A DNA stretch of 64,000 nt from Promethearchaeota archaeon (lineage in GTDB: Archaea; Asgardarchaeota; Lokiarchaeia; Sigyniarchaeales; SOKP01), in contig JBHLNS010000003.1 of assembly GCA_048941285.1 (NCBI GenBank), positions 83,736 through 147,735 of the forward strand, written 5' to 3'. The translations under genes were made by a program, and so were the position numbers. Position 1 is the first letter of the stretch; each line of letters begins with the position of its first letter. Under the pieces are notes generated by a model. The model made no database searches. It saw only the letters and a list, made by a program, of their open reading frames with translations, and was not told the origin of the DNA. Positions 1 through 64,000 of the stretch are shown here, one piece after another.

Positions 1-1758
1 GATGATTTACTTCAATCTATGAGATTTTTAAAAGAAAGTAATGCCATTTCTAAAGATCAATTAGAGAATCTGAAAGATAAACTACAAAATAAAATTGATA
101 ATTTAGACCAATTATTTCAATCAGCAAAACATTTAAAAGAATCTCCAAAATTTAATTCAGATAAAATTTTAAACAATAGCATTAAGCAATCTTCTTTTGA
201 ACATAATTTTAATTTGGCAAATTCACTTGATCAATTTTTTGGAACGAATCTAAGAACCTCATTATTAGATAAATATGATCAACAGTTTAAAAATTCCCAA
301 ATGAACCTTTCACTTGAAACATTAACGAAAACATCATTTGCAAGCAAATCATGGAATTCATTGTTTAATCAAGCACTTAAAAATGCCATTAATGAAGCAA
401 TGAGCCAGACTAAAAAATTTGAAGCTTTTAAAACCCTAACTCATCAATTACAACAACTAGCTAATAGCTCTCCAAATATGCATTGTAGCCAAAAAATGGC
501 ACAAAACATTCCAAATCTTACTTCGTTAACTTTAGATTCATGTGAAAATCCCTATCAACTACGAAATGCTACAGAATTTTTAAGAAAAATTGGATTAAAT
601 ATTGAGTCAGAACTAATTGAGAAGATTGGAAAGAAACTTCAAATGCCTGAGGATGAAATTTTTGAATTAATTGAACCAACATACCAATTATTAAAAAAAT
701 TAATTGAAAAAAATAAAGCAGATTTTCAAAGAATTAGTAATTTAATGAATCAGATTCAAGATCAATTGAATTTCGAGAGGATAAAAGAATTAACAGCTAG
801 TGCATTAGCTTCAAATAATAGAGATGCATTAGGAGCTCTAGGAAATTTTAATTTAAGTGATGCTTTAAAAAGCGCTCAACAAATTGGAGGTCAAGAAGGA
901 GAAAATAAAATGATTTCGTGTTTATCAGCAGGTAGTGGTGAAAATCTTCTTAAGCAATGGTTTATCCATCGAAACAGTTTACAAGAAAATACTAAACAGA
1001 AAGTAAAAGAACTTGCTAAAAAAATGTTAATTGAATTAGGTATTTATTATTCAAGAGCCCATTTAGGAAGTTCTACAACTGGACCAATACCAATTAATAT
1101 AGTAAGACCATATTCAATTGGAGACGATTTTGAAAATATTGACCTAGAAGAGACAATCAACAATATCTTAGAAAAAGGTAAAAAATTAGATTATATTAAA
1201 TATGACGACTTTTTTGTCTTTGAAACGGCTAAAGGACTAAGAACTGCTTGTTTTGAGCTTGATATTTCAGGTAGTATGAGTGGTGATAAACTTGCTTATA
1301 TGAGCATATGTATAACAATGTTATGTTATGGGATGCGTAAAGATGAACTTGGTATCACTTTTTTTGAATCCAATACTCATGTTTTAAAAAGATTAGATGA
1401 AAAAATCGATTTAGAAAAATTGGCAGATGAACTACTCTCTGTTACTGCTCGAGGGGGAACACGAGTACAAAGTGCCGTTGAGTGGGCGAATAAACAATTT
1501 AAAGAATATTCAACTTCACGTGAAAAACTAAATGTATTGTTTACTGATGCTGAAATTTTTGATCTAAAAGAAACTATCCCAGAATTTAGAAAAATGCGTT
1601 CTTTAGGAGTTGATTTCATACTTGTATGCCCTGAAACTTCTTTCAACTTGAAAGAAGCTAAAAAGATGGTTAAAGTAGTAGGAGGACAAATGCTTACAAT
1701 AAAAGATTGGAATGAGTTTCCCAAATTAATTTCAGAAATAATAAAATCAAGATTCTAA
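1..1758 (+). CDS. von Willebrand factor A (vWA) domain protein with a long helical N-terminal region. The frame is open to the window edge, so the 5' end may be truncated (first ATG at 19).
   Basis: The C-terminal third has a MIDAS-type motif (ELDISGSMSGDKL, DxSxS) followed by a vWA-like strand/helix pattern. The six codons before the ATG (1-18) contain no stop. Confidence 0.7.
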   Translation, partial: DDLLQSMRFLKESNAISKDQLENLKDKLQNKIDNLDQLFQSAKHLKESPKFNSDKILNNSIKQSSFEHNFNLANSLDQFFGTNLRTSLLDKYDQQFKNSQMNLSLETLTKTSFASKSWNSLFNQALKNAINEAMSQTKKFEAFKTLTHQLQQLANSSPNMHCSQKMAQNIPNLTSLTLDSCENPYQLRNATEFLRKIGLNIESELIEKIGKKLQMPEDEIFELIEPTYQLLKKLIEKNKADFQRISNLMNQIQDQLNFERIKELTASALASNNRDALGALGNFNLSDALKSAQQIGGQEGENKMISCLSAGSGENLLKQWFIHRNSLQENTKQKVKELAKKMLIELGIYYSRAHLGSSTTGPIPINIVRPYSIGDDFENIDLEETINNILEKGKKLDYIKYDDFFVFETAKGLRTACFELDISGSMSGDKLAYMSICITMLCYGMRKDELGITFFESNTHVLKRLDEKIDLEKLADELLSVTARGGTRVQSAVEWANKQFKEYSTSREKLNVLFTDAEIFDLKETIPEFRKMRSLGVDFILVCPETSFNLKEAKKMVKVVGGQMLTIKDWNEFPKLISEIIKSRF

Positions 1759-1762
1759 AAAA

Positions 1763-4111
1763 ATGGTTGATAACTCGATATCTAGTCTAATAATTGATAA
1801 ATTTGGTTTAAATCTATACCAAAAATCACTTAAATTCCTTTCTAATAAGATCAATATAATTAGTATTGAAGAAGATCCCCTATTAATTAGAAGTCTTATC
1901 TTGGATAATGAACGTGAATTTCATCTTATAATAGACGAAAAAAATAATGAAATTTTTCACGATTGCCCATCATTTTTAATTCATTCTGAAAAAAGTAAAA
2001 AAATTTGCGTTCATTTAATAAAAATATTATCAATAATTAAGATTAACATAGCTCAAAAGATTTTAGACAATTTTAAGAGTTACCTTTTAACTTCTGAAGA
2101 TTTAGGCTCACAAAAAAAAAGCAAAAATTTTCTTTTATTAGCTAATAGATGTTTCAAAGACGAAAATTGCGTAGAGGCGCTAAACTATATGAATAAAGCA
2201 ATTTATAATCAAGCTGAAACTGAAAATATAATTGAAAGCTATCTCAACACAGCTATAAATAATAATTTATTTATTGAATTTTTTGAGTTTTTGAGAAATG
2301 GGTATGAGAATGATTTAAAGAAAAATTTTTGGACTTTTAACAATTATATTGAAAAGGGATTTAAGAAGTTTCTAAACATTATATCAAAATACTCCTTTTT
2401 TGATCTTCTTAAAATTATTGAATCTATTAACAAAATACTAGAATTTAAAGATATATCGTTTATAGCGGCCCATTTTAATAAGCTTAAAGTTTTGATTGAC
2501 AGTAAAAACTTTAATAATCAATATTTTTCAACTTATATAGTAAAGAGCAATTATTCTGACCTTGTTAAGCTAAATCCATTATTTAAGGAATTAATATCTG
2601 AAACTTTTTTAAAGTCTCTTAAAACCGAATTGTTAAATTATTTCTTTTCTGAAATAGATAACTTTTGTATCCTTGATAAGTTAAAGATATTGAAAAAACA
2701 ATTTCGAGTTATAAGCATTCCGAAGGAACAATATTATAGTGAATATAATAAGTACAAAAAAGAAATTAAGGAATTGGAAAGAAAAGTTTATCTTAAAAAA
2801 TTTGCTTTCTTAAAATTTTTAATGGAAAAACATAACCTTATAAGAGCTAGAGGGGAGTTTAGGAAAAAAAGAAACACATATATAGTACAGCATAATGAAG
2901 AAAATTTAAAAAATCCTGTATACCATTATATTGTTTCTCGTATTGGCTTTTTTGGATTAAATGACCAAACAATTAAGTCATCTGAAATGGGAATCAATTA
3001 CTTTATAATGAAAGAATTATTTTCAGATGATTTTAGTAGTTTTCAAGACGTTTATTATTATAGACAACAATTTTGGGGAGAAACTAATGATTATGAAATA
3101 AAATCACTTGATGGTTTATCATTACTAAGTGAAAAAATTGAATATAATTATGATATAGTTCATAATGAATCGGAGGACGTAATGGTAATTGAATGGGATC
3201 TAGCAAATAGATCAATTCAAGGAAGCCTAGTTAATGCATATGGGTCTCAAATAATCATTCCTGATTACAATAATCCATTATTTTATGATTTAAAACCATT
3301 TGATCTTTGTTATTGCAAAAAAACACCGATTAAAATCGAAAGTAATATTATTAAAACGATTAATGTAATTACAAAATGCTCATTTGAAGACGTTATTAAG
3401 AATATTTCAAAAGGTATGGAATTTATTGAAGGTTACTATCCATTATCACTTATAAGAGCAGTTTTGAATAAAGAGATTAATCCCTTTCAAGCTAATGAAA
3501 TTGTGGTAAATAATCCAAATAGAGTATTCGTACCTAATTATAGCGTCTTTATTAAGGCATTTAAAAAATTTTTACTAGACTATATTTTTACCGAAAGAGA
3601 TGAAATTTTTGAAGACATGAAAAAAGATATTGATCTTAATGCTGATCAGCTTTTGAGCTTACTAAATTTAAATAATGAATTAGCTGGATTAGATCTACCA
3701 TACATTGAAATATTAAACAGATGTATTTATCCAAATATTAAAATAAAAGAATTTAAATCGAGGTTCTTAAATGAAATCCACTTATTTATTAAAGATTTAT
3801 TAAATAAATCTAAGCTTGGAAGTACGAAAATATTTGATTTAAAAAAAATGCAACATACACCCTTTTTCAAATATTCTAATAAAATTCTTGAAATTCGAAA
3901 AGATGAGTTTGAAGCCTCTGAAATAGTTAGATTTTATGATAAAAATAGAGTTTTTTATAATATGTCAGGCATTTATAAGACATTTTATGGAAGAAAATTC
4001 TTTGAAATTCTTCAATTTAAGGAAGATTTAAACCTTCAGCCAGATAAATTTAAGAAATTCCGTGATTTTAGTTCCAAATTAAATCTGAAGTTAAACATCA
4101 TTGAAGCATGA
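1763..4111 (+). CDS. Large SWIM-like zinc-finger protein of unknown function.
   Basis: It starts 4 nt after the vWA gene. Residues ~65-88 (FHDCPSFLIHSEKSKKICVHLIK) fit the SWIM pattern (C/H)xC..CxH. The rest is helical/TPR-like with no catalytic motif that I recognise. Confidence 0.5.
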   Translation: MVDNSISSLIIDKFGLNLYQKSLKFLSNKINIISIEEDPLLIRSLILDNEREFHLIIDEKNNEIFHDCPSFLIHSEKSKKICVHLIKILSIIKINIAQKILDNFKSYLLTSEDLGSQKKSKNFLLLANRCFKDENCVEALNYMNKAIYNQAETENIIESYLNTAINNNLFIEFFEFLRNGYENDLKKNFWTFNNYIEKGFKKFLNIISKYSFFDLLKIIESINKILEFKDISFIAAHFNKLKVLIDSKNFNNQYFSTYIVKSNYSDLVKLNPLFKELISETFLKSLKTELLNYFFSEIDNFCILDKLKILKKQFRVISIPKEQYYSEYNKYKKEIKELERKVYLKKFAFLKFLMEKHNLIRARGEFRKKRNTYIVQHNEENLKNPVYHYIVSRIGFFGLNDQTIKSSEMGINYFIMKELFSDDFSSFQDVYYYRQQFWGETNDYEIKSLDGLSLLSEKIEYNYDIVHNESEDVMVIEWDLANRSIQGSLVNAYGSQIIIPDYNNPLFYDLKPFDLCYCKKTPIKIESNIIKTINVITKCSFEDVIKNISKGMEFIEGYYPLSLIRAVLNKEINPFQANEIVVNNPNRVFVPNYSVFIKAFKKFLLDYIFTERDEIFEDMKKDIDLNADQLLSLLNLNNELAGLDLPYIEILNRCIYPNIKIKEFKSRFLNEIHLFIKDLLNKSKLGSTKIFDLKKMQHTPFFKYSNKILEIRKDEFEASEIVRFYDKNRVFYNMSGIYKTFYGRKFFEILQFKEDLNLQPDKFKKFRDFSSKLNLKLNIIEA

Positions 4112-4125
4112 TATTAAATAATGAT

Positions 4126-5316
4126 TTAATTTTCAAATTGTAATTTTCCATAAACAGCATCATGACCCGGTATAAACCAGAATTTCCCTTTTCTTATTTT
4201 TCGAATCGCTTCAATTAAATTTTCAGGGATATTATCAAAATTACTTTTACCTTCCCAGATTGCATATTCGTTATCATTGTTTTCAATTAATTTATAATAT
4301 ATGGATAAATTTCTTTTATCATATTCAGATCTCCCTAATACAATTGAAATCACATGTAATAATGGGACAATATATTGAAAGTTTATTTTGAAAGGATTTA
4401 TTTGGTCTCTTAAATCTTGAACTCGCGCTAATACTCCTTTAGTTAGTTGCTTTTTGCAATAAGGACAAATATTAATATTAAGTTTTGGACTACAATAATA
4501 ATCTTTATTATCAAAATGTCGTTCTGGTCTATGACCATTATAGTAATATTTACCGTGTGATGGTTTAAACTCATAACTCTTAACAATTTTGTTTCTTTTA
4601 ATTGAATCTATCAAATTATGGTAATTTAATTTATTAAGATTAATTTTCGTAGCTTCTCTTCCCAATCTATGAAAATTTGTTGAATGACTATCAGAATTAG
4701 ATATAATTGACACTTTATTTAATTCTGAAATACTCCTAACCATTAATGGATCTGCACTCAATCCAGTTTCAATACAATTGATAGAACTCGTTGCATAACC
4801 TAACGCATCTTTCATAGTATTAAAATGAGATTGATTACCAAATATGCCGAAATAGGGAGTAAAAATATGTGCGGGAATTATCTCAATATACTCATCAATA
4901 GATTTCAATCCAAAAATGAGATTTTCTGCAGATTTATAGATCTTTGGTCTACCATCTTGTGCTAAATTGCCAAATTTGGAAAGATAGTTAAAGCTTTCTT
5001 CTAATTTTTCAAAATTTGGAAAAAGAATAACGAAATGTATCTTTTTAACTGGTGTAATATTTTTCCAAGTTGCCTCAATTTCTGTTTGTAATATGAAATT
5101 AACATTTGGTATTTTTGGCGTATAGAATATTCCATCTGAATGTTCAATCAAATTGTTCTTTAATTCATTCAACCATAACGGGTGGAGACAATCGCCTGTT
5201 CCTACTAATTGAATTCCTTTCACGCTGCAATTAGCAGCAATTTTATAAATATCAATACTTTTGCTAGCTCCTCCTGAAAATTTACTATGGATATGTAAAT
5301 CACATATTTTATTCAT
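4126..5316 (-). CDS. endoQ: Endonuclease Q-like PHP-domain nuclease (repair of deaminated bases).
   Basis: The N-terminus (CDLHIHSKFSGGAS..LVGTGDCLHPLW) is a PHP-type metal site. There is an internal SNSDSHS motif and a C-terminal zinc-ribbon segment (CPYCKKQLTKGVLARVQDL). The length of 396 aa matches EndoQ architecture. Confidence 0.65.
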   Translation of the reverse strand: MNKICDLHIHSKFSGGASKSIDIYKIAANCSVKGIQLVGTGDCLHPLWLNELKNNLIEHSDGIFYTPKIPNVNFILQTEIEATWKNITPVKKIHFVILFPNFEKLEESFNYLSKFGNLAQDGRPKIYKSAENLIFGLKSIDEYIEIIPAHIFTPYFGIFGNQSHFNTMKDALGYATSSINCIETGLSADPLMVRSISELNKVSIISNSDSHSTNFHRLGREATKINLNKLNYHNLIDSIKRNKIVKSYEFKPSHGKYYYNGHRPERHFDNKDYYCSPKLNINICPYCKKQLTKGVLARVQDLRDQINPFKINFQYIVPLLHVISIVLGRSEYDKRNLSIYYKLIENNDNEYAIWEGKSNFDNIPENLIEAIRKIRKGKFWFIPGHDAVYGKLQFEN

Positions 5317-5575
5317 ATTATTAATTCATTTTCGTTGAAATTTGTAATAATGTTTCATTTAACTTATTTAAAATCATAAATAAATTAAATTAGATTATAG
5401 TAAATTTAGTCAACTAGGCAAAAAAATTCAAAGCTTCCACTTAATCACAAAACTAATACTATATTTTTAAAAGAATAGTAAAAATTGTATCAGTAGTTTT
5501 TTTATTAATGCATAAATTTTATTTACATAGAATCTGAAAGTTTAATTGAAAATTACTAAATAAAATTATTACAAC

Positions 5576-6862
5576 ATGACAAAAAATAATTTTCAACACC
5601 CTTCAAAGGATATAACAGAAAGTAAAGGTACTATTCTTAGAGGTAAAACCATTTGTATGTGTTTAACTGGATCAGTAGCAGTAATATCCTCTCCTATTGT
5701 AGCGCGAGAGCTTATGAGATTAGGAGCTGAAGTAATTTGTGTTATGTCTAAAGCTGCTACAGAATTGATCAATCCTGCTTTAATGGAATGGGCAACAGGA
5801 AATAAAGTTATTACAAGATTAACGGGAGCGGTTGAACATGTTTATCTAGCAGGTGAAAGGCCTAAAACTGTTGGAAAAGCTGATTTAATCTTAATATGTC
5901 CCGCTACAGCAAATACAATTTCAAAAATAGCTTGTGGGATTGATGATACCCCGGTAACAACAATAGCTTCAACAGCATTTGGATCATCTTTACCTATTGT
6001 TATTGTACCTGCAATGCATGAGAGTATGTATAAACATCCTGTCTTAGAAAAAAATGAGCAACAATTACGTGAATGTGGTGTAGATATATTAGGCCCTAGA
6101 ATTTCTGAAGGTAAAGCTAAAATAGCAAAAATTGATGATATAATCGATAGGGTAATCGATTTATTAGTTACTAAGAAGGATTTGGATGGAAAGAAAATTC
6201 TCATTACTGCGGGGCCAACAAGAGAAGCAATAGATTCAGTTCGATTTGTTTCGAATAAGTCATCTGGAAAAATGGGTATTGAATTAGCTAAAGAAGCGTC
6301 TGCTAGAGGAGCTGATGTATTGTTAATTGCTGGTGAATGTACTGCAAAACTTCCAAATTATATAAAAACTAAACACGTCATTTCAACAGACGATTTTATC
6401 AATTCCGTGAAAGATGAAATCTCATTAAACAGTTATGATTTTTTCATTTCAGCGGCTGCGGTAAGCGATTACAAACCTACTGAATATATTGAAGGAAAAA
6501 TTTCTACAGATAATGTAGAAGAGCTAAAAATTAATATGAGATTAACTCCTAAAATAATAAACGTTGCTAGAAAAAAGGACTATAACTTATTTATTGTAGC
6601 ATTTAAAGCAGAAACTAATGTTTCTAAAAGTGAACTTATAGAACGTGCGTATAATAGACTCATTAAATCTGAAGTTGATTTGATTGTAGCAAATGATATT
6701 GGAAGAGAAGATATAGGATTTAATAGTAAATATAATGAAGTTTTCATTATAGATAAGAAAAAACATATAACTCATGTTGAGAGAAATACTAAACGATATA
6801 TTGCATCAAAAATAATAGATGTTGCTATTGAGGCATATCAAAAAAGAAATTCTTCAAATTAA
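5576..6862 (+). CDS. coaBC: Bifunctional phosphopantothenoylcysteine decarboxylase / phosphopantothenate-cysteine ligase.
   Basis: The N-terminal flavoprotein domain has CLTGSVAVISSP and CPATANTISKIACGIDDTPVT. The C-terminal DFP domain has ITAGPTREAIDSVRFVSNKSSGKMG. Length is 428 aa. Confidence 0.85.
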   Translation: MTKNNFQHPSKDITESKGTILRGKTICMCLTGSVAVISSPIVARELMRLGAEVICVMSKAATELINPALMEWATGNKVITRLTGAVEHVYLAGERPKTVGKADLILICPATANTISKIACGIDDTPVTTIASTAFGSSLPIVIVPAMHESMYKHPVLEKNEQQLRECGVDILGPRISEGKAKIAKIDDIIDRVIDLLVTKKDLDGKKILITAGPTREAIDSVRFVSNKSSGKMGIELAKEASARGADVLLIAGECTAKLPNYIKTKHVISTDDFINSVKDEISLNSYDFFISAAAVSDYKPTEYIEGKISTDNVEELKINMRLTPKIINVARKKDYNLFIVAFKAETNVSKSELIERAYNRLIKSEVDLIVANDIGREDIGFNSKYNEVFIIDKKKHITHVERNTKRYIASKIIDVAIEAYQKRNSSN

Positions 6863-7135
6863 GGTTTGTAAGAATTTTAAATAATATTTCCTAATATAAA
6901 CCCGATGATTTTTATAATTTAATATTCGATGAAAATATTTAAATACTAATTTATTTACTGTAAACAGTGAATATTATTATAAAATTCGAATAGATAATTA
7001 AAAACTATGAAATTTAGATATATATCATATATCTTATAGTTTTTTTAATTAATTTGCAAATAGATGTATATATTTTTATAGATTGCTGTAATAAAGGTTT
7101 ATTAAAGAATTTATCATACGAGTGCGTCTAAAATT

Positions 7136-10100
7136 ATGTCAAAAGAAGAAGGTAAAATTAAACAAGGCACAATAGCAGAGTACATGCGTAAGCGAACTCA
7201 ACTAGTTGGTTTTGAATTTGGTTATTGGAAACATGTTCAATATTGTGCTGAATTTATTGATAATGCCTTAGACGCCATTGAAAGTTTTCAATGGAAAGAA
7301 TTAAAAAAAACAGATTCTAAAATAAAATTCTCTTTGGATCAAGAATTATTCCTAGAAAAATTTTCTATTGTTGACACCGCTAAAGAAGAAAAAAAATCTC
7401 AACATTTAAATAATGGAGCAAAGCAAACATTAATGCAGGAGTTAGGTATTGAAATTATTGAACCAAATTCAAAAGATATTCAAGAATTAGAAGAAAAAGA
7501 GGAAGAATCTGAAGATGTAATTACCACGGAAGAATTAGAAGTAGAAGAGGAAGTTCAAAGAATAATCGATGACATGCAAGAAATAATTAAACCCGTTGAA
7601 AATGTAATTGATGTAGAACCAATAGTAGTGGTTCGTATAAGAGAATATGAAGCACCCTCTTTTTTAACATCTGAAATCAGTCAAAAAAATATTATGAGTT
7701 ATACATTTGAAATTTTTGATAACGGGACAGGAATGTCAAAAATTGATCTTAGAAAATTTGGGAGATATCTTGCTTCTTCAAAATCTATGGAATTAAAACA
7801 AACTCGAGGTAGTCAAGGTTTTGGTGCCCCAAGCGCTTTTAGTGATGCTCAAAATACAACTGGCAAACCTGTTATCACAGTATCGAAGTCTGTCGACAAT
7901 ATTTATGCAACTGTAACAGAATTTTTTACGACTTCCAAAAATGAGAAAAAATATTTAATTCACCCAACTGATATTGACAGCTTTTTTCTTCATGGTACGT
8001 ATATTAAACTAAATTATCTAAATGTAAAATATGTCAAAGGATTTGTTGAAAAATATATTGAAGAGACTGCATTTATGAATCCTCATGTCACAATAATTTA
8101 CATTGATCCTGAAGGGAAGGAAAAAATTTACCGAAGATTAGCTACATCTTTCCCAGATGAACCCAAATATGCTAAACCTCATCCTTCCTCGACAAATATA
8201 GGGGATCTACAAGATTTAATTACAAAATCAGAAAATAAATCAATTTCTGCATTTCTACAAGATAATTTTGTAAGGATGAGTTCAAAAACAGCAAAAGAAA
8301 TAGTAGACATTGCTGAAAGGGATTTACAGGATCAATTAAAACTCCTAATTTTAGAGGATGGATTTGTAAATATAGCAGAAAAGAAGACAGATGACATTAA
8401 CTTCATGAGATATGAAAAACGGGTTTATGGACGTTCTGATAACCCCAGAGACAAATTAATTATTTATCAAGTCGAATCAGAAGATTTAAAGGAGAAATAT
8501 TGGAAATTAGTCAATAATTATAACAAATTCATTAAAGATTATGAAAAAATAAATAAAGAAATAAAGAAACTAAATAATCGCATTGAAAAAACTGAGACTC
8601 AAAAAGAAATAAAAAATATTGAGAAAGATATTAAAAAACTCTTAAACGAGATAGATACTATTAGAACTCAAAAAGATAAAATCAAATTAGATTTGAATAT
8701 ATTGTTTAAAAATGCAAAAGAAGGATTAATTGAATTAAAAAAGTTAAAAAACAGAACAGATTTTGAAGATGTTCTCAATAAAGTTCTTATTTCAAAAGTA
8801 AAGCCAATTGAATTAACGAAAGAACAATTTAATTCTCTATTTCTAGCTTTTAAGTCTGTTAAGTATATGGCACCTCCAACAGATACAGCAATTCCCGTAG
8901 GAGAATCAACTCTAGAAAATACTTTAATTAAAGAAATCGGATTAAGAATTTCAGAAAATATTGATGATTTTGCAGGTCACGTTGAAAATGTTAACCAAAC
9001 CTATGAATTATTACGCGAAGATAAAAAAAAAACCCCATTTGTAGAAAGTAATGAAATTGATGATGATGCAATCAATAATATTTCAATACAGTCAGAAGAA
9101 GTTATCAATTTAAACTCAGAAATATTAGGAACTATTGACATTGTTGATGAAGTTATTGATCAAGAGCAAAAAAAGCAATACATCGATGACCTTATCCTTT
9201 ATTCTGATACTGTTTCCATAGATACATACCAAACTGTATTTGAATATTTCATCGAGAATTATACAAAGGATGATGATTTTGTAGCTGCAGAAACTAGAGC
9301 TCCCACAAGTGGGAAAGGATTAGCTTATGTTGTTGAAGCTGTTATGGCATATTCAAGAAATCTAGAAGTACCCAAACGATCTAGGGATGTTTTATCTAGA
9401 TTCGTAAATAGAACCCCAAAATTAAGAGATAGTGCAGACTGCGCAATCACCAAAGCAGTTCAATCAGTTAATTGGAAAAACTACAATCTCGATACATATG
9501 ATAATAATTTACCAAAAGGACCAATTAAATTATTAGTTAATGTTTCCGGACCTTTTGTACATCTAATGTTTAAATCCCAATCAAAAAACGCATTAGCTGA
9601 TGATGAAGATTTAATTAAAGAAATTAAATATTGCTTGGAAGCAATAGGTAGAAGATTGAGAATATACATTAATAGAAAAGCAAGTCTTCATAAAAGTGAG
9701 AAAAGGGCTAGTTTAATAGAAAAATATATACCACTCTTTGTTAACAGCTTATATAATATTGCCTCTCAAGGCGAAAGTATACATAAATCAAAGCTGGATA
9801 AGAAAGAATTGGAGGACTTAATGAAGAATGCAATAGGTAAAAAACCAACTCCTATTTTGAAAGCTACAGAACCAGTAGAAATTAAAGAAAAGGTAATTAA
9901 AGAAGAAAAAGTGATAGAAAAACCATCTGAATTACCCCCTGTTGATAAGGAGGTAGAATCTAAAAAAGAGCTATTTTCTGAGAAAACTCTTAAAAATTGG
10001 ACAAAAAATGAGTTAATTGAATATTGTAATGAACATAATATTAACGTGTTATCAAAAGATACAAAAACTACTATTATTAGCAGAATTATTGAATCCTATA

Positions 10101-10486
10101 AAAAACCAATTGAAGTAAAACCTATAGAATTAAAAGTTCCAGAACCTCTTGAAGTAGGTCTTGATACAATACCAGGAAAACAAGTACAACTGCCAATTTC
10201 TAAAACAAAAGCTTCAACTATAGTATCTCCTAAAAGAATCCCTCCTAAATCTAAACCAAAACCATCAAAACAAACCCAAACAACATTACCTATAATAACC
10301 ACCGAAAAATTATTAAATGTTTTATCTTATGACTGGCAAACTATTAAACATCTTATTTTCAAATTAAAAATTAAAGATATGATGGATGCTCGGTATCTAC
10401 AGCTTAAACTCAAGGAATTAGAACGAAAAGGACAAGTTCTAGTTGAATCAAAAATGGGTAAAAGACAATGGAAATTGAAAAAGTAA
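7136..10486 (+). CDS. top6B: DNA topoisomerase VI subunit B, unusually long (1116 aa) with several insertions and a C-terminal extension.
   Basis: GHKL/Bergerat motifs are present: AEFIDNALDA (N box), FDNGTGM (G1) and QTRGSQGFG. A KPHP segment precedes the H2TH region. Transducer-like segments include ETRAPTSGKGLAYVVEA and RFVNRTPKL. The gene sits immediately upstream of top6A. Confidence 0.85.
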   Translation: MSKEEGKIKQGTIAEYMRKRTQLVGFEFGYWKHVQYCAEFIDNALDAIESFQWKELKKTDSKIKFSLDQELFLEKFSIVDTAKEEKKSQHLNNGAKQTLMQELGIEIIEPNSKDIQELEEKEEESEDVITTEELEVEEEVQRIIDDMQEIIKPVENVIDVEPIVVVRIREYEAPSFLTSEISQKNIMSYTFEIFDNGTGMSKIDLRKFGRYLASSKSMELKQTRGSQGFGAPSAFSDAQNTTGKPVITVSKSVDNIYATVTEFFTTSKNEKKYLIHPTDIDSFFLHGTYIKLNYLNVKYVKGFVEKYIEETAFMNPHVTIIYIDPEGKEKIYRRLATSFPDEPKYAKPHPSSTNIGDLQDLITKSENKSISAFLQDNFVRMSSKTAKEIVDIAERDLQDQLKLLILEDGFVNIAEKKTDDINFMRYEKRVYGRSDNPRDKLIIYQVESEDLKEKYWKLVNNYNKFIKDYEKINKEIKKLNNRIEKTETQKEIKNIEKDIKKLLNEIDTIRTQKDKIKLDLNILFKNAKEGLIELKKLKNRTDFEDVLNKVLISKVKPIELTKEQFNSLFLAFKSVKYMAPPTDTAIPVGESTLENTLIKEIGLRISENIDDFAGHVENVNQTYELLREDKKKTPFVESNEIDDDAINNISIQSEEVINLNSEILGTIDIVDEVIDQEQKKQYIDDLILYSDTVSIDTYQTVFEYFIENYTKDDDFVAAETRAPTSGKGLAYVVEAVMAYSRNLEVPKRSRDVLSRFVNRTPKLRDSADCAITKAVQSVNWKNYNLDTYDNNLPKGPIKLLVNVSGPFVHLMFKSQSKNALADDEDLIKEIKYCLEAIGRRLRIYINRKASLHKSEKRASLIEKYIPLFVNSLYNIASQGESIHKSKLDKKELEDLMKNAIGKKPTPILKATEPVEIKEKVIKEEKVIEKPSELPPVDKEVESKKELFSEKTLKNWTKNELIEYCNEHNINVLSKDTKTTIISRIIESYKKPIEVKPIELKVPEPLEVGLDTIPGKQVQLPISKTKASTIVSPKRIPPKSKPKPSKQTQTTLPIITTEKLLNVLSYDWQTIKHLIFKLKIKDMMDARYLQLKLKELERKGQVLVESKMGKRQWKLKK

Positions 10487-10487
10487 T

Positions 10488-11681
10488 ATGGTAGATAATA
10501 TGGCTAAAAAAGAAAATAAAAAAGAATTACAGGCAGCGAGAGAATTATTTAATTCTTATTTAGAAAAAGGTAAAGAAGAAAAACTTTTCGAATTACCAAA
10601 TGGTACTGTTAAAATTGATGATCTTAACAGAAAGCAAACTGTTGAGAGATTATATAAATTAGTGGATAACGTTATTACGCAAATTTATAACTCAGGTCGT
10701 CCATCAATTCATCTTCCTGCAAGAACAAGTTCTAACATAATATGGGATGAAGAAAATGATCTTTTACTTTTAGGTGAACAGATTGTAGAAAAACAATTTC
10801 ATACTCTAACAAGTGTAGCAGATATTACAAGATTAATGCGTGTTCTTGAGATAGTAAACGAGTTATTAGGAAAGGATATCCACGCTACAAAAAGGGAAAT
10901 TTTCTATACGGATGTCAAATTATTCACAGAACAGAAGAATAGTGATAAAACCATCGAAGATGTGGCTACAATGTTATATACTACTAGAAATGCAACTCAT
11001 ATAGTCGCTTCTGCAAAAGGAATGTGTGTTGGAAGACTCAGAATAAGAGATCGAAATGATATAATAGATCTTGAAGGTTTAGGCAGTGGAGGTTGGATGA
11101 TATCACCTATGTTAGATAATATAGAAATAATAGAATCAGATGCAGAATTTATATTAGTAGTAGAAAAGGATGCTGCTATGATACGTTTAGCGGAAGATAG
11201 GTTTTGGAGGAAATATCCTTGTATTATACTTACAGCGAAAGGAGCAGCAGATATTGCTACGCGCATGTTCCTAAAGCGTTTAAGTAAAGAATTGAAGTTA
11301 CCTGTTTTTAGTTTAGTAGATAGCGACCCATATGGGCATTATATTCATAGTGTTTATTTAAGGGGGTCAAAAAGATTAAGTTACGAATCTCCTTTCTTAG
11401 CTACTCCAAATATTAAATTACTTGGCGTTTTGACACGAGATCTCGATAAATATAATATCCCAGAAGAAGTGAGACTCCCTATGAAACCAATGGATATTAA
11501 ACGAACCAAGGAATTATTAAATGAAGATTTCGTCAAAAAGAATAAACACTGGGAGACTGATTTAAAATTGGCTCTAAAAATTAAAAAAAAAGCGGAAATT
11601 CAAGCTCTTTCGCAACATGGATTTGAATTTCTCACAAATATTTACCTTCCAGAAAAATTAACAACTGGTGATTGGATATAA
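10488..11681 (+). CDS. top6A: DNA topoisomerase VI subunit A (Spo11 family).
   Basis: KREIFYTD carries the catalytic-Tyr context. Toprim motifs are VVEKDA and VDSDPYG. The start lies 1 nt after the top6B stop. Confidence 0.9.
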   Translation: MVDNMAKKENKKELQAARELFNSYLEKGKEEKLFELPNGTVKIDDLNRKQTVERLYKLVDNVITQIYNSGRPSIHLPARTSSNIIWDEENDLLLLGEQIVEKQFHTLTSVADITRLMRVLEIVNELLGKDIHATKREIFYTDVKLFTEQKNSDKTIEDVATMLYTTRNATHIVASAKGMCVGRLRIRDRNDIIDLEGLGSGGWMISPMLDNIEIIESDAEFILVVEKDAAMIRLAEDRFWRKYPCIILTAKGAADIATRMFLKRLSKELKLPVFSLVDSDPYGHYIHSVYLRGSKRLSYESPFLATPNIKLLGVLTRDLDKYNIPEEVRLPMKPMDIKRTKELLNEDFVKKNKHWETDLKLALKIKKKAEIQALSQHGFEFLTNIYLPEKLTTGDWI

Positions 11682-12067
11682 AACTATTTTATAAAGAAAA
11701 CGGTAGTATTGTTCAGCTTATTGAAATGGAAAAAATTCAAGAATGGCCATTAGAATTGCCGTTTATTTTCGTTGAGTATATAAAAAGTAATAAAATTAGA
11801 TCTTATAGAGATGCGAAAGTAGAAGCTGAAGTTTCAAAATATCTGAATGAAATTTTAACCAAAATAGCAATTCCAAAAATTAAAGACATTTTCGAAACTT
11901 CTAATCAAGAAGAAATTCTCTCTACTCTTTCTATTTTTGAAGAACTTTCAGAAACAAATTCTAGAGCTGTGAAACCAATTGAAAATATGCTTGAAAATTT
12001 AGTAAAACAAACTGATAAAAAAATTGGATCAAAAGCTCAAAAAATTCTTACTAATATCAAAAAATAA
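11672..12067 (+). CDS. Small hypothetical protein, possibly a single HEAT/ARM-like hairpin. The start is uncertain.
   Basis: The ORF opens with TTG and overlaps the top6A stop by 10 nt. The next in-frame ATG is at codon 19. The C-terminal half is helical and HEAT-like. No motif is recognised. Confidence 0.35.
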   Translation: MDIKLFYKENGSIVQLIEMEKIQEWPLELPFIFVEYIKSNKIRSYRDAKVEAEVSKYLNEILTKIAIPKIKDIFETSNQEEILSTLSIFEELSETNSRAVKPIENMLENLVKQTDKKIGSKAQKILTNIKK

Positions 12068-12145
12068 ACCAAAAAATAAGTAATAAATAAAGATTAATAG
12101 AATTGAAAACTATTTCTTCTAAAAAATATAAATTCTATATTAAAA

Positions 12146-12823
12146 TTGAAATTTATGAAATGGAACCAAGAGAATTTCAATGAATTTATAAAAATAAATA
12201 ATGTAGTTGGCTTTTTTGATGAACCAATAAAACTTAACTCTGGAAGGTTATCTTATTGGTATGTAAATTGGAGGAATATAACTTCAAATGTCTACTTAAT
12301 TGATAAATTGACAGATTATATTATTTCATTTACTCAATACCTAGGTTTAAATCCTAACTGTTTCTATGGCGTCCCAGAGGGTGCTACAAAATTAGGCATT
12401 ATAACTCAATTCAAATGGGCAAAAGGACAAAATAATTATGACTTGGGAAAATACCCTCTTGCAATGGGAAGAGGAAAACAAAAAGAACATGGAGATATTA
12501 AGGATAGAATATTTATTGGTGTACCTAAAGGAGATGTTGTTATTCTTGAAGATGTTACAACTACTGGAGGTTCTTTAATTAGTACTATTCAAAAGTTACG
12601 CAATTCTAACATAAAAATAATCGCCAGTATTGGATTAACTAATAGAAACGAATTAAGAGATGATGGTAAAAGTGTAGAAGAAATTATCTCACAATTTGAT
12701 ATCCCATATTATGCAATGAGTAATGCAATTGAATTATTACCTCTTTTAAATATGAATCAAGAAGTAAAAAACCATATCAAAGAATATTTTAAGAGATATG
12801 GAGTTACACAGATAGATCTCTAA
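12146..12823 (+). CDS. Type I phosphoribosyltransferase, orotate PRTase-like.
   Basis: The PRPP-binding loop is VVILEDVTTTGGS. An N-terminal IKLNSGRLSYWYVNWR segment resembles the OPRTase substrate hood. The ORF opens with TTG at 12146, with an alternative ATG at 12155. Confidence 0.6.
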   Translation: MKFMKWNQENFNEFIKINNVVGFFDEPIKLNSGRLSYWYVNWRNITSNVYLIDKLTDYIISFTQYLGLNPNCFYGVPEGATKLGIITQFKWAKGQNNYDLGKYPLAMGRGKQKEHGDIKDRIFIGVPKGDVVILEDVTTTGGSLISTIQKLRNSNIKIIASIGLTNRNELRDDGKSVEEIISQFDIPYYAMSNAIELLPLLNMNQEVKNHIKEYFKRYGVTQIDL

Positions 12824-12845
12824 TCTATTTGCTAATAATACCCAG

Positions 12846-13421
12846 CTATACAAAATCAAATTGAAAGAAATTTCTCCATATTTTAATAAGTTTGTATAAA
12901 TTTTCATAAAGAACTTTTTCAGAAATCGTTAATCTCCTTTCATCATCTAATGATAGTTCAGCCATAGACAACTTTAAGATTTTCAATAAACGGCTATTTA
13001 TAATATTAAAGGTATATGATTGATATCTGTCGATATCTATCTTTGGTTTATGTTTTTTGATTATCTCATTTTCCATGAATCTCCTGAATTCTCTTATCTT
13101 GTTTAAAAAATATTTATTAGATCTTTTTATGAGCATTGAATCATCTCTTTCTTCTATTGCATATCTTTGAACATCAATATTGTCACATTTATCAATCAGA
13201 GCTACTTGTAATATGCCTTTTTCAATGAAAGGAATTGCACTAAATAGTGGTAATTTATATTTTTTACCTACCTCAAAAGGGCCAAAATTTTCACCAAATA
13301 AGGATAAGACTCCATAATCCTTAATGCATTCAGTTACGACCATTTCATGTAGAAAAACAAAATTTAGACGATTTAATGAACTAGAAAAACCATCTTCAAT
13401 TACTAGCAATAAAAAATACAC
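12846..13421 (-). CDS. GINS complex subunit, Gins23 / Psf2-Psf3-like (B domain then A domain).
   Basis: FGENFGPFEVGKKYKLPLFSAIPFIEKG parallels the eukaryotic Psf2 signature G..GPF..G....vPLW.A. The C-terminal helical domain contains RLLKILKLS. MCM and Topo VI lie nearby. Confidence 0.6.
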   Translation of the reverse strand: MYFLLLVIEDGFSSSLNRLNFVFLHEMVVTECIKDYGVLSLFGENFGPFEVGKKYKLPLFSAIPFIEKGILQVALIDKCDNIDVQRYAIEERDDSMLIKRSNKYFLNKIREFRRFMENEIIKKHKPKIDIDRYQSYTFNIINSRLLKILKLSMAELSLDDERRLTISEKVLYENLYKLIKIWRNFFQFDFV

Positions 13422-13515
13422 CAGATTTATTATATTAATAACTTTTTATATAATATGCAAATGTAATGCAAGAGAAATAAACATAACATTAACTTATTAA
13501 TAAAATCAAAACTGC

Positions 13516-16500
13516 GTGAAGATCTTGGTAATAGAAATAATTCTTCTTTCAGTGTTCTTATTTTTTTTTACACTTGGATTTTATTTAATTTATAAGCAAG
13601 TATCTTTAGTTAAGAAAGGAGAAATGCGTAATAAGGACATATTTCAATGTATTATTTATGGACTCATTTTTAGCTTGTCAATTCTGTTAGTATTTACCGT
13701 TGCTGTAATTTTTGCTGTAAGATCGCCTGAATTATGGGATCCAGCAACTACCCCTCCAGATGTACCTCCTTTATCACTTCTTATACCTTTTATTTTTTGC
13801 TTAATATATATTACATTTTATCCTATGGTAGATTTTCTATTTATCGCGTTGAGTAAAGAATCAGATGAAGGATTAACACCATTTCACAAATTTATTAACA
13901 TTAAGATAATAAATTTGTCAAGAAAGAAAATCATAAAAGTATTAATTGCTTTAGTTTTTTATTTATTGGTTTTTATACTCCCTCCTATACTCCTGTCAAT
14001 ATTAGGAGTACCTCTTATTATAATTTGGATAACTTGGATGTTGGTTTATCCACTTATGATATTGACTTTTTATGGATCTAAAGGTTACATTGCTGGTATC
14101 TCAGATGCCTATTACCACATTCCTGATATAAAAAGATCTATATTCCTTAATTTCGAAAATAGTAAAAGAGGAATGAAACAATTCTTATCCCAACCTATAC
14201 ATTATATTATACTAGGATTGATGCTATTTGTATTTGTATGGGCATGGATCTCATTATTCCAAACTATAATCTTCTTTTTCACAGGAACATTAGCAATATC
14301 GACAATGTCTTCTGTCTTTGTATTTGTAACCCTTTTTTTTGGAATTTTAGGATATTTTACTCGTTTTTGGGGACGTAAAATAAAATATAGAGGAATTGAT
14401 ATTTATTTCGCTGCCTATTTAATGGCATCTATAGGAATCAATGTTTTGGTCAATTTTCTAATTGTAAATCCTGAAAAGTTACAATATACTTTTAATTTAT
14501 GGATAGTAACAAGTGAAATTTATCCCGATAATAGTTCGAGTTTAGCGTGGGCAGCTGTGATTGAAGAAATTGTATTGATAATTTTTACTTCATATTATTT
14601 TTTAGCCATAAATAGTGATTTTGTGATGAATATCAAATATTCAAAAATTACTAAATCTGGACAAACATTTGATCCTATCCCGCTCTTTAATTTTATTAAG
14701 CATAAAAATCCCAAAATAAGAGAACATGCTGTAGAGACTATAAATATGATGTTTGAACGAATTCCTTTAAAAGATGAAACAATTCTCAATGATTGGAAAT
14801 TTAAAAATTCATTACTGGACGGAGTAAGTGATTATAATACACATTCTAGAAAAATTTGTAGCCAATTATTACTTAAAATAGAAAATGATGTTCCATTGCT
14901 TCTACTGGAATGGGTAATAGAAGCATTGCAATCTCCAAATTACGATAAAAGTATCCCTATAGCAAGAACTCTTTTAAAGGCAGATTTTAGTTTCATAGAA
15001 AAAATACCTCAAGAGTTAATACTTAATCTCATTGAAGATTCAGAATGGAGATTAAGATTAATAGCATTAAAGATACTGGCTAGATCAAATACTAAAATAA
15101 AAAGTTTAATTCCAAGTTTAAACATCAAAAGTTTAATAAATGACCCAAATAGCGAAATAGTGGTTGAGATTTTTAATCTATTAGCTAATTGTTCCTATAA
15201 ACTACCTATTAATCTAATAATTGATAAAATTTTTCACGTTAATAATGAAATTAGTGCTGCAGCAATTAAAAATATAAGAAATCTCGACATTAAACAAATT
15301 GATCGAAAAATCGTCTCTAAAATTATTCCCTTAATTAAAGATCCATCTAGTTCTGTAAGAGCATCGATTTTTGATGTCCTTGCGAATATTGGCAATTTCA
15401 AAAAAAATAGTATACCAATTTTACCATTTTTAGAAGGTTTAACTGATTCGAACGAAAAAGCAAGACATGCAGCAATAAATGCTCTTGAAAAGTACTTTGA
15501 AGAAGAACCTGGACTATTAGATATTGATGCCATTATTAATAGAGTTGATCCAAATAATTTTGAGATTTTAAATGATATTGTTAAACTTCTAAGAAAACTA
15601 TGGAAATTTGATTCAGAAAAAATTTTAACTACTTTTCTGATATTAATAAAATTTGAGAATGATAAATTAAGAGAGAATATTTCCGAGATCTTATCAGAAA
15701 AATCTATTAAAAACCCTGATTTAGTAATTACGAATTTGATTAAAATACCAGATGTTACAACTTACATAACTAAAGGAATTATTTCAAAAACACTAATAAA
15801 AATTGGAAATAAAAACCCTGAAACTGTTATTCCTGTTTTATTAAAATATTCAACTGCTGAAGATATTGAGGTACGATTAAATGCAATCGAATCAATTGAT
15901 GGATTAATAGAAGAATTCATTAATTATATTGATGTAAAGCCAATTATTTCAATTCTGCAAAAAGATGAGAATTACCAAGCAAAGATAAAGGCTGCAGGTA
16001 TAATTTCAAAAATAGCTCAAAAAGATGCTTCTTTAATGAAGCCATTCATTTCAGATTTTTTCTCAGCTATAACTGGACAAGATTCAAAAGTAAAGATTGT
16101 TCTTACTAAATCACTACTTGAAATAGCAAAAAAATCCCCAGAGATTATTCCAATCAACGATATTATGAATTTACTTTATGATAAAGATTCCTTTATACGT
16201 GAAACATGTGTTAAAATATTAGGATTTGCAGGACATAAACTTCCAATATCAATTATTGATGTTTTAATAACTACCGCTTTAAATGACGATGAATGGATTG
16301 TAAGGGAAGCAACAGTGACAAGTTTAGGAAAAATAATTGGTTTTATCGATAATAAAGAAAAAATCATTGAAAGACTTATTTCTCTCCTTGACGATGAACA
16401 AAGTTGGGTCCGCTGGTCTGCTTTAAATATATTATCTAATATCAGTGAAGTGAGTAGCTCTCATATTCCATTTAATAAGCTACAAATTAATTTAAAAAGC

Positions 16501-16872
16501 GATGATCCTAAAATCAGAGAAGCATCCGCTAGATTAAGTAAGATTTACAGCAATAAAATTGAACAAGTAATTGACGAATTAATAAATATCCTAGGGGATG
16601 AATCAAAAGAAGTTAGAACTAGTATGATTAATACTTTTGTTGAGATTATAAAACGTATAGGACTTAATCGAATATTAAGTAGGCTTTTAGAAAATTTAAG
16701 TGGAAAAGGTTCTTTAACAACTCAACGTTCAATTGCTTTAATTTTAGGTAGAACAGTTAATTATGAAAATGAAAAAATTAAGAAGAGAGTAATATCCCTT
16801 TTAAAAATAAGATGTGAGATGAGTCAAGACCCGCTAATTTGTGAAACACTCCAAAATTTAAGGGGAAGTTAA
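13516..16872 (+). CDS. Polytopic membrane protein fused to a ~750-aa cytoplasmic HEAT-repeat array.
   Basis: The first ~370 aa contain about 9-10 hydrophobic spans. The remainder has many HEAT-like repeats (DSEWRLRLIALKILAR, DDEWIVREATVTSLGKI, DEQSWVRWSALNILSNI, DDPKIREASARLSKI, ESKEVRTSMINTFVEI). The start codon is GTG. Confidence 0.6.
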   Translation: MKILVIEIILLSVFLFFFTLGFYLIYKQVSLVKKGEMRNKDIFQCIIYGLIFSLSILLVFTVAVIFAVRSPELWDPATTPPDVPPLSLLIPFIFCLIYITFYPMVDFLFIALSKESDEGLTPFHKFINIKIINLSRKKIIKVLIALVFYLLVFILPPILLSILGVPLIIIWITWMLVYPLMILTFYGSKGYIAGISDAYYHIPDIKRSIFLNFENSKRGMKQFLSQPIHYIILGLMLFVFVWAWISLFQTIIFFFTGTLAISTMSSVFVFVTLFFGILGYFTRFWGRKIKYRGIDIYFAAYLMASIGINVLVNFLIVNPEKLQYTFNLWIVTSEIYPDNSSSLAWAAVIEEIVLIIFTSYYFLAINSDFVMNIKYSKITKSGQTFDPIPLFNFIKHKNPKIREHAVETINMMFERIPLKDETILNDWKFKNSLLDGVSDYNTHSRKICSQLLLKIENDVPLLLLEWVIEALQSPNYDKSIPIARTLLKADFSFIEKIPQELILNLIEDSEWRLRLIALKILARSNTKIKSLIPSLNIKSLINDPNSEIVVEIFNLLANCSYKLPINLIIDKIFHVNNEISAAAIKNIRNLDIKQIDRKIVSKIIPLIKDPSSSVRASIFDVLANIGNFKKNSIPILPFLEGLTDSNEKARHAAINALEKYFEEEPGLLDIDAIINRVDPNNFEILNDIVKLLRKLWKFDSEKILTTFLILIKFENDKLRENISEILSEKSIKNPDLVITNLIKIPDVTTYITKGIISKTLIKIGNKNPETVIPVLLKYSTAEDIEVRLNAIESIDGLIEEFINYIDVKPIISILQKDENYQAKIKAAGIISKIAQKDASLMKPFISDFFSAITGQDSKVKIVLTKSLLEIAKKSPEIIPINDIMNLLYDKDSFIRETCVKILGFAGHKLPISIIDVLITTALNDDEWIVREATVTSLGKIIGFIDNKEKIIERLISLLDDEQSWVRWSALNILSNISEVSSSHIPFNKLQINLKSDDPKIREASARLSKIYSNKIEQVIDELINILGDESKEVRTSMINTFVEIIKRIGLNRILSRLLENLSGKGSLTTQRSIALILGRTVNYENEKIKKRVISLLKIRCEMSQDPLICETLQNLRGS

Positions 16873-17042
16873 AAAATAATTTTTCTAATTAATAGTTTCA
16901 AATATAATTCAATAAATCTTACGACAGTCTTAGGTTTTTTATAATTGATTATTTACCTTTTAATAAAATATGTCATTAATATCAGAATTAAAAAATCACC
17001 AAGAATATTTTAGGCATATTAGAAAAATTTGAGTTTTTTATC

Positions 17043-19169
17043 ATGACAACTCCTCTTTCAACGCCTAGTAGCCCAATTAATAAAATTCAACGCTTTGAGG
17101 ATTTTTATCGACTATTTCAAGAAAGTCCGGGTATATATAAATATCAAGATCAAATTAATGACATCTATGCAAAAGGTGGAAATACACTAATAATACTATT
17201 TGAAGATCTATTAGCGAGTGATCCCGACATTGCAGAAATGCTTAAAAGAGATCCCGAAGCGATAATTGAGGATGCAGTTGACGCCTTCAAAAATTTGTTA
17301 AAATTTCAAGGCTTAAAATTAACTAATAAAGACTACTTTGTAAGAATAACAACGAAAGATAAAAATAGTCCCCTTTTTCTTCCTTTAAGAGGTTTAAGAG
17401 CAAAACACATTGATACTCTTGTTTGGTCTAAAGGGATCTTAGTCAGATGTTCTACAATAAGACCAAAAATTATAAAAGCATCTTTTGAATGTAATTTATG
17501 TGGAGCTCAATTCGATGTTATTCAGTTAACTTCAAGAATAAGATGGCCCAAATTTTGTACAAATAAACGGTGTAAGGCTAAAGCTCAGACAGATTTTAGA
17601 CTAATATCAAAACATTCAGAATTCATCGATTGGCAGTCAATAATGATACAAGAAATACCAGAAGATTTACCTCCTGGTAGAATTCCCAGATCAGTTCAAG
17701 CTATTTTAACTCATAATTTAGTTGATACAGTAAAGCCTGGGGATAGAGTTAAGATGATGGGTATTTTTAAATCAGTTTTAGCTCAATCAACTAAGAGCAA
17801 TAATTCTACATTATTTAAGACATTCTTTGATATCAATTTTATTGACCCTGAGGATAAAACTGAGGATATCATTGATCTTACCAAAGAGGATAGAAAAAAA
17901 ATAGAGGACTTGTCTAAGGAGCCTTTTATACAAAAAAAAATCGCAAGATCAATTGCTCCTGACATATATGGGAGAGAAGATCTTAAAATTGCATGTGCTT
18001 TAAGTTTATTTGCAGGAACAAGAAAAAAGAAACCTGGAGGAGGCTATAAAAGAGGTGATATCCACATATTATTTGTTGGAGACCCTGGAACTGGAAAATC
18101 AGAGATTCTAAAAAGTGCCATAGAAGTATCTCCAAGAGGGTTATATACTTCTGGGAAAGGTTCAACAGCTGTAGGTTTAACTGCTGCTGTAATTAAAGAC
18201 ACAGACACTGGTCAGATGAACCTTGAAGCAGGTGTGGTTGTGTTAGCAAATGGAGGTGTCGCAGCAATAGATGAATTTGATAAAATGGATACTGCAGATA
18301 GATCTGCTCTTCACGAAGCTATGGAACAACAAACTGTAAGTATTGCTAAGGCGGGAATTGTTGCTACATTGAAAGCCCAAACTGCAATAATTTCGGCAGC
18401 TAATCCTTATTCTGGAAGATATGATAGATATAAGACACCTACCCAAAATATTCGACTACCTCCTTCTCTTTTATCTCGTTTTGATTTAATTTTTGTGGTT
18501 GTTGATAGACCAAATCCAGCAGATGATGCACAAATGGCTGAATTTATATTAAAAAATTCTATGTTAGATCCAGAGGAATCAATGGATGAAAATGATACTT
18601 CTATAGCTCCAATCTCAAGTGATCTTTTAAAAAAATACATCAAACACGCTCGTAGAAATTATAATCCAATATTGTCAGATGAGGCTAAGGAAAGAATAAA
18701 AGAATTTTACTTAGAATTAAGGGGCCAATATGATAGTGAAGATGCAATTATTTCAATTTTGGCAAGAAATTTAGATGCCTTAGTAAGACTCAGTGAATCC
18801 TATGCAAAAATGGCTTTAAGAAATAAAGTTCTAAAAGAAGATGTTGATGAAATTATTAAACTATTTAAAAGATATTTAAAAGATACAGGTTATGATGAAA
18901 CAACTGGCAAAATTGATATGGATAGAATATTCGTTGGGCAATCCAGGAGCAATCTTAATAAACTAGAAACTCTAATGAATAGATTAAAAGAAATCTTTGA
19001 AGAAAATAATTGGAAAGCTCTTGAGAAATCAAATGTTATTCAAATTCTAGAATTAGAAGAAAATTTAGATAAAAAATTTATTGAAACTGCTCTAGAAGAA
19101 TTACTAAAAGAAGGAACTCTATATGAACCAAAAAGTAGCCAGATCAAATTCACAAACAAAGAAATTTAA
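17043..19169 (+). CDS. mcm: MCM replicative helicase.
   Basis: Zinc motif CNLCG..FCTNKRC, Walker A GDPGTGKSE, Walker B AAIDEFDKM and arginine finger SRFDLIF are all present. Length is 708 aa and no intein is visible. Confidence 0.92.
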   Translation: MTTPLSTPSSPINKIQRFEDFYRLFQESPGIYKYQDQINDIYAKGGNTLIILFEDLLASDPDIAEMLKRDPEAIIEDAVDAFKNLLKFQGLKLTNKDYFVRITTKDKNSPLFLPLRGLRAKHIDTLVWSKGILVRCSTIRPKIIKASFECNLCGAQFDVIQLTSRIRWPKFCTNKRCKAKAQTDFRLISKHSEFIDWQSIMIQEIPEDLPPGRIPRSVQAILTHNLVDTVKPGDRVKMMGIFKSVLAQSTKSNNSTLFKTFFDINFIDPEDKTEDIIDLTKEDRKKIEDLSKEPFIQKKIARSIAPDIYGREDLKIACALSLFAGTRKKKPGGGYKRGDIHILFVGDPGTGKSEILKSAIEVSPRGLYTSGKGSTAVGLTAAVIKDTDTGQMNLEAGVVVLANGGVAAIDEFDKMDTADRSALHEAMEQQTVSIAKAGIVATLKAQTAIISAANPYSGRYDRYKTPTQNIRLPPSLLSRFDLIFVVVDRPNPADDAQMAEFILKNSMLDPEESMDENDTSIAPISSDLLKKYIKHARRNYNPILSDEAKERIKEFYLELRGQYDSEDAIISILARNLDALVRLSESYAKMALRNKVLKEDVDEIIKLFKRYLKDTGYDETTGKIDMDRIFVGQSRSNLNKLETLMNRLKEIFEENNWKALEKSNVIQILELEENLDKKFIETALEELLKEGTLYEPKSSQIKFTNKEI

Positions 19170-19690
19170 TAAAATTTATTTAATACAAGTTCAGCTATCA
19201 TTTCAAAGGCACTTTCAACATTTTCACCTGTTTTAGCAGAAGTATATATAATTGAAATCGCATTAATTTCTTTCCCTAAAGAATAAATCTCTTTGTCACT
19301 CAATTCTTTTTCTAAATCAGTTTTATTAGCTATTAGTACAACAGGAGCCTTTTCGCAATATTGTTTTATATCGGGAACCCAAAAATGATTAATTTGATCA
19401 AATGTATTTTTTCTCGTTAGGTCACCCACAATGAGTACTCCTTTTGCTCCAACATAATAAGAACGTCTCATATTTATCCAGCGTTCTTGTCCAGCTATAT
19501 CCCACAGTTGAATTCTTACCTTACCTAAATTTTTAATATTAACTTTCTTGATAAAAATATTAGTTCCAATACTTGATCGATAATCTTTGGCAAATTGCCC
19601 CGATACAAACTTTTTGACTAAACTAGTCTTGCCTACAGCAGGTTCTCCAACAATGATAATTTTTATACTAAGTTTCTTAACTTTTTTCAT
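19166..19690 (-). CDS. Ras-superfamily small GTPase, Rab/Ras-like.
   Basis: G1 GEPAVGKTS, a switch I Thr (SIGTNIF), G3 WDIAGQER, G4 NKTDL and G5 TSAK are present. Length is 174 aa with no C-terminal Cys. Confidence 0.85.
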   Translation of the reverse strand: MKKVKKLSIKIIIVGEPAVGKTSLVKKFVSGQFAKDYRSSIGTNIFIKKVNIKNLGKVRIQLWDIAGQERWINMRRSYYVGAKGVLIVGDLTRKNTFDQINHFWVPDIKQYCEKAPVVLIANKTDLEKELSDKEIYSLGKEINAISIIYTSAKTGENVESAFEMIAELVLNKFY

Positions 19691-19808
19691 ATTTAACTAC
19701 ATCTATGAAGAAAATTTTATAAGTATATATGTAAATATTAAAATAATTGAAGTTTAAAATTATTGATTTGAATTCAGAAAATAAATAATAAAGTAAAACT
19801 TCGTAATT

Positions 19809-20900
19809 ATGACAACTGGAATAGTATATGATAATATTTACTTGGAACATAAAATAGGAACCCATGTAGAAAGCCATGAAAGATTAATCGCAATTATGGA
19901 TTTTTTAAAAGAAAAAAAATTACTTGAAGACCCCAGTTTTAGAATTATTAAGCCAAGGAAGGCGACTCTTGACCAGATAAAATATGTACATAATGAAGGT
20001 ATAATAAAAGAAATACAAGAAATTTGTGAATTAAGTGCTAAAACGCACCGTCTTCAATATATAGACATGGACACCATCGCGTCTCCTAGAACTTATGAAG
20101 CTTCGTTATTCTCAGTAGGTGGAAATTTACAGGCTGCAGATGAAATTTTAGACGGTAAAGTAAAGAATGCTTTTGCTTTAGTTAGACCCCCTGGGCACCA
20201 CTCTAATTCTCATCGATTCGCGGGGTTTTGCATTTTCAATAATATTGCTGTTACTGCGGAATACCTCTTTAGAGAAAAAGCTATAAAAAAAGTAGTTATT
20301 ATTGATTGGGATTGCCACCATGGAAATGGGACACAAGATATATTTTATCAAGGTTCTAAATCCGATTCTGGTGAATTAGTAATATTTAATTCTCATCAAT
20401 ATGGATACTTCTATCCAGGATCTGGAAATTTTGATGAAATTGGTAATGGTAAAGGTGCCGGTAAAATCATTAATTATCCAATGCCTGCTGGCTCAGCAGA
20501 TGATGTAATACCTATTTATTTCAACGAAATAATTAAACCTATCTGTGAAGAATTTAAGCCAGAATTCATACTAATATCTGCAGGTTTTGATACGCATTGG
20601 ACAGATCAGTTAACGAATATGAACTGGACTTATCAAGCTCCTGCAGAATATTTACAGAAAATCAGAACAATAGCAAAAAAATATGCTAACGAAAGAATTT
20701 TAATTACTTTAGAAGGTGGATACCAGATAGATAAACAAGCGAGAGCAGTTTATAATTGTCTAAGAGTTCTTAATAACGATGATAATAAAATGGTAAAAGA
20801 GGAAATTAGGTCCTCAGGACAAAAATTACTAGATTATTATTATAACAAATTAATTCCGGCTTTAAAGGATAAATTAAATCCATATTGGAATTGTTTTTAA
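19809..20900 (+). CDS. Histone deacetylase-family (HDAC/AcuC/acetylpolyamine amidohydrolase-type) zinc deacetylase.
   Basis: Motifs present are RPPGHH, DWDCHHGNGTQ, SAGFD and LEGGY. Confidence 0.8.
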   Translation: MTTGIVYDNIYLEHKIGTHVESHERLIAIMDFLKEKKLLEDPSFRIIKPRKATLDQIKYVHNEGIIKEIQEICELSAKTHRLQYIDMDTIASPRTYEASLFSVGGNLQAADEILDGKVKNAFALVRPPGHHSNSHRFAGFCIFNNIAVTAEYLFREKAIKKVVIIDWDCHHGNGTQDIFYQGSKSDSGELVIFNSHQYGYFYPGSGNFDEIGNGKGAGKIINYPMPAGSADDVIPIYFNEIIKPICEEFKPEFILISAGFDTHWTDQLTNMNWTYQAPAEYLQKIRTIAKKYANERILITLEGGYQIDKQARAVYNCLRVLNNDDNKMVKEEIRSSGQKLLDYYYNKLIPALKDKLNPYWNCF

Positions 20901-21007
20901 GTTATAACATACAAACACTTTTATATTTACATTTATGCTATAATCATAATTACTCCTATAAAATTATAGAAATATTTTTAATGTAATTAAACAATAAGGA
21001 GATTAAT

Positions 21008-21922
21008 ATGTCGTACGAATATGAAAGAAATGATAATGATAAAGAAAAGAAAAAAAAACAAGCCTCTTTTCCATCAATGCCCCCACCTTCGGTAACTCCA
21101 TTAACACCACCTCCTTCTATGGGTCCGCCTTCAAGAACGCCTCCAATGATGCCTCCCTCTACTTTACAACCTCCTACTCCTTCAGCATATGAACCAACTC
21201 CTCCCCCTACTATGGAATATATAGCTGAACCAATTAGTCAAACTATTCCTTCTATTTCCACAGGACCTTCACAAGATGAATATAATTCAATATATTCCCA
21301 ACTACAAGAAAAAGATTCAAGTTTAAATCAATTGCAGTCCCAAATTAGTGATTTAAGCAGTCAAACTTCCCTATTAAATGCTCAACTTAAAGAAAAAGAT
21401 AACCAAGTAAATAGATTAACAAGTCAATTACAATCTCTGCAATCTTCAAATGAATCCTTCCAGCAACAGGTTCAACAATTAACCAATCAAAATGCCCAGT
21501 TGCAAGCCCATATCCCGGGATTGGAACAACAGGTTCAAGAGTTGCAGCAACATAATTCAATTTTACAGCAACAAATTGGTCCTTTACAAGCACAGATAGC
21601 CAAATTACAAGAAGAAATATTATATAAAGAAAAGCGAATACAAGAATTAAAAGAACCGAAAGCAGTTATGCCTTCTAGTTTAGCACAAGGGATCACAAAT
21701 CAATCAACAACTTATAGTACTACTCCAAGTATGTCCGCCACCCCGACATCAACTCCAACACCATCCACTTCGATGGGATCAGGAAGAAGACTATGTCCTA
21801 ATTGCGGAGCGAGTGGATTTGCAGTGAAAGAAGTAGAAGATAGAACAAGAATCATTAGCTATATCCCCAAACCTATCTACGCAAAAAAGCTAGTATGTAC
21901 TAAATGCGGATTTGAATTCTAA
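21008..21922 (+). CDS. Low-complexity protein with a Pro-rich N-terminus, a Gln/Leu-rich coiled coil and a C-terminal zinc ribbon.
   Basis: The N-terminus reads PPPSVTPLTPPPSMGPPSRTPPMMPPS. About 120 aa of heptad-like Q/L repeats follow (QLQSLQ..QQQVQQL..). The C-terminus has CPNCG..CTKCG. Confidence 0.5.
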   Translation: MSYEYERNDNDKEKKKKQASFPSMPPPSVTPLTPPPSMGPPSRTPPMMPPSTLQPPTPSAYEPTPPPTMEYIAEPISQTIPSISTGPSQDEYNSIYSQLQEKDSSLNQLQSQISDLSSQTSLLNAQLKEKDNQVNRLTSQLQSLQSSNESFQQQVQQLTNQNAQLQAHIPGLEQQVQELQQHNSILQQQIGPLQAQIAKLQEEILYKEKRIQELKEPKAVMPSSLAQGITNQSTTYSTTPSMSATPTSTPTPSTSMGSGRRLCPNCGASGFAVKEVEDRTRIISYIPKPIYAKKLVCTKCGFEF

Positions 21923-22172
21923 GATTATCAACTGTTCTTTTAATACTTGAATATTTATCGCACTTCTTTATAAAGAGCATCATTAATCTTAACTTTATTG
22001 AAGATTTCTTCAAACTGATTTTTTCTTTTCAAATACATTTAATTACTTCAAAAAAAAATATATTTAAAGATCCAAACAGTTTAAAAAAACAATTGGAAAA
22101 TTATATATAAAAAAATTATTATTAATATTCTAAACTTTTTTTGGAAAAATTAAAGCTTCAATTTAGAATGAT

Positions 22173-25100
22173 ATGTCAGATTTAAGAGATGAATTATTAA
22201 AAGGCGGTATCAATAAAAAAAGGGTTATAGGAGTAGCATTAGTCGCAATCCTTTTGATTGGTATGTTTGCGTTCTCTACAGTTCTACTTAGTTTTCTTTT
22301 TGGAACTCAAAGACCAAACCCTAATAAGGAAAAAGCTGATACTCCATGGGAAGATGCCGATTTAATTGATAATTATCCCTTTGATGAGGATTTTTGGCAA
22401 GATTTGTTAGATCAAGTAGATGATCCCGCTTCTCTTCTTGATATGTTATCAGAAATGTTTGATGGAAATATTGATGATTTAGATTTAGGTAATTTTTCTC
22501 AAGGATTACTTGATCTTCTCTATTCAGGAGCGGGAGAAATTGAAGTTTTTAGAGTGTATAACTATCTCTTATTTGATAATATGGAAGATGTTTTATGGAA
22601 ATATGAAGCCTTTGATGAATACAATGGTGAGGGTTGGACGTCAAATGCAGTTAGTAATCTTTACAATTTCTACACTTACGGTGATTATCTCGCAAATTAT
22701 TTCCCCGATCCTGAAATTTTAAAATTAAAAATGCCTTTATCTCCTAATATTGGGCTTAATTCGATGAATCTACCTACTCTCTTTCCTAGTCCTTTTGTTA
22801 TGGATACAATTTCTGCACCTAATTTAAATCCGACTCCACGTACATTATATAAAGATGAATATAATTGTACCACAATAGATCTTTCATTTTCTTCTGCTGA
22901 TGATGTAAATATGACATTTGAGATATTTGGTTTTTATAATTCCTTACCATCAAATGAAGAATTGAACAATAGTGCAGTTATTGTTACTAATCCTACGCCT
23001 GAGTATTTGAGTTTAAAGAATAAATTTTTACAATTACCTCCTACAATTCCAGTCTATAAGACTAATAATCCCTATTTTACTAATCACTTTAATATCCTTA
23101 ATAATCAAATAAATGTAAATGATCATGCTTTTTGGAAAGCAAATAAAATCAGAAATTATTTGCAAACTCAATTTTCATTTCCAATGAATCCTACCGACTT
23201 TAATCCTGCTCCAGATGGAAGAGACATTGTTGATTGGTTTTGTCAAACTCAACAAGGATTATGGTCTGATTTTGCTTCAGCTTTTTGTGCTTTTGCAAGA
23301 GCTTTTGGAGTTTTGTGTCGATTTGTTGATGGCTTTAATAGTATGATGATTGAAGAAATTTGGGATAATGATGAAGGTCAATGGGGATTCGCGATAAAAT
23401 ATAAAAATCTTTATAATTGGGCAGAGATATATGTCCCAACCGATATTTATGGAAATGGAAAATGGGTACAATTTGATATTTTTGACAGCTTTGGAGGTGG
23501 AGGAAGCCCAATAATTGGAGGGAATTATAACATTACAGTTTCAACCGATCAAGCTGCCTATAACCGACCAGATACAGCTAGTATAACGGCTAGTGTTAAT
23601 TCAAACACAAACCCAATAAATAATTTAACTATAACTTTCAGAGATTATACTACTGGGAGAATACTAGGACAAGATGATACAGATTTGAGTGGAATTGCTA
23701 CAATCCAGACTAATTTTAATGCTACTGACATCGTTGGTCCTCATTTAATTGAGGCAAGATATGATTTTTTTAATGCAGGTTATAATCTTACGACTATATT
23801 GGGAGATATTTCAATTGCTTTAACTAATGTTAACCCTGGACAAATAAATGTCTCTGATTATCTACCAGATGTTACTAATGTTGCAGGGTTTGTATATGAT
23901 CCATTAAATGGAAATGGAGTAAAGGGTCCTGAATTAAATATCCGCTTGTTAAGAAAGGGAACCAATAGTGAAATAATTAATCCATTTTCGCCTTCAGCAA
24001 TAAATACTACATATGATGGTGATTTCAGTGATTTCTTGAATCTTAATCACAATACTGCTGGAAATTATGAAATCCGAGCTGATCTTAACGGAACTTGGTG
24101 GGTTGACACTCCTTTTGGGCCCTATTCATACGCTCTCTTATCTTTCATATTTCAAGTTCCTTATTTCTATATATCAAATTCAAGCAATAGACTTGATTTT
24201 AATATCACAAAATCTTTAGATGTGTGGTTTTATATCGATGGTTCACCATCGAATTATCCGAATATACCTAGAGTTTCTAGATACCATAATTTAAATCTAA
24301 CTGCGGAGGTATTTTCGGTTACTTCGGGACCAATATCAAACAAACGTGTATTTTTTTATGATCATTCAAGAGGAGATATTCTGATTGGCTCTGACATTTC
24401 AGATCTAAATGGGATTGCCTCAATTATTTATTCTGTTGGAGATAATTGTGCTGCTGGACCTAATTTATTATATGCAAACATTGGTTTACAAAGTAATTAT
24501 TCTTATTATATCTTAGATGAACAGCCTACAATAAATATACTTTCTGGCCCAACACCTCGTATTATAAACCGTACGGGTGGTGGTGCGACGGAATTTAATA
24601 TTATTGGAGAAATTGTTGATAGCACAAATAACTCTTTACCTATAAAATATTCTGAAATTAGCTTAATTTTATTGAAGAGTGGATTGGATTATTCATCATA
24701 TTTAAACCCAAGTGATAGTTATCCTTATCAAACTGATGAAACAGGTACTTTTGATTTGACATTCGGAGTAGCTGCCAATATACCCCCTGGTAATTATACA
24801 CTAAGATTAGATTTTAATGGTACTATTAATCTTTCATCCTATCCTTATTCGTATCTTTTCAATATACCTTACTTAAATACTTCTACTTACTTTGTTAATG
24901 AATTACAAATCGATTCACCAACCAGTTTACAATTTGATTTTTGGATAAATGGAATTGCATCTGATGATGCGATCAATCCAGTTATTAATCGTAATGATGA
25001 TCTTAATCTCACAGTATTGATTCAATATAGTGGTATGCCAATAGACGATGGAGAATGGGTTTACTTCTATGATTTCACTCAAGATAATCTGTTTATTGGT

Positions 25101-26651
25101 TCAGATCAAACAAGTTCAGGGAATGCTGAAATTATTTATTCTACAGGATTGAATACTACAGCAGGCCCACATCTGATTTATGCCACATGGAATAATAAAT
25201 ATAATTATTCTTATTTTATTTTGGATGCCCCTATAAATGTGAATCTTGATATCTGTCCACAACCTAGGGAAGTCAATCGCAGTGGAGCAGATGGGAGAAA
25301 TTTCTTAATTCATGGATATCTAAATGATGCTTTTAATGGAAATCCAATAAAAAATGGAGAAATAAATGTCTTTATGTATGATGGACCTACTGACGTATCA
25401 TTTTATTTAAATCTAGTTTCAGGCTCTTTACAATTAGGGTCATCAGGAGAAATAGATTTAACTTTTTCCGTTTCAAGCTCAACTCCCGCTAAAAATTATA
25501 CTTTACGAGTTAATTTTTATGGTATTTTTATATATACAAATCCTTATTATCCTCAATTTTTCAATTTATGGTATATAAATAATTTTACAGATACAGCTCC
25601 TGGTTTAAATGATCTCAGAGTTATCGATCCAAATGATGTAGATATTTACTTCTTTATAGATGGAAATCCAACACAAACGTTTTATTGGGATGGGAATCCT
25701 CCTGAGATATATAATCGAGGAGATCTAATCAATTTCAGTGTATTTATTCTTCAAAGTGGACTTCCAGTTAGTTCTGGTACTGTTTCATTTACAGATATTT
25801 ATACGGGTACCCCATTGGGAACTCAATCTGTAATTAATGGAAATGCTTCTATTATAGTTGATACTTCTAGTTGGCATGCGGGACTTCATCAAATAAGAGC
25901 TCAATGGTCTGGATCTGATACAACAAATATGACATATGTGGTGATAAATGAACATATTAACATTTTTAGCAATACAGATCAAAGTTCAATTTTAAGAGAT
26001 ATTGATAATTTTATTGTTTCAGGTACAGTCAGGGAACATGGAGAATTTTTAAGAGGCCTAAATCTAAATATTGTTTTATTAGATAACTCTTATTCTGACG
26101 TTTCAGGTCTATATTTAATTGGTGCTCAGACATTAACTATTAATAATGATGGAACTTATCAATTTTTTAACTCAATCGCCTTATCTTGCCCACAAGGAGA
26201 TTATTTTATTAACATTAGTTTTACAGGTGGTTTAAACGCTCCAGGAATATCTATGAGTGATTATATGGTTCATAATAGTAGCTTACTAATCTCAATTGAT
26301 ATTACCGCAAGTACTTATATTCTTGGAAATTATGAGACTAACGTCGTTAAAGATGATTGGTATTACGGTGACGATTGTTATGTGTATGGAAATCTATATT
26401 GGGATAATGGAACTGCAATACCGTTTATGGAAATTAATGTGACTATTAGAGATGGAACGGGATCAATCTTAGCTACTCAAGTAGGATTTACTGATATCAA
26501 TGGATTTTTTAATCTAACTTTTATTGTCGGAGATTGGTTAGATAACACCGAAGTTTGGGTCAACTTTTATCCCGATGATCCAGACAATTTTGGTGTTCCT
26601 GAGGGATTATTTATTATTTTAACAGAGCAAGAAGTGTTTAGGCAAGTTTAA
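22173..26651 (+). CDS. Giant N-terminally anchored surface protein with a transglutaminase-core-like domain (catalytic residues substituted) and four tandem Ig-like repeat units.
   Basis: One N-terminal TM span is present. QQGLWSDFASAFCAFARAFGVLCRFVDGF..YNWAEIYVP..KWVQFD aligns to the G-x-C-x-x-FA..R..G-x-P-x-R / H-A-W / D pattern. Repeated ~230-aa units follow, with many N-x-S/T sequons. Confidence 0.7.
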   Translation: MSDLRDELLKGGINKKRVIGVALVAILLIGMFAFSTVLLSFLFGTQRPNPNKEKADTPWEDADLIDNYPFDEDFWQDLLDQVDDPASLLDMLSEMFDGNIDDLDLGNFSQGLLDLLYSGAGEIEVFRVYNYLLFDNMEDVLWKYEAFDEYNGEGWTSNAVSNLYNFYTYGDYLANYFPDPEILKLKMPLSPNIGLNSMNLPTLFPSPFVMDTISAPNLNPTPRTLYKDEYNCTTIDLSFSSADDVNMTFEIFGFYNSLPSNEELNNSAVIVTNPTPEYLSLKNKFLQLPPTIPVYKTNNPYFTNHFNILNNQINVNDHAFWKANKIRNYLQTQFSFPMNPTDFNPAPDGRDIVDWFCQTQQGLWSDFASAFCAFARAFGVLCRFVDGFNSMMIEEIWDNDEGQWGFAIKYKNLYNWAEIYVPTDIYGNGKWVQFDIFDSFGGGGSPIIGGNYNITVSTDQAAYNRPDTASITASVNSNTNPINNLTITFRDYTTGRILGQDDTDLSGIATIQTNFNATDIVGPHLIEARYDFFNAGYNLTTILGDISIALTNVNPGQINVSDYLPDVTNVAGFVYDPLNGNGVKGPELNIRLLRKGTNSEIINPFSPSAINTTYDGDFSDFLNLNHNTAGNYEIRADLNGTWWVDTPFGPYSYALLSFIFQVPYFYISNSSNRLDFNITKSLDVWFYIDGSPSNYPNIPRVSRYHNLNLTAEVFSVTSGPISNKRVFFYDHSRGDILIGSDISDLNGIASIIYSVGDNCAAGPNLLYANIGLQSNYSYYILDEQPTINILSGPTPRIINRTGGGATEFNIIGEIVDSTNNSLPIKYSEISLILLKSGLDYSSYLNPSDSYPYQTDETGTFDLTFGVAANIPPGNYTLRLDFNGTINLSSYPYSYLFNIPYLNTSTYFVNELQIDSPTSLQFDFWINGIASDDAINPVINRNDDLNLTVLIQYSGMPIDDGEWVYFYDFTQDNLFIGSDQTSSGNAEIIYSTGLNTTAGPHLIYATWNNKYNYSYFILDAPINVNLDICPQPREVNRSGADGRNFLIHGYLNDAFNGNPIKNGEINVFMYDGPTDVSFYLNLVSGSLQLGSSGEIDLTFSVSSSTPAKNYTLRVNFYGIFIYTNPYYPQFFNLWYINNFTDTAPGLNDLRVIDPNDVDIYFFIDGNPTQTFYWDGNPPEIYNRGDLINFSVFILQSGLPVSSGTVSFTDIYTGTPLGTQSVINGNASIIVDTSSWHAGLHQIRAQWSGSDTTNMTYVVINEHINIFSNTDQSSILRDIDNFIVSGTVREHGEFLRGLNLNIVLLDNSYSDVSGLYLIGAQTLTINNDGTYQFFNSIALSCPQGDYFINISFTGGLNAPGISMSDYMVHNSSLLISIDITASTYILGNYETNVVKDDWYYGDDCYVYGNLYWDNGTAIPFMEINVTIRDGTGSILATQVGFTDINGFFNLTFIVGDWLDNTEVWVNFYPDDPDNFGVPEGLFIILTEQEVFRQV

Positions 26652-26661
26652 TAGTTTAAAG

Positions 26662-28272
26662 ATGGTGAAATTAAAGATAATGATAAATTTCAGAATTCCA
26701 AAATATATAAAAAAAAAATCTAAAATATTATGGATTTCTGTTATGTTATTAATTATTTTTTTTAATATAACACTATATACTAATCTTTTTTCGAATAGTT
26801 CTTACCTTAAACCTAAAAATAACCCAAAAATGTCTTGGTTTTGGGCAACATTAGATCTTACAAATCCAAGTGAAGTTAATAATTCAAGGTTTACTCACTC
26901 TGAGTTTATTTCTGTTAAAGGACATGTCTATAACAAAATTGATAAAACTAATAAATCAGGAATTAACGTTGCTATTGAAATAGATGATAGTGTTGATCTG
27001 AGTTATACAGATATAACCGATGGGTGGGGTAGATTTAATATTAATTATATGATTGATCCCTTACTTGATATTTATTCAAGTCATAAAATAGAAGTGATAG
27101 TAACAGATACAGAACCAGGAGGGCCTGGAAGTGAAATCGAATATCACCATTTCTATATCATAAATGTAAATGCTACATCATATTTTGATATTATTTCGTA
27201 TGATGATTTATCAAACCCTAAATTAACTGAAGAAGATTTTAATTTAAATGGATTTATATATTATGACAATGGAAATGGAATCCCTTTTGTAAGTGTTAGC
27301 TATTATTGGCTAGATGGACCTTCAATTATCTCTCAAAGTTCTTTTTTTACTGATGCTACAGGTTCACTAGAAAGCGTACAAGTTCCGATCACAGCTTCAA
27401 GTCAATTGTCTCTGAAATTTAATTACTCAGATACGCCATTTGTTGAATACTCAGAAATCTCAATTTCAAATATTAAAGTATTTTCTGATGTAGCATGGAA
27501 TTTAGACATTGAATATACAACGAGAGAAGGAGCCGCATATGATTTAAGTGGGACTCTAACATCTCTAACAGATCCTACACTAAGAATTAGTAATAGAGAT
27601 GTTGAGGTTTATTTTAATGGTAGCTATGTTGATACAGCAACAACGGGGTCTAATGGTAGATTTACCTCTAGCTTTCAAGTTCCACAAGGTAATGGTACAG
27701 CATCTATTCAAGTTCAATTAGTTAATTCAGCAGGAAAAGACATTAGATCACCTGTCCAATATATATTAGTGGAACCAGCGCTTCCATCAAATCCAGGAGG
27801 AGGTGATTTGCCCCCATTCTTGATTTTTTCTTTAATATTTTTTCCAATTTTGGCGGGTATTGTTGCAGGCTTAGTAGTATATGGTTTAAAATATTATAAA
27901 AAACAAGAAAAAGAATCCCGGGTGGTAAATCTACCACTCGAATCAAGAATTAAAAATCTTAAAATTTTAAAAGATTCAGGAAGATTAGAAGAATCGATAT
28001 CGTATTTATTTAATGCTATTTATATGGATTTAATTAATGCTAAATATAATAGAATAAGAAAAGAAAACGAGACAATTAGAGACTTTGCAATTGTTTCAGT
28101 AAAAGAATTAAAATTAACACCATCCTCAATTTACCCTTTTATTCAAAAAGTTGAGGAAATAATATACGCAAAACCTTTTAAAATAACAGAAAAAGATTTC
28201 TATAATACTTGTGAATTATTTTCACCAATATACTTCCAATTAACTGGATTTAATTTTACTTTAAATTTTTAA
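26662..28272 (+). CDS. Bitopic membrane protein with an Ig/CarboxypepD_reg-like ectodomain and a cytoplasmic DUF4129-like tail.
   Basis: There is an N-terminal TM span and a second TM span (FLIFSLIFFPILAGIVAGLVVYGL). The C-terminal ~100 aa are clearly paralogous to the next ORF. Confidence 0.55.
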   Translation: MVKLKIMINFRIPKYIKKKSKILWISVMLLIIFFNITLYTNLFSNSSYLKPKNNPKMSWFWATLDLTNPSEVNNSRFTHSEFISVKGHVYNKIDKTNKSGINVAIEIDDSVDLSYTDITDGWGRFNINYMIDPLLDIYSSHKIEVIVTDTEPGGPGSEIEYHHFYIINVNATSYFDIISYDDLSNPKLTEEDFNLNGFIYYDNGNGIPFVSVSYYWLDGPSIISQSSFFTDATGSLESVQVPITASSQLSLKFNYSDTPFVEYSEISISNIKVFSDVAWNLDIEYTTREGAAYDLSGTLTSLTDPTLRISNRDVEVYFNGSYVDTATTGSNGRFTSSFQVPQGNGTASIQVQLVNSAGKDIRSPVQYILVEPALPSNPGGGDLPPFLIFSLIFFPILAGIVAGLVVYGLKYYKKQEKESRVVNLPLESRIKNLKILKDSGRLEESISYLFNAIYMDLINAKYNRIRKENETIRDFAIVSVKELKLTPSSIYPFIQKVEEIIYAKPFKITEKDFYNTCELFSPIYFQLTGFNFTLNF

Positions 28273-28386
28273 AATCAAATGTAAAAAAACTCAAAATAAA
28301 AATTAAAAATAAGTACAAAGAATTATAAATTCAAAAAAAATTAATAATTAAATTATTCGAAAAAATATGAAAATAGGTAGAAAATA

Positions 28387-28764
28387 ATGGCACAAAAGAA
28401 AAAAAAGCAGGCAGAACCAGAGATTAATATTAAGCAGAAATTTGATAACGTGAAGATTTTAGTTGACACTAACAGACCCAAGGAGGCAATAGCTTATATA
28501 TATCTAGTATATGATGATCTAATTAATATAAAATTTAAAAAACCCAGATTAGCTCATCAAACAATTCGCGAATATGCTATCGCCTGTGTAAACCAATTAG
28601 AAAACAAATTAAAACCAGAATTTGTGTATCCATTTATAAAAAAAATAGAAGATATAATCTATGGTGGGGTTGAACCTACAACTAAAGACTTAAATTTTAC
28701 AATTGATTTGTTTGCTAACTTATATAACGAAATAACGGGGAAATCTTTCACTTTTAGCCTGTAG
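28387..28764 (+). CDS. Small soluble DUF4129-like protein.
   Basis: It aligns by eye to the C-terminus of the upstream gene (EAIAYIY..QTIREYAIACV..VYPFIKKIEDIIYG versus ESISYLF..ETIRDFAIVSV..IYPFIQKVEEIIYA). Confidence 0.5.
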   Translation: MAQKKKKQAEPEINIKQKFDNVKILVDTNRPKEAIAYIYLVYDDLINIKFKKPRLAHQTIREYAIACVNQLENKLKPEFVYPFIKKIEDIIYGGVEPTTKDLNFTIDLFANLYNEITGKSFTFSL

Positions 28765-28819
28765 GTTTAATGTGAATTATTATCTGCTATAGACTCAAAA
28801 TATTAAAAAGTAATCACAT

Positions 28820-30604
28820 ATGGTAAAACAAGCAAAAGCATCTCAAAAGAGTATTAATATTTCAAAAGGTATAGTTTTTTCTTTCCTAACTATATATTTA
28901 GTCGTTTTTGGAGTTATCATTAGTGATTTTGTCATCCACATTCAACAAGAAAATCCAACTGAATTGCCCGTTTGGTGGGGTATTTTATCCTATGTTCCCC
29001 TTTTATGTTATTTTGGCGCAATTTTTAGTGGAGTTTTTCTTATCATATTTTTAAGAAATGCTACAAGTGCAAAAATTCGTCAAACACAATCAAGAAAGAA
29101 GATTAAATCGGGTTCAATATATAAACAAGCGTTATTTGTCATTATTTTTATCTTTGCTTTTGTTCCTTTACTTTCTCCTATAATTGATCAAGGAGTTAAT
29201 AATCAGAATTTTTCAGTTTATAATTCCGCTTGGAATGGGGCTTCAGACTTTAAAAAAGCTATTGAAGATGATGGGTATGATGTTATGACGGTACAATCAA
29301 GTCTGAGTGCTACTGATCGTTTAATAAATACAACCATTAATAATAATAGAAAGGAATCTATATTGTTGATTTTACTAGGTCCAAATCAATTTTATGATCC
29401 TATTTTTGAGATACCTTATTTTATTGAATTTTTTAAAGGAGATAATTCACTTCTAATATGTCATGATCATGGATCCACAAGTACGTTATTATGGGAAATT
29501 CTAGTCGCAAGTTTATTTGATCCCACTATTAATATTCCATTAACAATATTTCCTAATGGGATTTTACGAGATAATGAATCTTATAACCCTACCCCTGAAT
29601 TTCCCGTGATTAAGAATTTTGCTTCTCATCCAACAAGAGATACTCCATACTTTATTAATGAAGTTATACTTTCAGTTGCTTCTTGTGCTGTAGGAGGACC
29701 TTTTCTTAGTGGATTCGGTTGGACTTCTGTAGGTACTTCCCAACCTCATTCATTTGTAGATAAAAATAATGATGGGAGATATTCCGAACCTGAAGATGCC
29801 CTTAATTTGGGTTTTATGAGTCTTATAGACTTAGGTTTCCCACTTCCTACCACATTTCCGCTTGGAGTATATGAACAGCATGTATTTCTAGCCAACGATA
29901 TGGGAAGACAACGATTATTTGTATCTGCTGATGCTAGCTTGTTTAATAATGAATTAATTAATGAACCTGGTTATGATAATATGCTATTTGGATTAAATAT
30001 TATCCAATGGCTAACTCAAGTAAATGAAGGAAAGACTAGAGAAGAATGGATTGTTGTTTTTGATGAAGCCCATATTAGACCAGAATATTCGCGAGACCTT
30101 TCATCAGCAGGAATTTTTGGATATGTTATGCAATACATTGTACATTTATCAACAAATCCTATCACAGCATGGATTTATCCTCTACTTGCTTTTTATACAT
30201 TAAGAAAATACCTTCCAAAAAAAGATAAAAAGAAGGAAGAACAAAAAATAGCAGAACAAGAAGAAAAAAAAGAAGAAATAGCTAGATTTAGAACCTCTTC
30301 CTTTTTTGCACAGAAAATTGAGGAATATAAAGATAAAATGAAATACGGAGATGCATTGAAACTGCTTTATAGAAGATTAGAAAGAAAATTAAATAGTCAA
30401 TTAGGAGGAGCAAAAATTACAACACAAAATGTGGTAGATTTAGTTATTGCTAAAGACCCCTCAACCACCAAATTAAAAACTAGGAGATTGAGTAAGTTTA
30501 TAGATAAGATTTTAGCAATTAAAGAAGGAAAAGATAAAGTTAAAACTGAACAAGATTTCGAAGAATTGTTTTTCGAAATGGACTGGGCAGTTAATAATAT
30601 TTAA
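28820..30604 (+). CDS. DUF4350-like membrane protein with an extracytoplasmic domain and a charged cytoplasmic tail.
   Basis: Three N-terminal TM spans are followed by a ~300-aa exported domain (LLILLGPNQFYDP..LLICHDHGS), a fourth TM span and a K/E-rich tail ending in a DUF4129-like helical segment. The position next to MoxR/DUF58 fits the known neighbourhood. Confidence 0.45.
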   Translation: MVKQAKASQKSINISKGIVFSFLTIYLVVFGVIISDFVIHIQQENPTELPVWWGILSYVPLLCYFGAIFSGVFLIIFLRNATSAKIRQTQSRKKIKSGSIYKQALFVIIFIFAFVPLLSPIIDQGVNNQNFSVYNSAWNGASDFKKAIEDDGYDVMTVQSSLSATDRLINTTINNNRKESILLILLGPNQFYDPIFEIPYFIEFFKGDNSLLICHDHGSTSTLLWEILVASLFDPTINIPLTIFPNGILRDNESYNPTPEFPVIKNFASHPTRDTPYFINEVILSVASCAVGGPFLSGFGWTSVGTSQPHSFVDKNNDGRYSEPEDALNLGFMSLIDLGFPLPTTFPLGVYEQHVFLANDMGRQRLFVSADASLFNNELINEPGYDNMLFGLNIIQWLTQVNEGKTREEWIVVFDEAHIRPEYSRDLSSAGIFGYVMQYIVHLSTNPITAWIYPLLAFYTLRKYLPKKDKKKEEQKIAEQEEKKEEIARFRTSSFFAQKIEEYKDKMKYGDALKLLYRRLERKLNSQLGGAKITTQNVVDLVIAKDPSTTKLKTRRLSKFIDKILAIKEGKDKVKTEQDFEELFFEMDWAVNNI

Positions 30605-30670
30605 TCAATTTTGAAATAAAAAATAAAAAAAAAAAAAAAATTAATTAAAAAATTTAGAGGTTATAAATAT

Positions 30671-31651
30671 ATGGAAGCTCCGGATAAAGCAAAATATTAT
30701 GACCATGAGGAAATTGATGTAGCACCTATAAGAGAAATAGCACAGGAAGTTTTAAGTGAAGTAAGCCGAGTTATTGTAGGAAATGGTGAAATTTTACAGC
30801 AACTCTTTATAGCTTTACTTGTAAATGGGCATGTACTATTAGAAGGAGTACCAGGTCTGGGTAAAACGGTAATGGCTAAAACTTTTGCCAAAACTCTAGG
30901 TATTTCATTTCGAAGAGTTCAATTTACTCCTGATTTGTTACCTGCAGATATTACCGGTACAAAAATATTTGATCAGAATGAAGGTGCATTTGTACTTCAA
31001 AAAGGACCGCTTTTCGCTAATATGGTACTAGCTGATGAGATTAACAGAAGTGCACCTAAAACACAAGCAGCTCTACTTGAAGCTATGGCTGAACGACAGA
31101 TAACAATTGAGGGTCAGACTTTACCGCTTGAAAAACCCTTTATTGTTGTTGCAACAGAAAACCCTGTAGAAATGGAAGGGACTTATCCACTACCAGAAGC
31201 TCAAGTTGATCGATTCTTATTTAAACTATGGTTAGATTATCCTGAACAAGACGAAGAAGTAGAAATTATGCGACGGCAAATTTCAGGTGAATCACCATCA
31301 GTTGAAATAATCACAACTGGCGAAGAAATCCTCGCAGCACAGAAAATTATGAATTTAGTCTATATTGACGATCGAATTTTAAAATATGTTCGTGATATCA
31401 TTTTAAAAACTAGAAATCATCCTCAGATAGCCCTTGGTTGTGGGCCAAGAGCCAGCTTAACCCTTATGAAGTGTGCTAAAGCCCGTGCTGCAATACTAGG
31501 CCGATCATACGTGACTCCTGATGATGTACGAGCATTAATCGTACCAGCATTAAATCACAGAATTCTTCTAAAACCAGAAGCAGAATTGGAAGGACTTGAT
31601 ACAAAGGCTGTTCTAAAATCAATTGTTGAAGAAATACCAATCCCTATCTAA
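30671..31651 (+). CDS. moxR: MoxR-family AAA+ ATPase.
   Basis: Walker A LLEGVPGLGKT is followed by FRRVQFTPDLLPADITG. Walker B VLADEINRSAPKTQAALLEAMAERQITIEG is present. Length is 326 aa. Confidence 0.9.
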   Translation: MEAPDKAKYYDHEEIDVAPIREIAQEVLSEVSRVIVGNGEILQQLFIALLVNGHVLLEGVPGLGKTVMAKTFAKTLGISFRRVQFTPDLLPADITGTKIFDQNEGAFVLQKGPLFANMVLADEINRSAPKTQAALLEAMAERQITIEGQTLPLEKPFIVVATENPVEMEGTYPLPEAQVDRFLFKLWLDYPEQDEEVEIMRRQISGESPSVEIITTGEEILAAQKIMNLVYIDDRILKYVRDIILKTRNHPQIALGCGPRASLTLMKCAKARAAILGRSYVTPDDVRALIVPALNHRILLKPEAELEGLDTKAVLKSIVEEIPIPI

Positions 31652-31866
31652 ACCAATTTTTTTATGGTAAAGTATTTAATCATAATTGGAACAAAAAATA
31701 TTAAGCAAGGTGGAGTTTTATACTAGGAGGTAAAGGTAGAAGTTTAATTTTATTTGCTGTTTTTTTTCTTACAGCTGGATTTGCATTTGTAAATTATTTC
31801 TTAATTTATTTCGCAATTTTACTATTATTTAGTACTATCATTAGTTTACCAATTTTCTATTATAAA

Positions 31867-33048
31867 ATGAATATAGAAGAATTACGAGTGCATAGAGAAC
31901 TTGAAAAGGAAAAAATATTCAAAGATGATTTCGTTCATGTCAAAGTAGTAATAGAGAATATTGGACGCAACAGTTTTGATTTTATTGAAATAAGAGATAA
32001 CTACAATCCTCAACTTTTTAGGTTAATTTTAGGTGAAAATTTTATCTCTACTAGAATTGGCCCAAAAGATCTAATTAAATTTTCTTATGTCCTTGAGCCA
32101 AAAGTAAGAGGAGAATACGCTCTTGGGCCTTTATCAATTATTGTGAAAGATAGATTAGGATTTAATTCAGTTGAAAGAATCGTACCAGATAGTGTTACTG
32201 ATATTCTCATTTATCCGCCTTATGAAGACATTAAAAGAATTGAAATTTTAGGTTCAAAACGATCTTTGCAATTAAATTATGGATTACAAAGATCGAAGCA
32301 GAAAGGTCTTGGATCAGAGTTTTATGGAATGAGGAAATATGTTTTTGGAGATCAATTCAGATTGATAGATTGGAAAGCAAGTGCTCGATCTCAGACCTTA
32401 ATCGTAAAGGAATATGAAAGTGAAAGGGATGTAACTGTAATGATTATAGTAGATTCATCAGATACAATGGCAGGAGGAGCAATTGAAAATACAAAATTTG
32501 AATATGCAATAAGGGCCTGTATGCTTCTAACAAAAGTAGCATTGACACGAAGAGATAATGTAGGAGTTTTTACTTTTTCAGATAAGAAGAATTTAAATTT
32601 TTTAAGACCGAATAGTGGAGAAGACCATTTTTATAAAGTTCTAGATTTTGTCGCAAGGATTAAACCTCAAGGAAGGTGTAAATTCATTGAAGCTATGGAT
32701 AATTTCACAAAACGCTTTCAAAAACGAAGTTTAGTTTTTGTTATATCTGATTTGGAAGCAAATCCTAAGGATATTTCTGAGGCTGTTAGAAAGTTAGTCC
32801 CATTTAACCATACTATTATAATTATTAATCCATTCAGCCCTTGGTTTGAAATTCATGAAGTAGACTTATCTTCAACAGATAAAGCATTAGCAGAAGCAAT
32901 TAGTGAAGAGATGATGGAACACATTTTATCTATTAGACAAAACCTTCGAAACTTAGGAATTAATATAATAACTTGTGGACCTGATGATATGATGAATCAA
33001 GTTTTGAGTAATTATATGGAAGCAAAAAAAAAGGGGAAGGCGTATTAA
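31867..33048 (+). CDS. DUF58 (vWA-like) protein. The annotated ATG probably truncates a membrane-anchoring N-terminus (see findings).
   Basis: The DUF58 signature FYGMRKYVFGDQFRLIDWKASARSQTLIVKEYESERD is followed by a vWA-like IIVDSSDTM. The 162 nt upstream are in frame, stop-free and hydrophobic. Confidence 0.8.
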   Translation: MNIEELRVHRELEKEKIFKDDFVHVKVVIENIGRNSFDFIEIRDNYNPQLFRLILGENFISTRIGPKDLIKFSYVLEPKVRGEYALGPLSIIVKDRLGFNSVERIVPDSVTDILIYPPYEDIKRIEILGSKRSLQLNYGLQRSKQKGLGSEFYGMRKYVFGDQFRLIDWKASARSQTLIVKEYESERDVTVMIIVDSSDTMAGGAIENTKFEYAIRACMLLTKVALTRRDNVGVFTFSDKKNLNFLRPNSGEDHFYKVLDFVARIKPQGRCKFIEAMDNFTKRFQKRSLVFVISDLEANPKDISEAVRKLVPFNHTIIIINPFSPWFEIHEVDLSSTDKALAEAISEEMMEHILSIRQNLRNLGINIITCGPDDMMNQVLSNYMEAKKKGKAY

Positions 33049-33051
33049 GAA

Positions 33052-34518
33052 ATGGCTCGTGGGTATTTATTATCACTAAAGATAATCAATCTTGCCGTAT
33101 TCTCCTGGCTATTTATTATTTTCCTTACTTCAATTTTTGATTTTAATGCTGTAGTTGTAACAGCAGATAATCAATTCGTGATATTTGCCTTTTTAGGAGC
33201 ATTAAAAAATGTTTTCTCATATTTGATTTATGGATTATTTTTCGTTATTGCTTATGGCTTAGCTTTTATTTTTGGAGGTGTTTTTAACAGCTATTTGTTT
33301 AATTTTGTTGAGGGTTTTTTTCAGGGATATTTGAGTAAATGGTTTTCAATTCCTCAACCAGAATTGCAAAACATTCCTACTTTAATATTAAACGAGTTAG
33401 GCGTCCTTTTTAATGATTTTTATTTATTTATTTTTCAAATTTTATTTGTTATTTCAATCATTTATGCTATTAGAGGTTTCTTCAAAAGTGATCCAAGAAA
33501 TTCTTTTATTGCAATCGGATCAATCGTACTTATGATTATAGTTCCTCTAATGGTTGTTGGGTTAAAAGAGATGTTAAATCTTTTTATAGGAAATCTCCCT
33601 CCAGAAAGTAGACCAGATTATGTACAATATATTTATGAAATGGCTTCAACGAATCCTCTCAATGACAGCCTAACTCAAATTCCTATTGATAATTTGTTCC
33701 AGTTTTTAGCAAATCCAGTTATTTTATTTGCTATAATATCATATGTTTATCTCGAATTAACATTTCAAATTAATTACGCTGATACGGTTACTAAACCTTC
33801 ATTAGAGAGAAGTGAAAGATTGGAAGCTCAACTGAATATTCTAGCAAGAGAATCACATTTTATCACTGCTAATATTGATAAAATAAAAACGGAAGCCAAG
33901 GAAAGAATGAAAGAAATTGAAGCAGAGCAACAAGAAGATTTGATTGTTGGGAAATTTTTTGCAAAGACAGGTAAGCGATTTTCCTATGTAAAAGAAATGA
34001 TAGAAAAGAAAAAATTAGAGGAAGAGGAAAAAAAATTAGTAACAGCAGCTTCAAAAACGAGAAGACTTGGGCGGTATATAGATCGTCTATTTCGAGAAGA
34101 TCCTGAAGCAAGAGATACATTAACTGCAAGTTCTTCTGCTCCTAGAGCTCGTAATTTAGCAACATCTACATTATTTAACTTTATTTATCGCGTAGGTTTA
34201 CTTATGATCATAAGTTTTATCATTATTCACCCACATTGGTTTTTGGCTACAGTTATTCAATTACCGGATGCAATTACCGAAAGTGTTGCAATGTATTCTC
34301 CCGAAGTCATTATTATCTTACTCCTGCCAATTATGTTAATTTTTCCAGTAATATCAAAATTAATTTCGTTTATCAAACATAGAAATTTGATAATTCGATT
34401 ACAACAAGAAGGACGGATAAAGGAACTTCTGATTTCAGTTGGAGATTATGTTATAAAGGAAGAAGCTAAAGCTGCTATGGACGAACAAACTGAAGAAGTA
34501 GTAACTGAATCTACCTAA
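33052..34518 (+). CDS. Polytopic membrane protein with a central charged coiled-coil loop. Function is unknown and it is the last gene of the MoxR cluster.
   Basis: It starts 3 nt after the DUF58 stop. There are about 6 N-terminal TM spans, a K/E-rich helical segment (KTEAKERMKEIEAEQQED..KKKLEEEEKK) and 2-3 C-terminal TM spans. Confidence 0.45.
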   Translation: MARGYLLSLKIINLAVFSWLFIIFLTSIFDFNAVVVTADNQFVIFAFLGALKNVFSYLIYGLFFVIAYGLAFIFGGVFNSYLFNFVEGFFQGYLSKWFSIPQPELQNIPTLILNELGVLFNDFYLFIFQILFVISIIYAIRGFFKSDPRNSFIAIGSIVLMIIVPLMVVGLKEMLNLFIGNLPPESRPDYVQYIYEMASTNPLNDSLTQIPIDNLFQFLANPVILFAIISYVYLELTFQINYADTVTKPSLERSERLEAQLNILARESHFITANIDKIKTEAKERMKEIEAEQQEDLIVGKFFAKTGKRFSYVKEMIEKKKLEEEEKKLVTAASKTRRLGRYIDRLFREDPEARDTLTASSSAPRARNLATSTLFNFIYRVGLLMIISFIIIHPHWFLATVIQLPDAITESVAMYSPEVIIILLLPIMLIFPVISKLISFIKHRNLIIRLQQEGRIKELLISVGDYVIKEEAKAAMDEQTEEVVTEST

Positions 34519-34536
34519 ATGTTTTTCTTTTTCTAA

Positions 34537-35466
34537 TTATAAACTTAACACAAAATTAGCTAAATTTATCTTTTTTTTTTTATTTATCATTAAAGTATCA
34601 AAACAATAAGTCCTAATTCCCAATTCTTCAATTTTAGCTTTAAGCTCACAATCCTTATTATCTATAATAAAATTTCCTAAAAATTCATCATAAAAACTTG
34701 CAACTCCTACACACGAGACTTCGAATCCATAAAACTTCATCATCTTATCTGCTGGGCCTTTAACAGTGGTACCTTCTATAATTGGACTTATCCCAAAAAC
34801 TTTATCTTTGGCTTTAGAAAGTGCATCCTTCAATCCTTTCACTTGGAGTATAGTTCCTATTGATACAATTGGATTGGATGGACAAATTATTACTTTATTA
34901 GCTCGTTTTATATATTCTAATACATTTTTAACAGGTAATGCCTGTTCGATTCCTTTAAATTCAATATTAAGAATTTCAGGTAAACATTTATACTTAATAA
35001 AGTATTCTTCGAAATGCATTGATCCTAATGGTGTTTTAATAAAGGTCTGGACTGTTTCATTCGACATTGGAATAATATGAGATTTAACACCTAAATTTTG
35101 ACATATCATTTTGGTTATCTCTGCCTTGTTAAAACCTTGTTTGAATAAATCGGTACGATAAATGTGAGTAGCTAGATCTTTATCACCAGCATTAAACCAT
35201 CCGCTATCATAATATTTCTTTAAAATACTTAAGCAATTAAAAGATTCATTAGTAAAGCCCCATCCCTTTTTCTTATCAACCGAATTTGCTAAAGTATAAG
35301 TTATTATATCTAAATCAGGGCAAATTTTAAGGCCAAATAAGTCAATATCATCACCAGTATTTACAATAATTTTAATTAATTCTGGTTCGATTACTTTCGC
35401 TAATCCCTGAATAAATTTCGCTGCTCCTATTCCTCCCGCTAAAAGCACATAATAATTTTCACTCAT
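34537..35466 (-). CDS. cofD: 2-phospho-L-lactate (or EPPG) transferase CofD, coenzyme F420 biosynthesis.
   Basis: The N-terminus VLLAGGIGAAKFIQGL is followed by NTGDD and CPSNPIVSIGTIL, which match CofD family signatures. Length is 309 aa. Confidence 0.8.
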   Translation of the reverse strand: MSENYYVLLAGGIGAAKFIQGLAKVIEPELIKIIVNTGDDIDLFGLKICPDLDIITYTLANSVDKKKGWGFTNESFNCLSILKKYYDSGWFNAGDKDLATHIYRTDLFKQGFNKAEITKMICQNLGVKSHIIPMSNETVQTFIKTPLGSMHFEEYFIKYKCLPEILNIEFKGIEQALPVKNVLEYIKRANKVIICPSNPIVSIGTILQVKGLKDALSKAKDKVFGISPIIEGTTVKGPADKMMKFYGFEVSCVGVASFYDEFLGNFIIDNKDCELKAKIEELGIRTYCFDTLMINKKKKINLANFVLSL

Positions 35467-35472
35467 AACTTA

Positions 35473-36891
35473 TTACCATTGAGTATTGCATTCATATATT
35501 ATTTCCTTTAAACTTTTACGCTTCGGGGCTTGAATAGTTTTCAAAGGGTATCCAACAGTAAAAAATGCCATGGGAATATATGTTTCAGGAAGTATTAAAT
35601 TTTTTCTTATTGTATTCTTAGCAAAAAGAGGAGCACAATACCAGCACGCTGCCAATTTTCTCATCTCAAATGCTAGGAGTAAGTAAGTTGCTGAACTACT
35701 GATACTTTGGATCCCTAAAATGAATTCATTTTGTGCCCTTTCTGGATCAGCATATTTTTCTAAATCTGAAGTATCTAAGCACAATAAAATTAAAATGGGG
35801 GCATCTATAAAATTATTTCTTGTTTTTTCCACCTTAGACATAATAAAATCTTTTGATTTTCCGTCTTTCTCTAAATCGAGTCTTAATTTTTCATTCATTT
35901 TTTCTATTAAAACATTACGGATCTTACCTTTTTCAAATATTATATATCTCCAAAATTGTCCATTATGCGCACTTGGAGCCCATTTAGCAAGGTCAATGCA
36001 TTCTTCAATAATTTTTTTTTTAACATTTCTTTGTGAAAACGCTATTTTGTAACTCCTCCGATTTTTTAGTAATTCATTCATTCTTGTTTCTTCATTGTAC
36101 AAAAACAAATCATCTTCCTTCCTTCTTAGAATATGTTTAATTGAAGTCTTCTCATTAAATTCAAAATTATATCCTCTTATTAAAACAATTGGAATACCTT
36201 CATCTGATTCTCCCATAACTAATTGTGCGGCAGCAGCAAGACTATCAACCTGTCCAATAATAGTTGTTTGAAGTTGATGACCAAATAGATCTTTCTTTCC
36301 TCGCATATCTAAAATTGGATTTATTCCTGAAACTCCAATAGCAGTTCCAACGGCTCCTAATCTAAAAGGTCTACCAAATGAATCAGATATAATAACTGCA
36401 ATCTCTTTTTTAGTTATTTTTTTCAACATTTTTCTTATTTTCTCGGCATCTTTATCTGGGTTTTCTGGTAACAAACTTACAAATCCTTCACCCTCAATGT
36501 TGGACTTATCTATACCCGCATCAGCACAAATGAATCCATGTTTAGTTTCAGTGATCAAAACATGTTCATGCTTTACAATTTTCTTAGACTCATCTAATAT
36601 TAATTGTATCAATTCCGGTTTTTTTTCTGGTAATCCATGATTTTTTGCTTTTTGCTTCAATACTTTGTATAATTCAATAGCTCTTTCACTTGGTATTATA
36701 TCATTCAAATTTCTTGTTGTACCATTACTTTTAGAAATGATTGTTTGAGCAATGATAATAATATCGCCTTCTTGTAAAATTAATTTATTTCGACTTAAAG
36801 CATCTATTATAATTTCAGAGAGATTGTCCCCTTTTTTAATTATAGGAATTTCTTTTAAACCAATAATTTTAACTTCATCTTTAAAATTCAT
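35473..36891 (-). CDS. cofE: F420-0:gamma-glutamyl ligase (CofE) fused to a C-terminal nitroreductase-like domain (FbiB-type architecture).
   Basis: The N-terminal half has IPIIKKGDNLSEII and ICADAGIDKSN (CofE). The C-terminal half has RRSYKIAFSQ..LAKWAPSAHNGQFWRYIIF (nitroreductase fold signature). Confidence 0.75.
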   Translation of the reverse strand: MNFKDEVKIIGLKEIPIIKKGDNLSEIIIDALSRNKLILQEGDIIIIAQTIISKSNGTTRNLNDIIPSERAIELYKVLKQKAKNHGLPEKKPELIQLILDESKKIVKHEHVLITETKHGFICADAGIDKSNIEGEGFVSLLPENPDKDAEKIRKMLKKITKKEIAVIISDSFGRPFRLGAVGTAIGVSGINPILDMRGKKDLFGHQLQTTIIGQVDSLAAAAQLVMGESDEGIPIVLIRGYNFEFNEKTSIKHILRRKEDDLFLYNEETRMNELLKNRRSYKIAFSQRNVKKKIIEECIDLAKWAPSAHNGQFWRYIIFEKGKIRNVLIEKMNEKLRLDLEKDGKSKDFIMSKVEKTRNNFIDAPILILLCLDTSDLEKYADPERAQNEFILGIQSISSSATYLLLAFEMRKLAACWYCAPLFAKNTIRKNLILPETYIPMAFFTVGYPLKTIQAPKRKSLKEIIYECNTQW

Positions 36892-36901
36892 TCTAAATCA
36901 T

Positions 36902-37957
36902 TTAGATGTTAGAGTATTTTTTAATATCTGATTTTTTACTTTGAGCTAATTCTTCAAATTTATTAGGAATTGCACAACAAGCAGAAAAAAACTCGAATTG
37001 GATTTTAGAATTATATTTTTTTAACCACCTTAAAGTTTCTTTGGATGGAATTTCAATTCTAGTTATCCCCGCTTTAATAGCTGCTTTTTCAATTTCAGTT
37101 TTAAATTTTCCTCTGGGTCTCATGCATCCTAAAGATATCTCTGTTTTAGGAAAAGCAATTCTTACAATTGCTATAACTTTTGCAATATCTTCCGGAGTAG
37201 GGGACTCAAATTTGATCTTCGAAACCTTAGGAGGTATTAATACAATAATTACTATTAGAGATGGATTAATTTTAGAATCTTTAATAAATCTTATAGATTC
37301 TAATTCTTTATTGAGTTTTCCATAATGTAAACCAATACATATATGGGGTACAATATTTAAATTGTATTTCTTTAATATTTCTATTGCTCTTTTATATTCC
37401 TTTAATTCAATATCCAAATGATAAATGTTCTTTACAACTGCTTCATCCATATTTATATCAAAGGATACTATATCAACATTTGCATCAACAAGCTTCTGTG
37501 CCGTTTCTTCATTTAGTAACCCTGTATGGGTATTTATAATTAAATTTGTATCTTCTTTCACTTTTTTAATAGTATCTAAAAATTTTAATAATGGAACTGA
37601 CCCATCAACCATACTTCCTCCTGATATTAAAGCACCTACTCCACTTTTACCAGAAAGTTTCATCAAAAATTGTTCTAGCTCCTTATTTGTCAATATAGGC
37701 TTCATCCCTTCCAAATATTTCTTGTTACAATGTTCACATTCTAAAGCACATTCACTCCCCGTAATACTGATTGCTGGAAATTTTATAGTGGGAATATAAA
37801 TTTTTAAAACATTATTAAAGTTGGTGCGAGTAATCTTTTGAGAAAGATTAAAGAGTTGGTCTAAATCTTCAGATTTCAGTTCTAACAATTTCTGAAAATC
37901 TTCCCATGATACGGATTCAGATCTTAATTTCTCTAAAAATTTTTGAGTATTATTCAT
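36902..37957 (-). CDS. Radical SAM protein, candidate LipS-type lipoyl synthase component.
   Basis: CALECEHC is a CX3CX2C cluster motif. The start overlaps the stop of the lipoate-protein ligase gene by 8 nt. Confidence 0.5.
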   Translation of the reverse strand: MNNTQKFLEKLRSESVSWEDFQKLLELKSEDLDQLFNLSQKITRTNFNNVLKIYIPTIKFPAISITGSECALECEHCNKKYLEGMKPILTNKELEQFLMKLSGKSGVGALISGGSMVDGSVPLLKFLDTIKKVKEDTNLIINTHTGLLNEETAQKLVDANVDIVSFDINMDEAVVKNIYHLDIELKEYKRAIEILKKYNLNIVPHICIGLHYGKLNKELESIRFIKDSKINPSLIVIIVLIPPKVSKIKFESPTPEDIAKVIAIVRIAFPKTEISLGCMRPRGKFKTEIEKAAIKAGITRIEIPSKETLRWLKKYNSKIQFEFFSACCAIPNKFEELAQSKKSDIKKYSNI

Positions 37958-38729
37958 ACTTCTTTAACCAATTCAAATTTGAATATTTCTCTAATATTAA
38001 TTGTTCCGCTAAATCTTTTTCCATTTCAGAAATAAGCCCATCCTTTAAAGTTATTCTCAATACTCTTTCAAATCCTTGTTTCAATGAATTAATTAGTTCG
38101 CTTTCTTGAAAATTTACGATATAATTTGCAATACCTATGCATTTAGCGCGAACAGACCTTACCATTCTTGACTTACCTACATTTGCAGGAGCTTTCAATA
38201 CGGAATACATTAAATCGGGATCAAGATCTAATAAAATGGTGCCATGTTGAAGAAGATGTCCCATCTTTCTAACTTGCGCATTTCCAGAGAACTTTTTTCC
38301 ATCTAGTAAGATAGCAGGGCAATGAATAATATCTTTTTCTGTATTTAGTCCAAAGATATTTAAACCCTTAATTATCCCCTGAGTAATAATCTCAAATTGT
38401 TCTATTACCTTATTAGCACCCAAATTCTCAAGAAATTTAATAGGACACACAACTGAATATGTAATTTCTCTAGTTTCGTCGTGAAAAACAGCACCCCCCC
38501 CAGTAATGCGTCTTACAATTGTGAATCCTTGTTCTTCTGAAAATGGAATATTAATCTCATTCTTTAAACTCTGATTTCTTCCTATGCTAGCGGTTGAAGG
38601 TTTCCATTTATAAAACCTTAGAGTATTCAGAGATTTCCCCTCTATTACCATTCTTAAGACTGCTTCATCTAAAGCCATATTCCAAAATCCGTTATTAATT
38701 TCTAATGGTAAAAATCTCCAAACATTCAT
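37950..38729 (-). CDS. lplA: Lipoate-protein ligase / octanoyltransferase, catalytic domain only (LplA-N type).
   Basis: Motifs present are RFYKWKPSTASIGRNQ, RRITGGGAVFHD and KKFSGNAQ (catalytic Lys context). At 259 aa there is no C-terminal accessory domain. Confidence 0.75.
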   Translation of the reverse strand: MNVWRFLPLEINNGFWNMALDEAVLRMVIEGKSLNTLRFYKWKPSTASIGRNQSLKNEINIPFSEEQGFTIVRRITGGGAVFHDETREITYSVVCPIKFLENLGANKVIEQFEIITQGIIKGLNIFGLNTEKDIIHCPAILLDGKKFSGNAQVRKMGHLLQHGTILLDLDPDLMYSVLKAPANVGKSRMVRSVRAKCIGIANYIVNFQESELINSLKQGFERVLRITLKDGLISEMEKDLAEQLILEKYSNLNWLKKYE

Positions 38730-38745
38730 TTTTTGTAATAGAATT

Positions 38746-39756
38746 TTATTTTACAAATTTATATAGTAGTTGGTATAATTCTAATTTTTCATTTTCAGTT
38801 AATGCTCTTGGATAATTATATATTGGACCTGATGGTTTAGATGTGTAATAAGGGCGATTACAATTAGGGCATCCTGAAGTTAAAAAAGCACTTGTATTAT
38901 TAATAATCCAATCAAGGTCTTTTTTACTGATATTGAAGTTAATTATTCGACCTCCCTTATTAAATGTAATATCTTTTAAATCTCTTTTATTATTAAAGAT
39001 CAAATATCTTCCTAGCTGTAATTTTCTATAATTTAAAATTTTAGGTTGCTCCATATTTTCAAATTTTGTACCTTTTATAGGCGTAAAGGCAAACAATGAG
39101 ACAATAATCCCTAATTTATATAATTTGTCAATAAGATGAATTACCTGTTTTTCTGTTTCTTCCAACCCGATAATTATATGCGTACTAACAAATCCAGGCG
39201 AAAAAATTTCAAGGGCTTCATTTAATTTTTGAAAATGTTCTTCCCATGTATAAGGACCCCCGATTTTGCAACCTTTAATCTTTTCAAAAACTTCAGATGT
39301 GGCACCATCTAAAGCAATTCCCACTCTTTCAACCCCTTTATTTTTGAGTTCTTTCAATTGTTGCTTTAAGAAAGGAGGAATGGCAACCGATATTGGAATA
39401 TCAGTATAAGTTCTGATCTGGGTTATAATCTCTATTAAATCATTAAAATTCTCTGGATAATTTAGAGTTTGAATACAAATTCGTTCAAATTTTTTTGAAA
39501 ATGGCATATATTTCAATTTTGTTAGAAAATCTTTAAAGGAGAATATAGGCCAATTGACTCTAGAAAGTTTTTCTACTGAACTTTTTGATGATCGTGCTTG
39601 AGGACAAAAACCACAATTTGCAGTACAATGACCTTCCGTGAACGTCATAATATAACAGGTAGTTGGGGGAATTTTGAATTGAGGGAATACACCTAATCCT
39701 AAAACAGAAGCACTTCCAACAGAAACCCTTATTTTTTCTATTGTCATTGATCTCAC
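38746..39756 (-). CDS. Radical SAM protein (BioB-like cluster motif), candidate LipS-type lipoyl synthase component.
   Basis: GHCTANCGFCPQA is a CX3CX2C motif followed by PQ, as in BioB. The gene lies 16 nt upstream of lplA on the same strand. Confidence 0.5.
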   Translation of the reverse strand: MRSMTIEKIRVSVGSASVLGLGVFPQFKIPPTTCYIMTFTEGHCTANCGFCPQARSSKSSVEKLSRVNWPIFSFKDFLTKLKYMPFSKKFERICIQTLNYPENFNDLIEIITQIRTYTDIPISVAIPPFLKQQLKELKNKGVERVGIALDGATSEVFEKIKGCKIGGPYTWEEHFQKLNEALEIFSPGFVSTHIIIGLEETEKQVIHLIDKLYKLGIIVSLFAFTPIKGTKFENMEQPKILNYRKLQLGRYLIFNNKRDLKDITFNKGGRIINFNISKKDLDWIINNTSAFLTSGCPNCNRPYYTSKPSGPIYNYPRALTENEKLELYQLLYKFVK

Positions 39757-39944
39757 TAGTAAATTGGTAAAATTAAGTTTTATTGCTTCAGTTTATAAAT
39801 TTTATAATCATTTTAACTAGTATTTCTTTAAGAAATATCAAGCTTTACCATTTATAAATAACGACGTAAAAAATTTATTAAATCAATTATTAAAATATTA
39901 AATATTGAGTGTATCTCCAAACTTAAGAAAAGTGTTATAATTTT

Positions 39945-42734
39945 ATGGTTGAATATGACCCACAAAAAATAGAAACGAAATGGCAACAAAAATGGGAAAA
40001 GGACAGAATTTTTGAAGTTGATATAGATAGAAAGAAGAAAAAATACTATGTTTTGGAAATGTATCCCTACCCTTCTGGCAAACTCCATATTGGGCACCTC
40101 AGGAATTATACAATTGGAGATTGTTATGCTAGATATAAAAGAATGAGTGGTTTCAATGTACTCTACCCTATGGGTTATGATTCGTTTGGAATGCCTGCAG
40201 AAAATGCAGCAATAGATCACGGGGCTAATCCAGAAGAATGGACTAATAAAAATATAAAAACAATGAAGAATCAACAAAAAAGGATTGGTCTCTCATATGA
40301 TTGGACAAGAGAGATATATAGTCATGATCCTAACTTTTATAAATGGGATCAATGGTTTTTCTTGCAGATGTTAGATAGGGGATTAGCATATAAACAAGAA
40401 GGTTATGTTAACTGGTGCCCTAAATGTATTACGGTTCTAGCAAATGAACAAGCTCAAGGAGGAAGATGTTGGAGATGCAACTCTAGAGTTGATCAAAAGT
40501 TTTTATCACAATGGTTCCTTAAAATAAGAGATTACGCTGAAGAGCTAATCGAAGGTTTAAATCTAGTTGATTGGCCCGATAAAGTAAAAGCTATGCAGCG
40601 CAATTGGATAGGAAGATCAGAAGGAACAATTATAAAATTTCCAATTAAAGGAGAAAGTAGAACTATCGACATATTCACAACTAGACCAGATACACTTTAT
40701 GGGGTCACGTTTATGGTTTTCGCTCCAGAACATCCTTGGGTCCGTGAATGGGTGAATGATACTGAATATGAGAGTGATTTCAATAAATTGTATGAGGAAG
40801 TAATGCATCAAGATAAGTTTGAAAGAACTGATATTCAGATTGATAAAAAAGGCATGTATATTGGTAAAAAAGCTATTAATCCAGTTAATAATGAAGAAAT
40901 TCCGATATTTATTGGTAATTTTGTTATTTATGAATACGGGGCTGGTGCTGTTATGGCAGTACCTGCGCACGACCAGAGAGATTTTGAATTTGCTAAAGAA
41001 TTTGATATTCCGATTAAAATAGTAATTCACCCTCATGATTATGAATTAAATGAAGCTAAAATGACTCGCGCTTATGAGGGAGCCGGAGTTCTCGTCAACT
41101 CAGAAGAATTTGATGGCCTAGATAATCAAACTGCTACTTATGAAATAACTGAAAAATTAGATAAACTAGGTATGGGACATCTTACTATAAATTATAAGTT
41201 AAGGGATTGGGGAATTTCACGTCAACGTTATTGGGGCTGCCCAATTCCAATTATTTATTGCACTAAATGTGGTATGATCCCAGTACCATATGAAGATTTA
41301 CCTGTTTATTTACCAAAAGATGTTGAATTTACTGGAACGGGTAATCCTTTGAAAACAAGCAAAAATTTTGTTAATATCCAATGCCCGAAATGTGGGAATA
41401 GTGCAAAGCGAGAGACAGATACTATGGATACTTTTATTGATAGTTCTTGGTATTTCTTAGCTTATTGCGATCCTCCATCGGTTAAATCAAAAATACCTTA
41501 TAGCAAAAATCTAGTAAATTATTGGGGAAATGTTGATCAATATATTGGAGGTATAGAACATGCGGTCATGCATTTAATATATGCCAGATTTTTCACAAAA
41601 GTAGGCCGAGATTTAGATCTTCATAAATTTGATGAGCCATTTCAATCTTTATTAACCCAAGGAATGATTAACAAGGCTCATCCATTCTGTAATAACTGTA
41701 ATTCCTTCCTTATGAAGGCAGATTTAAATACAATGAGGTGCAGAAAATGTGGAAATGTAAATCTTATTCAAAAATCAGTAAAGATGAGTAAAAGTTATGG
41801 AAATACTGTAAATCCCGGAGATATAATTAAAAAGTATGGAGCAGATGCAGCCCGATTTTTCATTTTATTCGGCGCCAGCCCAGATTCAGGATTAGAATGG
41901 TCCGATGAAGGTGTGGATTATGCATATCGATTTATAAAAAGTACATTTAAGTTATTAACTGACCCATTAACAAATATTAGAAATTCAACTAATATCCGAG
42001 ATACATTAATTAGATATTATCTAAATAAAACTGTTAAAAAAGTTACTGAGAATATAGATAAATTAGAAATAAGAAATGCGGTGAATAACATTATTCAATT
42101 CACATCTGAATTAATTAAGTATAAAAGCGAGGGTGTTAAAAAGGAATTTTTTGAAGAGTGTAGGGAAAAATTTATATTATTACTCCATCCAATTGCACCT
42201 CATATAACAGAAGAAATATGGGAAATAATTGGTAGAAAGGATTATGTAAGCTTAGTATCATGGCCACATTATGATAAAAAACTCCTTACAAAAGAATCGG
42301 ATCATAAATGGAACCTTATGAATAATATCATTGATGATATAAACAAAATTAAAATAGCAATGAAAATAGATTCCCTAAATAAAATCTCTATAATAATCGC
42401 AGATCAATGGAAATTAAAATTTTATAATAGACTTATGGCTATATTAGATGAAACTAAGAATCAGGGAGAAATAATGAAAATTTTGATGCAAGAGAGTGAA
42501 TTAAAAAAATATGGCAAATTGGTCAATCAAAATATTATTAAAATACTAAAAAATGTAGGAAAATATCCAAAATTTACATTATCTACAGATGATGAATATT
42601 ACTTCTTTAATGAAATAAAACCTATAATAGAGGATAGATTTCACTCTGAAGTAGAAATCAAATTTGAGAAAGACTCAACTGCACAAAAAGCAGCCCAAGC
42701 CCTCCCTAGTAAACCAGCAATTATTATTTTTTAA
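39945..42734 (+). CDS. leuS: Leucyl-tRNA synthetase of bacterial sequence type.
   Basis: Motifs are YPSGKLHIGHLRNYTIGD (HIGH), GYDSFGMPAENAA, NWIGRSEG, TTRPDTLYG, DWGISRQRYWGCPIP, DTFIDSSWYF, YIGGIEHAVMHLIYARFF and VKMSKS. Confidence 0.9.
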   Translation: MVEYDPQKIETKWQQKWEKDRIFEVDIDRKKKKYYVLEMYPYPSGKLHIGHLRNYTIGDCYARYKRMSGFNVLYPMGYDSFGMPAENAAIDHGANPEEWTNKNIKTMKNQQKRIGLSYDWTREIYSHDPNFYKWDQWFFLQMLDRGLAYKQEGYVNWCPKCITVLANEQAQGGRCWRCNSRVDQKFLSQWFLKIRDYAEELIEGLNLVDWPDKVKAMQRNWIGRSEGTIIKFPIKGESRTIDIFTTRPDTLYGVTFMVFAPEHPWVREWVNDTEYESDFNKLYEEVMHQDKFERTDIQIDKKGMYIGKKAINPVNNEEIPIFIGNFVIYEYGAGAVMAVPAHDQRDFEFAKEFDIPIKIVIHPHDYELNEAKMTRAYEGAGVLVNSEEFDGLDNQTATYEITEKLDKLGMGHLTINYKLRDWGISRQRYWGCPIPIIYCTKCGMIPVPYEDLPVYLPKDVEFTGTGNPLKTSKNFVNIQCPKCGNSAKRETDTMDTFIDSSWYFLAYCDPPSVKSKIPYSKNLVNYWGNVDQYIGGIEHAVMHLIYARFFTKVGRDLDLHKFDEPFQSLLTQGMINKAHPFCNNCNSFLMKADLNTMRCRKCGNVNLIQKSVKMSKSYGNTVNPGDIIKKYGADAARFFILFGASPDSGLEWSDEGVDYAYRFIKSTFKLLTDPLTNIRNSTNIRDTLIRYYLNKTVKKVTENIDKLEIRNAVNNIIQFTSELIKYKSEGVKKEFFEECREKFILLLHPIAPHITEEIWEIIGRKDYVSLVSWPHYDKKLLTKESDHKWNLMNNIIDDINKIKIAMKIDSLNKISIIIADQWKLKFYNRLMAILDETKNQGEIMKILMQESELKKYGKLVNQNIIKILKNVGKYPKFTLSTDDEYYFFNEIKPIIEDRFHSEVEIKFEKDSTAQKAAQALPSKPAIIIF

Positions 42735-42896
42735 AAAACCCTATTGATGTGGCCAAACCAATTATCTAACCGATTATTTTATATAACTATTTTATTAACT
42801 CAAAATTAAATAAATTATTATAAATTTATTTATATTAAAATTAGGTAAAAAAGCAGTAAATTAATTAAAATTACAATAATTTTGTTCTGGAAATAA

Positions 42897-43766
42897 ATGA
42901 CTATATATGAATTTAGTATTATCTCTACTACTGGTTTTCCTTATTTTAATTCAATAATTAATCCTGTACCAGAGGGAATAAAACTTTTTCTAAGATTTTT
43001 TGATTTTTCAGAGGATAAATCTGTAAATCAAAATCAGTTAGACCTTACTTCAAAATTCGATCTAACCGCTGGTTTAATATCTGCTCTATTTGAATTTGCT
43101 AAAAACATAGATAAAAAAATAGAAGTCCTTGAATTTAAGCCTAAAAAAGATAAAGAACAAGATAAAAGGCATCAAAAAAATTTAGAATATCATGGTGATG
43201 TCTTAATTACAACACAAACTGAAACCTTCTTATTGCATAAGGCGGTCAGAGAAAAAATTAAACTAATTTACAGAAATTATGTATATTCTAAAATTCCTCT
43301 TGACTCTGCTGATTCTATTTATCAAAATGAAGAAAAAAAAATTAGAGAGATCTTAACAGATGAAAAGGCTAGGAAAAAGATATCAGAACATCGAAACGAT
43401 ATAAAACAAATAGCAAATGACTTTTTATTTGAGATGAAAGATTATGGTTTATGGGGGATATGCATAGCATCATTCGATCTTTCCCCAATTGTATCTTATG
43501 GGAAGAAATATTCATTGCAAAGTATATATGATATTTTAAGACATATTGGATATATACCTGAAATTGCTCCATTGGATTGGATTTATAGACAATCTTTTTT
43601 TTCTGATGAATCAATTCAAGTTTGTATCATTAAATCAGATTCTGGTATTACAGTTGAGAATATCCTTTTTGAACCTTACTTTTATTTACTTTTTTCAGAT
43701 CCTCAGAGCTATTTTGGAGAGTTTCCAGGAAAAGTTGCCTCTGCTTTCAACAAAGTTCTTGAATAG
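42897..43766 (+). CDS. Hypothetical protein, possibly two longin/Roadblock-like alpha-beta domains separated by a charged linker.
   Basis: The N-terminus IYEFSIISTTGFPYF..TAGLISALFEFAKN and the C-terminal half YGLWGICIASFDLSPIVSYG..YFYLLFSDP resemble the beta-hairpin/helix pattern of these folds. This is a weak call made by eye only. Confidence 0.3.
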   Translation: MTIYEFSIISTTGFPYFNSIINPVPEGIKLFLRFFDFSEDKSVNQNQLDLTSKFDLTAGLISALFEFAKNIDKKIEVLEFKPKKDKEQDKRHQKNLEYHGDVLITTQTETFLLHKAVREKIKLIYRNYVYSKIPLDSADSIYQNEEKKIREILTDEKARKKISEHRNDIKQIANDFLFEMKDYGLWGICIASFDLSPIVSYGKKYSLQSIYDILRHIGYIPEIAPLDWIYRQSFFSDESIQVCIIKSDSGITVENILFEPYFYLLFSDPQSYFGEFPGKVASAFNKVLE

Positions 43767-43856
43767 ATTATTCTCAGAAAAAATTGGAAAAAAAATTATT
43801 TTTGGTTTAGAAAAATTTCCTAATAATTATTAAATATAGGATCATCCTTAACTAAA

Positions 43857-44618
43857 TTATTTATTTGCAGCTTTTATTATTTGAAATAAAGAATCTGATT
43901 GAAGAGAAGCACCTCCAACTAACCCGCCATCAATATTTTTTTTGCTGAACAAATCTTCAGCATTATCTGGTTTAATGGATCCACCATATTGTATCCTTAT
44001 AGCCTTAGCAGTCTCCTTATCAAATTTTCTAGTTAAAATTTCCCTTATAAAAACATGAATTTCTTCTGCTTGATCTGGAGTAGCAGTTTTTCCTGTTCCA
44101 ATTGCCCAGATTGGTTCATATGCTATTATTGTTTTTAAAATCTCTGCTTTCGTGAGATTTTTAAACGTTTCATTCATTTGATATTCAATGATGTACTTTG
44201 TTTTTCCAGATTCTCTTTCATTTAGATGCTCACCGATGCAAACAATAGGTTTTAATCCCATGGATAAAGCTTTTTTGAGTTTTTTATTAATCAAAGCATC
44301 AGATTCATTAAAAATATCTCGCCTTTCACTGTGACCAAGAATCACATATTCAACTCCAATATCTTTCAAAAAAATAGGTGATACTTCACCGGTATAAGCA
44401 CCCTTTTCATCAAAATGCATATTTTGTGCTCCTAATTTGATATTAGTTTTATTTAAAATCTCATATACTACAGTTAAGACAGTGAAGGGGGCACAAATCA
44501 CTATATCCACAGAGTTTATTCCTTTTACTAGTGGAATAAAGCTTTCTAACATTTGTATTGCTTCTTTAGGGGAACCTCTATTCATTTTCCAATTTCCCCC
44601 TATTATTGGTCTTCTCAA
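43857..44618 (-). CDS. tpiA: Triosephosphate isomerase of bacterial/eukaryotic sequence type.
   Basis: Motifs are IIGGNWKMN, ILGHSERR, AYEPIWAIGTGKTATP and QYGGSIKP. Length is 253 aa. Confidence 0.9.
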   Translation of the reverse strand: MRRPIIGGNWKMNRGSPKEAIQMLESFIPLVKGINSVDIVICAPFTVLTVVYEILNKTNIKLGAQNMHFDEKGAYTGEVSPIFLKDIGVEYVILGHSERRDIFNESDALINKKLKKALSMGLKPIVCIGEHLNERESGKTKYIIEYQMNETFKNLTKAEILKTIIAYEPIWAIGTGKTATPDQAEEIHVFIREILTRKFDKETAKAIRIQYGGSIKPDNAEDLFSKKNIDGGLVGGASLQSDSLFQIIKAANK

Positions 44619-44748
44619 CTCGTTTTACCTCATGTTTATATTAAAATTTGAATTCATTAAATTCTCGCTATAATTCAATAATATTATAATTGTATAAATT
44701 TCTAACGAATACTTATAACAATATCGCTTAAAAAGAAATAAAAAATAA

Positions 44749-45252
44749 TTATTCTGTTTTAGGAAGCTTCTCAGGTAATTTTGTGGCTTCTAACAATTTT
44801 TTCACCTCATTAACGTCAGGAGCCATTACATCTGGTAATCCTAGTTGTGTGCGTCGGCGTTCTATAGCGGGTTGCATAGGAATTGCTTTACCATATTCCA
44901 AAACTGTTGATGCTTGACCAGTATAATGATTTGGTGCTTCGCCTCGCTCCACACTCATATTTTTAAGAATCGTGAAGATTTCTGTTAATTCAACTTTCTG
45001 AGGACACACTTCATCACATGTATCACATACTGTACAACCCCAAATATTAAATACATTACTAGGTCCAAATATTTTTTCTTTTAACCCTAATAAAGCATCC
45101 AAAATTAAGCGTCTTGGATTATATCGACCTTCTGTAACCTGTGCTACAGGGCATGCTCCACTACAGGTTGCACATTGATAACAATATGCCAAAGTAGTAC
45201 CAATATCATTACCTAGAATTTGGTTTCTAAAATTAAAATCTATAGTTGCCAT
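44749..45252 (-). CDS. 2x[4Fe-4S] ferredoxin-domain protein, heterodisulfide reductase subunit C-like.
   Basis: Two cluster motifs are present (CYQCATCSGACP and CTVCDTCDEVCP), with HdrC-like spacing and an RYNPRRLI segment between them. Confidence 0.55.
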   Translation of the reverse strand: MATIDFNFRNQILGNDIGTTLAYCYQCATCSGACPVAQVTEGRYNPRRLILDALLGLKEKIFGPSNVFNIWGCTVCDTCDEVCPQKVELTEIFTILKNMSVERGEAPNHYTGQASTVLEYGKAIPMQPAIERRRTQLGLPDVMAPDVNEVKKLLEATKLPEKLPKTE

Positions 45253-45497
45253 TTGAAATTGTGTTTTATTATACTTGATATTATGTAGTATAACTTATTG
45301 TTAATTTTAAAATTATTTCTTTTAAAATTATATTTTTAAATTTTAATTGAAATTATCAATCTATTTTTCTTCCATTGGGATCAAAAAGAATTAATTTTTG
45401 AATCGTAAATGAAATTAATAAAAGTAATTAAATATTTATTCCCATAATAATATTTAAAAACTTACTTTAAACCAAATAATTTAAAAACTGAAATTAT

Positions 45498-45854
45498 ATG
45501 ACTAATATTGAAGAACTAAAAAAGTTTGGCCTTGACATCACAGAAGATATGAAACAAGGAAAAGTTATCTTAGATATATATACAACTTGGTGTGGACCCT
45601 GCCGTTTTTTAAGCCCCATATTGGAAAAATTAAAAAAAGAAGGATTAATTAAATTATTAAAGGAAGATCTCGATCAAAACAGGCCTCTTGGTGAAAAATT
45701 TGGTGTTACGGCCATACCAACACTTTTATTTTTCAATAATGGGGAACTATTAAATCATCCAATAGAGGTTCAAGGCCAATTACTTGTTCGAAATGGTATG
45801 ATGGTGGGAGCTGCTGGGGAACAAGTTCTTAGGGAAATTATTAATAATATGTAA
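45498..45854 (+). CDS. Thioredoxin.
   Basis: The WCGPC active site is followed by a cis-Pro context (TAIPTLLFF). Length is 118 aa. Confidence 0.8.
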   Translation: MTNIEELKKFGLDITEDMKQGKVILDIYTTWCGPCRFLSPILEKLKKEGLIKLLKEDLDQNRPLGEKFGVTAIPTLLFFNNGELLNHPIEVQGQLLVRNGMMVGAAGEQVLREIINNM

Positions 45855-46222
45855 ATTTCCTTGATTTTATTTTTAGCAGATTGCTTAATTTTATTATATT
45901 CATTTTTAACTTATTTTTATCATAATTTATAGTACAATTGAGAAAAGTTTAAAAAATCTTATCAATGAAAGTTTATCCGATTTTAATAAATCATAAGGTA
46001 TGATCTATAATCTGATTTAGAATTCAATTCTGGTAATATAATTGTATGATCAAAAAAAGTAAATTATTCGAATTTCCAAATGAGTTTAATGAGAGAGACA
46101 AATAAATATAACAACTATAATTTCTAAAGATCATACTAATAATCTATTAATCGTACTAAAAATTTTTTATTTAATGAAATTTTTTTCATATTTAATTTAA
46201 TTTCAGATTACAATATAGAAAT

Positions 46223-46735
46223 ATGAATTTTTCAAGAAAGGAGTTAATAGAAACAGAAGCCTTTATGAATCAAATGCGAAATGCAGTTTTTCATTTAGCT
46301 CGATTAATGCAAAAAAATGAAATTGATAATCCAAAAGAAAGGCTGAGAAGGATGGGACAAAATATTGCTAAAACTTATATTAATTACTGGAAACCTACAG
46401 ATAATTTATCCTTAACAAATTTGAAGGATGCCATTACTACAATTTATCAAAAAGTATTAAATAGCACAGTTTCCATTGAAATCAATGAAGCAGAAAAAAT
46501 TATTAAAGTTCGAGATTATAATTGCGCATTATGTAAGTATCATTATGAAGATATTGAAATAGCCGGGTGTGAAATATTATTAGGATTAGTATCTGAATTA
46601 ATAAATCATATCAATAAAGAATCTTATAATAGTACACCATTTTTATTAAATCCATATGAAGTAACTGAATCCCGTGCTTACGGAAATAAGTTATGTATTC
46701 AAACATTTAAATATAAAATAGGAAAGGTGGTGTAA
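46223..46735 (+). CDS. V4R (Bet3/TRAPP-related) domain protein.
   Basis: The C-terminal segment VRDYNCALCKY..IAGCEILLGLVSEL..VTESRAYGNKLCIQTF fits the V4R pattern C-x2-C..C-x3-G..E..G..C. Confidence 0.5.
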   Translation: MNFSRKELIETEAFMNQMRNAVFHLARLMQKNEIDNPKERLRRMGQNIAKTYINYWKPTDNLSLTNLKDAITTIYQKVLNSTVSIEINEAEKIIKVRDYNCALCKYHYEDIEIAGCEILLGLVSELINHINKESYNSTPFLLNPYEVTESRAYGNKLCIQTFKYKIGKVV

Positions 46736-46737
46736 AC

Positions 46738-48207
46738 TTGGGAGCATTTCAATGGTTGATGAAAAAAATTACTAAAGTATTTGGACGCTCGACTAACGCA
46801 TTATTTTATACACTTCTTTATAGGGAAATTCTTAAGGAAGTTAACAAAATAACCAGTAATGAAGAAGAAAGTATACTTATTCTTAGGGAAATTGGCAAAA
46901 GAGCAGCAGTTGAATCTTGTGAGCGTCATTCAAGTGTATTTAAATTTATGCCTGGAAATCCTAAAAAAGTTTTAGATTATTTCGAAATTCTTTGGGTTGT
47001 AGTTTTCGGAACTGAGTTAGATGAATATACTTATGAAGAAGTACCAAAAGAAGGCTCAAAGTATAATGATTATGTTTTAAAAATTAGTAAATGTCCAATT
47101 TGCGCTGGTTACGGTGATAATCTTGAAGATACTTTTGCATTTGAGAAATTAAAAAACAAAGAAACTGAAGGATTCGCATGCGGTCTTTGCGGAATGCTGG
47201 AAAGTGTTGCTAATTATATTTTAAAAATAAAAAGAAATGATTATAGAATTCAAATAATTGAGCAAAACTGTATAACTAAAGGAGGAGATTGTCTACAATT
47301 CACTTGCAAAATCCATGATTATAAAGAATGGAAAGAACTTTTAGATTCTAACATACAGCAAAAAAAAGTAATACAAACTTATTTTAAAGAGTCAGTTGAA
47401 GAGGAAATCTTACCAGAAACTAAATTTGATATTATTGATAAACTTCAAGAAGTCATATCAATTGATAAATTAGAAGAATATCTTGATGAACCGTTAGAAT
47501 CAATAAAAGTGAGAATTTCTGATATTATTAAAGATAAATTAAACATGGAACCTGAGCATTTTTTTGATTACTTTAGAAATTATGAAGATGATATGGTTAG
47601 AATAATAGGATATTTAGGAACCCACCTTTTAAATGAATATGGTGGATTATTAGGAAAATTCCTCAAAAATGAATGGTTAGCAAAGATTTTTGGATATATA
47701 TTTAAACAATTAAGAGAAATGACATTATTATTTATCCCCCTTGATGTTATCCGAGATTACAATGAATTATTGGTAAAGTTTTTGGAAGGTTTAGCTCCTA
47801 TAGAAATGGTCGATAATGTTAAAAAATTTACAGGTAAAGATACAATAACATACATATTTGAAGGAGCTCAGATGGCTTTGCAGAATCTAGGTATTGATTT
47901 TTCTGAACTAAAGGAAAATGTTTGGGAGGAATTAAAAGCAGAACGGGAGAATGGATTGATATCATCAGATGCTTCTACTATAGATAGAACTCGAGAAAAA
48001 GTACCTCAAATAATTAATATCATTCAACAATTTTTAATGATAGTTAATGATATCCTTACATTGCCAATCAGGGTTTTAATATCAGAAAGCCACTATGGGT
48101 TAAAAACAGCTATAAACTCCGTTGTTTCAGAAGAAGAAGGTTTATATGGATCAATAAAGGATCGCTTCGATAATATCTTTGACCAAATTCAAGAAATAAG
48201 AAAATAA
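46738..48207 (+). CDS. V4R-like domain protein with a long helical C-terminal extension.
   Basis: ISKCPICAGYG..FACGLCGMLESV..IEQNCITKGGDCLQFTC fits the V4R pattern. The TTG start lies 2 nt after the upstream stop, and the first in-frame ATG is at 46759. Confidence 0.45.
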   Translation: MGAFQWLMKKITKVFGRSTNALFYTLLYREILKEVNKITSNEEESILILREIGKRAAVESCERHSSVFKFMPGNPKKVLDYFEILWVVVFGTELDEYTYEEVPKEGSKYNDYVLKISKCPICAGYGDNLEDTFAFEKLKNKETEGFACGLCGMLESVANYILKIKRNDYRIQIIEQNCITKGGDCLQFTCKIHDYKEWKELLDSNIQQKKVIQTYFKESVEEEILPETKFDIIDKLQEVISIDKLEEYLDEPLESIKVRISDIIKDKLNMEPEHFFDYFRNYEDDMVRIIGYLGTHLLNEYGGLLGKFLKNEWLAKIFGYIFKQLREMTLLFIPLDVIRDYNELLVKFLEGLAPIEMVDNVKKFTGKDTITYIFEGAQMALQNLGIDFSELKENVWEELKAERENGLISSDASTIDRTREKVPQIINIIQQFLMIVNDILTLPIRVLISESHYGLKTAINSVVSEEEGLYGSIKDRFDNIFDQIQEIRK

Positions 48208-48254
48208 TACTGGAATTTTTAACTCAAAAAATTCATTTCTCAGATTCTTTTTTA

Positions 48255-49685
48255 TTATTTTGTCTTTTCAATATTATGAAGTTCATAAACCCTACTAACT
48301 AGGTATTGGAAGAAAAATCGTTCACTTAGTATATCATAATGAGATTTACCTTTCAAACTTGTTAATTTAGCAATATCTTCGGGTTTTATTTTTTTCTCAG
48401 CAACAAGTTTAATTCGTGTTATATATTGATCTCGGAGTTTTATACGTCTTAGAATAATAGAAATGGCCTCTGAAATCTTTCTTATTAAATCTTGCAGTTC
48501 AGATTGAATTTCTTGTTGAAAATGTTCTATATTCCCTAAAAAATCTTTAACTTTTTCTATTATTGCTTCTTTTTTATAATAATGTATCAATTCTTTTTGA
48601 TTGAGAATGTCTGATAAAAATTTTATAATTGTATTTTTAAGGTTATTATCAATTCCATAATTCTTTAGCTCTTTTTCTAACTTTATTAAAAACTTTCTTT
48701 TTAAATACTGCTTAAATTTTATGATTATTGCTTCAGATTCACTTTGGTCTGAACATATTTCAATCACTTCTCCTTTAGGTGTAGAATAAGTAAAACCTAT
48801 TCCTTGAGGTCCTAAACCTCCAAGAAGAACCATTGATAAATTATAAAAATTATAATTATTTTTATCTAAAATTTTATCTTTAAATTGTAAAATATTTCTT
48901 GGAGAAATAAGATGTATCTTTTCCACTATTTGTTCGTGTTCTTCTTCTGTATCATTATAATATACTTGATCTTTATAATCTTTCTTTACTTCAATAAAAT
49001 CATCAATCTTGGCTTTATCTCCTTCTTGATTTTTGTGAAGATCCCAAAAAAATTCCTCCAAAGGGGTTAGTTTCTCTACATGGTATGAATTTTCTTCTGA
49101 ACTTAGATTTCTAACATTAAGACCATAAACACTATAGAGATTCAAAAATCTATTTTTAATAAAATCCATTAATTCATCAGGATCTAAAAAAAAAGGAATA
49201 GGATGGCTTATAAGATAATTATAAACAATATTTGGTATAACTTTACAAACGTACAAAATAAATGAGTCAGATGCTTTTTCAAATAAATCATATATATTTT
49301 CTATAAACAAGGTATTTTTTTCCCTGAAATAAATAAGAAATTTTTTTTCTGAATCATTTATTTCTTTTTCTACTAGGTTGTATTTATTGCTTAATCTTAA
49401 AATATTTATTATATCTCCTAATGCTGATGTTTGGTATCCTTTAGAGATCTTGTCAATACAATTCAAAATTAAGTTCGAAATAATTCTAAATCGATCTGAT
49501 ATTCTAGTAATATCAATAAAAATATTAAAATCAATTGAAGCATCAGCTAAAAGTTCAAAAGCTTTAAATTGCCCAGATTTAAGGCATTTTGAGAGCTTGT
49601 CATAATATGCCTTTTCAAGTTTCTTTTTATCCTTAATCTTTAGTAATTCTGATTTAAATTCGATAAAAAGTTGATTTGAGATCAT
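48255..49685 (-). CDS. Hypothetical 476-aa protein, co-oriented downstream of the Roadblock gene.
   Basis: This is a long uninterrupted ORF, mostly helical, with a central beta-rich patch (LSMVLLGGLGPQGIGFTYSTPKGEVIEI). I found no P-loop or other catalytic motif. Confidence 0.4.
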   Translation of the reverse strand: MISNQLFIEFKSELLKIKDKKKLEKAYYDKLSKCLKSGQFKAFELLADASIDFNIFIDITRISDRFRIISNLILNCIDKISKGYQTSALGDIINILRLSNKYNLVEKEINDSEKKFLIYFREKNTLFIENIYDLFEKASDSFILYVCKVIPNIVYNYLISHPIPFFLDPDELMDFIKNRFLNLYSVYGLNVRNLSSEENSYHVEKLTPLEEFFWDLHKNQEGDKAKIDDFIEVKKDYKDQVYYNDTEEEHEQIVEKIHLISPRNILQFKDKILDKNNYNFYNLSMVLLGGLGPQGIGFTYSTPKGEVIEICSDQSESEAIIIKFKQYLKRKFLIKLEKELKNYGIDNNLKNTIIKFLSDILNQKELIHYYKKEAIIEKVKDFLGNIEHFQQEIQSELQDLIRKISEAISIILRRIKLRDQYITRIKLVAEKKIKPEDIAKLTSLKGKSHYDILSERFFFQYLVSRVYELHNIEKTK

Positions 49686-49759
49686 AATATAATTAAAAAA
49701 TCAAAAGAAACATAATAAATTAAAACTTTGTATCAAAGATTCAAAACTATTAAATCTTT

Positions 49760-50131
49760 TTAATCTAATAATTCAGCAATTTTCTTTGAAACACTCTGAA
49801 TATTTAAAAAAACCATTCCAAGTGAAGCATCACTTTTCGCAAGAGTGCAGAGGATAGCATTCTCTCCAGCTTTTGATAAAATTATTATTCCATCTACACC
49901 TTCTATAAGAATTCTTTTTAGATCTCCACGAGCAAGTTCTTCTACAGCACGTTCAGACACACTAAGTATTGCAGCACTCATCGCACTCACAATTCCATCA
50001 TTTACATCTCTAGCAAGAACAGAACAAATAGGAAGGCCTTGAACACTTACTATTGCTGAACCTTGAATGTCTGAGTTAACGGCCTCCATCCGCCTTAAAA
50101 GATCAATGAGTTCGCTGATATTTTCGCTCAA
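49760..50131 (-). CDS. Roadblock/LC7 (MglB-like) domain protein.
   Basis: The 123-aa sequence GSAIVSVQGLPICSV..VSAMSAAILSVSERAVEEL..GDLKRILIEGVDGIIILSKAGENAILCTLA matches the Roadblock fold pattern. Confidence 0.8.
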   Translation of the reverse strand: MSENISELIDLLRRMEAVNSDIQGSAIVSVQGLPICSVLARDVNDGIVSAMSAAILSVSERAVEELARGDLKRILIEGVDGIIILSKAGENAILCTLAKSDASLGMVFLNIQSVSKKIAELLD

Positions 50132-50295
50132 GGTTTTTCAACTTTAAAAAATAGTAGGTTAATGATCTAATAAGATAATAATATAATAATAGTATTTTTA
50201 TTTTTATTTTTAATCTAATTTTAATGTTAACTTTATTAATAAAGTTAATACATATTTAAAAAATATTTTTATCAAAATCCGTATTAGTAATTTTA

Positions 50296-51273
50296 ATGAC
50301 TGAGAATCAAAATTTAAAAAATGAAAATCAAGAAGAAAAACGAAAGGAAGATTTAGAGAAAGAGAAAGAAGAAAAACATAAAATTGAATCTCTTAGAAAA
50401 GCAGGAATGATTGCTAAAGAAGTAAAGGAGTATATTAAGCCAAAAATTAAAGTAGGAGCAAATGTGTATGATTTGATAATTGAAACAGAAACAAAAATAA
50501 ATGAATTAGAAGGGAAATGTGCTTTTCCTGTTAATTTATGCATAAATAATATTGCAGCACATTATACATCTCCTATTAAAGATGATGGAACAGAAATAAA
50601 AGAAAATGATCTCGTCAAAATTGATTTAGGAGTTCATATTGACGGATATATTGTTGACACAGCATTTAGTGTAAATTTTAATGCAGATGACCCTCTTAAA
50701 AATATTATTCAAGCCACCGAGGTTGCTTTGGATGCTGCAAAACTAATGGTTAAACCAAAAACAAACACCAGAGTTATTGGGAAAAAGATCGAGGATATAA
50801 TCAAAGGTTTTAAATATAATCCAATAAGAGAATTAGGTGGGCATCAGATTGAAAGATGGACCGTGCATGGGAAAAAACAGTTACCTGAACTAGGATCTCA
50901 GGGGGGAGATGCAATGGAAATCGGTGAAGTCTTCTCTATTGAAATCTTTGCTAGTACTGGGTTAGGATCTGTTCATAATACTCAATATTCATATATCTAT
51001 GAAATTAATCCTTATTCAGGCAGGGTACCATTACGTAGAAAAACTTCAAAGCAAATTTTAGGATTTATCAATAATAATTATAAAACATTACCATTTGCAG
51101 AAAGATGGATAGCAAAAGAATTCAGGTTAGGAGTAGCTTTTGGATTACAAGAATTAGTACAACAGGGTAAATTACAAGCTCACAATGTCTTAGCAGAAAA
51201 AAAGGGAGTTTATGTTGCTCAAATAGAAGAAACAATACTTATAACTGAAGAAGGATTTGAACAGTTGACATAG
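50296..51273 (+). CDS. map: Methionine aminopeptidase, type 2 (archaeal/eukaryotic).
   Basis: Motifs are IAAHYTSP, DLGVHIDGYIVDTAFS, GGHQIERWTVHG and EIFASTG. The protein also has a ~30-aa K/E-rich N-terminal extension. Confidence 0.88.
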   Translation: MTENQNLKNENQEEKRKEDLEKEKEEKHKIESLRKAGMIAKEVKEYIKPKIKVGANVYDLIIETETKINELEGKCAFPVNLCINNIAAHYTSPIKDDGTEIKENDLVKIDLGVHIDGYIVDTAFSVNFNADDPLKNIIQATEVALDAAKLMVKPKTNTRVIGKKIEDIIKGFKYNPIRELGGHQIERWTVHGKKQLPELGSQGGDAMEIGEVFSIEIFASTGLGSVHNTQYSYIYEINPYSGRVPLRRKTSKQILGFINNNYKTLPFAERWIAKEFRLGVAFGLQELVQQGKLQAHNVLAEKKGVYVAQIEETILITEEGFEQLT

Positions 51274-51316
51274 TCATATTGATCTAAAATTTCAAAAAAA
51301 AATCATAATTCGTCAA

Positions 51317-52423
51317 ATGAAAAAATTAAATATTTGCCTTGTCTCTTTAACATTTGCACCTGATAGTCAAGATGGAGCAGCTAAATTCTTTACGGGAATT
51401 TATAATTATTTAAAAAATCATGGACATTATGTAAAATTAATAACTGCTAAATGGAATCTTACTTTTTCAGATCCTGACATCTATCAAATTGATATAATAA
51501 GAAAACGATTTCTATGGTTTCCACAATTCACTTTACACGCTAGAAATTACCTTACCGCTCATAAATTTGACATTATTCATGGAAATGGGCCTAAAGGAGT
51601 TTTACCTATAATTTTGTCTAATCAAAAAAGATTTATCTCAACTATTCATGATTTAGGGCCATTTGAGACAAAATTTACTACAATTCCTTTAGAGAAATTA
51701 TTAATTAAATATGTGGTTAATAAATCAACATTTATAACCACATGTGCCGAATCAATTAGAAAACAGATTAAATATTATATGCCTAATATAGATATTAAAA
51801 GGATATTTAACCTTTATTCGGCAATTGAAGAAAAATATAAACCCCTTCCGAAACATGCTCAGGAATTAAAAGATAAACTGAGTATTGAAGGTCCAGTTCT
51901 TTTGTATATAGGACGTATAGCAAAGTATAAAGGAATAAATGATATTATAAAAGCTTATTACATAGCAAAAAATGAAATCCCAAATCTTAATTTAGTAATT
52001 GGTGGTAAACCAGACTTTTCTATGGAGAAAATTTATAAAGATTGGCAACAAAAATATAAAGACATTCATTTTTTAGGCTTTTTATCAGAAGAAGAAATCC
52101 CAATCTATTATACTATGGGGGACATTTTTGTAACATATTCTTTTGCTTCTGAAGGCTTCGGGTTAACTCCTATCGAAGCAATTGCTTGTGGAACTCCTGT
52201 CATCTGCTCTTCAATTGGGGCATATAAAGAAGTATTACAAGATAATGCTATTTATGTCCCTCCAAAAAATCCAAAACAATTAGCGAAGGAATTTATTATG
52301 TTGTTGAAAGATGATCTTAGAAGGAAGGATCTTATAGAAAAAGCTCAAAATTTTATAAAGAAGTATTCATGGAATGCAGTCGGGAAAAAACTTGAAAGTG
52401 TTTATGAGAAATTTTTAAGTTAA
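51317..52423 (+). CDS. GT-B glycosyltransferase (GT4-like).
   Basis: The C-terminal motif is SFASEGFGLTPIEAIACGTPVICS. Length is 368 aa. Confidence 0.75.
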   Translation: MKKLNICLVSLTFAPDSQDGAAKFFTGIYNYLKNHGHYVKLITAKWNLTFSDPDIYQIDIIRKRFLWFPQFTLHARNYLTAHKFDIIHGNGPKGVLPIILSNQKRFISTIHDLGPFETKFTTIPLEKLLIKYVVNKSTFITTCAESIRKQIKYYMPNIDIKRIFNLYSAIEEKYKPLPKHAQELKDKLSIEGPVLLYIGRIAKYKGINDIIKAYYIAKNEIPNLNLVIGGKPDFSMEKIYKDWQQKYKDIHFLGFLSEEEIPIYYTMGDIFVTYSFASEGFGLTPIEAIACGTPVICSSIGAYKEVLQDNAIYVPPKNPKQLAKEFIMLLKDDLRRKDLIEKAQNFIKKYSWNAVGKKLESVYEKFLS

Positions 52424-53554
52424 ATTTAATTTAATTTCTTTTTGATTTAAATTTTCTTTTACGAAATTAAAGCAGATCTTATTAGGATTTTCAAATTGAT
52501 CAATTTTTTTTTTAAATGAACTTATCTTAAATCTTTCTGATGAAGGACCTTGACCAAGGATTTTTATTACCTTTTTCGATAAATCATTTGGATCTCGAAT
52601 GTGTTCTAAAGGAAAACCATTTTCTATTAAAAATTTCTCTTGGGGTGCAGATTCTCCTGGAAAGAATTCTATACTTGGTACATTCAACAAACTCGATTCT
52701 CTCACAATTGTTCCACCACCACTAATTACTAAGGCGCTATAGAAGCAAAGATCTACTAAATTCGGTAAATATTGTGTTATGATAACATTATTTTCTTTTG
52801 AAATAGCTTTTAATTCTTTTGAAAGAAATTGTTTTTGTTGTTGTGAACGGATTAAAAGGAAATACTTATAATTTGGAAATTCTTTGAAGATATATGGTAA
52901 AAACTCTTTGATTTGAGTCTCTTCTGGTCTAACTTTATGAATCAGATATGAAGCGTAAGAGGGTTCAGATCTTACTATTACATACTTTCCCCTTTCTATA
53001 TTAAAACTTTTCAGAATATCAGGATTTGGTTTATATTCTGAAATCCAAGCAATTTCATCAAGGCCATTGTACCTAATAATCTTTTCTGGATCTGCGTGAA
53101 GTTTTATGTATAATTCTAAGGGTATGCATTGAGGCGTGATAATATTTTCAATAAATGGATGTATTAATTTGCAAACAGGCTTATTTCGAGGTTCATCATT
53201 CATTCCAATCGAAGGAATTTTTAAACCATAAGCAATTCTAGTCCCTTCTATAGATAAAAAGGTTACGAAATAATCTGGTAAAAATCTTTTTATTATGGGA
53301 AGAAGTTGTGTCAACCGATCTATATAAGTTTCTAACTTATTTTCTAATTTTTCACCACCATGCCTTCCAATTTTTATATATCTTACGTCAGAATCATCTA
53401 AAATTTGATAAGTTGAATCATAATCTCGGGCAGTAATTAGTAAATCTGCATTTTCATTTTGAAACATTTTCCAGAGTGATTTAAACATTATTGCGGTTTT
53501 GGGTTGTTCAATGTCAATCCAAATTCTTTTACCAGAAAGACTCATCGTAAACAC
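52415..53554 (-). CDS. DUF354-family protein (GT-B/epimerase-like, archaeal glycan biosynthesis context).
   Basis: The N-terminus KRIWIDIEQPKTAIMFKSL..DLLITARDYD matches the DUF354 start pattern. SGGGTIVRESSLLNVPSI is a GT-B-like nucleotide-binding segment. Confidence 0.55.
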   Translation of the reverse strand: MFTMSLSGKRIWIDIEQPKTAIMFKSLWKMFQNENADLLITARDYDSTYQILDDSDVRYIKIGRHGGEKLENKLETYIDRLTQLLPIIKRFLPDYFVTFLSIEGTRIAYGLKIPSIGMNDEPRNKPVCKLIHPFIENIITPQCIPLELYIKLHADPEKIIRYNGLDEIAWISEYKPNPDILKSFNIERGKYVIVRSEPSYASYLIHKVRPEETQIKEFLPYIFKEFPNYKYFLLIRSQQQKQFLSKELKAISKENNVIITQYLPNLVDLCFYSALVISGGGTIVRESSLLNVPSIEFFPGESAPQEKFLIENGFPLEHIRDPNDLSKKVIKILGQGPSSERFKISSFKKKIDQFENPNKICFNFVKENLNQKEIKLNLT

Positions 53555-53669
53555 TAAAATGATAATAAGGTTTTATTTTTTTTTGAAATTAGTATTATTT
53601 TGATACGAAAATTTGACAGTACGCAGTAAGTAATATAAATAAAAATCCTAACTATCAAGGATTAAAAGA

Positions 53670-53963
53670 CTACTTCTCGCAAATACAAGGTTTAGATTTA
53701 CACTTACTGCACATATTAGGGTATTTTCTTAAAATTGCCGATTCAAGATTTACCCCTAATAAATTTGCTAATGAATTTGTCCAAGCAATAATATCCGCTA
53801 ACTCCTCAGAAGCGTTTTTGATGTCAATTTCTTTATTTTTTAAAATTCGAGCAAATTCTCCAACTTCCTCAACCAACCAAATAAAAGTAGCACTTAATCC
53901 TCTATCTAGGTCTTGTTTGAAGTAAAGTTCTTTAATTAAATTCTGAAATTCTGAAATTTTCAT
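53670..53963 (-). CDS. MazG-like nucleotide pyrophosphohydrolase domain protein with a Cys-rich tail.
   Basis: LVEEVGEFARIL and SEELADIIAWTNSLANLLGVNLE are the EExxE/ExxD-type MazG helices. The C-terminus is CSKCKSKPCIC. Confidence 0.65.
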   Translation of the reverse strand: MKISEFQNLIKELYFKQDLDRGLSATFIWLVEEVGEFARILKNKEIDIKNASEELADIIAWTNSLANLLGVNLESAILRKYPNMCSKCKSKPCICEK

Positions 53964-54013
53964 ATATATGTAATAATTATTAAATAATTATAATAAAAAT
54001 GACGTGAGAGATA

Positions 54014-54235
54014 TTATCCCCCTGCAGGAGTGAATAACCAGTCAAAAACATGAGCACGCGCTAAAATTACTATAAGAATCAGTGATATTGATAGAATTAC
54101 CGGAATAATTGGTCCCACTTTTATACCAACTGAACTATCTTGAAAGAATCTCATTAATCCTGCCCCACCTAATGGCATAGGGGCAGATCCACTTCTTCTT
54201 TTTTTACGTCTTGACTGAGTTCCTCTTGTTGACAT
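54014..54235 (-). CDS. secG: Preprotein translocase subunit Sec61beta (archaeal SecG).
   Basis: A basic N-terminus is followed by GGAGLMRFFQDSSVGIKVGP and a single C-terminal TM span. Length is 73 aa. Confidence 0.8.
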   Translation of the reverse strand: MSTRGTQSRRKKRRSGSAPMPLGGAGLMRFFQDSSVGIKVGPIIPVILSISLILIVILARAHVFDWLFTPAGG

Positions 54236-54390
54236 TGTTAAAAATAAATTAAGTATAATTTAAAATTACTTATTATATAAATACCTTAAAACATATAAAA
54301 TTTTATTTCGACATATAAAAAAAATTTTCATAAGTTTTTATTAATTATTTACATTACTTTTAGATAATTTCAAGGAAAAGTTTTAAAATT

Positions 54391-56280
54391 ATGTCAAAAA
54401 GAATAAAACCCCTTCTTTTACTCATAGTTTTTTCAATGATTTTTATGAGTATAATAATTATTCCCCAAATTTCTAATTTGGATTATTTAAATCAGGATGA
54501 TACACGGAATCTACAATTTTCAACTAGTCAAGAAACAACAGAAAACATATTAGTAACTTATGCCAATAGACGAGTAGATATAAATTTATATGGTGTAGTA
54601 AAAATCCGTGACATCTTGACTATTAAAAATCTTAACAATAATCCCATTAGTTCGGTTTTAGTGGGAATTCCACTTGATCACTCCAGCAAAATAATTTATT
54701 TTGAAAGCAAACGTGCAGATGAAAACACATATGCAGAAGAAAACACCTTATTAGTTGACCGATTAAACATGATTATGGATGAATTTGAAATGTTTATAAT
54801 ATATTTAGATTCACCATTATTACCGCATCAATCGAGTACAATTATATTCAGATACAGCTTAAAAGATGCAGCAAATCCATATATCGTATCTGAGGAACAA
54901 TATATTAACTATCAAGGAATTATTTTCCCAATTTTACCCTACAAAATAGAAGGTGAATTATTGGCATTTTATTTTTATCCTGAATTTCGTACATACGAAG
55001 ATGGCAATGATGAGGATATCACCGAGGATTGGGGCACATATAATCCCGGTCTTAATGCTAGAGAATATAGATTTGAGCAGATCAGTGATACTATTGGAGT
55101 TGCCTATATCGAACCTTTATTGGCAAATTTAAACGATAATAAAGATTTAAATATATGGTTTAAACATAGAAGTAGCATTAAATTGGAGGTTCAAGAAAAT
55201 AAACGTGAAATATTCATATCACCATGGGGAATTTTAAGAATCCGAGAAAATATATTAATTAAAAATTTAGGATTCGATTCAACGTCCCAAATTTTTTTAT
55301 ATATACCAGCTATTGCTTATGGTTTATATGTCTCAGATGATCTGGGGGAAATTTTAGGGGTTTCAATCACAGAGTTACCCGAAACAAACGAAAAACGAGT
55401 TGTAATTAACTTATTAAATAATCGAATAAGAATGTTACCTAATTCCTCATTTAGATTTGATATCGAATATCAATTACCTTTTGAAAATTATTTCTCTATA
55501 AATTGGTTCCAAGAGTCTATTGAAATTGAACTACTCACAACTACTTATGATTATTTAGGAAAAAAACAAACAATCACGATTTTAATTGATGGGTGTTTTA
55601 ATATCGATCATATTACTGATGCTCCAGAAGCGTTTAAAAAATCTCAAGGAATGGTATCGTTAACGTTTACCTCTGACTATGCGGTTCCAGGAGTATATAA
55701 AGTAATACAGTTTACTTTTACTATAGATCTGTTCAATCTACTTTTAAGACCTTTTATATTTATATTATTGTTTCTTTCTATTGCCTCAATTTATGTTGTT
55801 ATAGTCAAAACAAGAAAAAAAGAGAAAGATGTCTCTGCTTTGAAAAAAGAATTCATACCTGTTAATGAAATTCGCGAATTTTGTTCTTTATTTGAAGAAA
55901 AAAATGCATTAATCTTAGAAATTAGACAAGCAGAAGATGATACTAAACGAAAGAAAATTGCTAAAAAAATTTATAAAAATATTTTAACTAAAAACGATGC
56001 AAAAATAGAAGAAGTACAGAAAGAGATAATCCCATTCAAAAAGATGTTAATGGAAACAAATGAAGTTTTTGAGAATATCATAAAAAAGTTAGATGTGTTA
56101 GAAGCTGAAAGAATAAGTATTAAAGATAGTTTATCCCTTTTAGAATCAAGATATAAAAGAGGACGATTACCATCAAGAAATGCATATTTAAAATTATCAG
56201 ATGATTTCACAAAAAGACAAAGGAAGATTGATAGAACAATAGATAAATTAATTCAACAATTTAGAAGTTATTTATTATAA
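54391..56280 (+). CDS. Ribophorin I (OST1)-like oligosaccharyltransferase subunit homolog.
   Basis: Signal anchor is present. ANRRVDINLYGVVKIRDILTIKNL parallels the ribophorin I N-terminal block, and REIFISPWGILRIRENILIKNLG parallels the R-x-I-E-V-S-H-W-G-N-I..E block. YVSDDLGEILG follows, then a single TM span near residue 450 and a cytosolic coiled-coil tail, as in eukaryotic RPN1/OST1. Confidence 0.6.
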   Translation: MSKRIKPLLLLIVFSMIFMSIIIIPQISNLDYLNQDDTRNLQFSTSQETTENILVTYANRRVDINLYGVVKIRDILTIKNLNNNPISSVLVGIPLDHSSKIIYFESKRADENTYAEENTLLVDRLNMIMDEFEMFIIYLDSPLLPHQSSTIIFRYSLKDAANPYIVSEEQYINYQGIIFPILPYKIEGELLAFYFYPEFRTYEDGNDEDITEDWGTYNPGLNAREYRFEQISDTIGVAYIEPLLANLNDNKDLNIWFKHRSSIKLEVQENKREIFISPWGILRIRENILIKNLGFDSTSQIFLYIPAIAYGLYVSDDLGEILGVSITELPETNEKRVVINLLNNRIRMLPNSSFRFDIEYQLPFENYFSINWFQESIEIELLTTTYDYLGKKQTITILIDGCFNIDHITDAPEAFKKSQGMVSLTFTSDYAVPGVYKVIQFTFTIDLFNLLLRPFIFILLFLSIASIYVVIVKTRKKEKDVSALKKEFIPVNEIREFCSLFEEKNALILEIRQAEDDTKRKKIAKKIYKNILTKNDAKIEEVQKEIIPFKKMLMETNEVFENIIKKLDVLEAERISIKDSLSLLESRYKRGRLPSRNAYLKLSDDFTKRQRKIDRTIDKLIQQFRSYLL

Positions 56281-56292
56281 AATTTCTTTTAT

Positions 56293-56928
56293 GTGGAAGA
56301 GTTTATGAAAACTTGGCTATTTGATATCTTAGCATGCCCTTTGGATAAATATTTTCCCTTAAAACTATATATTTTTTCTTTTGAAAATGAACCAGAAGAA
56401 TTTCAATCAATTATTAACACTTATTTAAATCGAGATATTGAATTTATTAAAAATGAGGGTATTATAGGGATTTTTCATGAGGATAGCGAATTACTAGTCA
56501 AGGATAATATCAATATTGAAAAAATGAAACTCAAAAATTATCTTAACTTAACGTCCTCAAGCATTATTGAATTTGAAAATATTTTTGATAAATCCCCTAA
56601 CGATTTAAGCAAAAAATGCATAGAAATTATGAATTCTGATGTTAAATCAAGAATTCTCGAATTTTCGAGAAATCCTAATTTCAATCAGATTGAAAGTATC
56701 TTACCTGAATTATATTTTATTAATAAGATTAAACTTGATTTTGAAATAAAAACGGGTATATTATTTTGTAGTAAATGTAAACGTTGGTATCCAATTATTG
56801 ACACAATCCCTCAAATGCTACCCGATAAATATCGCGATCAAAAAAAAGATATTGACTTTCTGGAAAACCATAAAAATTTATTAGATGAAAAATTCTTTGA
56901 TCAAGATCTTAAACCATTTAAGATTTAA
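56293..56928 (+). CDS. Trm112-family-like protein with a large (~130 aa) internal insertion.
   Basis: The N-terminal strand LFDILACPLDK and C-terminal LFCSKCKRWYPIIDTIPQMLPD match the Trm112/UPF0434 halves. The ORF opens with GTG at 56293, with an ATG at 56305. Confidence 0.5.
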   Translation: MEEFMKTWLFDILACPLDKYFPLKLYIFSFENEPEEFQSIINTYLNRDIEFIKNEGIIGIFHEDSELLVKDNINIEKMKLKNYLNLTSSSIIEFENIFDKSPNDLSKKCIEIMNSDVKSRILEFSRNPNFNQIESILPELYFINKIKLDFEIKTGILFCSKCKRWYPIIDTIPQMLPDKYRDQKKDIDFLENHKNLLDEKFFDQDLKPFKI

Positions 56929-56976
56929 AGTCTAACCAATGAAGATTTAATAATTTTATCATAAATTTTATACATT

Positions 56977-57109
56977 AGCCCGGTGGTGTAGATTAATACA
57001 TCTTTTTTGTATTAAGCAAAGTGGCCAAGCATTTGGGGCTTTGAACCCCGCGACTGTGCATCCCCAGATGAGGTGTATAGCGAACACGGTTCGAATCCGT
57101 GCCGGGCTA
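56977..57109 (+). tRNA. tRNA-Gln (anticodon UUG at 57041-57043) interrupted by two ~30-nt putative introns at non-canonical positions.
   Basis: Exons 56977-56991, 57022-57054 and 57085-57109 concatenate to a 73-nt cloverleaf. It has the acceptor AGCCCGG/CCGGGCT, D stem GTGT/GCAT, anticodon stem TGGGG/CCCCG with loop CTTTGAA, T arm CACGG-TTCGAAT-CCGTG and discriminator A. Confidence 0.7.
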
Positions 57110-57225
57110 TTCATTTCTAATCCTTTAATATTAAAAAATAAAAGATTTAATACAAAAAATATTTTAAGCTTTCCACTGTTTTATTTATCAAAGTTTTAAA
57201 TTAAAATTGAGATAATTGGTAATAA

Positions 57226-58590
57226 ATGAACCCTCTAAATGAAATGAATTGGACTATTATAGAGATCTTGTTTTTAATAATTATATTTGTAGTTGGATTC
57301 CTAGTAACCTATTTAATCCTCCCAATTTTAATAAAGTTCATGAAACGAAAAGGATATGTTGGTATTGATATACATAAAAACTCTAAACCCAAAATTGCTG
57401 AATCTGGAGGAATTAGTATGATAATTGGTTTTATTGTTAGCTTTATTTTTTTAATTATTTTTTTTCCTGCATTTTTGAATCAAAGTATAATTTTTCTACT
57501 CACAGTTTTACTAGCTGGAGTGATCGGGTTTATTGATGATAGGATAAAATTGAGATCACGTTATAAAATAATTTTATCAATATTTTCTGGAAGTATTATC
57601 TTTATTGGAATGTATTTTGGTTTTATTAGTATTGATTCACCAACTATTCCATTTATTGACAGAACTAGATTAACAATAATTTATCCATTATTAGTTCCTG
57701 TGATTGTAGCCGTTTTTGCTAATACTGTAAATATGTTGGAAGGTTATAATGGTGAAGGTTCAGGAACTTGTTTGATCGCTGTTTGTTTCTTGTTTTTTTG
57801 TAGTTTGTTGTGGAATTCTGCTGAAGGAGTGATATTTACTGTACCTGTTATTGCTGTGATATTTCCTTTTTTCTTATTTAATAAATACCCCGCTAAAATT
57901 TTCCCAGGGGATGTGGGTACATTAGCTATGGGAGCAATGATTGCGTGTATAACATTATTTGGCTCACTAGAAGTTGCTACGTTTTGTGCTCTTCTTCTTC
58001 ATATATTTAACAGTTTTTATTATATCTATTCTGTGCGGGGCTTTTTTGAGAGTAGTGATATTAGAGAGAGTAAAGACGATATAATTTTACTTGAAGATGA
58101 CAGAATTAAAGCTTCGGATCAAAAAAGTGCAGTGTTAACTTTGCCTAGATTAATTTTAGCAAGAGGGCCTCTAACAGAACCGGAATTAGTAAAGAACTTT
58201 TATGCAATTTCATTAATATGTGGCTTCTTTTCCGTTCTTTCTATCCTGATAATGCAATATACTTTAGGGCACTTCGAAATCTACATCTTTATTATTGCTT
58301 TTTTTGTAATGTTAACTCCAACTGTTTTTATATTATACAAGTTTCCTAGAATAAGAGGAATAATAGTTTTAATGATAATATTACTAATTTCTATTTTATT
58401 ACTCCTTGTTTTTATCAAAGTAGTAATAATGGTACTTCCTATTGAAGATCTTATCATTGGAATAATCCGTATTCCAATCAATATATTAATATCCTTTCTA
58501 TTGATAATCCCTATACTTCTACTTTGGTATATATTAACTATAAAATATTTTTGGTCTGAAATAGATAAAATGAAAAAATTAAACTCTTAA
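57226..58590 (+). CDS. UDP-GlcNAc:dolichyl/polyprenyl-phosphate GlcNAc-1-phosphate transferase (AglH/ALG7/MraY-WecA superfamily).
   Basis: Motifs are GFIDDRIKL (DD motif), ANTVNMLEGYNGEGSG and FPGDVGTLAMGAMIA. It is a polytopic membrane protein with extra C-terminal TM spans. Confidence 0.75.
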   Translation: MNPLNEMNWTIIEILFLIIIFVVGFLVTYLILPILIKFMKRKGYVGIDIHKNSKPKIAESGGISMIIGFIVSFIFLIIFFPAFLNQSIIFLLTVLLAGVIGFIDDRIKLRSRYKIILSIFSGSIIFIGMYFGFISIDSPTIPFIDRTRLTIIYPLLVPVIVAVFANTVNMLEGYNGEGSGTCLIAVCFLFFCSLLWNSAEGVIFTVPVIAVIFPFFLFNKYPAKIFPGDVGTLAMGAMIACITLFGSLEVATFCALLLHIFNSFYYIYSVRGFFESSDIRESKDDIILLEDDRIKASDQKSAVLTLPRLILARGPLTEPELVKNFYAISLICGFFSVLSILIMQYTLGHFEIYIFIIAFFVMLTPTVFILYKFPRIRGIIVLMIILLISILLLLVFIKVVIMVLPIEDLIIGIIRIPINILISFLLIIPILLLWYILTIKYFWSEIDKMKKLNS

Positions 58591-58654
58591 AAAACTAATT
58601 TCTTTATGATTGAGATTTAAATCATATATTTACTAAAAAATCCAGGTATATACT

Positions 58655-61189
58655 TTGAAAAAAAGAATAAGATTTTTTTTAGCAATATCTTACCCATTCT
58701 ATTCAATAATCATTTTTTTACTTGCTAATTTATTTATTTTCAAATTCAATTTTTCAGCACTTCTAATTGATTGGACATTTATAATAACTTTTGTTTTATT
58801 TTTATTAACCGTTGAAGAATTTTATCAATGGGCTAAAAATGGTAAAAGAAGTGAAATGAGTGACATAGTGGCTATTTTTTTCTTCTTTTTTTTAATTTTT
58901 TTCTTTTCAAAAGATTTTCTAACTTCAATAATGGGGGCATTTTCAATTTATTTGTGGATAGGGATTTATGAATTAAAGGACTACCCTGTAATAAATAAAA
59001 TTTTAATTATTTCACTAGTAACATATAATATTATTTTTATTGCAGGATTATTTTCTTATTATTTAAATGATCCAATATACATTAATACCACTTTTGCATT
59101 TTCTTTTTGGATAATTCTTATTTTGGGATTTCTGTTATTTGGAAGGAAATATATTGTTGTTTGGAGATTCTTGAGTCCCGAATATTTAACTTTATTTCTT
59201 TATATTATAGCATGGTTAGCTGTTGTTTTTATAAATCAATATACTCCACTGAAGTTTATAATTAGTCAACCTATTAATTTGGCTGAATTAAATATTCTAG
59301 ATTTCTTTTTAAATGTTTACTTTCTCTTAATCATCGTCAATTGGGGGATTTATTTCATATCTGGTTTTATTTTAGATAAACTTCTCGGAATTCATAGATT
59401 AATGGATGATAGAGTATTAGATATCGTAAATAAAATAAAAAAAGATATTGGAATTAAAGGTAAGGTTAAAGTGGGATTTGGTAAATATCCTATTTTAAAT
59501 GCAATGGCATATGGCTCTGTAATTGATAAAAGAATTGCGATTATAGCAGAGGACATCAATGACATTCCTAAAGATGAATTAAAAGGCATCTTGGCCCATG
59601 AGTTAGCACATACAAAAGGTAAACACACACTCATTTTAACCTTGATTACAACGATTGATTTAATCATTAGAATGCTTTTTGGTATTCCCGCGACTTACTA
59701 TGATTATACGTTTGGAAATCCTCGTATCCCATTAATCCTTTTTATCCTACTGAATATGGGTATATATTTCTTTTTGTTTATATTTGTGAGAATTCTTGAA
59801 GGAAAAGCCGATTTAAAAACCAAGGAAATAGGATATCAAACTGAACTAGTAAAGGCATTATACAATTTAGAAAGTTTTTATGCGACAGGGAGAGAAATTG
59901 GTTTAAATACTATGCTATTATCTCGAGAAAAAATAACAAAAGACAATCAACTTTTAAATTACTTTAATACAGCTAAATATTTGAATCATTCAATGATTAA
60001 ACCTTCACGAGGTTCGCTTATAGCGAATTTTATCAATTCTCATCCCCCAAGTTATTATAGAATTGCTGCCATATTAGATGATAAGTTAAAACCTTATAAA
60101 GAAGCTATTCTCCCTTTTATATGTTTAAGAAAGTCGAAACAAAAAAAATATGCTTTAAAATTTGAGAAAGCTAGAAAAGATTTCAAAATTATAGCTACAG
60201 AAAAATTCAAGGAATATTTTAAAATTAATGATATCCCTCTTTTAATGGAAAAAATTAGAAGAAAAGAAAATTACCGCTATAAGTTTCAAAAAGATTATAT
60301 CTTTAAAAATTTAATTAACGATGAAATTTATCTCGGTAAACTAATTGATATCGATTTTATTAACGATATTACTGATCCTGAAAATTTAATTATTTCAAAT
60401 TTAAAAACTAATCAAAAAATTTTCTTAAATCCCTCGGAATATTCGTATTCTCTGTTTAATATAAATGATCAATACTTATTTCAGAAAAATGAACCATTAA
60501 CCTTAATTAATATTGAATTAAGTAATGAAAATAAAGATGGCTTCTATGTTTTTTCAGATAGAAATAAAAAACAAATTCAAAAATCTATTCACAAAATAAA
60601 ATTACCAACTCCAATTTCATTTATTAAAAGCCTTAAAGGTTATGAAATTTTTTTAAAAACTAAAGGAGTTATAAAAATTTTTAATTGTATAAATGTCATT
60701 CCAACAACTAATTTAAATAATTTTCAAATAGAATTATCAGATATCAAAATTCAAGAAAATACATTGAAATTATTAGTAGATGAATTAATTATTAGACCTA
60801 AACATATTTACTTTTCAATAAGCAAAAGTCAAAGTTTTAGAGAATCTGAAATCAATCTTATGAAATGGTTGGCACATAAAACGCTTCTAGTACATTTATA
60901 TCTGAAAAAGCCCGTAAATAATTTAGAAATTGGATATTTCTATAAAATTATAGACGATTTACCGAAAGTAGAGAATGATTTATCTAAAGATAAAAATAAC
61001 GATAAACTTATAATATTATTTAAAAATATATTCGGAAAGGAAGTCGAAATTCATTATAAAGAAATTGAAATGATAAATTTTGAGTATAACACCGCTCTGA
61101 TTCAACTAAAATCGGAAACAAGCCTATCGAGTCGTTTAGGATTTAAAATTTTGAAGAAATTCAAACCAGAAAGCATCATCATCTCTTAA
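58655..61189 (+). CDS. M48-family (HtpX-like) zinc metalloprotease embedded in a long membrane protein with a ~380-aa C-terminal extension.
   Basis: HELAHTKGKH is the HExxH site, and a downstream E lies in RILEGKAD. About 7 TM spans precede the site and 2 follow it. The start codon is TTG. Confidence 0.6.
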   Translation: MKKRIRFFLAISYPFYSIIIFLLANLFIFKFNFSALLIDWTFIITFVLFLLTVEEFYQWAKNGKRSEMSDIVAIFFFFFLIFFFSKDFLTSIMGAFSIYLWIGIYELKDYPVINKILIISLVTYNIIFIAGLFSYYLNDPIYINTTFAFSFWIILILGFLLFGRKYIVVWRFLSPEYLTLFLYIIAWLAVVFINQYTPLKFIISQPINLAELNILDFFLNVYFLLIIVNWGIYFISGFILDKLLGIHRLMDDRVLDIVNKIKKDIGIKGKVKVGFGKYPILNAMAYGSVIDKRIAIIAEDINDIPKDELKGILAHELAHTKGKHTLILTLITTIDLIIRMLFGIPATYYDYTFGNPRIPLILFILLNMGIYFFLFIFVRILEGKADLKTKEIGYQTELVKALYNLESFYATGREIGLNTMLLSREKITKDNQLLNYFNTAKYLNHSMIKPSRGSLIANFINSHPPSYYRIAAILDDKLKPYKEAILPFICLRKSKQKKYALKFEKARKDFKIIATEKFKEYFKINDIPLLMEKIRRKENYRYKFQKDYIFKNLINDEIYLGKLIDIDFINDITDPENLIISNLKTNQKIFLNPSEYSYSLFNINDQYLFQKNEPLTLINIELSNENKDGFYVFSDRNKKQIQKSIHKIKLPTPISFIKSLKGYEIFLKTKGVIKIFNCINVIPTTNLNNFQIELSDIKIQENTLKLLVDELIIRPKHIYFSISKSQSFRESEINLMKWLAHKTLLVHLYLKKPVNNLEIGYFYKIIDDLPKVENDLSKDKNNDKLIILFKNIFGKEVEIHYKEIEMINFEYNTALIQLKSETSLSSRLGFKILKKFKPESIIIS

Positions 61190-61204
61190 TAAAATTTAAT
61201 AAAA

Positions 61205-62173
61205 ATGAGTCTTTCAAAAAAGTTAATAATGCTAAGTAAAATTAAAAATATTTTTCATCTATTACGTGTCCGTCAATACTATAAGAACGTATTAGTATTT
61301 GCTGGAATTTTTTTTAGTCAAAGACTTTTTGACACAACTCTATATTTTAATTTATTGATTGGATTTATAATTCTCTGTTGCACATCTTCAATTAATTATA
61401 TTGTAAATGATATTATTGATATTAATAAGGATAGAAAGCATCCTGAAAAAATGAGAAAAAAACCTCTTGCTTCTGGAGAACTTTCATTATTTTTTGCAGT
61501 ATTTCTTTTGATCTTATTCGGAGGCATAACTATTTTGCTTTTAGTTTTTATTCTCCCAAATTTGGGGTTTGTTTTTATGATTGTTATGTTAATACTTACG
61601 GGGCAACTATATAATTACCTTCTAAAAAAATATGCTTTTATTGATATTATTATTTTATCTACAGGATATTTGTGGAGAGCATTAGCTGGATGCGCAATAA
61701 TTGAAGAATTTGTCTCTGCTTGGTTGTTTTTAGCCATCTTTGAAGTTGCTCTTTTTCTAAGTATAGCTAAAAGAAGAGGAGATTTAATACTGCTAGGAAA
61801 AGATAAAGCAGTTGAACATAAAACTGTTTATGATCAATATTCTTTGACCTTATTAAATCAATTTCATTTAATAATTGCAGGTTCATTATTCATGACCTAT
61901 TCCCTCTATTTAATTATAAAATTCAATTTATTCGAATCAAGTATAATACCTGGAAGTGCAACTCTTTATGAATATTTTTCAATTTTAACTATCCCAATCT
62001 CACTTTACATAATTATGAGATATATGTATTTAACCTCATCTAAGCCAGAAATAGCACGCAACACAGAAAAAGCTTTCCTAGATAAAGGAATTATAATTGC
62101 AGGGTTTATTTTACTAATTGTTTTATTTATAGCCTTTTATTTTGAATATATTCTCCTAATATTGGGTTTATAA
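61205..62173 (+). CDS. UbiA-superfamily prenyltransferase (decaprenyl-phosphate phosphoribosyltransferase-like subgroup).
   Basis: The motif is NYIVNDIIDINKDRKHPEKMRKKPLASGE (NDxxDxxxD plus RPLASG-like). The protein is polytopic. Confidence 0.7.
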   Translation: MSLSKKLIMLSKIKNIFHLLRVRQYYKNVLVFAGIFFSQRLFDTTLYFNLLIGFIILCCTSSINYIVNDIIDINKDRKHPEKMRKKPLASGELSLFFAVFLLILFGGITILLLVFILPNLGFVFMIVMLILTGQLYNYLLKKYAFIDIIILSTGYLWRALAGCAIIEEFVSAWLFLAIFEVALFLSIAKRRGDLILLGKDKAVEHKTVYDQYSLTLLNQFHLIIAGSLFMTYSLYLIIKFNLFESSIIPGSATLYEYFSILTIPISLYIIMRYMYLTSSKPEIARNTEKAFLDKGIIIAGFILLIVLFIAFYFEYILLILGL

Positions 62174-62493
62174 GTAATTATTCCCATTCGTTTCCCCCAT
62201 TTTTTTAATTATAGGGACATCTTATTATTGGAATTTCATTTATAGAGAATCTATAATACCGAAAATTTCTTAGTTGAGATGGGTAATAAATTCAAATTAT
62301 CAAGTAACTTCTTATAGATTGAAAGTATATGAAATCAAAATCAATAAAACAAACTCCATTAAATCTATTGTAAAATCTAAAAACAATCAAAAAAAAAAGA
62401 TAAAACTTATAAGTATACGAATTTAAAAACATATTTAACAACAAATCTAAAAAAAAATTTAAAAAAAATTTTAGAATTTTTAGTGATCTTAAT

Positions 62494-64000
62494 ATGGAAA
62501 TGGAAAAGAAAAATTTAGCGATAATCATCTTAGCAGTAGTTTTAGCTGCTTCAGGTGTTGGAAACGTTATCATGGCTGCAATGCTTGGTCTTATTAGAGC
62601 ACCTCCTACTTTTGAGGTACTTAAACTAGCTAGAACAGCCAATCCAGTTACTATGGATCCATGCGATACTTGGGATAGCGTTTCAAACGATATACTTGAT
62701 CAGGTAGTTGAGACTCTAATTGCTTACAATTTATCAGATCCTGAATTCCCACTTGTCGGAAGATTAGCTGAATCCTGGAATTGGCCTGATGAGACAACAG
62801 TCGTATTCCACTTGCGACCAAACGTATTATTCCATGATGGTACCGCTCTTACTGGAGAATGTGTTCTCCATACAATAGAGCGAATAAACTTCTTTGGTAA
62901 TGCAACTGGTACCTTAACTGCTCCTCATCATATGGCTTTCCCACACTCTCTTTATAAATTTGCTGGAGCAGGCCCTTATGTAGCACCAATTTTCAATCAT
63001 ACGCTCAGTTCTGTCAATCCATCTGACCCATTAGAAGTAACCGTTAAATTAAATTCACCTTTTGCTCCTGCTGAAGGATTATTAGCCTATACAGCAAGTT
63101 CAATAGTCCATCCTGATTCTACCCCTGTTAATGATATGTTAGAACTCGGTACAGATCTAGCCATTGGAACTGGTCCATTCAAATTAGTTAGTTATGTACC
63201 TAACTCCGAGGTTCGATTTGAACGTTGGGATAGATATTGGGATGATCCCGCTTATTGGGATGAGTTAGTCTATGTTTATTATAGAGATGCTGTCACTGCT
63301 AATAATGCTATGTTAGCTGGAGATATTGACTACTTAGGTCAAGGTATTGCTGCATTAAAAGAATATTTCGAAGCAAGTCCTTATATCACAGTAACTGGAG
63401 ATGGAGTTCATGACTATATCAACGGTTCTATCTATTGGTATATTGCATTTAACTCCCCTTATATAAATGTTACCTGGAGAAAAGCTATTGCCTCAGCCTT
63501 TAACTATACATATTTGAACAGAGAAATCGATGAGGGAACTACAGTGAAAGCTAATTCATTGGTTCCTCCAGGTTTTCCTGCACATAATTATACAGTTAAA
63601 GGTGGTGTATATAACATCCCCTATGCCAGACAAAAAATGCAGAGTATGGGGTATGGAGTAGGATGGGAAGTAGGTAGCCAAGTTGGGGGTGTATTCACTG
63701 GTGGAGCTGATGAGGCTCTTTGGAAGGCTGCTTCATTTGTTCCAGATGTAGGTAATTTTACAAATGGATTTAATTTCCGTCATAGACAAGGAAGTCATTT
63801 CATGGAACTTCTTATCCAACGATTCGAATATGATATGGATTTGATTGGAGTTGAAATTAACATTCAAATCTTGACTTGGGATGAATTCATAGAAATGGGT
63901 GAAAATCATCCTGATAGACTCCATATCTATTACGTCGGATGGGGTCCTGATTACTTTGAAACTTTTAACATGATTGATCCATTAGTAAACCCAGCATCTT
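62494..64000 (+). CDS. ABC transporter substrate-binding protein, family 5 (oligopeptide/dipeptide/nickel type). It is 3' truncated by the window edge.
   Basis: This gene is not in the ORF track because no stop is reached. There is an N-terminal signal anchor (LAIIILAVVLAASG). Motifs include TMDPCDTWDS, GTGPFKLVSYVPNSEVRFERWDRYW, and GWGPDYFETFNMIDPL at the end. Confidence 0.75.
   Translation, partial: MEMEKKNLAIIILAVVLAASGVGNVIMAAMLGLIRAPPTFEVLKLARTANPVTMDPCDTWDSVSNDILDQVVETLIAYNLSDPEFPLVGRLAESWNWPDETTVVFHLRPNVLFHDGTALTGECVLHTIERINFFGNATGTLTAPHHMAFPHSLYKFAGAGPYVAPIFNHTLSSVNPSDPLEVTVKLNSPFAPAEGLLAYTASSIVHPDSTPVNDMLELGTDLAIGTGPFKLVSYVPNSEVRFERWDRYWDDPAYWDELVYVYYRDAVTANNAMLAGDIDYLGQGIAALKEYFEASPYITVTGDGVHDYINGSIYWYIAFNSPYINVTWRKAIASAFNYTYLNREIDEGTTVKANSLVPPGFPAHNYTVKGGVYNIPYARQKMQSMGYGVGWEVGSQVGGVFTGGADEALWKAASFVPDVGNFTNGFNFRHRQGSHFMELLIQRFEYDMDLIGVEINIQILTWDEFIEMGENHPDRLHIYYVGWGPDYFETFNMIDPLVNPAS

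Follow-up and report, generated by a model that had tools for sequence, protein, structure and literature searches.

A lineage-specific topoisomerase VI subunit B of about twice the usual length in Loki-type Asgard archaea

The DNA topoisomerase VI subunit B (Top6B) encoded by a Loki-type Asgard archaeon has a lineage-specific and largely undescribed layout, in which three internal inserts and a C-terminal tail are added to a complete catalytic core. The gene (top6B; positions 7136 to 10486, forward strand) lies in a 64-kb window, that is, the whole stretch of DNA analyzed. On the evidence of its sequence, the product is a genuine Topo VI ATPase subunit. Sequence comparisons and structure models together make it probable that the protein serves as the ATPase (B) subunit in a functional type IIB enzyme, Topo VI, and that its added modules would extend the DNA-arm surface and provide flexible tethering to DNA. 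We found no description of internal inserts in the literature on Asgard Top6B; C-terminal extensions of the Asgard proteins were already noted in 2022 (Villain et al., PMC9348778).

Catalytic core and gene neighborhood

The top6B reading frame starts at an ATG, is stop-free and encodes 1116 amino acids (aa). Its product matches NCBIfam PRK04184 (E = 2.2e-94; 316.9 bits, cut-off 274) and Pfam Topo-VIb_trans (4.5e-29), and an identical protein (P0001) is annotated as "DNA topoisomerase VI subunit B [Promethearchaeota archaeon]". The top PDB sequence match is Methanosarcina mazei Top6B (PDB 2q2e_B; 621 aa; E = 2.4e-58), and the PDB alignments also match the S. shibatae enzyme (530 aa). Characterized Top6B proteins are thus about half this size, as the initial annotation had stated. 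Four blocks align with 2q2e_B (residues 7-50 with 12-55, 190-394 with 75-282, 554-600 with 286-332, and 713-871 with 335-489). The breaks between them coincide with the insert sites, and the canonical segments around every insert lie in one frame. The landmarks are accordingly further apart, with a spacing of 156 residues from N box to G1 (canonical Top6B has about 36), 356 from G2 to PPTD (about 200), and 140 from PPTD to TRxP (about 30).

All core Top6B blocks are present and in order, as first annotated, and every catalytic landmark and quoted motif was located. The N-terminal strap and N-box helix (aa 1-50; 7136 to 7285) correspond to M. mazei residues 12-55 and carry E39, N43 and D46, which are invariant among 82 homologs; AEFIDNALDA occupies aa 38-47 and FDNGTGM aa 194-200. 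The GHKL (Bergerat) ATPase core (aa 161-345; 7616 to 8170) holds the G1 box (D195-G197-G199) and the G2 box (R224-G230) as invariant columns, with a dN/dS of 0.01-0.04. The first half of the H2TH domain (aa 346-400; 8171 to 8335) includes R380, aligned to the M. mazei DNA-contact residue K268, while the second half (aa 551-600; 8786 to 8935) contains K576, aligned to M. mazei K308, and the PPTDTAIPVG motif. Invariant columns of the transducer (aa 712-900; 9269 to 9835; Pfam PF09239 at aa 712-856; M. mazei 335-489) comprise WKxY (W780-K781-N-Y783, with K781 aligned to M. mazei K401), the switch lysine K817, and the stalk residues R839, R840, R842, R847 and R857. Functional residues kept in the alignments are therefore E39, N43, D195, G197, G199, the G2 box, R380, K576, K781, K817 and the stalk arginines.

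The DNA duplex that Topo VI cleaves is termed the G-segment. DNA contacts of the M. mazei H2TH residues have been described (PMC5922973, PMC13040014), and the M. mazei equivalents of the basic stalk residues touch the G-segment arms (PMC13040014). In the Lokiarchaeal protein, one H2TH DNA contact, R263, is replaced by Gln375, and the KGRR loop is reduced to K301-G302. When the AlphaFold2 (AF2) model of aa 1-400 was searched with Foldseek, Top6B structures ranked first (E = 4e-17 to 1.6e-12; 240-285 columns), followed by MutL, Hsp90 and GyrB; the N-box helix (aa 31-57) is modeled with a pLDDT of about 88. The full-length model is poor, with a mean pLDDT of 54.6 and a pTM of 0.33.

The catalytic partner gene, top6A (10488 to 11681, forward strand; 397 aa), begins 1 nt past the top6B stop. 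Its product matches Pfam TP6A_N (4.9e-18) and TOP6A-Spo11_Toprim (2.1e-59), and the two genes are neighbors in 77 of the 80 related loci. A conserved 131-aa open reading frame (ORF; 11672 to 12067, forward strand) shares 10 nt with the top6A stop. It occurs in 72 of the 80 loci at 38-82% identity, with the identical 10-nt overlap in 57 of these 72, and is a possible third member of the operon. Its product matched no family in Pfam or NCBIfam searches, and aa 58-130 have weak armadillo (ARM)/HEAT-like similarity (E = 3e-3 to 2e-2). No gyrase motifs were found within the 64-kb window.

Three inserts and a C-terminal tail

Insert 1 (aa 51-160; about 110 aa; 7286 to 7615) separates the N-box helix from strand beta1. 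It lengthens the N-box helix, which here carries an invariant W53, continues as a disordered acidic loop of some 70 aa, and then forms an ordered helix at aa 131-154. The AF2 model of aa 1-400 gives pLDDT 29-52 for aa 58-130, 76-93 for helix 131-154, and 95 for strand beta1 (aa 163-172). The dN/dS ratio is 0.16-0.50 in aa 101-140, compared with 0.03-0.09 in aa 51-100 and 0.04-0.14 in aa 141-172. The net charge is -18 over aa 51-172, and D+E make up 45% of the core (aa 101-140). Insert 3 (aa 601-711; about 110 aa; 8936 to 9268), upstream of the transducer, is also acidic (net -18) but variable in sequence. It has five predicted helices (pLDDT 53-71), an identity to homologs of 0.33-0.59, and a dN/dS of 0.12-0.29; its profile detects two of eight distant long forms. 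Neither insert 1 nor insert 3 matched Pfam. Coiled coils and acidic tails might just as well mediate protein-protein contacts.

Insert 2 (aa 401-550; about 150 aa; 8336 to 8785) splits the H2TH domain. An HMM of the H2TH domain, derived from the short Asgard forms, aligns aa 349-400 with its positions 1-52 (E = 3.4e-13) and resumes at aa 551 with positions 57-96, giving a clean split at aa 400/551. AF2 predicts a beta-meander (strands within aa 403-446) followed by a hairpin of two antiparallel helices (aa 449-485 and 489-525), with pLDDT 75-89. The insert contains a conserved basic loop, E427-K-R-x-x-G432-R-S-x-x-x-R438-D-K440, and its invariant residues are E427, G432, K440 and Y444. It comprises 24% K+R and 19% D+E, and its dN/dS is 0.06-0.19. 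Searches of Pfam and PDB with insert 2 returned coiled-coil noise only and no known domain.

The tail (aa 901-1116; about 215 aa; 9836 to 10483) alternates linkers with folded modules. Linker 1 (aa 901-944; 9836 to 9967) is K/E/P-rich and predicted to be disordered (pLDDT <50; dN/dS 0.31-0.95). It leads to a HeH/SAP-like helix-extension-helix module (aa 945-990; 9968 to 10105) with helices at aa 949-953, 957-966 and 977-989 (pLDDT about 80), which covers the HeH-like stretch quoted earlier (aa 952-988). Linker 2 (aa 991-1052; 10106 to 10291) is P/K-rich (12 Pro; net +6) and likewise predicted to be disordered (dN/dS 0.38-0.78). The protein closes with a winged-helix-like domain (aa 1053-1116; 10292 to 10483) of net charge +9 and pI 10.1, ending in ...DARYLQLKLKELERKGQVLVESKMGKRQWKLKK.

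Several observations support the view that this tail carries modules of DNA-binding type. The HeH module resembles the HeH/SAP/LEM/Rho_N families in its two-helix pattern, "L..WT..EL..Y...H.I...S....K..II..I", although the window copy falls below every Pfam threshold (SAP_new25 2.5e-3, Ish1 6.4e-3, SAP 0.02). A paralogous copy in a homolog (P0121) passes Rho_N (1.1e-9; 38.5 bits, cut-off 24.9) and equals the Ish1 cut-off (26.6 bits), with HeH and SAP under cut-off. The module's profile detects 113 of 115 close homologs and two of eight distant long forms. The terminal domain shares the H-H-H-wing topology and basic surface of winged-helix DNA-binding domains; it is predicted as helix-helix-helix-strand-strand (pLDDT 75-81), with a dN/dS of 0.04-0.11 and invariant D1084, A1085 and R1086. 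Foldseek searches with the full-length model returned ArsR-type winged-helix regulators: HlyU aligned over 60 columns (rmsd 1.6 Å, probability 1.00), and HlyU/ArsR matches span 60-66 columns, rmsd 1.6-2.7 Å and E = 0.2-0.4, with the aligned residues unreported by Foldseek. The top PDB profile matches are all HTH or winged-HTH proteins (E = 0.056-0.72), none of them significant, and the Pfam and PDB profile searches assigned the segment to no curated family. Its own profile detects 114 of 115 close homologs and seven of eight distant long forms. Similarity of the domain to Z-alpha domains (E = 0.5-0.7) is not significant, and in a manual alignment with the ADAR1 Z-alpha sequence the Tyr that contacts Z-DNA appears not to be conserved.

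The initial annotation had anticipated all four additions, at about 7300-7690, 8456-8771, 9040-9270 and 9776-10486. Both acidic inserts and the C-terminal extension are confirmed, with the refined boundaries given above. The K/E-rich coiled coil of insert 2 was also recognized, but its extent was underestimated and the preceding beta segment missed. The proposal of a DNA-binding-like tail holds in part: it is borne out by the Rho_N match in P0121 and the HlyU/ArsR fold matches, but not by the sub-threshold HeH copy of the window or by any significant sequence match of the winged helix.

Recurrence, constraint and alternative explanations

The long layout recurs widely. It is encoded at full length (residues ~2-1115; 53-86% identity) by at least 80 species-level genomes, which stem from many independent studies and nearly all bear the label Promethearchaeota; synteny is conserved around the gene (80 loci). 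More than 115 non-redundant protein clusters have lengths of 1040-1182 aa. Close homologs are nearly gap-free within the inserts, and the folded added modules are fixed in length (gap fraction about 0). With dN/dS at 0.03-0.22 for these modules and 0.3-0.95 for the linkers, the coding sequences indicate that the folded modules are under purifying selection, while the linkers drift. The beta segment of insert 2 and the winged helix are kept even at 40-46% overall identity, including in P0128, which has an Ala/Pro/Gly-rich rather than Lys/Asn-rich tail. The inserts are thus shared by related genomes and free of frame errors, and the suggestion that they are lineage-specific elaborations is upheld.

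It is extremely improbable that the extra length is an artefact of mis-assembly, of frameshift-driven fusion with neighbors, or of a miscalled ORF. The window does stem from a metagenome-assembled genome (MAG), taxon labels are inconsistent across related MAG batches, and many database homologs start at M17 rather than M1. However, the uninterrupted layout is also found in two closed chromosomes (CP070831 and CP070805), and recurrence, constraint and in-frame canonical flanks already refute this explanation in practice. Equally hard to credit is an origin of the inserts as remnants of mobile or self-splicing elements, such as inteins or domesticated insertion elements, even though inteins had to be stripped from some archaeal Top6A and Top6B sequences (Villain et al., PMC9348778). 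Family searches with the whole protein and the isolated inserts found no Hint, intein or homing-endonuclease families. The insert boundaries lack the +1 Cys/Ser/Thr and His-Asn junction residues of inteins. The inserts also keep the same positions, show vertical conservation and diverge in line with the lineages.

Low-complexity filler rich in K/E/N/D is typical of AT-rich genomes, and the window has a G+C content of about 29%. The inserts could then be neutral filler on surface loops of an enzyme that works as a canonical Topo VI. The predicted disorder of aa 58-130 and of both tail linkers (dN/dS 0.16-0.95), the poor conservation of insert 3, and the lack of known-domain matches for inserts 1-3 would all fit. 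We nevertheless regard this as unlikely, since aa 51-100, aa 141-172, insert 2, the HeH module and the winged helix combine low dN/dS with fixed lengths, invariant residues and confidently predicted structure, and two of these elements persist in distant homologs. There is a modest chance that the added modules serve mainly as protein-protein platforms rather than DNA binders. The insert-2 hairpin might dock a partner, for example the 131-aa ARM/HEAT-like protein, or hairpins might pair across the Top6B dimer; in both versions, the acidic inserts (each net -18) would be binding sites for basic proteins of chromatin, for example Asgard histones. The LSD1 tower, which binds CoREST, is among the weak Foldseek matches (E = 0.05-0.27) and is an antiparallel coiled coil within a catalytic domain. 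Furthermore, the 131-aa ORF is conserved and overlaps top6A in most Loki-type loci, and is missing downstream of top6A in the single Thor locus examined, which has a short Top6B. However, with E at about 3e-3 the ARM similarity is borderline, and the coiled-coil matches, among them F-BAR and SNARE, are generic. Nucleic-acid binding is the better fit for the HeH module, the basic winged helix and the conserved basic loop in insert 2.

Relation to other Top6B proteins and proposed role

An insert at the position of insert 1 is found in all Asgard lineages sampled, while profile searches confine inserts 2 and 3 and the tail to the Loki lineage. Profiles of inserts 2 and 3, the HeH module and the winged helix matched none of the 119 short Asgard forms (from Thor, Baldr and unnamed relatives), none of 118 plant TOP6B proteins and none of 3 Heimdall-type proteins. 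The short Asgard forms (Thorarchaeota and Baldrarchaeia; 600-780 aa) belong to the same Asgard clade (42-49% identity). They share the insert before beta1 (N-G1 spacing 111-131, and 127 in 103 of the 114 with both motifs), the conserved Trp past the N box, and the helix ahead of the beta1 "EP", but have shorter G2-PPTD (210) and PPTD-TRxP (30) spacings. The one Thor locus examined has added DNA-binding modules on the A subunit instead (Top6A of 776 aa with N-terminal HhH domains). Heimdall-type proteins (P0133, 953 aa; P0136, 1271 aa; and P0143), a label that rests on "Heimdallarchaeota" for P0133's cluster only, share the Asgard insert 1 and are enlarged at the same H2TH site. Their enlargement consists of four to five tandem H2TH-like repeats rather than a beta-meander and coiled coil. 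The ends of P0136 look winged-helix-like in the sequence listing and alignment, although the Loki winged-helix profile missed this protein; its N-terminal end, the sole end scanned, matches Pfam MCM6_C just under the cut-off (E = 0.0012).

The plant TOP6B proteins, at about 670 aa (Arabidopsis BIN3/RHL3/HYP6 and orthologs), are true Top6B proteins that retain every ATPase motif and a three-helix transducer end, which is reported to be common to Asgard and eukaryotes (PMC9665070). They, too, are lengthened between the N box and G1, by about 65 aa. However, this stretch lies after beta1, in the beta1-beta2 hairpin (the canonical HMM is continuous through beta1), whereas the Asgard insert lies before beta1. 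Together with the absence of plant matches to the Loki modules, these alignments do not support the idea, raised by the initial annotation, that the long layout bears on the transition towards the eukaryotic enzyme.

The M. mazei enzyme (DNA-complex structures 9o0g and 9o8p) shares the domain order of N-strap, GHKL, H2TH, transducer and C-terminal appendage, as well as the pairing with top6A. It also shares the catalytic Glu and Asn, the G1/G2 boxes, WKxY, the switch lysine, the basic stalk, and two of three H2TH DNA contacts. It differs in lacking inserts 1 and 3, in its unsplit H2TH domain, and in its full KGRR loop and R263. Its C-terminal domain (CTD) has an Ig-like fold (PMC9348778), whereas in the Loki tail long disordered linkers carry a HeH module and a winged helix. 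Globular C-terminal extensions of Top6B occur in gyrase-encoding archaea, Asgard included, and gyrase has been reported in Lokiarchaeota and not in Thorarchaeota (PMC9348778), which agrees with the tail-less short forms of Thorarchaeota.

The reading that we consider probable is a functional Topo VI with an enlarged DNA-binding surface. Here, top6B would be co-transcribed with top6A. Insert 2 would project from a loop between H2TH elements whose M. mazei counterparts contact the G-segment arms, and its basic beta-hairpin and helical hairpin of about 55 Å could lengthen or gate the DNA-arm interface. The tandem extra H2TH copies of Heimdall-type proteins may do an equivalent job at the same site. 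The HeH module and basic winged helix, on Pro/Lys-rich flexible linkers, would act as tethered accessory DNA-binding modules that increase the affinity for DNA locally or skew the choice of substrate, in the role of the Ig-like CTD of Top6B from gyrase-encoding euryarchaea. Through electrostatic interactions within the molecule, the largely disordered acidic inserts 1 and 3 might tune the closure of the ATPase gate or screen the basic modules. In these ways, the added modules may regulate Topo VI in the Loki lineage.

Identity and neighboring genes of the long Top6B

To our knowledge, Topo VI is the universal type II topoisomerase of Archaea. Both plant Topo VI and the meiotic Spo11/TOPOVIBL machinery descend from it. 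The long top6B gene studied here occupies 7136-10486 on the forward strand, in a window whose G+C content averages ~29%. The reading frame opens with an ATG, runs without an internal stop, and gives a product of 1116 amino acids (hereafter the window protein). Judged from sequence, the window protein is Topo VI subunit B by its motifs, predicted fold, domains and partner gene. Its score against NCBIfam PRK04184 ('DNA topoisomerase VI subunit B') is 316.9 bits, above the curated cut-off of 274; the score against TIGR01052 (287.9 bits) lies below the cut-off of 380.7 because inserts fragment the match. The transducer domain is recognized as Pfam PF09239 (Topo-VIb_trans; 4.5e-29), and an identical database entry from a Promethearchaeota MAG is annotated as Topo VI subunit B.

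All Bergerat-fold motifs are present: the N box (E39, N43, D46), the G1 box (D195, G197, G199) and the G2 box (R224-G225-S-Q-G228-F-G230). Their residues are invariant across 82 homologs and 13 diverse Asgard forms. An AF2 model of aa 1-400, for which we aligned 142 sequences, short Asgard forms and plant proteins among them, reached a pLDDT of 74.7 and a pTM of 0.75. Its top Foldseek matches are all Top6B structures, as expected for a GHKL fold (E 4e-17 to 1.6e-12, 240-285 columns), followed by MutL, Hsp90 and GyrB. Between the GHKL and transducer domains lies an H2TH domain, interrupted by a 150-aa insertion. Residues for catalysis and DNA contact are kept, comprising E39/N43/D46, the G1 and G2 boxes, the WKxY motif (W780-K781-N782-Y783, aligned with Methanosarcina mazei WKQY), the switch lysine K817 (aligned with M. 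mazei K435) and the basic stalk residues R839, R840, R842, R847 and R857, which correspond to positions that contact the G-segment arms in M. mazei (PMC5922973; PMC13040014). Two of the three M. mazei H2TH DNA contacts are also kept (R380 = K268; K576 = K308); the third, R263, is Gln in the window protein, and the KGRR loop is shortened.

We scanned one genome per GTDB species, found a relative in 252, and kept the best 80. The partner gene top6A (10488-11681, forward strand; 397 aa) begins 1 nt past top6B, encodes the TP6A_N and Toprim domains of Top6A/Spo11, and adjoins top6B in 77 of these best 80 loci. A further ORF of 131 aa (11672-12067, forward strand) starts at a TTG and has a 10-nt overlap with the top6A stop. 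Of the 80 Loki-type loci (best 80 of 252 genomes), 72 keep it, at 38-82% identity, and the 10-nt overlap recurs in 57 of those 72; the ORF is missing downstream of top6A in the single Thor locus examined. The ORF matches no Pfam or NCBIfam family, and its C-terminal half shows weak armadillo/HEAT-like similarity to designed ARM proteins (E ~3e-3). Its product could serve as a third subunit or have a regulatory function. Farther downstream, the window holds very long ORFs at 13516-16872 (1118 aa) and 22173-26651 (1492 aa), both on the forward strand.

About half of the database homologs start at the Met equivalent to M17 (MRKRTQLVGF...), and so lack the N-terminal strap. The window encodes this strap at 7136-7186, beginning with the ATG at 7136, and it aligns with M. 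mazei residues 12-28. The M17 starts are probably a systematic start-codon miscall in MAG annotations.

Internal inserts and the C-terminal tail

The initial annotation had described a Top6B core split by extra internal segments and followed by a long tail, and alignment bears this out. The phmmer match to the M. mazei Top6B chain 2q2e_B (621 aa) consists of four colinear pieces, pairing window aa 7-50 with chain residues 12-55, 190-394 with 75-282, 554-600 with 286-332, and 713-871 with 335-489. This leaves three gaps, corresponding to insert 1 (aa 51-160), insert 2 (aa 401-550) and insert 3 (aa 601-711), and a tail at aa 901-1116. Landmark spacings agree: the distance from N box to G1 is 156 (~36 in canonical representatives), from G2 to PPTD 356 (~200), and from PPTD to TRxP 140 (~30).

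The inserts are shared, at full length, by orthologs. Each of the best 80 of 252 genomes covers residues ~2-1115 at 53-86% identity; these genomes, two closed chromosomes among them, were produced by many separate projects. More than 115 non-redundant protein clusters of 1040-1182 aa have at least 62% identity to the window protein, and insert lengths are essentially invariant among close homologs. Furthermore, the gene order coaBC, top6B, top6A, 131-aa ORF, phosphoribosyltransferase is found in ~70 of the best 80 loci. The full-length genomes, closed chromosomes, fixed insert lengths and kept synteny together rule out an assembly or frame artefact. An intein or mobile-element origin was also rejected, since no such families were found and splice-junction residues are absent.

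We computed dN/dS per segment against seven orthologs; all values are approximate because dS (0.5-1.5) is near saturation. The GHKL core and transducer give 0.01-0.04, the insert 1 flanks 0.03-0.09 (aa 51-100) and 0.04-0.14 (aa 141-172), and the winged helix of the tail 0.04-0.11. Values are 0.05-0.22 for the helix-extension-helix (HeH) module, 0.06-0.19 for insert 2, 0.12-0.29 for insert 3, 0.16-0.50 for the acidic centre of insert 1, and 0.31-0.95 for the two tail linkers.

Isolated inserts 1, 2 and 3 and the tail have no significant match in Pfam, and the beta segment of insert 2 has none in the PDB; both searches returned only coiled-coil noise. For insert 1, the aa 1-400 model extends the N-box helix to residue 57, gives low confidence to the acidic aa 58-130, and confidently predicts a helix at aa 131-154. 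Strand beta1 follows at aa 163-172 (pLDDT 95) and pairs with beta2 at aa 186-195. A full-length AF2 model from 82 close homologs was poor (pLDDT 54.6); we limited its use to local secondary structure where confidence was high.

Insert 2 is the best-predicted region of the full-length model (pLDDT 75-89). Profile alignment places it inside the H2TH domain: an H2TH HMM made from short Asgard forms matches aa 349-400 at positions 1-52 (E 3.4e-13) and aa 551-590 at positions 57-96 (E 8.9e-10). The insert is predicted to form a four-stranded beta-meander, bearing a conserved basic loop (E427, K428, R429, G432, R433, R438, K440), and then two antiparallel helices of ~37 residues each. Weak Foldseek matches include coiled-coil insertions in other proteins, such as the LSD1 tower. 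Insert 3 is acidic, has a moderate-confidence helical prediction, and is the least conserved of the inserts.

The tail is predicted to comprise two disordered Lys/Glu/Pro-rich linkers (aa 901-944 and 991-1052), a three-helix HeH module (aa 945-990) and a basic, terminal winged-helix-like domain of three helices and two strands (aa 1053-1116). The M. mazei and other euryarchaeal group II Top6B proteins differ, having a beta-rich Ig-like fold directly after the transducer. We looked for such a fold at this place in the window protein and found none; the phmmer alignment to 2q2e_B ends at chain residue 489.

The claim that the tail resembles DNA-binding domains has partial support. In its favor, a second HeH copy in the homolog P0121 exceeds the Rho_N cut-off (38.5 bits against 24.9; 1.1e-9) and equals that of Ish1 (26.6 bits), PF07498 hits are precomputed for several homologs, and the C-terminal domain has a predicted winged-helix topology of H1-H2-H3 plus a beta-hairpin (pLDDT 75-81). 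Against it, the HeH copy of the window protein falls below all cut-offs (SAP_new25 17.8 bits, cut-off 26.3; Ish1 17.2, cut-off 26.6; SAP 15.0, cut-off 23.9), and the winged helix has no curated family in Pfam. Foldseek matches the latter to HlyU/ArsR-type proteins with a probability of 1.00 and an rmsd of 1.6-2.7 Å, but with E values of 0.2-0.4 and the aligned residues left unspecified. When its profile was searched against PDB sequences, the best matches were all HTH-type and none was significant; a resemblance to Z-alpha was dropped as unsupported.

Distribution among Asgard archaea and plants

An exhaustive search of cluster representatives recovered a clade at 42-62% identity (1100-1270 aa), followed by canonical enzymes at ~35%. 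By their source names, the long forms belong to Promethearchaeota/Lokiarchaeia, Ca. Harpocratesius among them. Short Asgard forms of 600-780 aa, which submitters label Thorarchaeota (many) or Baldrarchaeia, also hold an insert at the insert-1 position: the N box and G1 lie 111-131 apart, with a distance of 127 in 103 of the 114 sequences that showed both motifs. Elsewhere, their spacing is canonical.

We ran profiles of the Loki modules against six protein groups. Every module was detected in 113-115 of the 115 close homologs. Among eight distant long forms, the insert-2 beta segment was found in all eight and the winged helix in seven, with HeH and insert 3 in two each. The 119 short Asgard forms gave only four matches, all to the insert-1 helix profile, as was the single match among 101 other representatives. 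The three Heimdall-type proteins showed the insert-1 helix only (2/3), and the 118 plant TOP6B proteins gave none.

The Heimdall-type proteins carry 4-5 tandem H2TH-like repeats at the insert-2 site (P0133 aa 335-738; P0136 aa 551-951; P0143 aa 166-564). The one Thor locus examined (5486-7816 of L081, contig SDNP01000006.1) encodes a short-form B subunit and a Top6A of 776 aa, about twice the usual length, with N-terminal helix-hairpin-helix (HHH_5) domains ahead of TP6A_N and Toprim. With modules on the Loki B subunit, H2TH repeats in the Heimdall type and helix-hairpin-helix domains on the A subunit of this Thor locus, DNA-binding-type modules were joined to the enzyme by more than one route within the clade.

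Several individual proteins show further variation. P0136 has winged-helix-like segments at both ends by eye; the N-terminal one, when scanned, gave a sub-threshold match to Pfam MCM6_C (E 0.0012). The distant long forms P0127 and P0129 have N box to G1 spacings of 301 and 322, with an extra 150-170 aa in insert 1 that are K/E/N-rich, helical-looking and placed straight after a conserved Trp. Three short-form proteins labeled Hodarchaeota (P0139, P0416, P0417) have a ~20-aa K/E-rich addition in the beta1-beta2 hairpin, which is the plant insertion position, and a K-rich N-terminal extension of ~110 aa. This label may be unreliable, because MAGs with Hodarchaeota-type labels in the genome scan carried Loki-type sequences.

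Record titles conflict with sequence content at L003, L004, L012, L017, L020, L041, L071 and other loci. Loki-type loci with 61-82% identity and the same synteny are titled Hermodarchaeota, Hodarchaeota, Thorarchaeota or Odinarchaeota, and L041 is titled 'Candidatus Nanopelagicaceae bacterium'. This suggests mislabeled or mis-binned MAG contigs. In one MAG batch (JBHL...), sequences of evident Loki type bear Hod, Hermod, Thor and Odin names; these labels were excluded from the distribution argument.

The initial annotation had also linked the added segments to the transition from Top6B to its eukaryotic counterparts. Our comparison lends this no support, as Loki module profiles match 0 of 118 plant proteins and the plant insertion lies elsewhere. 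Plant TOP6B has ~65 aa extra between the N box and G1. A canonical-Top6B HMM aligns unbroken through plant beta1 and sets that strand immediately behind the N box, so the plant insertion falls within the beta1-beta2 hairpin. The same HMM failed to place beta1 in Asgard sequences, and hhalign of the Asgard against the plant profile put plant beta1 on window aa 61-70, merging both insertions. Since the modeled beta1 of the window protein places the Asgard insert before this strand and the plant insertion comes after it, we judge the merged alignment wrong and reject positional homology between insert 1 and the plant insertion. Plant TOP6B furthermore is without inserts 2 and 3 and the tail modules (hhalign and module profiles, 118 proteins), while TOPOVIBL has lost the H2TH domain that the window protein retains and enlarges. 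By these sequence comparisons, the Loki elaborations are lineage-specific and absent from plant TOP6B, and they should not be read as eukaryote-like. Separately, another Top6B group of metagenomic proteins (P0151, P0153, P0185; ~615-646 aa, ~33% identity) has independently gained 85-120 aa within the beta1-beta2 hairpin, past beta1; the added stretch looks beta-rich by eye. Its position matches that of the plant insertion, but the sequences are unrelated to those of plants.

Possible roles and significance

In M. mazei, the H2TH domain and transducer stalk grip the bent G-segment arms, and bending is coupled to ATPase dimerization and cleavage (PMC5922973; PMC13040014). Insert 2 emerges between two H2TH DNA-contact positions and has a conserved basic hairpin. 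By analogy, its simplest reading would be an extended or gated DNA-arm interface; Heimdall-type proteins multiply H2TH at the same point. The HeH module and winged helix sit on flexible basic linkers and resemble auxiliary DNA binders on a tether; the acidic inserts may exert an electrostatic influence, either on the basic modules or on the closing of the gate. Alternatively, the added modules could serve protein-protein roles or be partly neutral.

A more elaborate proposal is that Loki-type Topo VI is a three-component, chromatin-tethered enzyme, with a docking tower, an anchoring tail and gating acidic inserts. The helical tower in H2TH would then be a docking arm, either for the conserved 131-aa ARM/HEAT-like protein, taken to be translationally coupled, or for the matching tower of the other Top6B protomer in the dimer; chromatin would be held through the HeH/SAP and winged-helix tail, and closure of the ATPase domains would be controlled by the acidic disordered inserts. 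We consider this whole arrangement improbable. If true, Archaea would offer a parallel to plant Topo VI, which depends on the accessory factors RHL1 and BIN4, as well as to eukaryotic Topo II with its regulatory C-terminal regions.

Villain et al. 2022 (PMC9348778) describe lineage-specific globular C-terminal Top6B extensions in gyrase-encoding archaea, Asgard included, propose that Topo VI specialized alongside gyrase, and report gyrase in Lokiarchaeota and not in Thorarchaeota. The presence of the tail in Loki and its absence in Thor fit this pattern. A search of the window for gyrase motifs found none, so the link to gyrase comes from the literature.

C-terminal extensions of Asgard Top6B were thus already known. 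Other papers describe an extra transducer helix and a 'CTD +' (PMC9665070), and report that, among archaeal proteins, the conserved Asgard copy is most closely related to the eukaryotic enzymes (PMC12680538). The portions of the literature covered by our search make no mention of an Asgard-wide GHKL insert, a split H2TH with a coiled-coil tower, a tandem H2TH variant, insert 3, or the HeH and winged-helix identity of the Loki tail.

Across the Asgard clade, Top6B thus bears an insert in the ATPase fold. Beside the DNA-arm contacts, the H2TH loop is a hot spot of evolution that has grown along two unrelated lines: by a coiled-coil tower in Loki and by tandem H2TH in the Heimdall type. Accessory DNA-binding-type modules are found on the B subunit in the Loki lineage and on the A subunit in the single Thor locus examined. 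A member of the Loki lineage, Promethearchaeum syntrophicum, exists in culture (PMC11316595). These findings suggest concrete deletion and domain-swap constructs for the study of G-segment arm sensing and substrate choice in type IIB enzymes.

Follow-up and report, generated by a model that had tools for sequence, protein, structure and literature searches.

The 64-kb window analyzed here, i.e., the whole stretch of DNA from an Asgard archaeon, encodes a 1,492-aa membrane protein, referred to here as TGL1492 (positions 22173 to 26651 of the window; this and all other features discussed below are on the + strand), whose transglutaminase-like (TGL) core has lost the catalytic Cys and His residues. 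We consider it probable (roughly 0.75) that this protein is a dead TgpA-like ectodomain on an Ig-repeat stalk that contributes a non-catalytic module to a MoxR-DUF58 membrane system. TGL1492 is best explained as the Asgard-archaeal counterpart of the bacterial protein TgpA. Its orthologs are present in 80 Asgard species genomes (GTDB species), which, together with the window, make up the sample of 81 genomes used throughout this analysis.

Domain architecture and fold of TGL1492

The TGL1492 gene was identified from the list of open reading frames (ORFs) and from matches to the Pfam domains Transglut_core and Big_3_5, both of which exceed the respective gathering scores. NCBIfam has no family for this protein, and a single-sequence search of the PDB with its N-terminal 609 aa returned nothing relevant. 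A hydropathy scan shows a single N-terminal transmembrane (TM) helix (approximately residues 18 to 44; 22224 to 22304) that is preceded by a KKR sequence. According to the positive-inside rule, the topology would be N-in/C-out, with the remainder of the protein located outside the cell. TGL1492 contains 35 N-x-S/T sequons, about 3 SD over shuffled sequences, at a density that is 3 to 5 times that of the cytoplasmic proteins of the window; this excess is consistent with the predicted extracellular topology. In the P. syntrophicum glycoproteome, few glycoproteins have been found (PMC11284389), and this scarcity counts against the predicted N-glycosylation and extracellular placement of TGL1492.

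The TM helix is followed by a membrane-proximal β-sandwich domain (approximately residues 124 to 254; 22542 to 22934), recognized from the strands of the AlphaFold2 model (model residues 25 to 155, pLDDT >90) and from the Foldseek alignment to PDB entry 6g49, and then by the papain-fold TGL core (residues 317 to 435; 23121 to 23477), recognized from Pfam, profile matches, and the model. The β-sandwich precedes the core in the same order as in the periplasmic module of TgpA. Farther downstream, there are four tandem super-repeats of ~237 aa each, composed of Ig-like domains (residues ~451 to 1400; 23523 to 26372). A BLAST comparison of the full-length protein with itself yielded the identity match alone; the repeats emerged when sliding pieces of TGL1492 were used in this self-comparison, with a period of ~236 to 240 aa and E-values down to 1e-25. 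In Pfam searches, this region matches Big_3_5 above the threshold and MG2 and Big_1 weakly. The super-repeats, ~950 aa in total, are predicted to form a distal ectodomain, or stalk.

The transglutaminase-core match reported in the earlier note is real: residues 317 to 435 align with positions 12 to 107 of the 108 positions of the Transglut_core profile (Pfam ID PF01841) with an E-value of 1e-11 and a score of 45.5 bits versus the gathering score of 23. Matches to the same profile are precomputed on most TGL1492 orthologs. Among solved structures, the TGL core profile matches 6g49, 2f4m, 3isr, TG2, and FXIII, and a mixed profile of Asgard and bacterial sequences aligns with TgpA (6g49) over the entire core with an E-value of 6.9e-27, also matching TG2 and factor XIII. 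The AlphaFold2 model of the TGL1492 module has a pLDDT of 87.5 (81 to 97 in the TGL core) and a pTM of 0.85. Its best PDB match in Foldseek is the periplasmic domain of TgpA (6g49; E-value of 1.6e-11 over 337 columns), in an alignment that spans both the β-sandwich and the TGL core. The second match is 3isr (E-value of 1e-5), and lower matches include 3kd4, TG2, FXIII, LapG, PNGase, and XPC. In the model, a helix starts at residue 364, a strand starts at residues 413 to 414 (413 to 422), and the next strand ends at residue 434; this predicted layout is that of the papain fold. Judged by both the family profile and the modeled fold, TGL1492 belongs to the transglutaminase-like superfamily.

Catalytic positions and their conservation

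The ORF, its frame, and its codons had been read correctly in the earlier note, which assigned W364 (TGG; 23262 to 23264), N415 (AAT; 23415 to 23417), and D435 (GAT; 23475 to 23477) to the catalytic Cys, His, and Asp positions, respectively. Profile alignments bear out the first and the last of these assignments. The Asgard domain profile places W364, at the N terminus of the active-site helix, on the Cys of the SGFCAHYA motif in Pseudomonas aeruginosa TgpA (6g49) and on the Cys of the GRCGEWA motif in mouse PNGase (2f4m). D435 falls on the catalytic Asp of TgpA, with the WVQFD block of TGL1492 corresponding to WVEFD/EPT. The catalytic His is replaced as well, as had been claimed, with N415 being the wrong equivalent. 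The canonical motif H-x-W-x-E reads DAHAWVEYW in TgpA, and bacterial relatives have GHSWPEVY or AHAWPEVY; when NLYNWAEIY of TGL1492 is aligned with them in the H-x-W register, the His column is occupied by Y414 (TAT; 23412 to 23414), and N415 is the “x” of the motif. Of the residues expected in an active enzyme, TGL1492 thus lacks the Cys and the His and retains the third residue, Asp/Glu. Its TGL core is most likely a pseudo-enzyme in which Cys and His have been replaced and Asp alone is kept. With both Cys and His gone, thiol-based transamidation, deamidation, or proteolysis would not be possible, as far as can be judged from the sequence.

These substitutions are a consistent property of the whole orthologous group. 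Among the 81 genomes, position 364 is occupied by Trp in 66, Tyr in 10, Phe in 4, and Ser in 1, so that it is aromatic in 80 of them, and Cys is found in this column in none. Y414 is present in all 81 genomes, and position 435 is Asp in 79, Glu in 1, and a gap in 1. The resulting triads are WYD (65 genomes), YYD (9), FYD (4), SYD (1), and WYE (1), plus one with a gap. Hence, the comparison of orthologs proposed in the earlier note upholds an aromatic residue in the place of Cys and shows an invariant Tyr, not Asn, in the place of His. No ortholog with the TGL1492 architecture has an intact C-H-D triad: Cys is absent from the nucleophile column in all of the ~75 cluster representatives (at 50% identity) that share this architecture, and the same substitutions are also seen in dozens of metagenomic proteins. 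Residues 351 to 450 represent the best-conserved stretch of TGL1492, with column identities of 0.73 and 0.69 versus 0.41 to 0.65 elsewhere. The fold appears to be under strong purifying selection, and its role is most likely that of a non-catalytic interaction or scaffold module. The pseudo-enzyme reading of the earlier note is strongly supported by the conservation of the substitutions in the 81 genomes, except for the N415 detail.

The fixation of Y414, of the aromatic residue at position 364, and of D435 is tighter than would be expected for an abandoned site, which leaves some room for a new chemistry or a ligand-related role.

The gene cluster and the proposed role of TGL1492

TGL1492 heads a same-strand gene cluster, TGL-p536-p125-DUF4350-MoxR-DUF58-p488, whose order is collinear in essentially all of the 80 loci that are long enough to reveal it. 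According to the TM scan and weak Pfam matches, p536 (26662 to 28272) has two TM segments, an Ig-like/CarboxypepD_reg-like ectodomain, and a cytoplasmic DUF4129-like tail. Its residues 271 to 527 align with residues 2010 to 2255 of the fused ortholog P0138 from Thorarchaeota (BLAST E-value of 1e-13), on which DUF4129 is annotated by Pfam; by this alignment, the thorarchaeal protein contains the counterpart of p536 in its C-terminal part. The next gene, p125 (28387 to 28764), encodes a soluble DUF4129-like paralog of the cytoplasmic tail of p536, as seen from profile matches of p125 to residues 414 to 535 of p536 (E-value of 7e-30) and to the DUF4129 region of P0138 (E-value of 1.5e-8, in a very small database). 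Direct comparisons of p125 and of the p536 tail with Pfam, NCBIfam, and PADLOC gave no match, and the link to DUF4129 came through P0138. The membrane protein p594 (28820 to 30604), with 3 to 4 TM segments in the TM scan, contains a DUF4350-like domain; its Pfam match has an E-value of 2.5e-5, under the gathering score, and the thorarchaeal cluster encodes a DUF4350 protein that is homologous to p594 (E-value of 3e-43). It is followed by a MoxR-family AAA+ ATPase (30671 to 31651; Pfam AAA_3, E-value of 3e-64, and AAA_lid_2, E-value of 3e-25) and a DUF58/vWA-like protein (31867 to 33048; Pfam DUF58, E-value of 3e-34, and VWA_2, E-value of 2.5e-10) that shows no TM helix in the TM scan and is predicted to be cytoplasmic. 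The cluster ends with p488 (33052 to 34518), a polytopic membrane protein with ~8 predicted TM segments that belongs to no known family and has no match in Pfam, NCBIfam, or PADLOC. It is 30% identical (E-value of 1e-24) to the protein found at the same position in the thorarchaeal cluster, and loci L085 to L087 encode an unannotated protein of 390 to 530 aa at this position. The idea that p488 is a detached TgpA_N domain was rejected, as no similarity was found between p488 and the TgpA_N region of either P0042 or P0043. An anti-phage or conflict system of the MoxR-vWA ternary type is not supported by PADLOC models, which gave generic P-loop matches for MoxR and none for the other six proteins; the match of MoxR to AAA_3 (see above) is far above that to bpMoxR (E-value of 1e-9).

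In distant Asgard orthologs (P0138, from Thorarchaeota; P0192, of the Freyr type; P0095; and P0167), the cluster is kept in entirely different flanks and includes the TGL protein (with DUF4129), the DUF4350 protein, MoxR, DUF58, and a membrane protein. The triads of these orthologs differ, being P/T, P/Y, C/Y/D plus P/Y/D, and S/H/D, and those found in the wider Asgard family with the same cluster vary as well (P/T, P/Y, A/H, D/H, and C/Y). Thus, the system persists whatever fills the catalytic positions. A match to TgpA_N, a weak one, is recorded among the distant orthologs for P0095 only.

In the mechanism that we propose, the TGL core, located at the base of a protein exposed on the surface, would bind a partner or act as a scaffold. 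W364 and Y414, both aromatic, probably take up the space of the former catalytic cleft, and the hydroxyl of Y414 would be hydrogen bonded to D435; the filled cleft could be inert, as a plug, or could offer a peptide or glycan ligand a site lined with aromatic residues. TGL1492 would work together with the DUF4129-like tails of p536 and p125, the DUF4350 protein, MoxR, the DUF58/vWA protein, and p488. Of these, MoxR and DUF58 presumably form a pair that chaperones or remodels the complex from the cytoplasmic side. The “structural surface complex” favored in the earlier note is consistent with this organization, although the cluster looks like a MoxR/DUF58/TgpA-type ATPase-associated membrane system and not like a purely structural coat.

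Several alternatives to a non-catalytic module have been considered. The dead domain could be paired with an active TGL enzyme encoded elsewhere in the genome, as its regulator or decoy, in which case cross-linking or proteolysis at the surface would persist. Pairing of pseudoenzymes with enzymes is a general theme, the distant hits commonly include multidomain TGL proteins in which some repeats have the Cys and others lack it (e.g., P0077 to P0094), and of the two TGL domains in the Freyr-type ortholog, one retains the Cys. However, that Cys-containing domain comes without the His (C/Y/D), the Loki-type clusters carry the dead copy only, and a second TGL domain was found neither in the conserved cluster nor in any window ORF of 100 aa or more, which renders a decoy role quite unlikely.

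It is also highly unlikely that the TGL core is still an enzyme, albeit a non-canonical one that relies on a Tyr414/Asp435 dyad, on a Ser such as S365, or on an aromatic-assisted reaction with glycans or peptides. The invariance of Y414, the near-invariance of D435, and the aromatic residue at position 364 would fit such an activity, as would the scaffold around the site being the most conserved part of the protein. Furthermore, the S-H-D triad of P0167 could be a serine-type active site, and activity has been proposed for TGL domains with Ser in place of Cys (PMC3495828). Against this stand the free variation of the three positions family-wide, with no alternative catalytic set being conserved, and the replacement of S365 by Pro, Thr, Val, Ala, Asn, or Ile. 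We know of no papain-fold enzyme with a Trp/Tyr/Asp set.

An even less probable option is that another Cys/His set, including C357, C372, or C382, is catalytic and that the Trp/Tyr reading is an alignment artefact. All three Cys residues are within 20 residues of W364, and C357 and C372 are each found in ~90% of the orthologs. Yet four independent lines put W364 on the Cys column, namely, the MAFFT alignment with canonical bacterial proteins, the comparison of the Asgard profile with TgpA and PNGase, the comparison of the mixed profile with TgpA, TG2, and FXIII, and the secondary structure of the model. Nor does any other Cys or His of TGL1492 align with a catalytic column. The three Cys residues are variable: C357 is present in 73 of the 81 genomes (Leu or Ser in the other 8) and C372 in 70 (Val, Ser, or Thr in the other 11), while the position of C382 is Ser in 65. 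There is no invariant Cys and no conserved His anywhere in the TGL domain in this genome set. A disulfide bond between C357 and C372 was considered and rejected: the two positions do not covary in the 81 genomes, their losses being independent. Finally, the notion that an intact C-H-D triad is hidden by errors in sequencing or assembly or by decay of the gene into a pseudogene is refuted by the ortholog data, as the substitutions recur in 80 independent species-level genomes, the ORF is intact over 4.5 kb, the constraint on the domain exceeds that on the rest of the protein, and the GC content of the cluster equals that of the window.

Relation to known systems

[quoted passage not shown] In both cases, the TGL module is extracytoplasmic (by prediction in TGL1492), and there is a TM segment with a cytoplasmic DUF4129-type tail, which is fused to the TGL protein in the Thor- and Freyr-type orthologs and split between p536 and p125 here. 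In contrast to TGL1492, where Cys and His are replaced by Trp and Tyr, TgpA retains the C-H-D triad and displays transglutaminase activity in vitro in the CBZ-Gln-Gly/biotin-cadaverine assay (PMC3507681). Of the hallmarks of the TgpA/YebA type, the Asgard cluster shows the MoxR and DUF58 linkage, the ectodomain module, and the (split) DUF4129; the polytopic TgpA_N (DUF3488) domain is absent, TGL1492 having a single TM helix and no match to PF11992. TGL1492 also differs from TgpA in having the ~950-aa array of Ig-like super-repeats inserted after the core, and its cluster differs in the extra DUF4350 protein, p125, and p488.

Zhang and Aravind proposed in 2012 that the MoxR-vWA-YebA(TGL) association is a “membrane-proximal degradation system” (PMC3495828). 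The TGL1492 cluster has the identical core trio of MoxR, DUF58/vWA, and a membrane-linked TGL protein; since the proposed degradation presupposes peptidase activity of the TGL protein, that model cannot apply to this cluster. The bifidobacterial PFNA cluster (FN3, MoxR, DUF58, and transglutaminase) also pairs the trio with a surface protein made of β-sandwich repeats, those of the FN3 type (PMC8430577, PMC12067865). Unlike in the PFNA and YebA systems, the repeats in Asgard archaea are fused onto the TGL protein itself, and the cluster includes DUF4350 and a novel polytopic protein.

Inactive TGL domains of Rad4/XPC, EPB42 (erythrocyte band 4.2), CC2D2A/MKS6, Cyk3, and FBXO21 resemble TGL1492 in having kept the fold and lost the catalytic residues group-wide. 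Those of Rad4/XPC, EPB42, CC2D2A, and Cyk3 have been described as binding or scaffold modules, and peptides, DNA, or proteins have been proposed as ligands of the inactive eukaryotic domains (PMC3495828, PMC10318531). TGL1492 is unlike them in its architecture, its surface-ectodomain location, and its distinctive aromatic/Tyr/Asp pattern. None of the eukaryotic inactive families is found among the best 150 of the 5,236 profile hits, which all look prokaryotic, and XPC is a weak Foldseek match only (E-value of ~0.1). Zhang and Aravind have linked inactive TGLs of the CC2D2A/CEP76 type to the MoxR-derived dynein/midasin ATPases of eukaryotes. A speculative and improbable extension of the non-catalytic reading is that the aromatic/Tyr/Asp set is a repurposed lectin or peptide pocket of a MoxR-powered, Asgard-specific surface machine, at whose base it would sit and which would make up the “complex surface proteins” seen by cryo-ET in Lokiarchaeia and establish contacts with syntrophic partners, and that this family was a possible source of the eukaryotic inactive TGLs of the CC2D2A/CEP76 type.

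A search of the literature for the Asgard TGL1492 family or for its dead triad found no description. In public databases, these Asgard proteins are annotated as “transglutaminase domain-containing” or “putative cysteine protease,” labels that invite the wrong inference that proteins are cross-linked or cut on the surface of Asgard cells; the present analysis assigns the family a non-catalytic role instead. It also indicates that TGL catalysis is dispensable in the widespread MoxR-DUF58-TGL system, a result that speaks against “ATP-dependent degradation” as the way in which this system generally operates. The cluster, which comprises five to seven genes and extends across Asgard lineages, is a candidate for the unexplained surface structures of these archaea. 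Neither dead TGL domains nor MoxR-DUF58-TGL operons are new, and since dead domains of this kind are common, TGL1492 is a clear but unsurprising case that does not overturn current concepts.

Dead TgpA-like proteins are also found in bacteria. In 17 such proteins from Chloroflexota, the three catalytic positions are occupied by Phe/Trp/Ser, Tyr/Phe/Trp, and Asn/Ser/Thr, and one of these proteins is encoded in a MoxR-DUF58-TGL/DUF4129 operon. Proteins of the type represented by P0042, from a Dehalococcoidia metagenome-assembled genome, share with TGL1492 the TgpA-type architecture with DUF4129, the MoxR-DUF58 operon, and the aromatic residues in place of both Cys (Trp/Phe) and His (Phe/Tyr/Trp). 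In contrast to TGL1492, the chloroflexal proteins have lost the Asp as well, have a polytopic N terminus, and come without the Ig-repeat stalk. At ~30% identity, they have no particular affinity to the Asgard family, so that the loss of the catalytic residues in Chloroflexota was probably independent of that in Asgard archaea.

Architecture of TGL1492

TGL1492, the TgpA-like membrane protein of 1,492 aa, is encoded by an open reading frame on the plus strand (positions 22173 to 26651) of the window, whose GC content is 29%. Residues 317 to 435 match the PF01841-type Transglut_core domain of Pfam (E = 1e-11; 45.5 bits, with a gathering score of 23) over profile positions 12 to 107 of 108, a resemblance beyond chance, and Big_3_5 Ig-like repeats score above the Pfam threshold downstream of this transglutaminase-like (TGL) core. 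There was no match in NCBIfam, and a single-sequence search of PDB was likewise empty. The sole transmembrane (TM) segment is a hydrophobic helix at about residues 18 to 44, with KKR ahead of it, and residues ~451 to 1400 (23523 to 26372, plus strand) comprise four tandem super-repeats of ~237 aa each, evident from self-similarity and Ig-like signatures (E values down to 1e-25 and 27 to 43% identity between copies). The 35 N-x-S/T sequons lie ~3 SD over composition-matched shuffles, at 3 to 5 times the density in the cytoplasmic proteins of the window; residues 266 to 452, including the TGL core, have none. TGL1492 is thus a predicted surface protein with an N-in/C-out orientation. In Promethearchaeum syntrophicum, the glycoproteome contained few detected glycoproteins (PMC11284389).

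Residues at the catalytic positions

The earlier note read this core as having lost its catalytic Cys (to W364) and His (to N415) while keeping the Asp (D435), and the codons are as it gave them: TGG at 23262 to 23264, AAT at 23415 to 23417, and GAT at 23475 to 23477. A domain profile of the window sequence and 28 orthologs (A2) matches 6g49, the solved structure of the TgpA periplasmic domain from P. aeruginosa, with the Trp on the Cys of 'SGFCAHYA', and in mouse PNGase (2f4m) the Trp falls on the Cys position in 'GRCGEWA', which bears out W364. When Asgard and canonical bacterial TgpA-like domains are aligned together (A4), the resulting profile aligns with TgpA over the entire core (E = 6.9e-27) and also matches TG2 and factor XIII across the region holding their triads. 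In the profile alignments, Y414 of 'NLYNWAEIY' pairs with the catalytic His of the H-x-W-x-E strand, which reads 'DAHAWVEYW' in TgpA and 'AHAWPEVY' or 'GHSWPEVY' in relatives from bacteria, N415 being the x; the His is indeed missing, but the proposed equivalent was one residue off. D435 ('WVQFD') aligns, as proposed, with the Asp/Glu of 'WVEFD/EPT', so that W364, Y414, and D435 occupy the triad columns, with no misplaced catalytic Cys or His.

An AlphaFold2 model of residues 100 to 470, built with 41 aligned sequences (pLDDT 87.5, pTM 0.85), has the active-site helix beginning exactly at residue 364, a strand beginning at 413-414, and the following strand ending at 434, a predicted layout that corresponds to how the papain fold places Cys, His, and Asp. 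The best Foldseek match in PDB is TgpA 6g49 (E = 1.6e-11), whose alignment of 337 columns takes in the TGL core as well as the N-terminal beta-sandwich; next come 3isr and 3kd4 and, further down, TG2, FXIII, LapG, PNGase, and XPC. By sequence and predicted fold, TGL1492 is a TgpA homolog with a papain-like TGL domain.

A word-indexed search returned 41 Asgard homologs, and a profile search run exhaustively against 1.84 billion cluster representatives gave 5,236 matches at E <= 0.001, 62 of them at E <= 1e-30. Scanning one genome per GTDB species yielded 80 loci, all from Asgard archaea (Promethearchaeota sensu GTDB). The catalytic Cys and His are absent from TGL1492 and from its orthologs in all 80 genomes, where, counting the window, the triad reads WYD in 65 cases, YYD in 9, FYD in 4, and SYD and WYE in one each, with one gapped. 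The Cys column is aromatic in 80/81, the His column is Tyr in 81/81, and the third column is Asp in 79/81 (Asp or Glu in 80). The core is nevertheless under strong constraint: residues 351 to 450 are the most conserved stretch of the entire protein among 66 full-length orthologs (column identity of 0.73 and 0.69, versus 0.41 to 0.65 in other parts). Its invariant residues (D351, G362, R376, R383, G387, Y414, W416, E418, and P422) fall mostly on motif positions common to bacterial TgpA-like domains in alignment A4 and are generic scaffold residues.

These alignments and the conservation across 81 genomes rule out misplaced catalytic residues and artefacts. That some other Cys or His occupies the catalytic site is very improbable: the domain has no invariant Cys or His at all, C357 (73/81) and C372 (70/81) have been lost independently, and the C382 position is Ser in 65 genomes. 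Sequencing error or pseudogenisation deserves even less credence, as the same replacements are kept in the best-conserved stretch of the protein throughout. With Cys and His replaced and the core constrained, the pseudo-enzyme reading of the earlier note is, at the level of sequence, well supported.

The gene cluster in Asgard archaea and bacteria

Six genes follow TGL1492 on the plus strand, with gaps of 3 to 215 bp. They encode p536 (26662-28272; two TM helices, an Ig-like ectodomain, and a cytoplasmic tail); p125 (28387-28764), a soluble paralog of that tail (27901-28269; profile E = 7e-30); p594 (28820-30604; three to four TM helices and a DUF4350-like domain); a MoxR AAA+ ATPase (30671-31651; AAA_3, E = 3e-64); a DUF58/vWA protein (31867-33048; E = 3e-34); and, last, p488 (33052-34518; ~8 TM helices). 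Among the 80 loci, essentially all those of sufficient length have these genes in the same, collinear order, making TGL1492 part of a conserved MoxR-DUF58-DUF4350-DUF4129 cluster, to which PADLOC assigned no defence system. Pfam, NCBIfam, and PADLOC gave no match for p488, and it shows no similarity to TgpA_N; a counterpart closes the cluster in every Asgard context inspected, the one from Thorarchaeota sharing 30% identity with p488.

The core cluster (TGL, DUF4350, MoxR, DUF58, and the unannotated membrane protein) is retained in wholly different flanks in distant Asgard archaea, and every component of the window cluster is pairwise homologous to its Thorarchaeota counterpart. The 2,261-aa Thorarchaeota ortholog P0138 (L081, 10001-16786; P/T at the triad positions) and the Freyr-type P0192 (L087, 9001-13761; two TGL domains, C/Y/D and P/Y/D) have the TGL portion fused to a C-terminal TM segment and a Pfam-annotated DUF4129. 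The C-terminal Ig-TM-DUF4129 portion of the fused Thorarchaeota protein is matched by p536 and p125, so that TGL1492 and p536 look like the two parts of a TgpA-like gene split in the window lineage, with p125 as an extra free DUF4129-like copy. Two further orthologs carry P/Y (P0095; L085, 9001-12723) and S/H/D, possibly a serine-type site (P0167; L086, 9001-12555). Persistence of the system with whatever residues stand at the triad positions is the strongest argument for its independence of TGL catalysis.

Bacteria are well known to carry the MoxR-DUF58-TgpA operon. In P. aeruginosa (PA2875-2872), TgpA has a periplasmic TGL domain with an intact triad and transglutaminase activity in vitro (PMC3507681), whereas TGL1492 lacks the catalytic Cys and His. 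Bifidobacteria carry a related FN3-MoxR-DUF58-transglutaminase cluster (PMC8430577, PMC12067865). Zhang and Aravind suggested that the MoxR-vWA-YebA(TGL) triad forms an ATP-dependent system for degradation close to the membrane, and regarded TGL domains that are inactive as modules for peptide binding (PMC3495828); catalogued inactive examples include Rad4/XPC, EPB42, CC2D2A, FBXO21, and menin (PMC10318531). In a set of ~120 bacterial proteins related to a Dehalococcoidia TgpA-like protein, the three positions read C-H-D/E in 100 and F/W/S, Y/F/W, and N/S/T in 17. One of the 17 belongs to a Dehalococcoidia MoxR-DUF58-TGL/DUF4129 operon (L083, 3787-8556; triad W/F/N); the other sixteen, of Chloroflexota type, have F/S, Y/F/W, and N/S/T. 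With these sequences beside the Asgard cases, aromatic replacement of the catalytic dyad is recurrent in this system. A second, Bat-like operon (MoxR-DUF58-BatA-vWA/TPR) lies directly downstream in L083 on the other strand. Dead TGL domains and MoxR-DUF58-TgpA systems being known already, the Asgard family is a variant of both; we found no description of it or of its dead triad in the literature.

Probable role of the core and other genes of the window

The TGL core most likely has an interaction or scaffold role without catalysis, placed next to the membrane where a long Ig-repeat ectodomain has its base. W364 and Y414, the aromatic pair, probably occupy what was once the cleft, and a hydrogen bond from the Y414 hydroxyl to D435 may form, which would explain retention of the Asp. 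MoxR and DUF58 would act from the cytoplasm, plausibly via DUF4129 tails and membrane subunits. The most plausible rival, pairing of this pseudoenzyme with an active TGL enzyme elsewhere in the genome, seems unlikely; non-canonical catalysis by the core is slightly less likely still, as the triad positions vary freely in distant orthologs. The structural surface complex suggested by the earlier note is a plausible hypothesis, and TGL1492 might, speculatively, be put forward as a candidate for the 'complex surface proteins' observed on Ca. L. ossiferum, an archaeon without an ordered S-layer (PMC9834061). These observations bear on the annotation of Asgard proteins and on thinking about the Asgard cell surface.

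Elsewhere, the window, which is from an Asgard archaeon, carries genes for MCM, TopoVI, a Ras-family GTPase, a HEAT-repeat protein, and a ribophorin I homolog. Most of the 80 Loki-type genomes share, upstream of the TGL gene, a syntenic block that in the window spans 17043-21922 and encodes MCM, the Ras-family GTPase (minus strand), a histone-deacetylase-family protein, and a Pro-rich coiled-coil protein bearing a CxxC...CxxC zinc ribbon at its C-terminus. This block is missing from Thor-, Freyr-, and other Asgard contexts and therefore probably reflects lineage synteny, not membership in the MoxR-DUF58-TGL system. A 579-aa VWA_2 protein followed by a 782-aa protein without a family match (19-4111) could be another vWA-containing module; no adjoining MoxR gene was seen within the window. 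At 1,116 aa, the topoisomerase VI B subunit (gene at 7136-10486) has about double the usual length, with a transducer domain match only at residues 712 to 856. F420 biosynthesis genes on the minus strand (34537-36891) encode CofD and CofE (F420-0:gamma-glutamyl ligase) fused to a nitroreductase domain, and are followed by two radical-SAM genes and one lipoate-protein ligase gene. Finally, the ribophorin I homolog (54391-56280; PF04597, E = 5.7e-12), a eukaryotic-signature OST subunit, sits amid GT1/GT4, DUF354, and Glycos_transf_4 genes, which marks 51317-58590 as an N-glycosylation neighbourhood.

Follow-up and report, generated by a model that had tools for sequence, protein, structure and literature searches.

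The 629-aa gene is a Lokiarchaeia-type ribophorin I/Ost1 ortholog

In a Promethearchaeota genome, a short Sec61beta gene lies back to back with a gene encoding a 629-aa membrane protein, which raises the question of whether this protein is a ribophorin I/Ost1 ortholog working beside the Sec61 channel, and whether both genes share one promoter region. We analysed a window of 64,000 nt containing this pair, in which all the ORF positions given by an earlier sequence-only reading were confirmed and each of its family assignments was backed by Pfam. The 629-aa product (54391-56280, plus strand; hereafter RPN1), which that reading had likened to ribophorin I/OST1, matched the Pfam Ribophorin_I profile above the gathering score (45.9 vs 25 bits, E 5.7e-12). 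The best 8 Foldseek PDB matches of its AlphaFold (AF2) model (pLDDT 86.1) were human and yeast RPN1/Ost1 chains (E 1.4e-30 to 1e-20), the first match to any other protein being found at E 6e-09. In addition, the cytosolic tail matched 8WHN, the crystallised cytoplasmic domain of MK-D1 Ost1 (E 1.3e-35, TM-score 0.88). With a significant profile match and structural matches both present, the gene is, by profile, fold and cytosolic domain, a clear Lokiarchaeia-type ortholog of ribophorin I/Ost1. Asgard ribophorin I/Ost1 is already known as a partly characterised "eukaryotic signature protein"; since its published description includes ribosome binding by the tail, the 629-aa protein belongs to a known protein type.

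At the N-terminus of the protein is a signal sequence or anchor, followed by an all-beta extracellular region (residues ~50-445), a TM span (~447-476) and a cytosolic four-helix bundle (~490-628), with hydrophobic segments at residues 3-30 and 441-476. The signal anchor, outer domain and single TM span proposed from the sequence therefore stood, but the coiled-coil tail did not: the AF2 model and Foldseek ruled it out in favour of the four-helix bundle. A basic motif of the tail, R/K-K-I-K-K-R/K-E-Y, is kept across Asgard lineages. The extracellular region is fast-evolving, RPN1 identity being only 40-55% where adjoining genes reach 60-99%.

On the other side of the spacer, the 73-aa Sec61beta/archaeal Sec-beta (54014-54235, minus strand) is a tail-anchored translocon subunit with a C-terminal hydrophobic segment at residues 34-69. 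It scored 39.8 bits against Pfam Sec61_beta (gathering score 27) and 39.6 bits against NCBIfam Sec61beta, under the equivalog cut-off of 55. Two further ORFs had been left unnamed. The minus strand also carries, downstream of Sec61beta, a gene for a MazG-like small protein of 97 aa (53670-53963; Pfam MazG 2.9e-07). A Trm112p-like zinc-ribbon protein of 211 aa (56293-56928, plus strand) starts 12 nt past the end of RPN1, with which its gene is probably co-transcribed. It carries a ~130-aa insertion, its Pfam Trm112p match (1.9e-08) being split over residues 9-170, it has no TM segment, and it scored 49.9 bits against NCBIfam Trm112_arch, under the cut-off of 77.

Conservation of the Sec61beta-RPN1 pair among Asgard lineages

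Across informative Lokiarchaeia-type loci, covering ~70 species-level genomes, the divergent pair was kept in 72 of 73 and broken in one. RPN1 and Trm112 adjoined each other in all 73 (none broken), and MazG and Sec61beta in 68 of 70. By contrast, the next junctions outwards were often lost (DUF354-MazG, 30 kept and 35 broken; Trm112-GPT, 46 kept and 19 broken). Both the pair and the MazG-Sec61beta adjacency also persist in four deeply diverged genomes (L078, L117, L118 and L119), including L. ossiferum, where the outer flanks are all different; in L. ossiferum-type genomes RPN1 identity goes down to ~27% with the core still intact. Thus a stable four-gene core is found in Lokiarchaeia-type genomes and these four deep relatives, in which MazG-like and Sec61beta genes run one way and RPN1 and Trm112-like genes the other.

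The pairing does not extend to all Asgard genomes: no Sec61beta was found within ~5-8 kb of RPN1 in the sampled Thor-like, P0192-type and "Asgardarchaeia"-labelled loci. The divergent partner of RPN1 is instead a GlcNAc-1-P-transferase-family gene in most Thor-like and 3 of 4 P0192-type loci, and a glycine-cleavage gene in two "Asgardarchaeia" loci. A Trm112-like gene lies at most one gene from RPN1 in all five lineages sampled, these three included. This distribution weakly suggests that the association of RPN1 with Sec61beta is specific to Lokiarchaeia, and that those with Trm112-like and GlcNAc-1-P-transferase-family genes are older. The partner found in these Thor-like and P0192-type loci also links RPN1 with N-glycan synthesis without recourse to Sec61beta.

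The intergenic spacer looks like two back-to-back promoters

The 155-nt divergent intergenic region was confirmed at 54236-54390. It holds two conserved AT-rich promoter-like blocks: one at ~54288-54312 on the Sec61beta side, which reads on the minus strand as the TATA-like TTTTATAT, and one at ~54326-54372 on the RPN1 side, ATAAGTTTTTATTAAT ... TTAGATAATTT. Most of the 71 loci compared have a spacer of 147-157 nt, and the spacer alignment has 61 columns conserved at 80% or more, vs 2-11 in shuffled controls. However, a control divergent spacer from the same genomes, Roadblock|MetAP, was equally conserved. Judging from sequence, both blocks may be promoters, and what the spacer resembles is a pair of distinct core promoters placed back to back, with no single shared element; the proposal of a shared promoter region is not supported.

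Candidate genes for lipid-linked glycan synthesis surround the core

In the sub-clade of the window, the four-gene core is flanked by a GT4 gene, a DUF354 gene, a GlcNAc-1-P-transferase-family gene and a gene for a UbiA-type polyprenyl-phosphate enzyme. The grouping of a GT4-like gene, a DUF354 gene and Sec61beta within ~7 kb has Pfam support for every member. The GT4-family glycosyltransferase (368 aa, 51317-52423, plus strand; Pfam Glycos_transf_1 E 5.6e-36, Glyco_transf_4 1.5e-11), which among solved structures comes closest to GT4 enzymes such as BshA and PimA, is a candidate for extending a lipid-linked glycan. The DUF354 gene (379 aa, 52415-53554, minus strand; Pfam DUF354 E 7.4e-42) is convergent with it, with a 9-nt overlap, and the two adjoin in 54 of the 59 Lokiarchaeia-type loci that were informative; the DUF354 protein had no NCBIfam match and no PDB sequence match. 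Some loci (L062, L066, L068 and L070) have GT4, GPT and DUF354 genes contiguous in that order.

The polyprenyl-phosphate HexNAc-1-phosphate transferase family protein (GPT; 454 aa, 57226-58590, plus strand) had been called an AglH/ALG7-type GlcNAc-1-P transferase. The family is secure (Pfam Glycos_transf_4 E 5.3e-30), and phmmer against the PDB returned both MraY (4.5e-10) and human DPAGT1 (3.2e-09); we assign the protein at family level, its surroundings pointing to an AglH/ALG7-like enzyme. Downstream on the plus strand lie genes for a multi-TM M48 (HtpX/Ste24-type) zinc metallopeptidase (844 aa, 58655-61189; Pfam Peptidase_M48 3.5e-16, weak NCBIfam HtpX matches), which adjoins GPT in 48 of 58 informative Lokiarchaeia-type loci, and for a UbiA-family prenyltransferase (61205-62173; Pfam UbiA 3.3e-20), which scored 169 bits against NCBIfam decaprenyl-phosphate phosphoribosyltransferase, under the cut-off of 234.

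The tRNA noted before GPT is a real tRNA-Gln(UUG) (56977-57109, plus strand), but two inserts split its gene, one within the D-loop region and another ahead of the T-arm. On the uncut sequence, neither ARAGORN nor Rfam gave a hit anywhere in the window. The arms are nevertheless recognisable (acceptor AGCCCGG/CCGGGCT, T-arm CACGG-TTCGAAT-CCGTG), and once the ~30-nt D-loop-region insert was removed, ARAGORN called tRNA-Gln(UUG) in 12,905 of the 13,262 splice trials that gave a hit (22,800 tried).

Candidate substrates of N-glycosylation

No STT3/AglB, OST3/6 or TRAP genes were found among the scanned ORFs of the window, and with no AglB/STT3 or OST3/6 among these ORFs, the window itself gives no OST link. 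The substrate put forward earlier, a 1492-aa transglutaminase-like/Ig-like surface protein (22173-26651, plus strand; Pfam Transglut_core 1e-11, Big_3_5 7e-12), is indeed sequon-rich, with 35 N-X-S/T sequons vs 21.5 expected from shuffles (z 3.4). Its gene lies ~28 kb from the RPN1 cluster, inside a MoxR/DUF58/VWA cluster. A family-5 extracellular solute-binding protein cut by the window end (62494-64000, plus strand; Pfam SBP_bac_5 3.4e-53) has 8 sequons vs 3.1 expected (z 2.9), and the same gene type follows the UbiA gene in another locus (L001). In MK-D1, too, the dominant N-glycoprotein belongs to the family-5 solute-binding proteins (PMC11284389), and the solute-binding protein of the window is a candidate N-glycoprotein at least as good as the 1492-aa protein. 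MK-D1 N-glycans are without the eukaryote-type chitobiose core, and glycosylation is infrequent (PMC11284389).

Function of RPN1

We consider it likely that RPN1, as a Lokiarchaeia-type ribophorin I/Ost1 within the four-gene core, acts as an accessory subunit of an AglB/STT3 oligosaccharyltransferase near Sec61. It would do so at the cell membrane, where its cytosolic bundle would hold the OST beside Sec61 channels engaged by ribosomes; nascent chains could then be N-glycosylated while emerging from Sec61. More weakly, the putative back-to-back promoters might lead to similar constitutive expression of Sec61beta and RPN1 in Lokiarchaeia. Against this picture weigh the missing AglB/STT3 and OST3/6 genes among the scanned ORFs of the window, the failure of the Sec61beta pairing in every sampled locus of other than Lokiarchaeia type, the equally conserved control spacer, the two distinct promoter-like blocks, and the infrequent glycosylation and chitobiose-free N-glycans of MK-D1. 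The locus had been taken as a hint of translocon-coupled glycosylation; this is not new, since an Asgard Sec61/OST/ribosome assembly is already in print (PMC11417166, PMC10307638).

The adjacency itself could be inherited gene order devoid of regulatory or functional meaning, with two independent housekeeping promoters back to back. The two TATA-like blocks, the equally conserved Roadblock|MetAP pair and spacer in the window-type clade, and the missing pair in Thor-like, P0192-type and "Asgardarchaeia" loci all agree with this. However, a single break among 73 informative loci, vs 19-35 at neighbouring junctions, and the persistence of the pair with MazG and Trm112 in L. ossiferum-type genomes, at ~27% RPN1 identity and with every outer flank changed, speak against it, and mere inheritance is possible but on balance doubtful. 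Rather unlikely, in our view, is that we are dealing mainly with a lipid-linked glycan assembly island (GT4, DUF354, GPT, UbiA-like), with RPN1 as its membrane partner and Sec61beta as a passenger. The contiguous GT4-GPT-DUF354 genes, the GPT|RPN1 divergence in most Thor-like and 3 of 4 P0192-type loci and the similarity of the UbiA protein to a polyprenyl-phosphate glycosyl transferase would fit, but the DUF354-MazG and Trm112-GPT junctions are often broken, and L. ossiferum-type genomes keep Sec61beta|RPN1-Trm112 without GPT, GT4 or DUF354 within 6-8 kb.

The ribosome binding of the MK-D1 ortholog's cytosolic domain (PMC11417166), the conserved tail motif, the adjoining Sec61beta and a translation-linked Trm112-like neighbour in all five sampled lineages could also be read as signs that RPN1 is mainly a ribosome receptor or translocon accessory factor and no OST subunit, the glycosylation genes being a separate module. 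We find this improbable, because the fold of the extracellular region is that of RPN1/Ost1 inside OST complexes, and because two other lineages have a GlcNAc-1-P-transferase-family gene as divergent partner of RPN1, such a gene lying at most two genes away here. An OST accessory subunit near Sec61 remains our preferred reading.

Comparison with known ribophorin I proteins

The best full-length structural matches were human RPN1 in OST-A on the Sec61-TRAP translocon (8B6L chain O and 6S7O chain E; 619-635 aligned columns, E 1.4e-30 and 2.2e-28), and they take in the C-terminal cytosolic helical bundle. Sequence identity is only ~14%, and the full-length rmsd of ~16 A probably reflects differing domain orientation; for RPN1 of human OST-B (6S7T_E) the rmsd is 5.1 A and the target-normalised TM-score 0.72. 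Human RPN1 is an ER protein, whereas a cell-membrane location is expected here. Yeast Ost1 (6EZN_A, 6C26_1 and 7OCI_A) shares the luminal/extracellular fold (E 1e-20 to 1e-23, target-normalised TM-score 0.65-0.67), but its solved chains (432-438 residues) align over 468-473 columns and stop short of the cytosolic bundle of the query; yeast Ost1 is not known to carry one. Ribophorin-I-like proteins of Bathyarchaeota (e.g. RJS80355.1; KYH42048.1, "Ribophorin 1 superfamily protein") are full-length homologs of ~570-590 aa, found at E ~1e-19 (P0228), but they belong to a TACK lineage, share ~20-25% identity and form a separate cluster.

The closest known system is Ost1 of Ca. Prometheoarchaeum syntrophicum MK-D1 (WP_147663064.1; 8WHN; Carilo et al. 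2024, PMC11417166), also of Lokiarchaeia-type lineage. Both proteins have a signal sequence, a beta-rich extracellular region, one TM helix and a four-helix bundle, and the cytosolic domains superimpose at 46% identity and an rmsd of 2.1 A. The window protein comes from another genome (NCBI MAG, Promethearchaeota; locus tag ACFFA4_02160), and the MK-D1 study makes no mention of the gene order around Ost1. In the pull-downs of that study, human ribosomes bound to the cytoplasmic domain of MK-D1 Ost1, so that the published ribosome binding concerns human ribosomes and the MK-D1 ortholog only. The same work modelled MK-D1 Sec61/OST/TRAP with AF2 and found that the model superimposes on the human translocon (PMC11417166).

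Identity of the 629-aa protein

The AT-rich window (G+C ~28-30%) carries on its forward strand, at 54391-56280, a gene whose 629-aa product the sequence-only reading had taken for ribophorin I (RPN1/Ost1). NCBI lists an identical protein under locus tag ACFFA4_02160, from a MAG labelled "Promethearchaeota archaeon". With the Ribophorin_I profile (PF04597), the 629-aa protein reaches 45.9 bits (gathering score 25, E 5.7e-12), and its residues 58-294 align to model positions 6-228. With a 79-sequence alignment, AlphaFold2 returned a model of pLDDT 86.1, compared to 40 with the single sequence. In the model, a hydrophobic helix at the N-terminus is followed by a region rich in beta-strands (~50-445), then by one long TM helix and by four helices on the cytosolic side. 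By searching the PDB with Foldseek, we found that ranks 1-8 were human and yeast RPN1/Ost1 chains (E 1.4e-30 to 1e-20), in agreement with the beta-sandwich fold of the family, while the best unrelated fold in the same search reached E 6e-09. Hydrophobic segments were located at residues 3-30 and 441-476 by a hydropathy scan and helices at 5-22 and 447-487 in the model; on these two predictions, the protein would have a type I topology, with the signal sequence at its N-terminus and the only TM helix close to its C-terminus. The tail (residues 479-629) shows the cytosolic four-helix bundle of mammalian and Asgard type, and resembles the crystallized Ost1 cytoplasmic domain of Ca. Prometheoarchaeum syntrophicum MK-D1 (8WHN) both in sequence (phmmer E 1.3e-35) and in structure (Foldseek TM-score 0.88, rmsd 2.1 A). 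Profile, fold, topology and tail therefore give the 629-aa protein every testable sequence and structure hallmark of the ribophorin I/Ost1 family. The initial identification was right, by profile and structure match, but it was already known.

RPN1 itself is poor in sequons, with one against the 4.7 that its composition predicts (z about -2), and it evolves much faster than its neighbours (40-55% identity versus 60-99%). No AglB/STT3 gene was found among the ORFs scanned within the window.

An exhaustive HMMER search for the family (E up to 0.001) yielded 332 clusters at 50% identity, the full-length members of which form a Lokiarchaeia-type, a Bathyarchaeota and a mixed group, with named members of the latter labelled Thor-, Hel-, Hod- and 'Asgardarchaeia'. 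Even within the Lokiarchaeia-type group, the L. ossiferum protein shares only 27% identity with that of the window. The most conserved part of the family is the cytosolic domain, with a basic motif R/K-K-I-K-K-R/K-E-Y. Thor-like members (loci L083-L116, for example L084 3597-6599) are ~990 aa long and carry a sequon-rich extracellular N-terminal extension of ~400 aa. Apart from one weak Big_7 match, no similarity of this extension to RPN1 domains or Pfam families could be detected, and the idea that it is a duplicated RPN1 domain was rejected for lack of such similarity.

Gene content around ribophorin I

Upstream of RPN1 lie genes for a GT4 glycosyltransferase (51317-52423, forward strand, Pfam E 5.6e-36), a DUF354 protein (52415-53554, reverse strand, E 7.4e-42) and Sec61beta (54014-54235, reverse strand, 39.8 bits against a gathering score of 27), and downstream a Glycos_transf_4 gene of the GlcNAc-1-P-transferase family (57226-58590, forward strand, E 5.3e-30). 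The coordinates and assignments of the sequence-only reading were thus reproduced, each with Pfam support, and we found two ORFs absent from it, one MazG-like (53670-53963, reverse strand) and one Trm112p-like (56293-56928, forward strand). The window also encodes a Roadblock/LC7 protein and a Ras-family GTPase. Sec61beta (PF03911) is 73 aa long and has the C-terminal hydrophobic segment (residues 34-69) of a tail-anchored protein; against the NCBIfam equivalog model it scored 39.6, under the cut-off of 55. Next to the Glycos_transf_4 gene stands a gene for an 844-aa multi-TM metallopeptidase of the M48 (HtpX/Ste24) type (58655-61189), and the two genes adjoin in 48 of 58 loci. In other organisms, M48 enzymes of this type take part in membrane-protein and translocon quality control.

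The tRNA noticed downstream of RPN1 is genuine. Its acceptor stem and T-arm are present in 56977-57109, and ARAGORN called tRNA-Gln(UUG) once a ~30-nt insert in the D-loop region had been taken out. Of its two inserts, both at non-canonical sites, one interrupts the D-loop region and the other precedes the T-arm; left intact, the gene received no call from ARAGORN and no Rfam match at either threshold. Rfam did not match the GC-richer stretch 62150-64000 either, where a solute-binding-protein gene begins. The motif TTAGATAATTT was rejected as a general repeated element, with 18 matches in the window versus 16.5 expected.

A four-gene core conserved in Lokiarchaeia-type genomes

Then, we scanned one genome per species, which gave 74 loci, and mapped the window proteins by tblastn. 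A largely conserved block emerged, in the order Roadblock, MetAP, GT4, DUF354, MazG, Sec61beta, then divergently RPN1, Trm112, the GlcNAc-1-P-transferase-family gene, M48 and UbiA. Junctions, counted over 76 loci, differed in stability: Sec61beta-RPN1 was kept in 72 and broken in 1, RPN1-Trm112 was kept in 73 and never broken, and MazG-Sec61beta was kept in 68 and broken in 2, while DUF354-MazG (30 kept, 35 broken) and Trm112 to the transferase gene (46 kept, 19 broken) were far looser. In L. ossiferum and three other deeply diverged relatives (L078, L117, L118 and L119), the core of MazG and Sec61beta on one strand and RPN1 and Trm112 on the other is intact and all other neighbours differ; the same core is found in a complete 3.3-Mb Lokiarchaeia-type genome (L001, CP070831.1). 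Within Lokiarchaeia-type genomes, the conservation of these four genes exceeds inherited synteny. Since the pair is kept amid unrelated flanks, a divergent arrangement found in no related genome can be dismissed. In L001, genes for ubiquitin, ThiF/E1, UQ_con/E2 and a JAB deubiquitinase lie just upstream of the pair (4137-7235).

Three MAGs contributed two RPN1 loci each (L005/L041, L013/L026 and L072/L074). In the first two, the copies differ (54% versus 45% in L005/L041; 52% versus 52%, on different contigs, in L013/L026) and are flanked by separate sets of genes (complete in L005/L041), a pattern that points to mixed bins more than to paralogs. L072 and L074 complement each other, one with the N-terminal and the other with the C-terminal part, and could be a single gene divided between contigs. 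Also, the NCBI class labels of several MAGs (Hod-, Hermod-, Odin- and Thor-) conflict with their Lokiarchaeia-type RPN1 and synteny.

Gene order in other Asgard lineages

The Sec61beta pairing that is so stable in Lokiarchaeia-type genomes does not extend across Asgard classes, being absent from the others sampled. None of the 38 metagenome loci, nor L076 and L077, yielded Sec61beta when a Lokiarchaeia-derived HMM was relaxed to E 50 on all 40. As additional checks, the called genes of L076 and L077 were inspected through precomputed Pfam families and the neighbours of L084 and L098 through Pfam; where Pfam was not used, a very divergent Sec61beta could escape an HMM built from Lokiarchaeia-type sequences. 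In the ~33 Thor-like loci, the divergent neighbour of RPN1 is in most cases a Glycos_transf_4 gene on the reverse strand, and a Trm112p gene lies ~1 kb downstream on the strand opposite to RPN1. The four P0192-type loci have the same divergent neighbour in 3/4 (it was not found in L079) and Trm112p directly downstream. At the two 'Asgardarchaeia'-labelled loci, with no Sec61beta within 8 kb, the divergent neighbour is a glycine-cleavage gene and Trm112p stands one gene downstream. A single further locus outside these groups, on a short contig with an uninformative neighbour, showed neither Sec61beta nor Trm112p.

Across the five lineages compared, a sample that left Heimdallarchaeia, Odinarchaeia and Bathyarchaeota loci outside, a Trm112-like gene was found near RPN1 in 5/5, the GlcNAc-1-P-transferase-family gene in 3/5 and Sec61beta in 2/5. 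Together, these data indicate that the Sec61beta pairing is a real and stable Lokiarchaeia-type feature and no general Asgard one, and that RPN1 is more broadly associated with the Trm112-like gene and, less consistently, with the transferase-family gene. In most but not all loci of other Asgard lineages, Ost1 stands beside a gene of the family whose enzymes initiate N-glycan assembly.

Topoisomerase VI B/A genes are found directly upstream of the divergent transferase-RPN1 pair in Thor-like loci (L084 3-2388) and, in the window, at 7136-11681, ~43 kb from RPN1. Glycine-cleavage P-protein genes flank RPN1 in Thor-like and 'Asgardarchaeia' loci alike. Both sets of neighbours may have survived from a more ancient arrangement of genes.

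The Sec61beta-RPN1 spacer

The divergent spacer measures 155 nt in the window; among 71 loci, most have a length of 147-157 nt. Its alignment contains 61 conserved columns, compared to 2-11 in shuffled controls, and two conserved AT-rich, TATA-like blocks, one toward Sec61beta and the other toward RPN1, which would be two back-to-back archaeal BRE/TATA promoters. A shared promoter region that would co-regulate the two genes had been proposed. Special constraint on this spacer was rejected because the Roadblock-MetAP control spacer of the same genomes is equally conserved (80/253 columns versus 64/163). The two separate blocks, conserved to the level of the control, point to functional promoters and not to a special shared element.

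The Trm112-like neighbour

In window-type Lokiarchaeia, L. ossiferum-type, P0192-type, Thor-like and 'Asgardarchaeia' loci, the Trm112p-like zinc-ribbon gene adjoins RPN1 or lies one gene away (besides that of the window: L076 10914-11282, L084 7632-7952 and L098 6646-7338). The Lokiarchaeia-type form is 205-237 aa long, its zinc ribbon being interrupted by ~130 extra residues; the proteins of Thor-like and 'Asgardarchaeia' loci have 104-125 aa. From this recurrent adjacency, one could propose that the Trm112-like protein is a so far overlooked partner, in the cytosol, of the four-helix bundle with which Ost1 binds ribosomes; we regard this as unlikely. If true, the divergent Lokiarchaeia unit (MazG-like and Sec61beta one way, RPN1 and Trm112-like the other) would be a putative co-expressed translocon-docking module, and the coupling of ribosome, Sec61 and OST, elsewhere known from eukaryotes alone, would have left a trace in these genomes.

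Glycan enzymes and candidate substrates

The Glycos_transf_4 protein (105 bits in Pfam) falls within the superfamily of polyprenyl-phosphate HexNAc-1-P transferases. In the PDB, phmmer matched it to MraY (4.5e-10) and to human DPAGT1 (3.2e-09), which does not separate an ALG7/AglH from an MraY type, and all its NCBIfam MraY and WecA matches are far under the cut-offs. The UbiA protein is decaprenyl-phosphate phosphoribosyltransferase-like, under the curated cut-off. For DUF354, no solved or NCBIfam relative was found by sequence; most Asgard genomes are reported to be without Alg13/14 homologs (PMC8993221), and DUF354 as a candidate for that step is speculation.

Regarding substrates, the sequon enrichment noticed in a 1492-aa protein was confirmed (z 3.4); this protein is encoded ~28 kb from the cluster, inside a MoxR/DUF58/VWA cluster. 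Just after the glycosylation genes, and running past the window end, a family-5 solute-binding protein (62494-64000) has 8 N-X-S/T sequons in 502 aa versus 3.1 expected (z 2.9). The dominant N-glycoprotein of MK-D1 is also a family-5 solute-binding protein (PMC11284389), the match being one of protein type, with DSAG12_03090 at most a putative ortholog. The N-glycans of MK-D1 are without a eukaryote-type core (PMC11284389), which cautions against assuming a fully eukaryote-like pathway.

Comparison with known translocon-OST systems

Asgard homologs of Ost1 and Ost3 had been reported before, and in 2023 the list grew by additional subunits of OST and TRAP (PMC10307638). Carilo et al. (2024) then modelled the Sec61/OST/TRAP assembly of MK-D1 and solved 8WHN, and the Ost1 tail of MK-D1 pulls down human ribosomes (PMC11417166). 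Because of these reports, the translocon-coupled glycosylation of which the sequence-only reading had seen a prokaryotic hint was a concept already in print (PMC11417166, PMC10307638). Within the limited set of literature searched, we found no description of the Ost1 gene neighbourhood or of a ribophorin-Trm112 link; what may be new here is a modest gene-order detail.

The origin of the ER translocon and its attached glycosylation machinery is part of the eukaryogenesis question, of which Asgard Ost1 is an already published piece. The window contributes gene-order evidence and leaves the current picture unchanged, and this gene order supplies concrete candidates for co-expression and interaction in two cultured Lokiarchaeia, MK-D1 and L. 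ossiferum. In structure, the model of the 629-aa protein matches RPN1 of the human Sec61-TRAP-OST-A translocon (8B6L_O) at a Foldseek E of 1.4e-30.

Follow-up and report, generated by a model that had tools for sequence, protein, structure and literature searches.

Two 30-nt introns outside position 37/38 in a tRNA-Gln(UUG) gene of a Lokiarchaeia-type Asgard archaeon

The window, by which we mean the whole 64-kb stretch of DNA analyzed here, contains genes for a Ribophorin I-like protein, a Ras-family GTPase, a Roadblock/LC7 protein, MCM, topoisomerase VI, a HEAT-repeat protein and F420 biosynthesis. The Ras-family small GTPase gene at 19166-19690 (-) (E 1.4e-41) adjoins the MCM gene and a histone-deacetylase-family gene, and the Roadblock/LC7 protein is encoded at 49760-50131 (-); both families belong to the 'eukaryotic signature' proteins typical of Asgard archaea, and the gene content of the window as a whole indicates that its source is such an archaeon. 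For a topoisomerase VI B subunit, the ORF found here has about double the normal length; Pfam places the transducer domain at residues 712-856 and a weak GHKL ATPase match at residues 190-274, and detects no intein domain in this ORF. A glycosylation-type cluster at 51317-62173 holds genes for a GT1 glycosyltransferase, a DUF354 protein, the Ribophorin I-like protein, a Trm112-like protein and a GT4 family transferase, and further for an 844-aa M48 peptidase and a UbiA prenyltransferase. Ribophorin I is a subunit of the eukaryotic oligosaccharyltransferase. The 40-residue Trm112p profile spans residues 9-170 of the Trm112-like ORF, and the two zinc-ribbon halves are thus split by a large insertion. 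Within this cluster, on the forward strand, lies the tRNA gene that is the subject of this report. The features discussed below are as follows.

7136-10486: topoisomerase VI B-subunit ORF, 1116 aa
54391-56280: Ribophorin I-like protein (PF04597, E 5.7e-12)
56293-56928: Trm112-like ORF, 211 aa, directly upstream of the tRNA, a position kept in 18 relatives
56946-56953 (+): candidate TATA box TTTAATAA, read from the sequence, its center lying some 27 nt before the 5' end of the mature tRNA
56977-56991 (+): exon 1, tRNA positions 1-15; 5' strand of the acceptor stem, U8 and G9, 5' strand of the D stem (G10-U13), A14 and G15
56992-57021 (+): intron 1, 30 nt, at D-loop position 15/16, placed by its geometry and by empty sites in relatives
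57022-57054 (+): exon 2, tRNA positions 16-48; rest of the D loop, 3' strand of the D stem, anticodon arm
57055-57084 (+): intron 2, 30 nt, at 48/49, where the variable loop ends and the T stem begins
57085-57109 (+): exon 3, T arm CACGG TTCGAAT CCGTG, 3' strand of the acceptor stem, discriminator A73

The tRNA locus at 56977-57109 (+) reads AGCCCGGTGGTGTAG, then 30 nt, then TGGCC...CCCCGCGAC, then another 30 nt, then CACGGTTCGAATCCGTGCCGGGCTA. No other G+C-rich island in the 64 kb is as long; G+C reaches 63% in the tRNA exons against 29% in the window, and the GGTTCGAATCC of exon 3 is the sole perfect match to that motif in the window. When 56992-57021 and 57055-57084 are deleted, the remaining 73 nt are identified by ARAGORN as tRNA-Gln(ttg). 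The spliced product folds into a canonical cloverleaf with an acceptor stem of 7 bp, a D stem of 4 bp, an anticodon stem of 5 bp and a T stem of 5 bp, a D loop of 9 nt that includes GG, the anticodon loop CUUUGAA, a variable loop of 4 nt, the T loop UUCGAAU (GTTCGAATC) and a discriminator A. The anticodon UUG lies at 57041-57043 and the variable loop CGAC ends exon 2. CCA is not encoded at the 3' end, where TTC comes next. The original prediction, that a cloverleaf tRNA-Gln(UUG) emerges once two segments are removed and that the canonical 37/38 position carries no intron, was borne out on both counts by splicing in silico and ARAGORN. The spacers upstream of the tRNA in relatives are too divergent for alignment with the region of the candidate TATA box. 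At 57130-57153, 20-45 nt past the end of the tRNA, is an A-rich motif, ATTAAAAAATAAAAGATTTAATAC, that many relatives also have, nearly unchanged, after their tRNA. It probably serves the next gene, GT4 (AglH/ALG7-like) at 57226-58590, as its BRE/TATA promoter; a sequence similar to it, GATTAATACA, is present in intron 1.

The gene is not visible to standard tools in its unspliced form. Neither ARAGORN with default settings nor Rfam at gathering thresholds reported anything in the whole window, and Rfam at E<=10 on 56800-57300 returned chance matches and no tRNA, so the expectation that standard finders would miss such unspliced genes proved correct. When its intron options were used, as had been suggested as a check, ARAGORN did call a tRNA-Gln but modeled a single 58-nt 'intron' at position 35, which is a wrong model. 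We also rejected a match to the C/D-box sRNA sR4 over 56988-57038, which scores 15 bits in Rfam against a gathering threshold of 50 (E 0.63) and lacks C/D boxes; likewise, no C (RUGAUGA) or D (CUGA) box of an intron-encoded sRNA is visible in the aligned sequence.

To compare the gene among organisms, we scanned one genome per GTDB species with the anticodon-arm pattern TTGGGGCTYTGAACCCCG. The scan matched 37 loci, about 21 of which are Asgard tRNA-Gln genes (in Promethearchaeota/Promethearchaeia, Hermodarchaeota, Hodarchaeota and Sigynarchaeum MAGs), the remainder being bacterial chance matches. The tRNA region of the window aligns to most of the matched loci, best to the Promethearchaeia isolate ABR05 (L024), with 84% nucleotide identity over 5.5 kb. 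The gene occupies the same syntenic site in 18 of the roughly 21, in the conserved order Ribophorin I-like, Trm112-like, tRNA and GT4 glycosyltransferase; the upstream Trm112-like gene is absent at L002, L010, L025 and L029. The D-loop intron is present in 15 of these genes, as is the variable-loop/T-stem intron, and the 37/38 position is empty in all of them. Their intron content varies from none to three, as listed here.

Both introns: 12 loci and the window
Both introns and a third in the T loop (59/60): L006:3627-3788 and L032:1107-1268
D-loop and T-loop introns only: L012:2882-3013
T-loop intron only: L016:5715-5816
Variable-region intron only: L011:957-1059
A different D-arm intron (21/22) only: L010:7459-7559
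No intron: L002:336-408 and L029:1533-1605

Four intron sites are thus found in Asgard tRNA-Gln(UUG), 15/16, 21/22, 48/49 and 59/60, and the introns are all 28-31 nt long with the same architecture. The two intron-less genes, to which the spliced product of the window is near-identical, score 60 (L002) and 59.7 bits (L029) on the Rfam tRNA model RF00005. A tRNA-Gln(CUG) gene in an uncultured archaeon MAG (L025:1098-1200) shares the exon framework and has a 30-nt variable-region insert of different sequence, whose BHB register is less clear (H 3/4, h' 3); it scores 50.6 bits on the Rfam tRNA model and is missed by ARAGORN.

The empty sites fix the intron boundaries. Where the D-loop insert is absent the genes read GTGTAG/TGGCC (L011, L016), the slash marking the empty site, and where the variable-region insert is absent they read CGAC/CACGG (L010, L012, L016); because these orthologs read exactly these junctions, the introns are fixed at 56992-57021 and 57055-57084. 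Judged from the window alone, an AG repeat would let the boundaries of intron 1 shift by as much as 2 nt, and in relatives whose intron 1 ends in AA the mature sequence permits only a boundary of the 56992-57021 type. The boundaries first proposed, then considered ambiguous by 1-2 nt, are therefore the right ones.

The structure around each junction was examined in the splicing register described for archaeal introns, in which four exon nucleotides, two bases upstream of the 5' cut, pair with four intron nucleotides, likewise two bases upstream of the 3' cut, to form the central helix H (PMC4090602). In intron 1, H joins exon 56987-56989 (U11 G12 U13) with intron 57016-57018 through the pairs U11-A, G12-C and U13-G, and the fourth position, G10/A, is mismatched, so that three of four pairs form. 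The 5' bulge is A56990 G56991 / A56992 (A14 G15 / A, the slash marking the cut), the inner helix h' has 8 bp (56993-57000 with 57008-57015, UUAAUACA/UGUAUUAA), and the 3' splice-site nucleotides are A57020 G57021 / U57022 with no closing outer helix. In intron 2, H joins exon 57049-57051 (C42 G43 C44) with intron 57080-57082 through C42-G, G43-C and C44-G, G45/A is mismatched, and again three of four pairs form; the 5' bulge is A57053 C57054 / U57055 (A46 C48 / U), and h' has 7 bp (GUGCAUC/GGUGUAU, 57056-57062 with 57072-57078). A strict hBHBh' motif is found in neither intron, the outer helix having 0 bp and one of the four H pairs being mismatched, but both have the relaxed HBh' form, with H, a 3-nt bulge cut after its second nucleotide, and h'. 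This confirms the earlier reading of a relaxed bulge-helix-bulge, with several corrections of detail. The pairing of exon TGT with intron GCA and the 5' bulge AGA at intron 1 stand, and the 3' bulge, given as AAG, was one base off; the hairpin described as a 7-bp TTAATAC/GTATTAA is real and is 8 bp long. The small CATC/GATG hairpin proposed for intron 2 does not hold, being paired in 57% of cells across relatives versus 93% for GUGCAUC/GGUGUAU.

Among 127,880 possible 30-nt excisions on both strands of the window, 35 (2.7e-4) combine, in the splicing register, three or more of the four H pairs with an h' of 7 bp or longer. Both inserts show this combination at the boundaries given by other genomes, which rules out a chance match. 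A BHB scan run on the locus without constraints yields many spurious candidates with equal scores, and it is only by coinciding with independently established boundaries that the motif gains meaning. The same geometry is found at the 21/22 and 59/60 introns of relatives, and the 59/60 intron has the full hBHBh', its outer helix supplied by the T stem. Some observations count against the junction models. The minimum free energy fold of the single sequence, at -49.3 kcal/mol, differs from the splicing-competent models at -36.7 to -39.9 kcal/mol, the H of intron 2 requires the top two anticodon-stem pairs to open, and RNAalifold favors another register for the invariant bases of that helix. Because folding the single sequence does not give a splicing-competent structure, we relied on comparative evidence. 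Folding the precursor had been recommended as a check; in its comparative form, RNAalifold on 12 full precursors, it recovers de novo both h' helices together with the stems of the acceptor, anticodon and T arms.

The helices of the motif are kept in evolution. In 16 sequences the h' of intron 1 is 100% paired, with one compensatory change (UA to CG) and two one-sided changes, and the three pairs of its H are also 100% paired, with seven intron-side transitions that are all compatible with the fixed exon base; the fourth H position forms no pair in 14 of the 16. In the same number of sequences the h' of intron 2 is 93% paired and three of its pairs are altered on both sides, the three H pairs are conserved, and all three substitutions at the fourth position give a pair with G45. 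With the pairing partners shifted by 1-3 columns, the share of paired cells in intron 1 is 32-58% instead of 92.7%, and in intron 2 it is 12-56% instead of 87.9%. These figures should be read with the caveat that intron 1 has one double change only and that shuffle controls are weak for related sequences. The non-canonical positions of the two introns, in the D loop and at the junction of the variable loop and T arm, are thus established as originally proposed by the empty-site orthologs, the junction geometry and the covariation.

These same observations bear on the possibility that the segments are retained in the mature molecule, which would then be an expanded tRNA with an extra D-loop hairpin and a very long variable arm. 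Both inserts do form stable hairpins, the second one lies where class II tRNAs have their long variable arm, and the Rfam tRNA model tolerates the variable-region insert of the L025 gene. A retained arm, however, gives no reason for the complementarity between intron 3' end and exon in the exact BHB register at four sites, and orthologs without either insert are otherwise identical. It would also imply a 30-nt D-loop insertion and a 34-nt variable region; we know of no such D-loop insertion in a functional cytosolic tRNA, and to our knowledge a variable region of that length would exceed known class II arms. We consider retention highly improbable.

The locus could also be a pseudogene, that is, a tRNA-Gln gene inactivated by two small inverted-repeat insertions. 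The inserts are short, contain inverted repeats and are A+T-rich like the surrounding DNA, and default gene finders reject the locus. Against this, the exons are nearly invariant and the helices are kept across 16 species-level genomes in which the flanking DNA is 63-84% identical and the intron loops have diverged. Exon 1 is invariant in the 16 relatives, exon 2 is invariant except at position 16 (U or C), and the differences between the acceptor and T stems and those of the intron-less L002 and L029 are compensatory. No other copy of the intron-1 stem, nor any further copy of the inserts, was found in the window or in the loci of relatives, and no species-representative assembly has more than one match to the anticodon arm. 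Furthermore, CAA is the dominant glutamine codon in the window genes (465 versus 86 for CAG). A pseudogene is in our judgment extremely improbable. A T-loop motif search found no other tRNA-like T loop in the window and no further hidden tRNA in the loci of relatives, and the window, the scan and the codon data are all compatible with this tRNA, which probably decodes the main glutamine codon CAA, being the only decoder of that codon; it may be so, and the gene would then be essential.

On this evidence, 56977-57109 is very probably a functional Promethearchaeia (Lokiarchaeia-type) tRNA-Gln(UUG) gene with two protein-spliced 30-nt introns, at 15/16 and 48/49, in the relaxed HBh' form. The gene would be transcribed into the 133-nt precursor plus leader and trailer, in which the exon upstream of each 5' splice site would pair with the 3' end of the intron to form H, followed by the 3-nt bulge and then h'. 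A broad-specificity EndA would cleave each site behind the second nucleotide of the bulge, the exons would be sealed by an RtcB-type ligase, and CCA would be added after splicing, yielding a 73-nt tRNA with CCA that decodes CAA. Neither an EndA nor an RtcB domain turned up in 44 ORFs of the window, which counts against the scheme, and the splicing machinery is for this reason assumed from what relatives and published work show. An (alpha-beta)2 EndA with an L1 loop linked to the cleavage of relaxed motifs is reported from Asgard genomes, among them a Lokiarchaeota MAG (PMC5829648). With the outer helix absent and three of four H pairs, the homotetrameric or homodimeric euryarchaeal EndA is not expected to cut here (PMC5829648).

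A last alternative is that the introns are real but are removed by self-splicing or by another nuclease, instead of by EndA acting on a BHB-like motif. It would account for the missing strict motif and would agree with the lack of an EndA gene in the window, but a group I or group II ribozyme needs far more than 30 nt, HBh' and hBH are the usual junction forms of non-canonical archaeal introns and the geometry fits the former (PMC4090602), and the Asgard EndA is reported to be of the broad-specificity type (PMC5829648). The chance that removal takes such a route appears extremely small. What makes all three alternatives unlikely is that the complementarity is register-specific at each of four sites, that the exons are invariant and that the introns measure 30 nt.

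The variation among relatives also offers a view of how the introns may come and go. Going by a rough NJ tree built from the upstream Trm112-like protein, the D-loop and variable-region introns could be ancestral in the clade, with later losses and with T-loop gains. Three of the four insertion sites lie directly after a palindromic tetranucleotide, CGCG (57049-57052 in the window), UCGA in the T loop (TTCGAA) of L016, L012 and L006, and GGCC in the D loop of L010. Because the exon tetranucleotide is self-complementary, the 3' end of the intron resembles a direct repeat of the exon (GCGA...GCGA; TCGAA...TCGAA), and at a palindromic site any inserted copy of local sequence would automatically create H. 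The exon-like repeat may be a trivial consequence of pairing or may be a hint at intron gain. We think it rather unlikely that these 28-31-nt mini-introns are an actively turning-over intron population in Loki-type Asgard archaea. If gain at palindromic sites did occur, by local duplication or by endonuclease-mediated reverse splicing, the genes would be a tractable system for the origin of protein-spliced introns in the closest archaeal relatives of eukaryotes. An extra 1.2-1.6 kb of DNA lies between the tRNA and the GT4 gene at L006:3789-5000, L032:1269-2610 and L012:3014-4660, that is, in the three relatives that have a T-loop and a D-loop intron together; L016, which has the T-loop intron, lacks it. 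The extra DNA of L006 contains a 141-aa ORF with a weak winged-helix match and a 111-aa Cys-rich ORF, and a search for an integrase in that of L006 and L012 found none, only small ORFs.

The practical consequence is that a tRNA-Gln(UUG) gene invisible to ARAGORN and to the Rfam tRNA model would lead an intron-unaware annotation to show, wrongly, a genome without tRNA-Gln(UUG). The gene extends the published picture of intron-rich Asgard tRNA genes to a Promethearchaeia/Lokiarchaeia-type lineage, and it provides a comparative series in which one syntenic gene carries from zero to three introns at four sites, with the splice junctions fixed without experiments. No new mechanism is revealed by it.

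The canonical archaeal intron at 37/38 has a strict hBHBh' motif with a 4-bp H and 3-nt bulges (Marck and Grosjean 2003; Xue et al. 2006; PMC4090602). The introns described here are like it in that H forms between the exon upstream of the cut and the 3' end of the intron and in that the splice sites lie in 3-nt bulges, and the chemistry of their removal is presumed to be the same; they differ in their positions, 15/16 and 48/49, in the absence of the outer helix and in having three of four H pairs. In Thermoproteales, tRNA genes with several non-canonical introns are well known (PMC4033280); an example is the Pyrobaculum tRNA-Pro(UGG), interrupted at 25/26, 37/38 and 56/57 (Sugahara et al. 2007/2008, as covered by the reviews PMC4090602 and PMC4033280). 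As in our genes, these are short protein-spliced introns outside 37/38, up to three per gene and often HBh' or hBH, whose presence differs between related species; their removal requires an (alpha-beta)2 endonuclease that has a specific loop. Unlike in Thermoproteales, the host here is an Asgard archaeon with 29% G+C, intron size is uniform (28-31 nt over the four sites), and 37/38 is empty in all of the roughly 21 Asgard tRNA-Gln orthologs. The closest published case is found in Atabeyarchaeia and Freyarchaeia, where 92-95% of tRNA genes are interrupted, often more than once and at non-canonical positions (Valentin-Alvarado et al. 2024, PMC11291895). Supplementary Data 4 of that study contains a 138-nt tRNA-Gln(TTG) with two introns, found by tRNAscan-SE, and we read the table coordinates as placing the first intron in the D loop, after nucleotide 17, and the other one close to the T loop. 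This gene belongs to the same superphylum and has two introns, as in the window, but the class here is Promethearchaeia-like and the second intron lies at 48/49, whereas theirs lies near the T loop. Because multi-intron tRNA genes have been published for both Thermoproteales and Asgard archaea, the tRNA-Gln locus is of an already known type.
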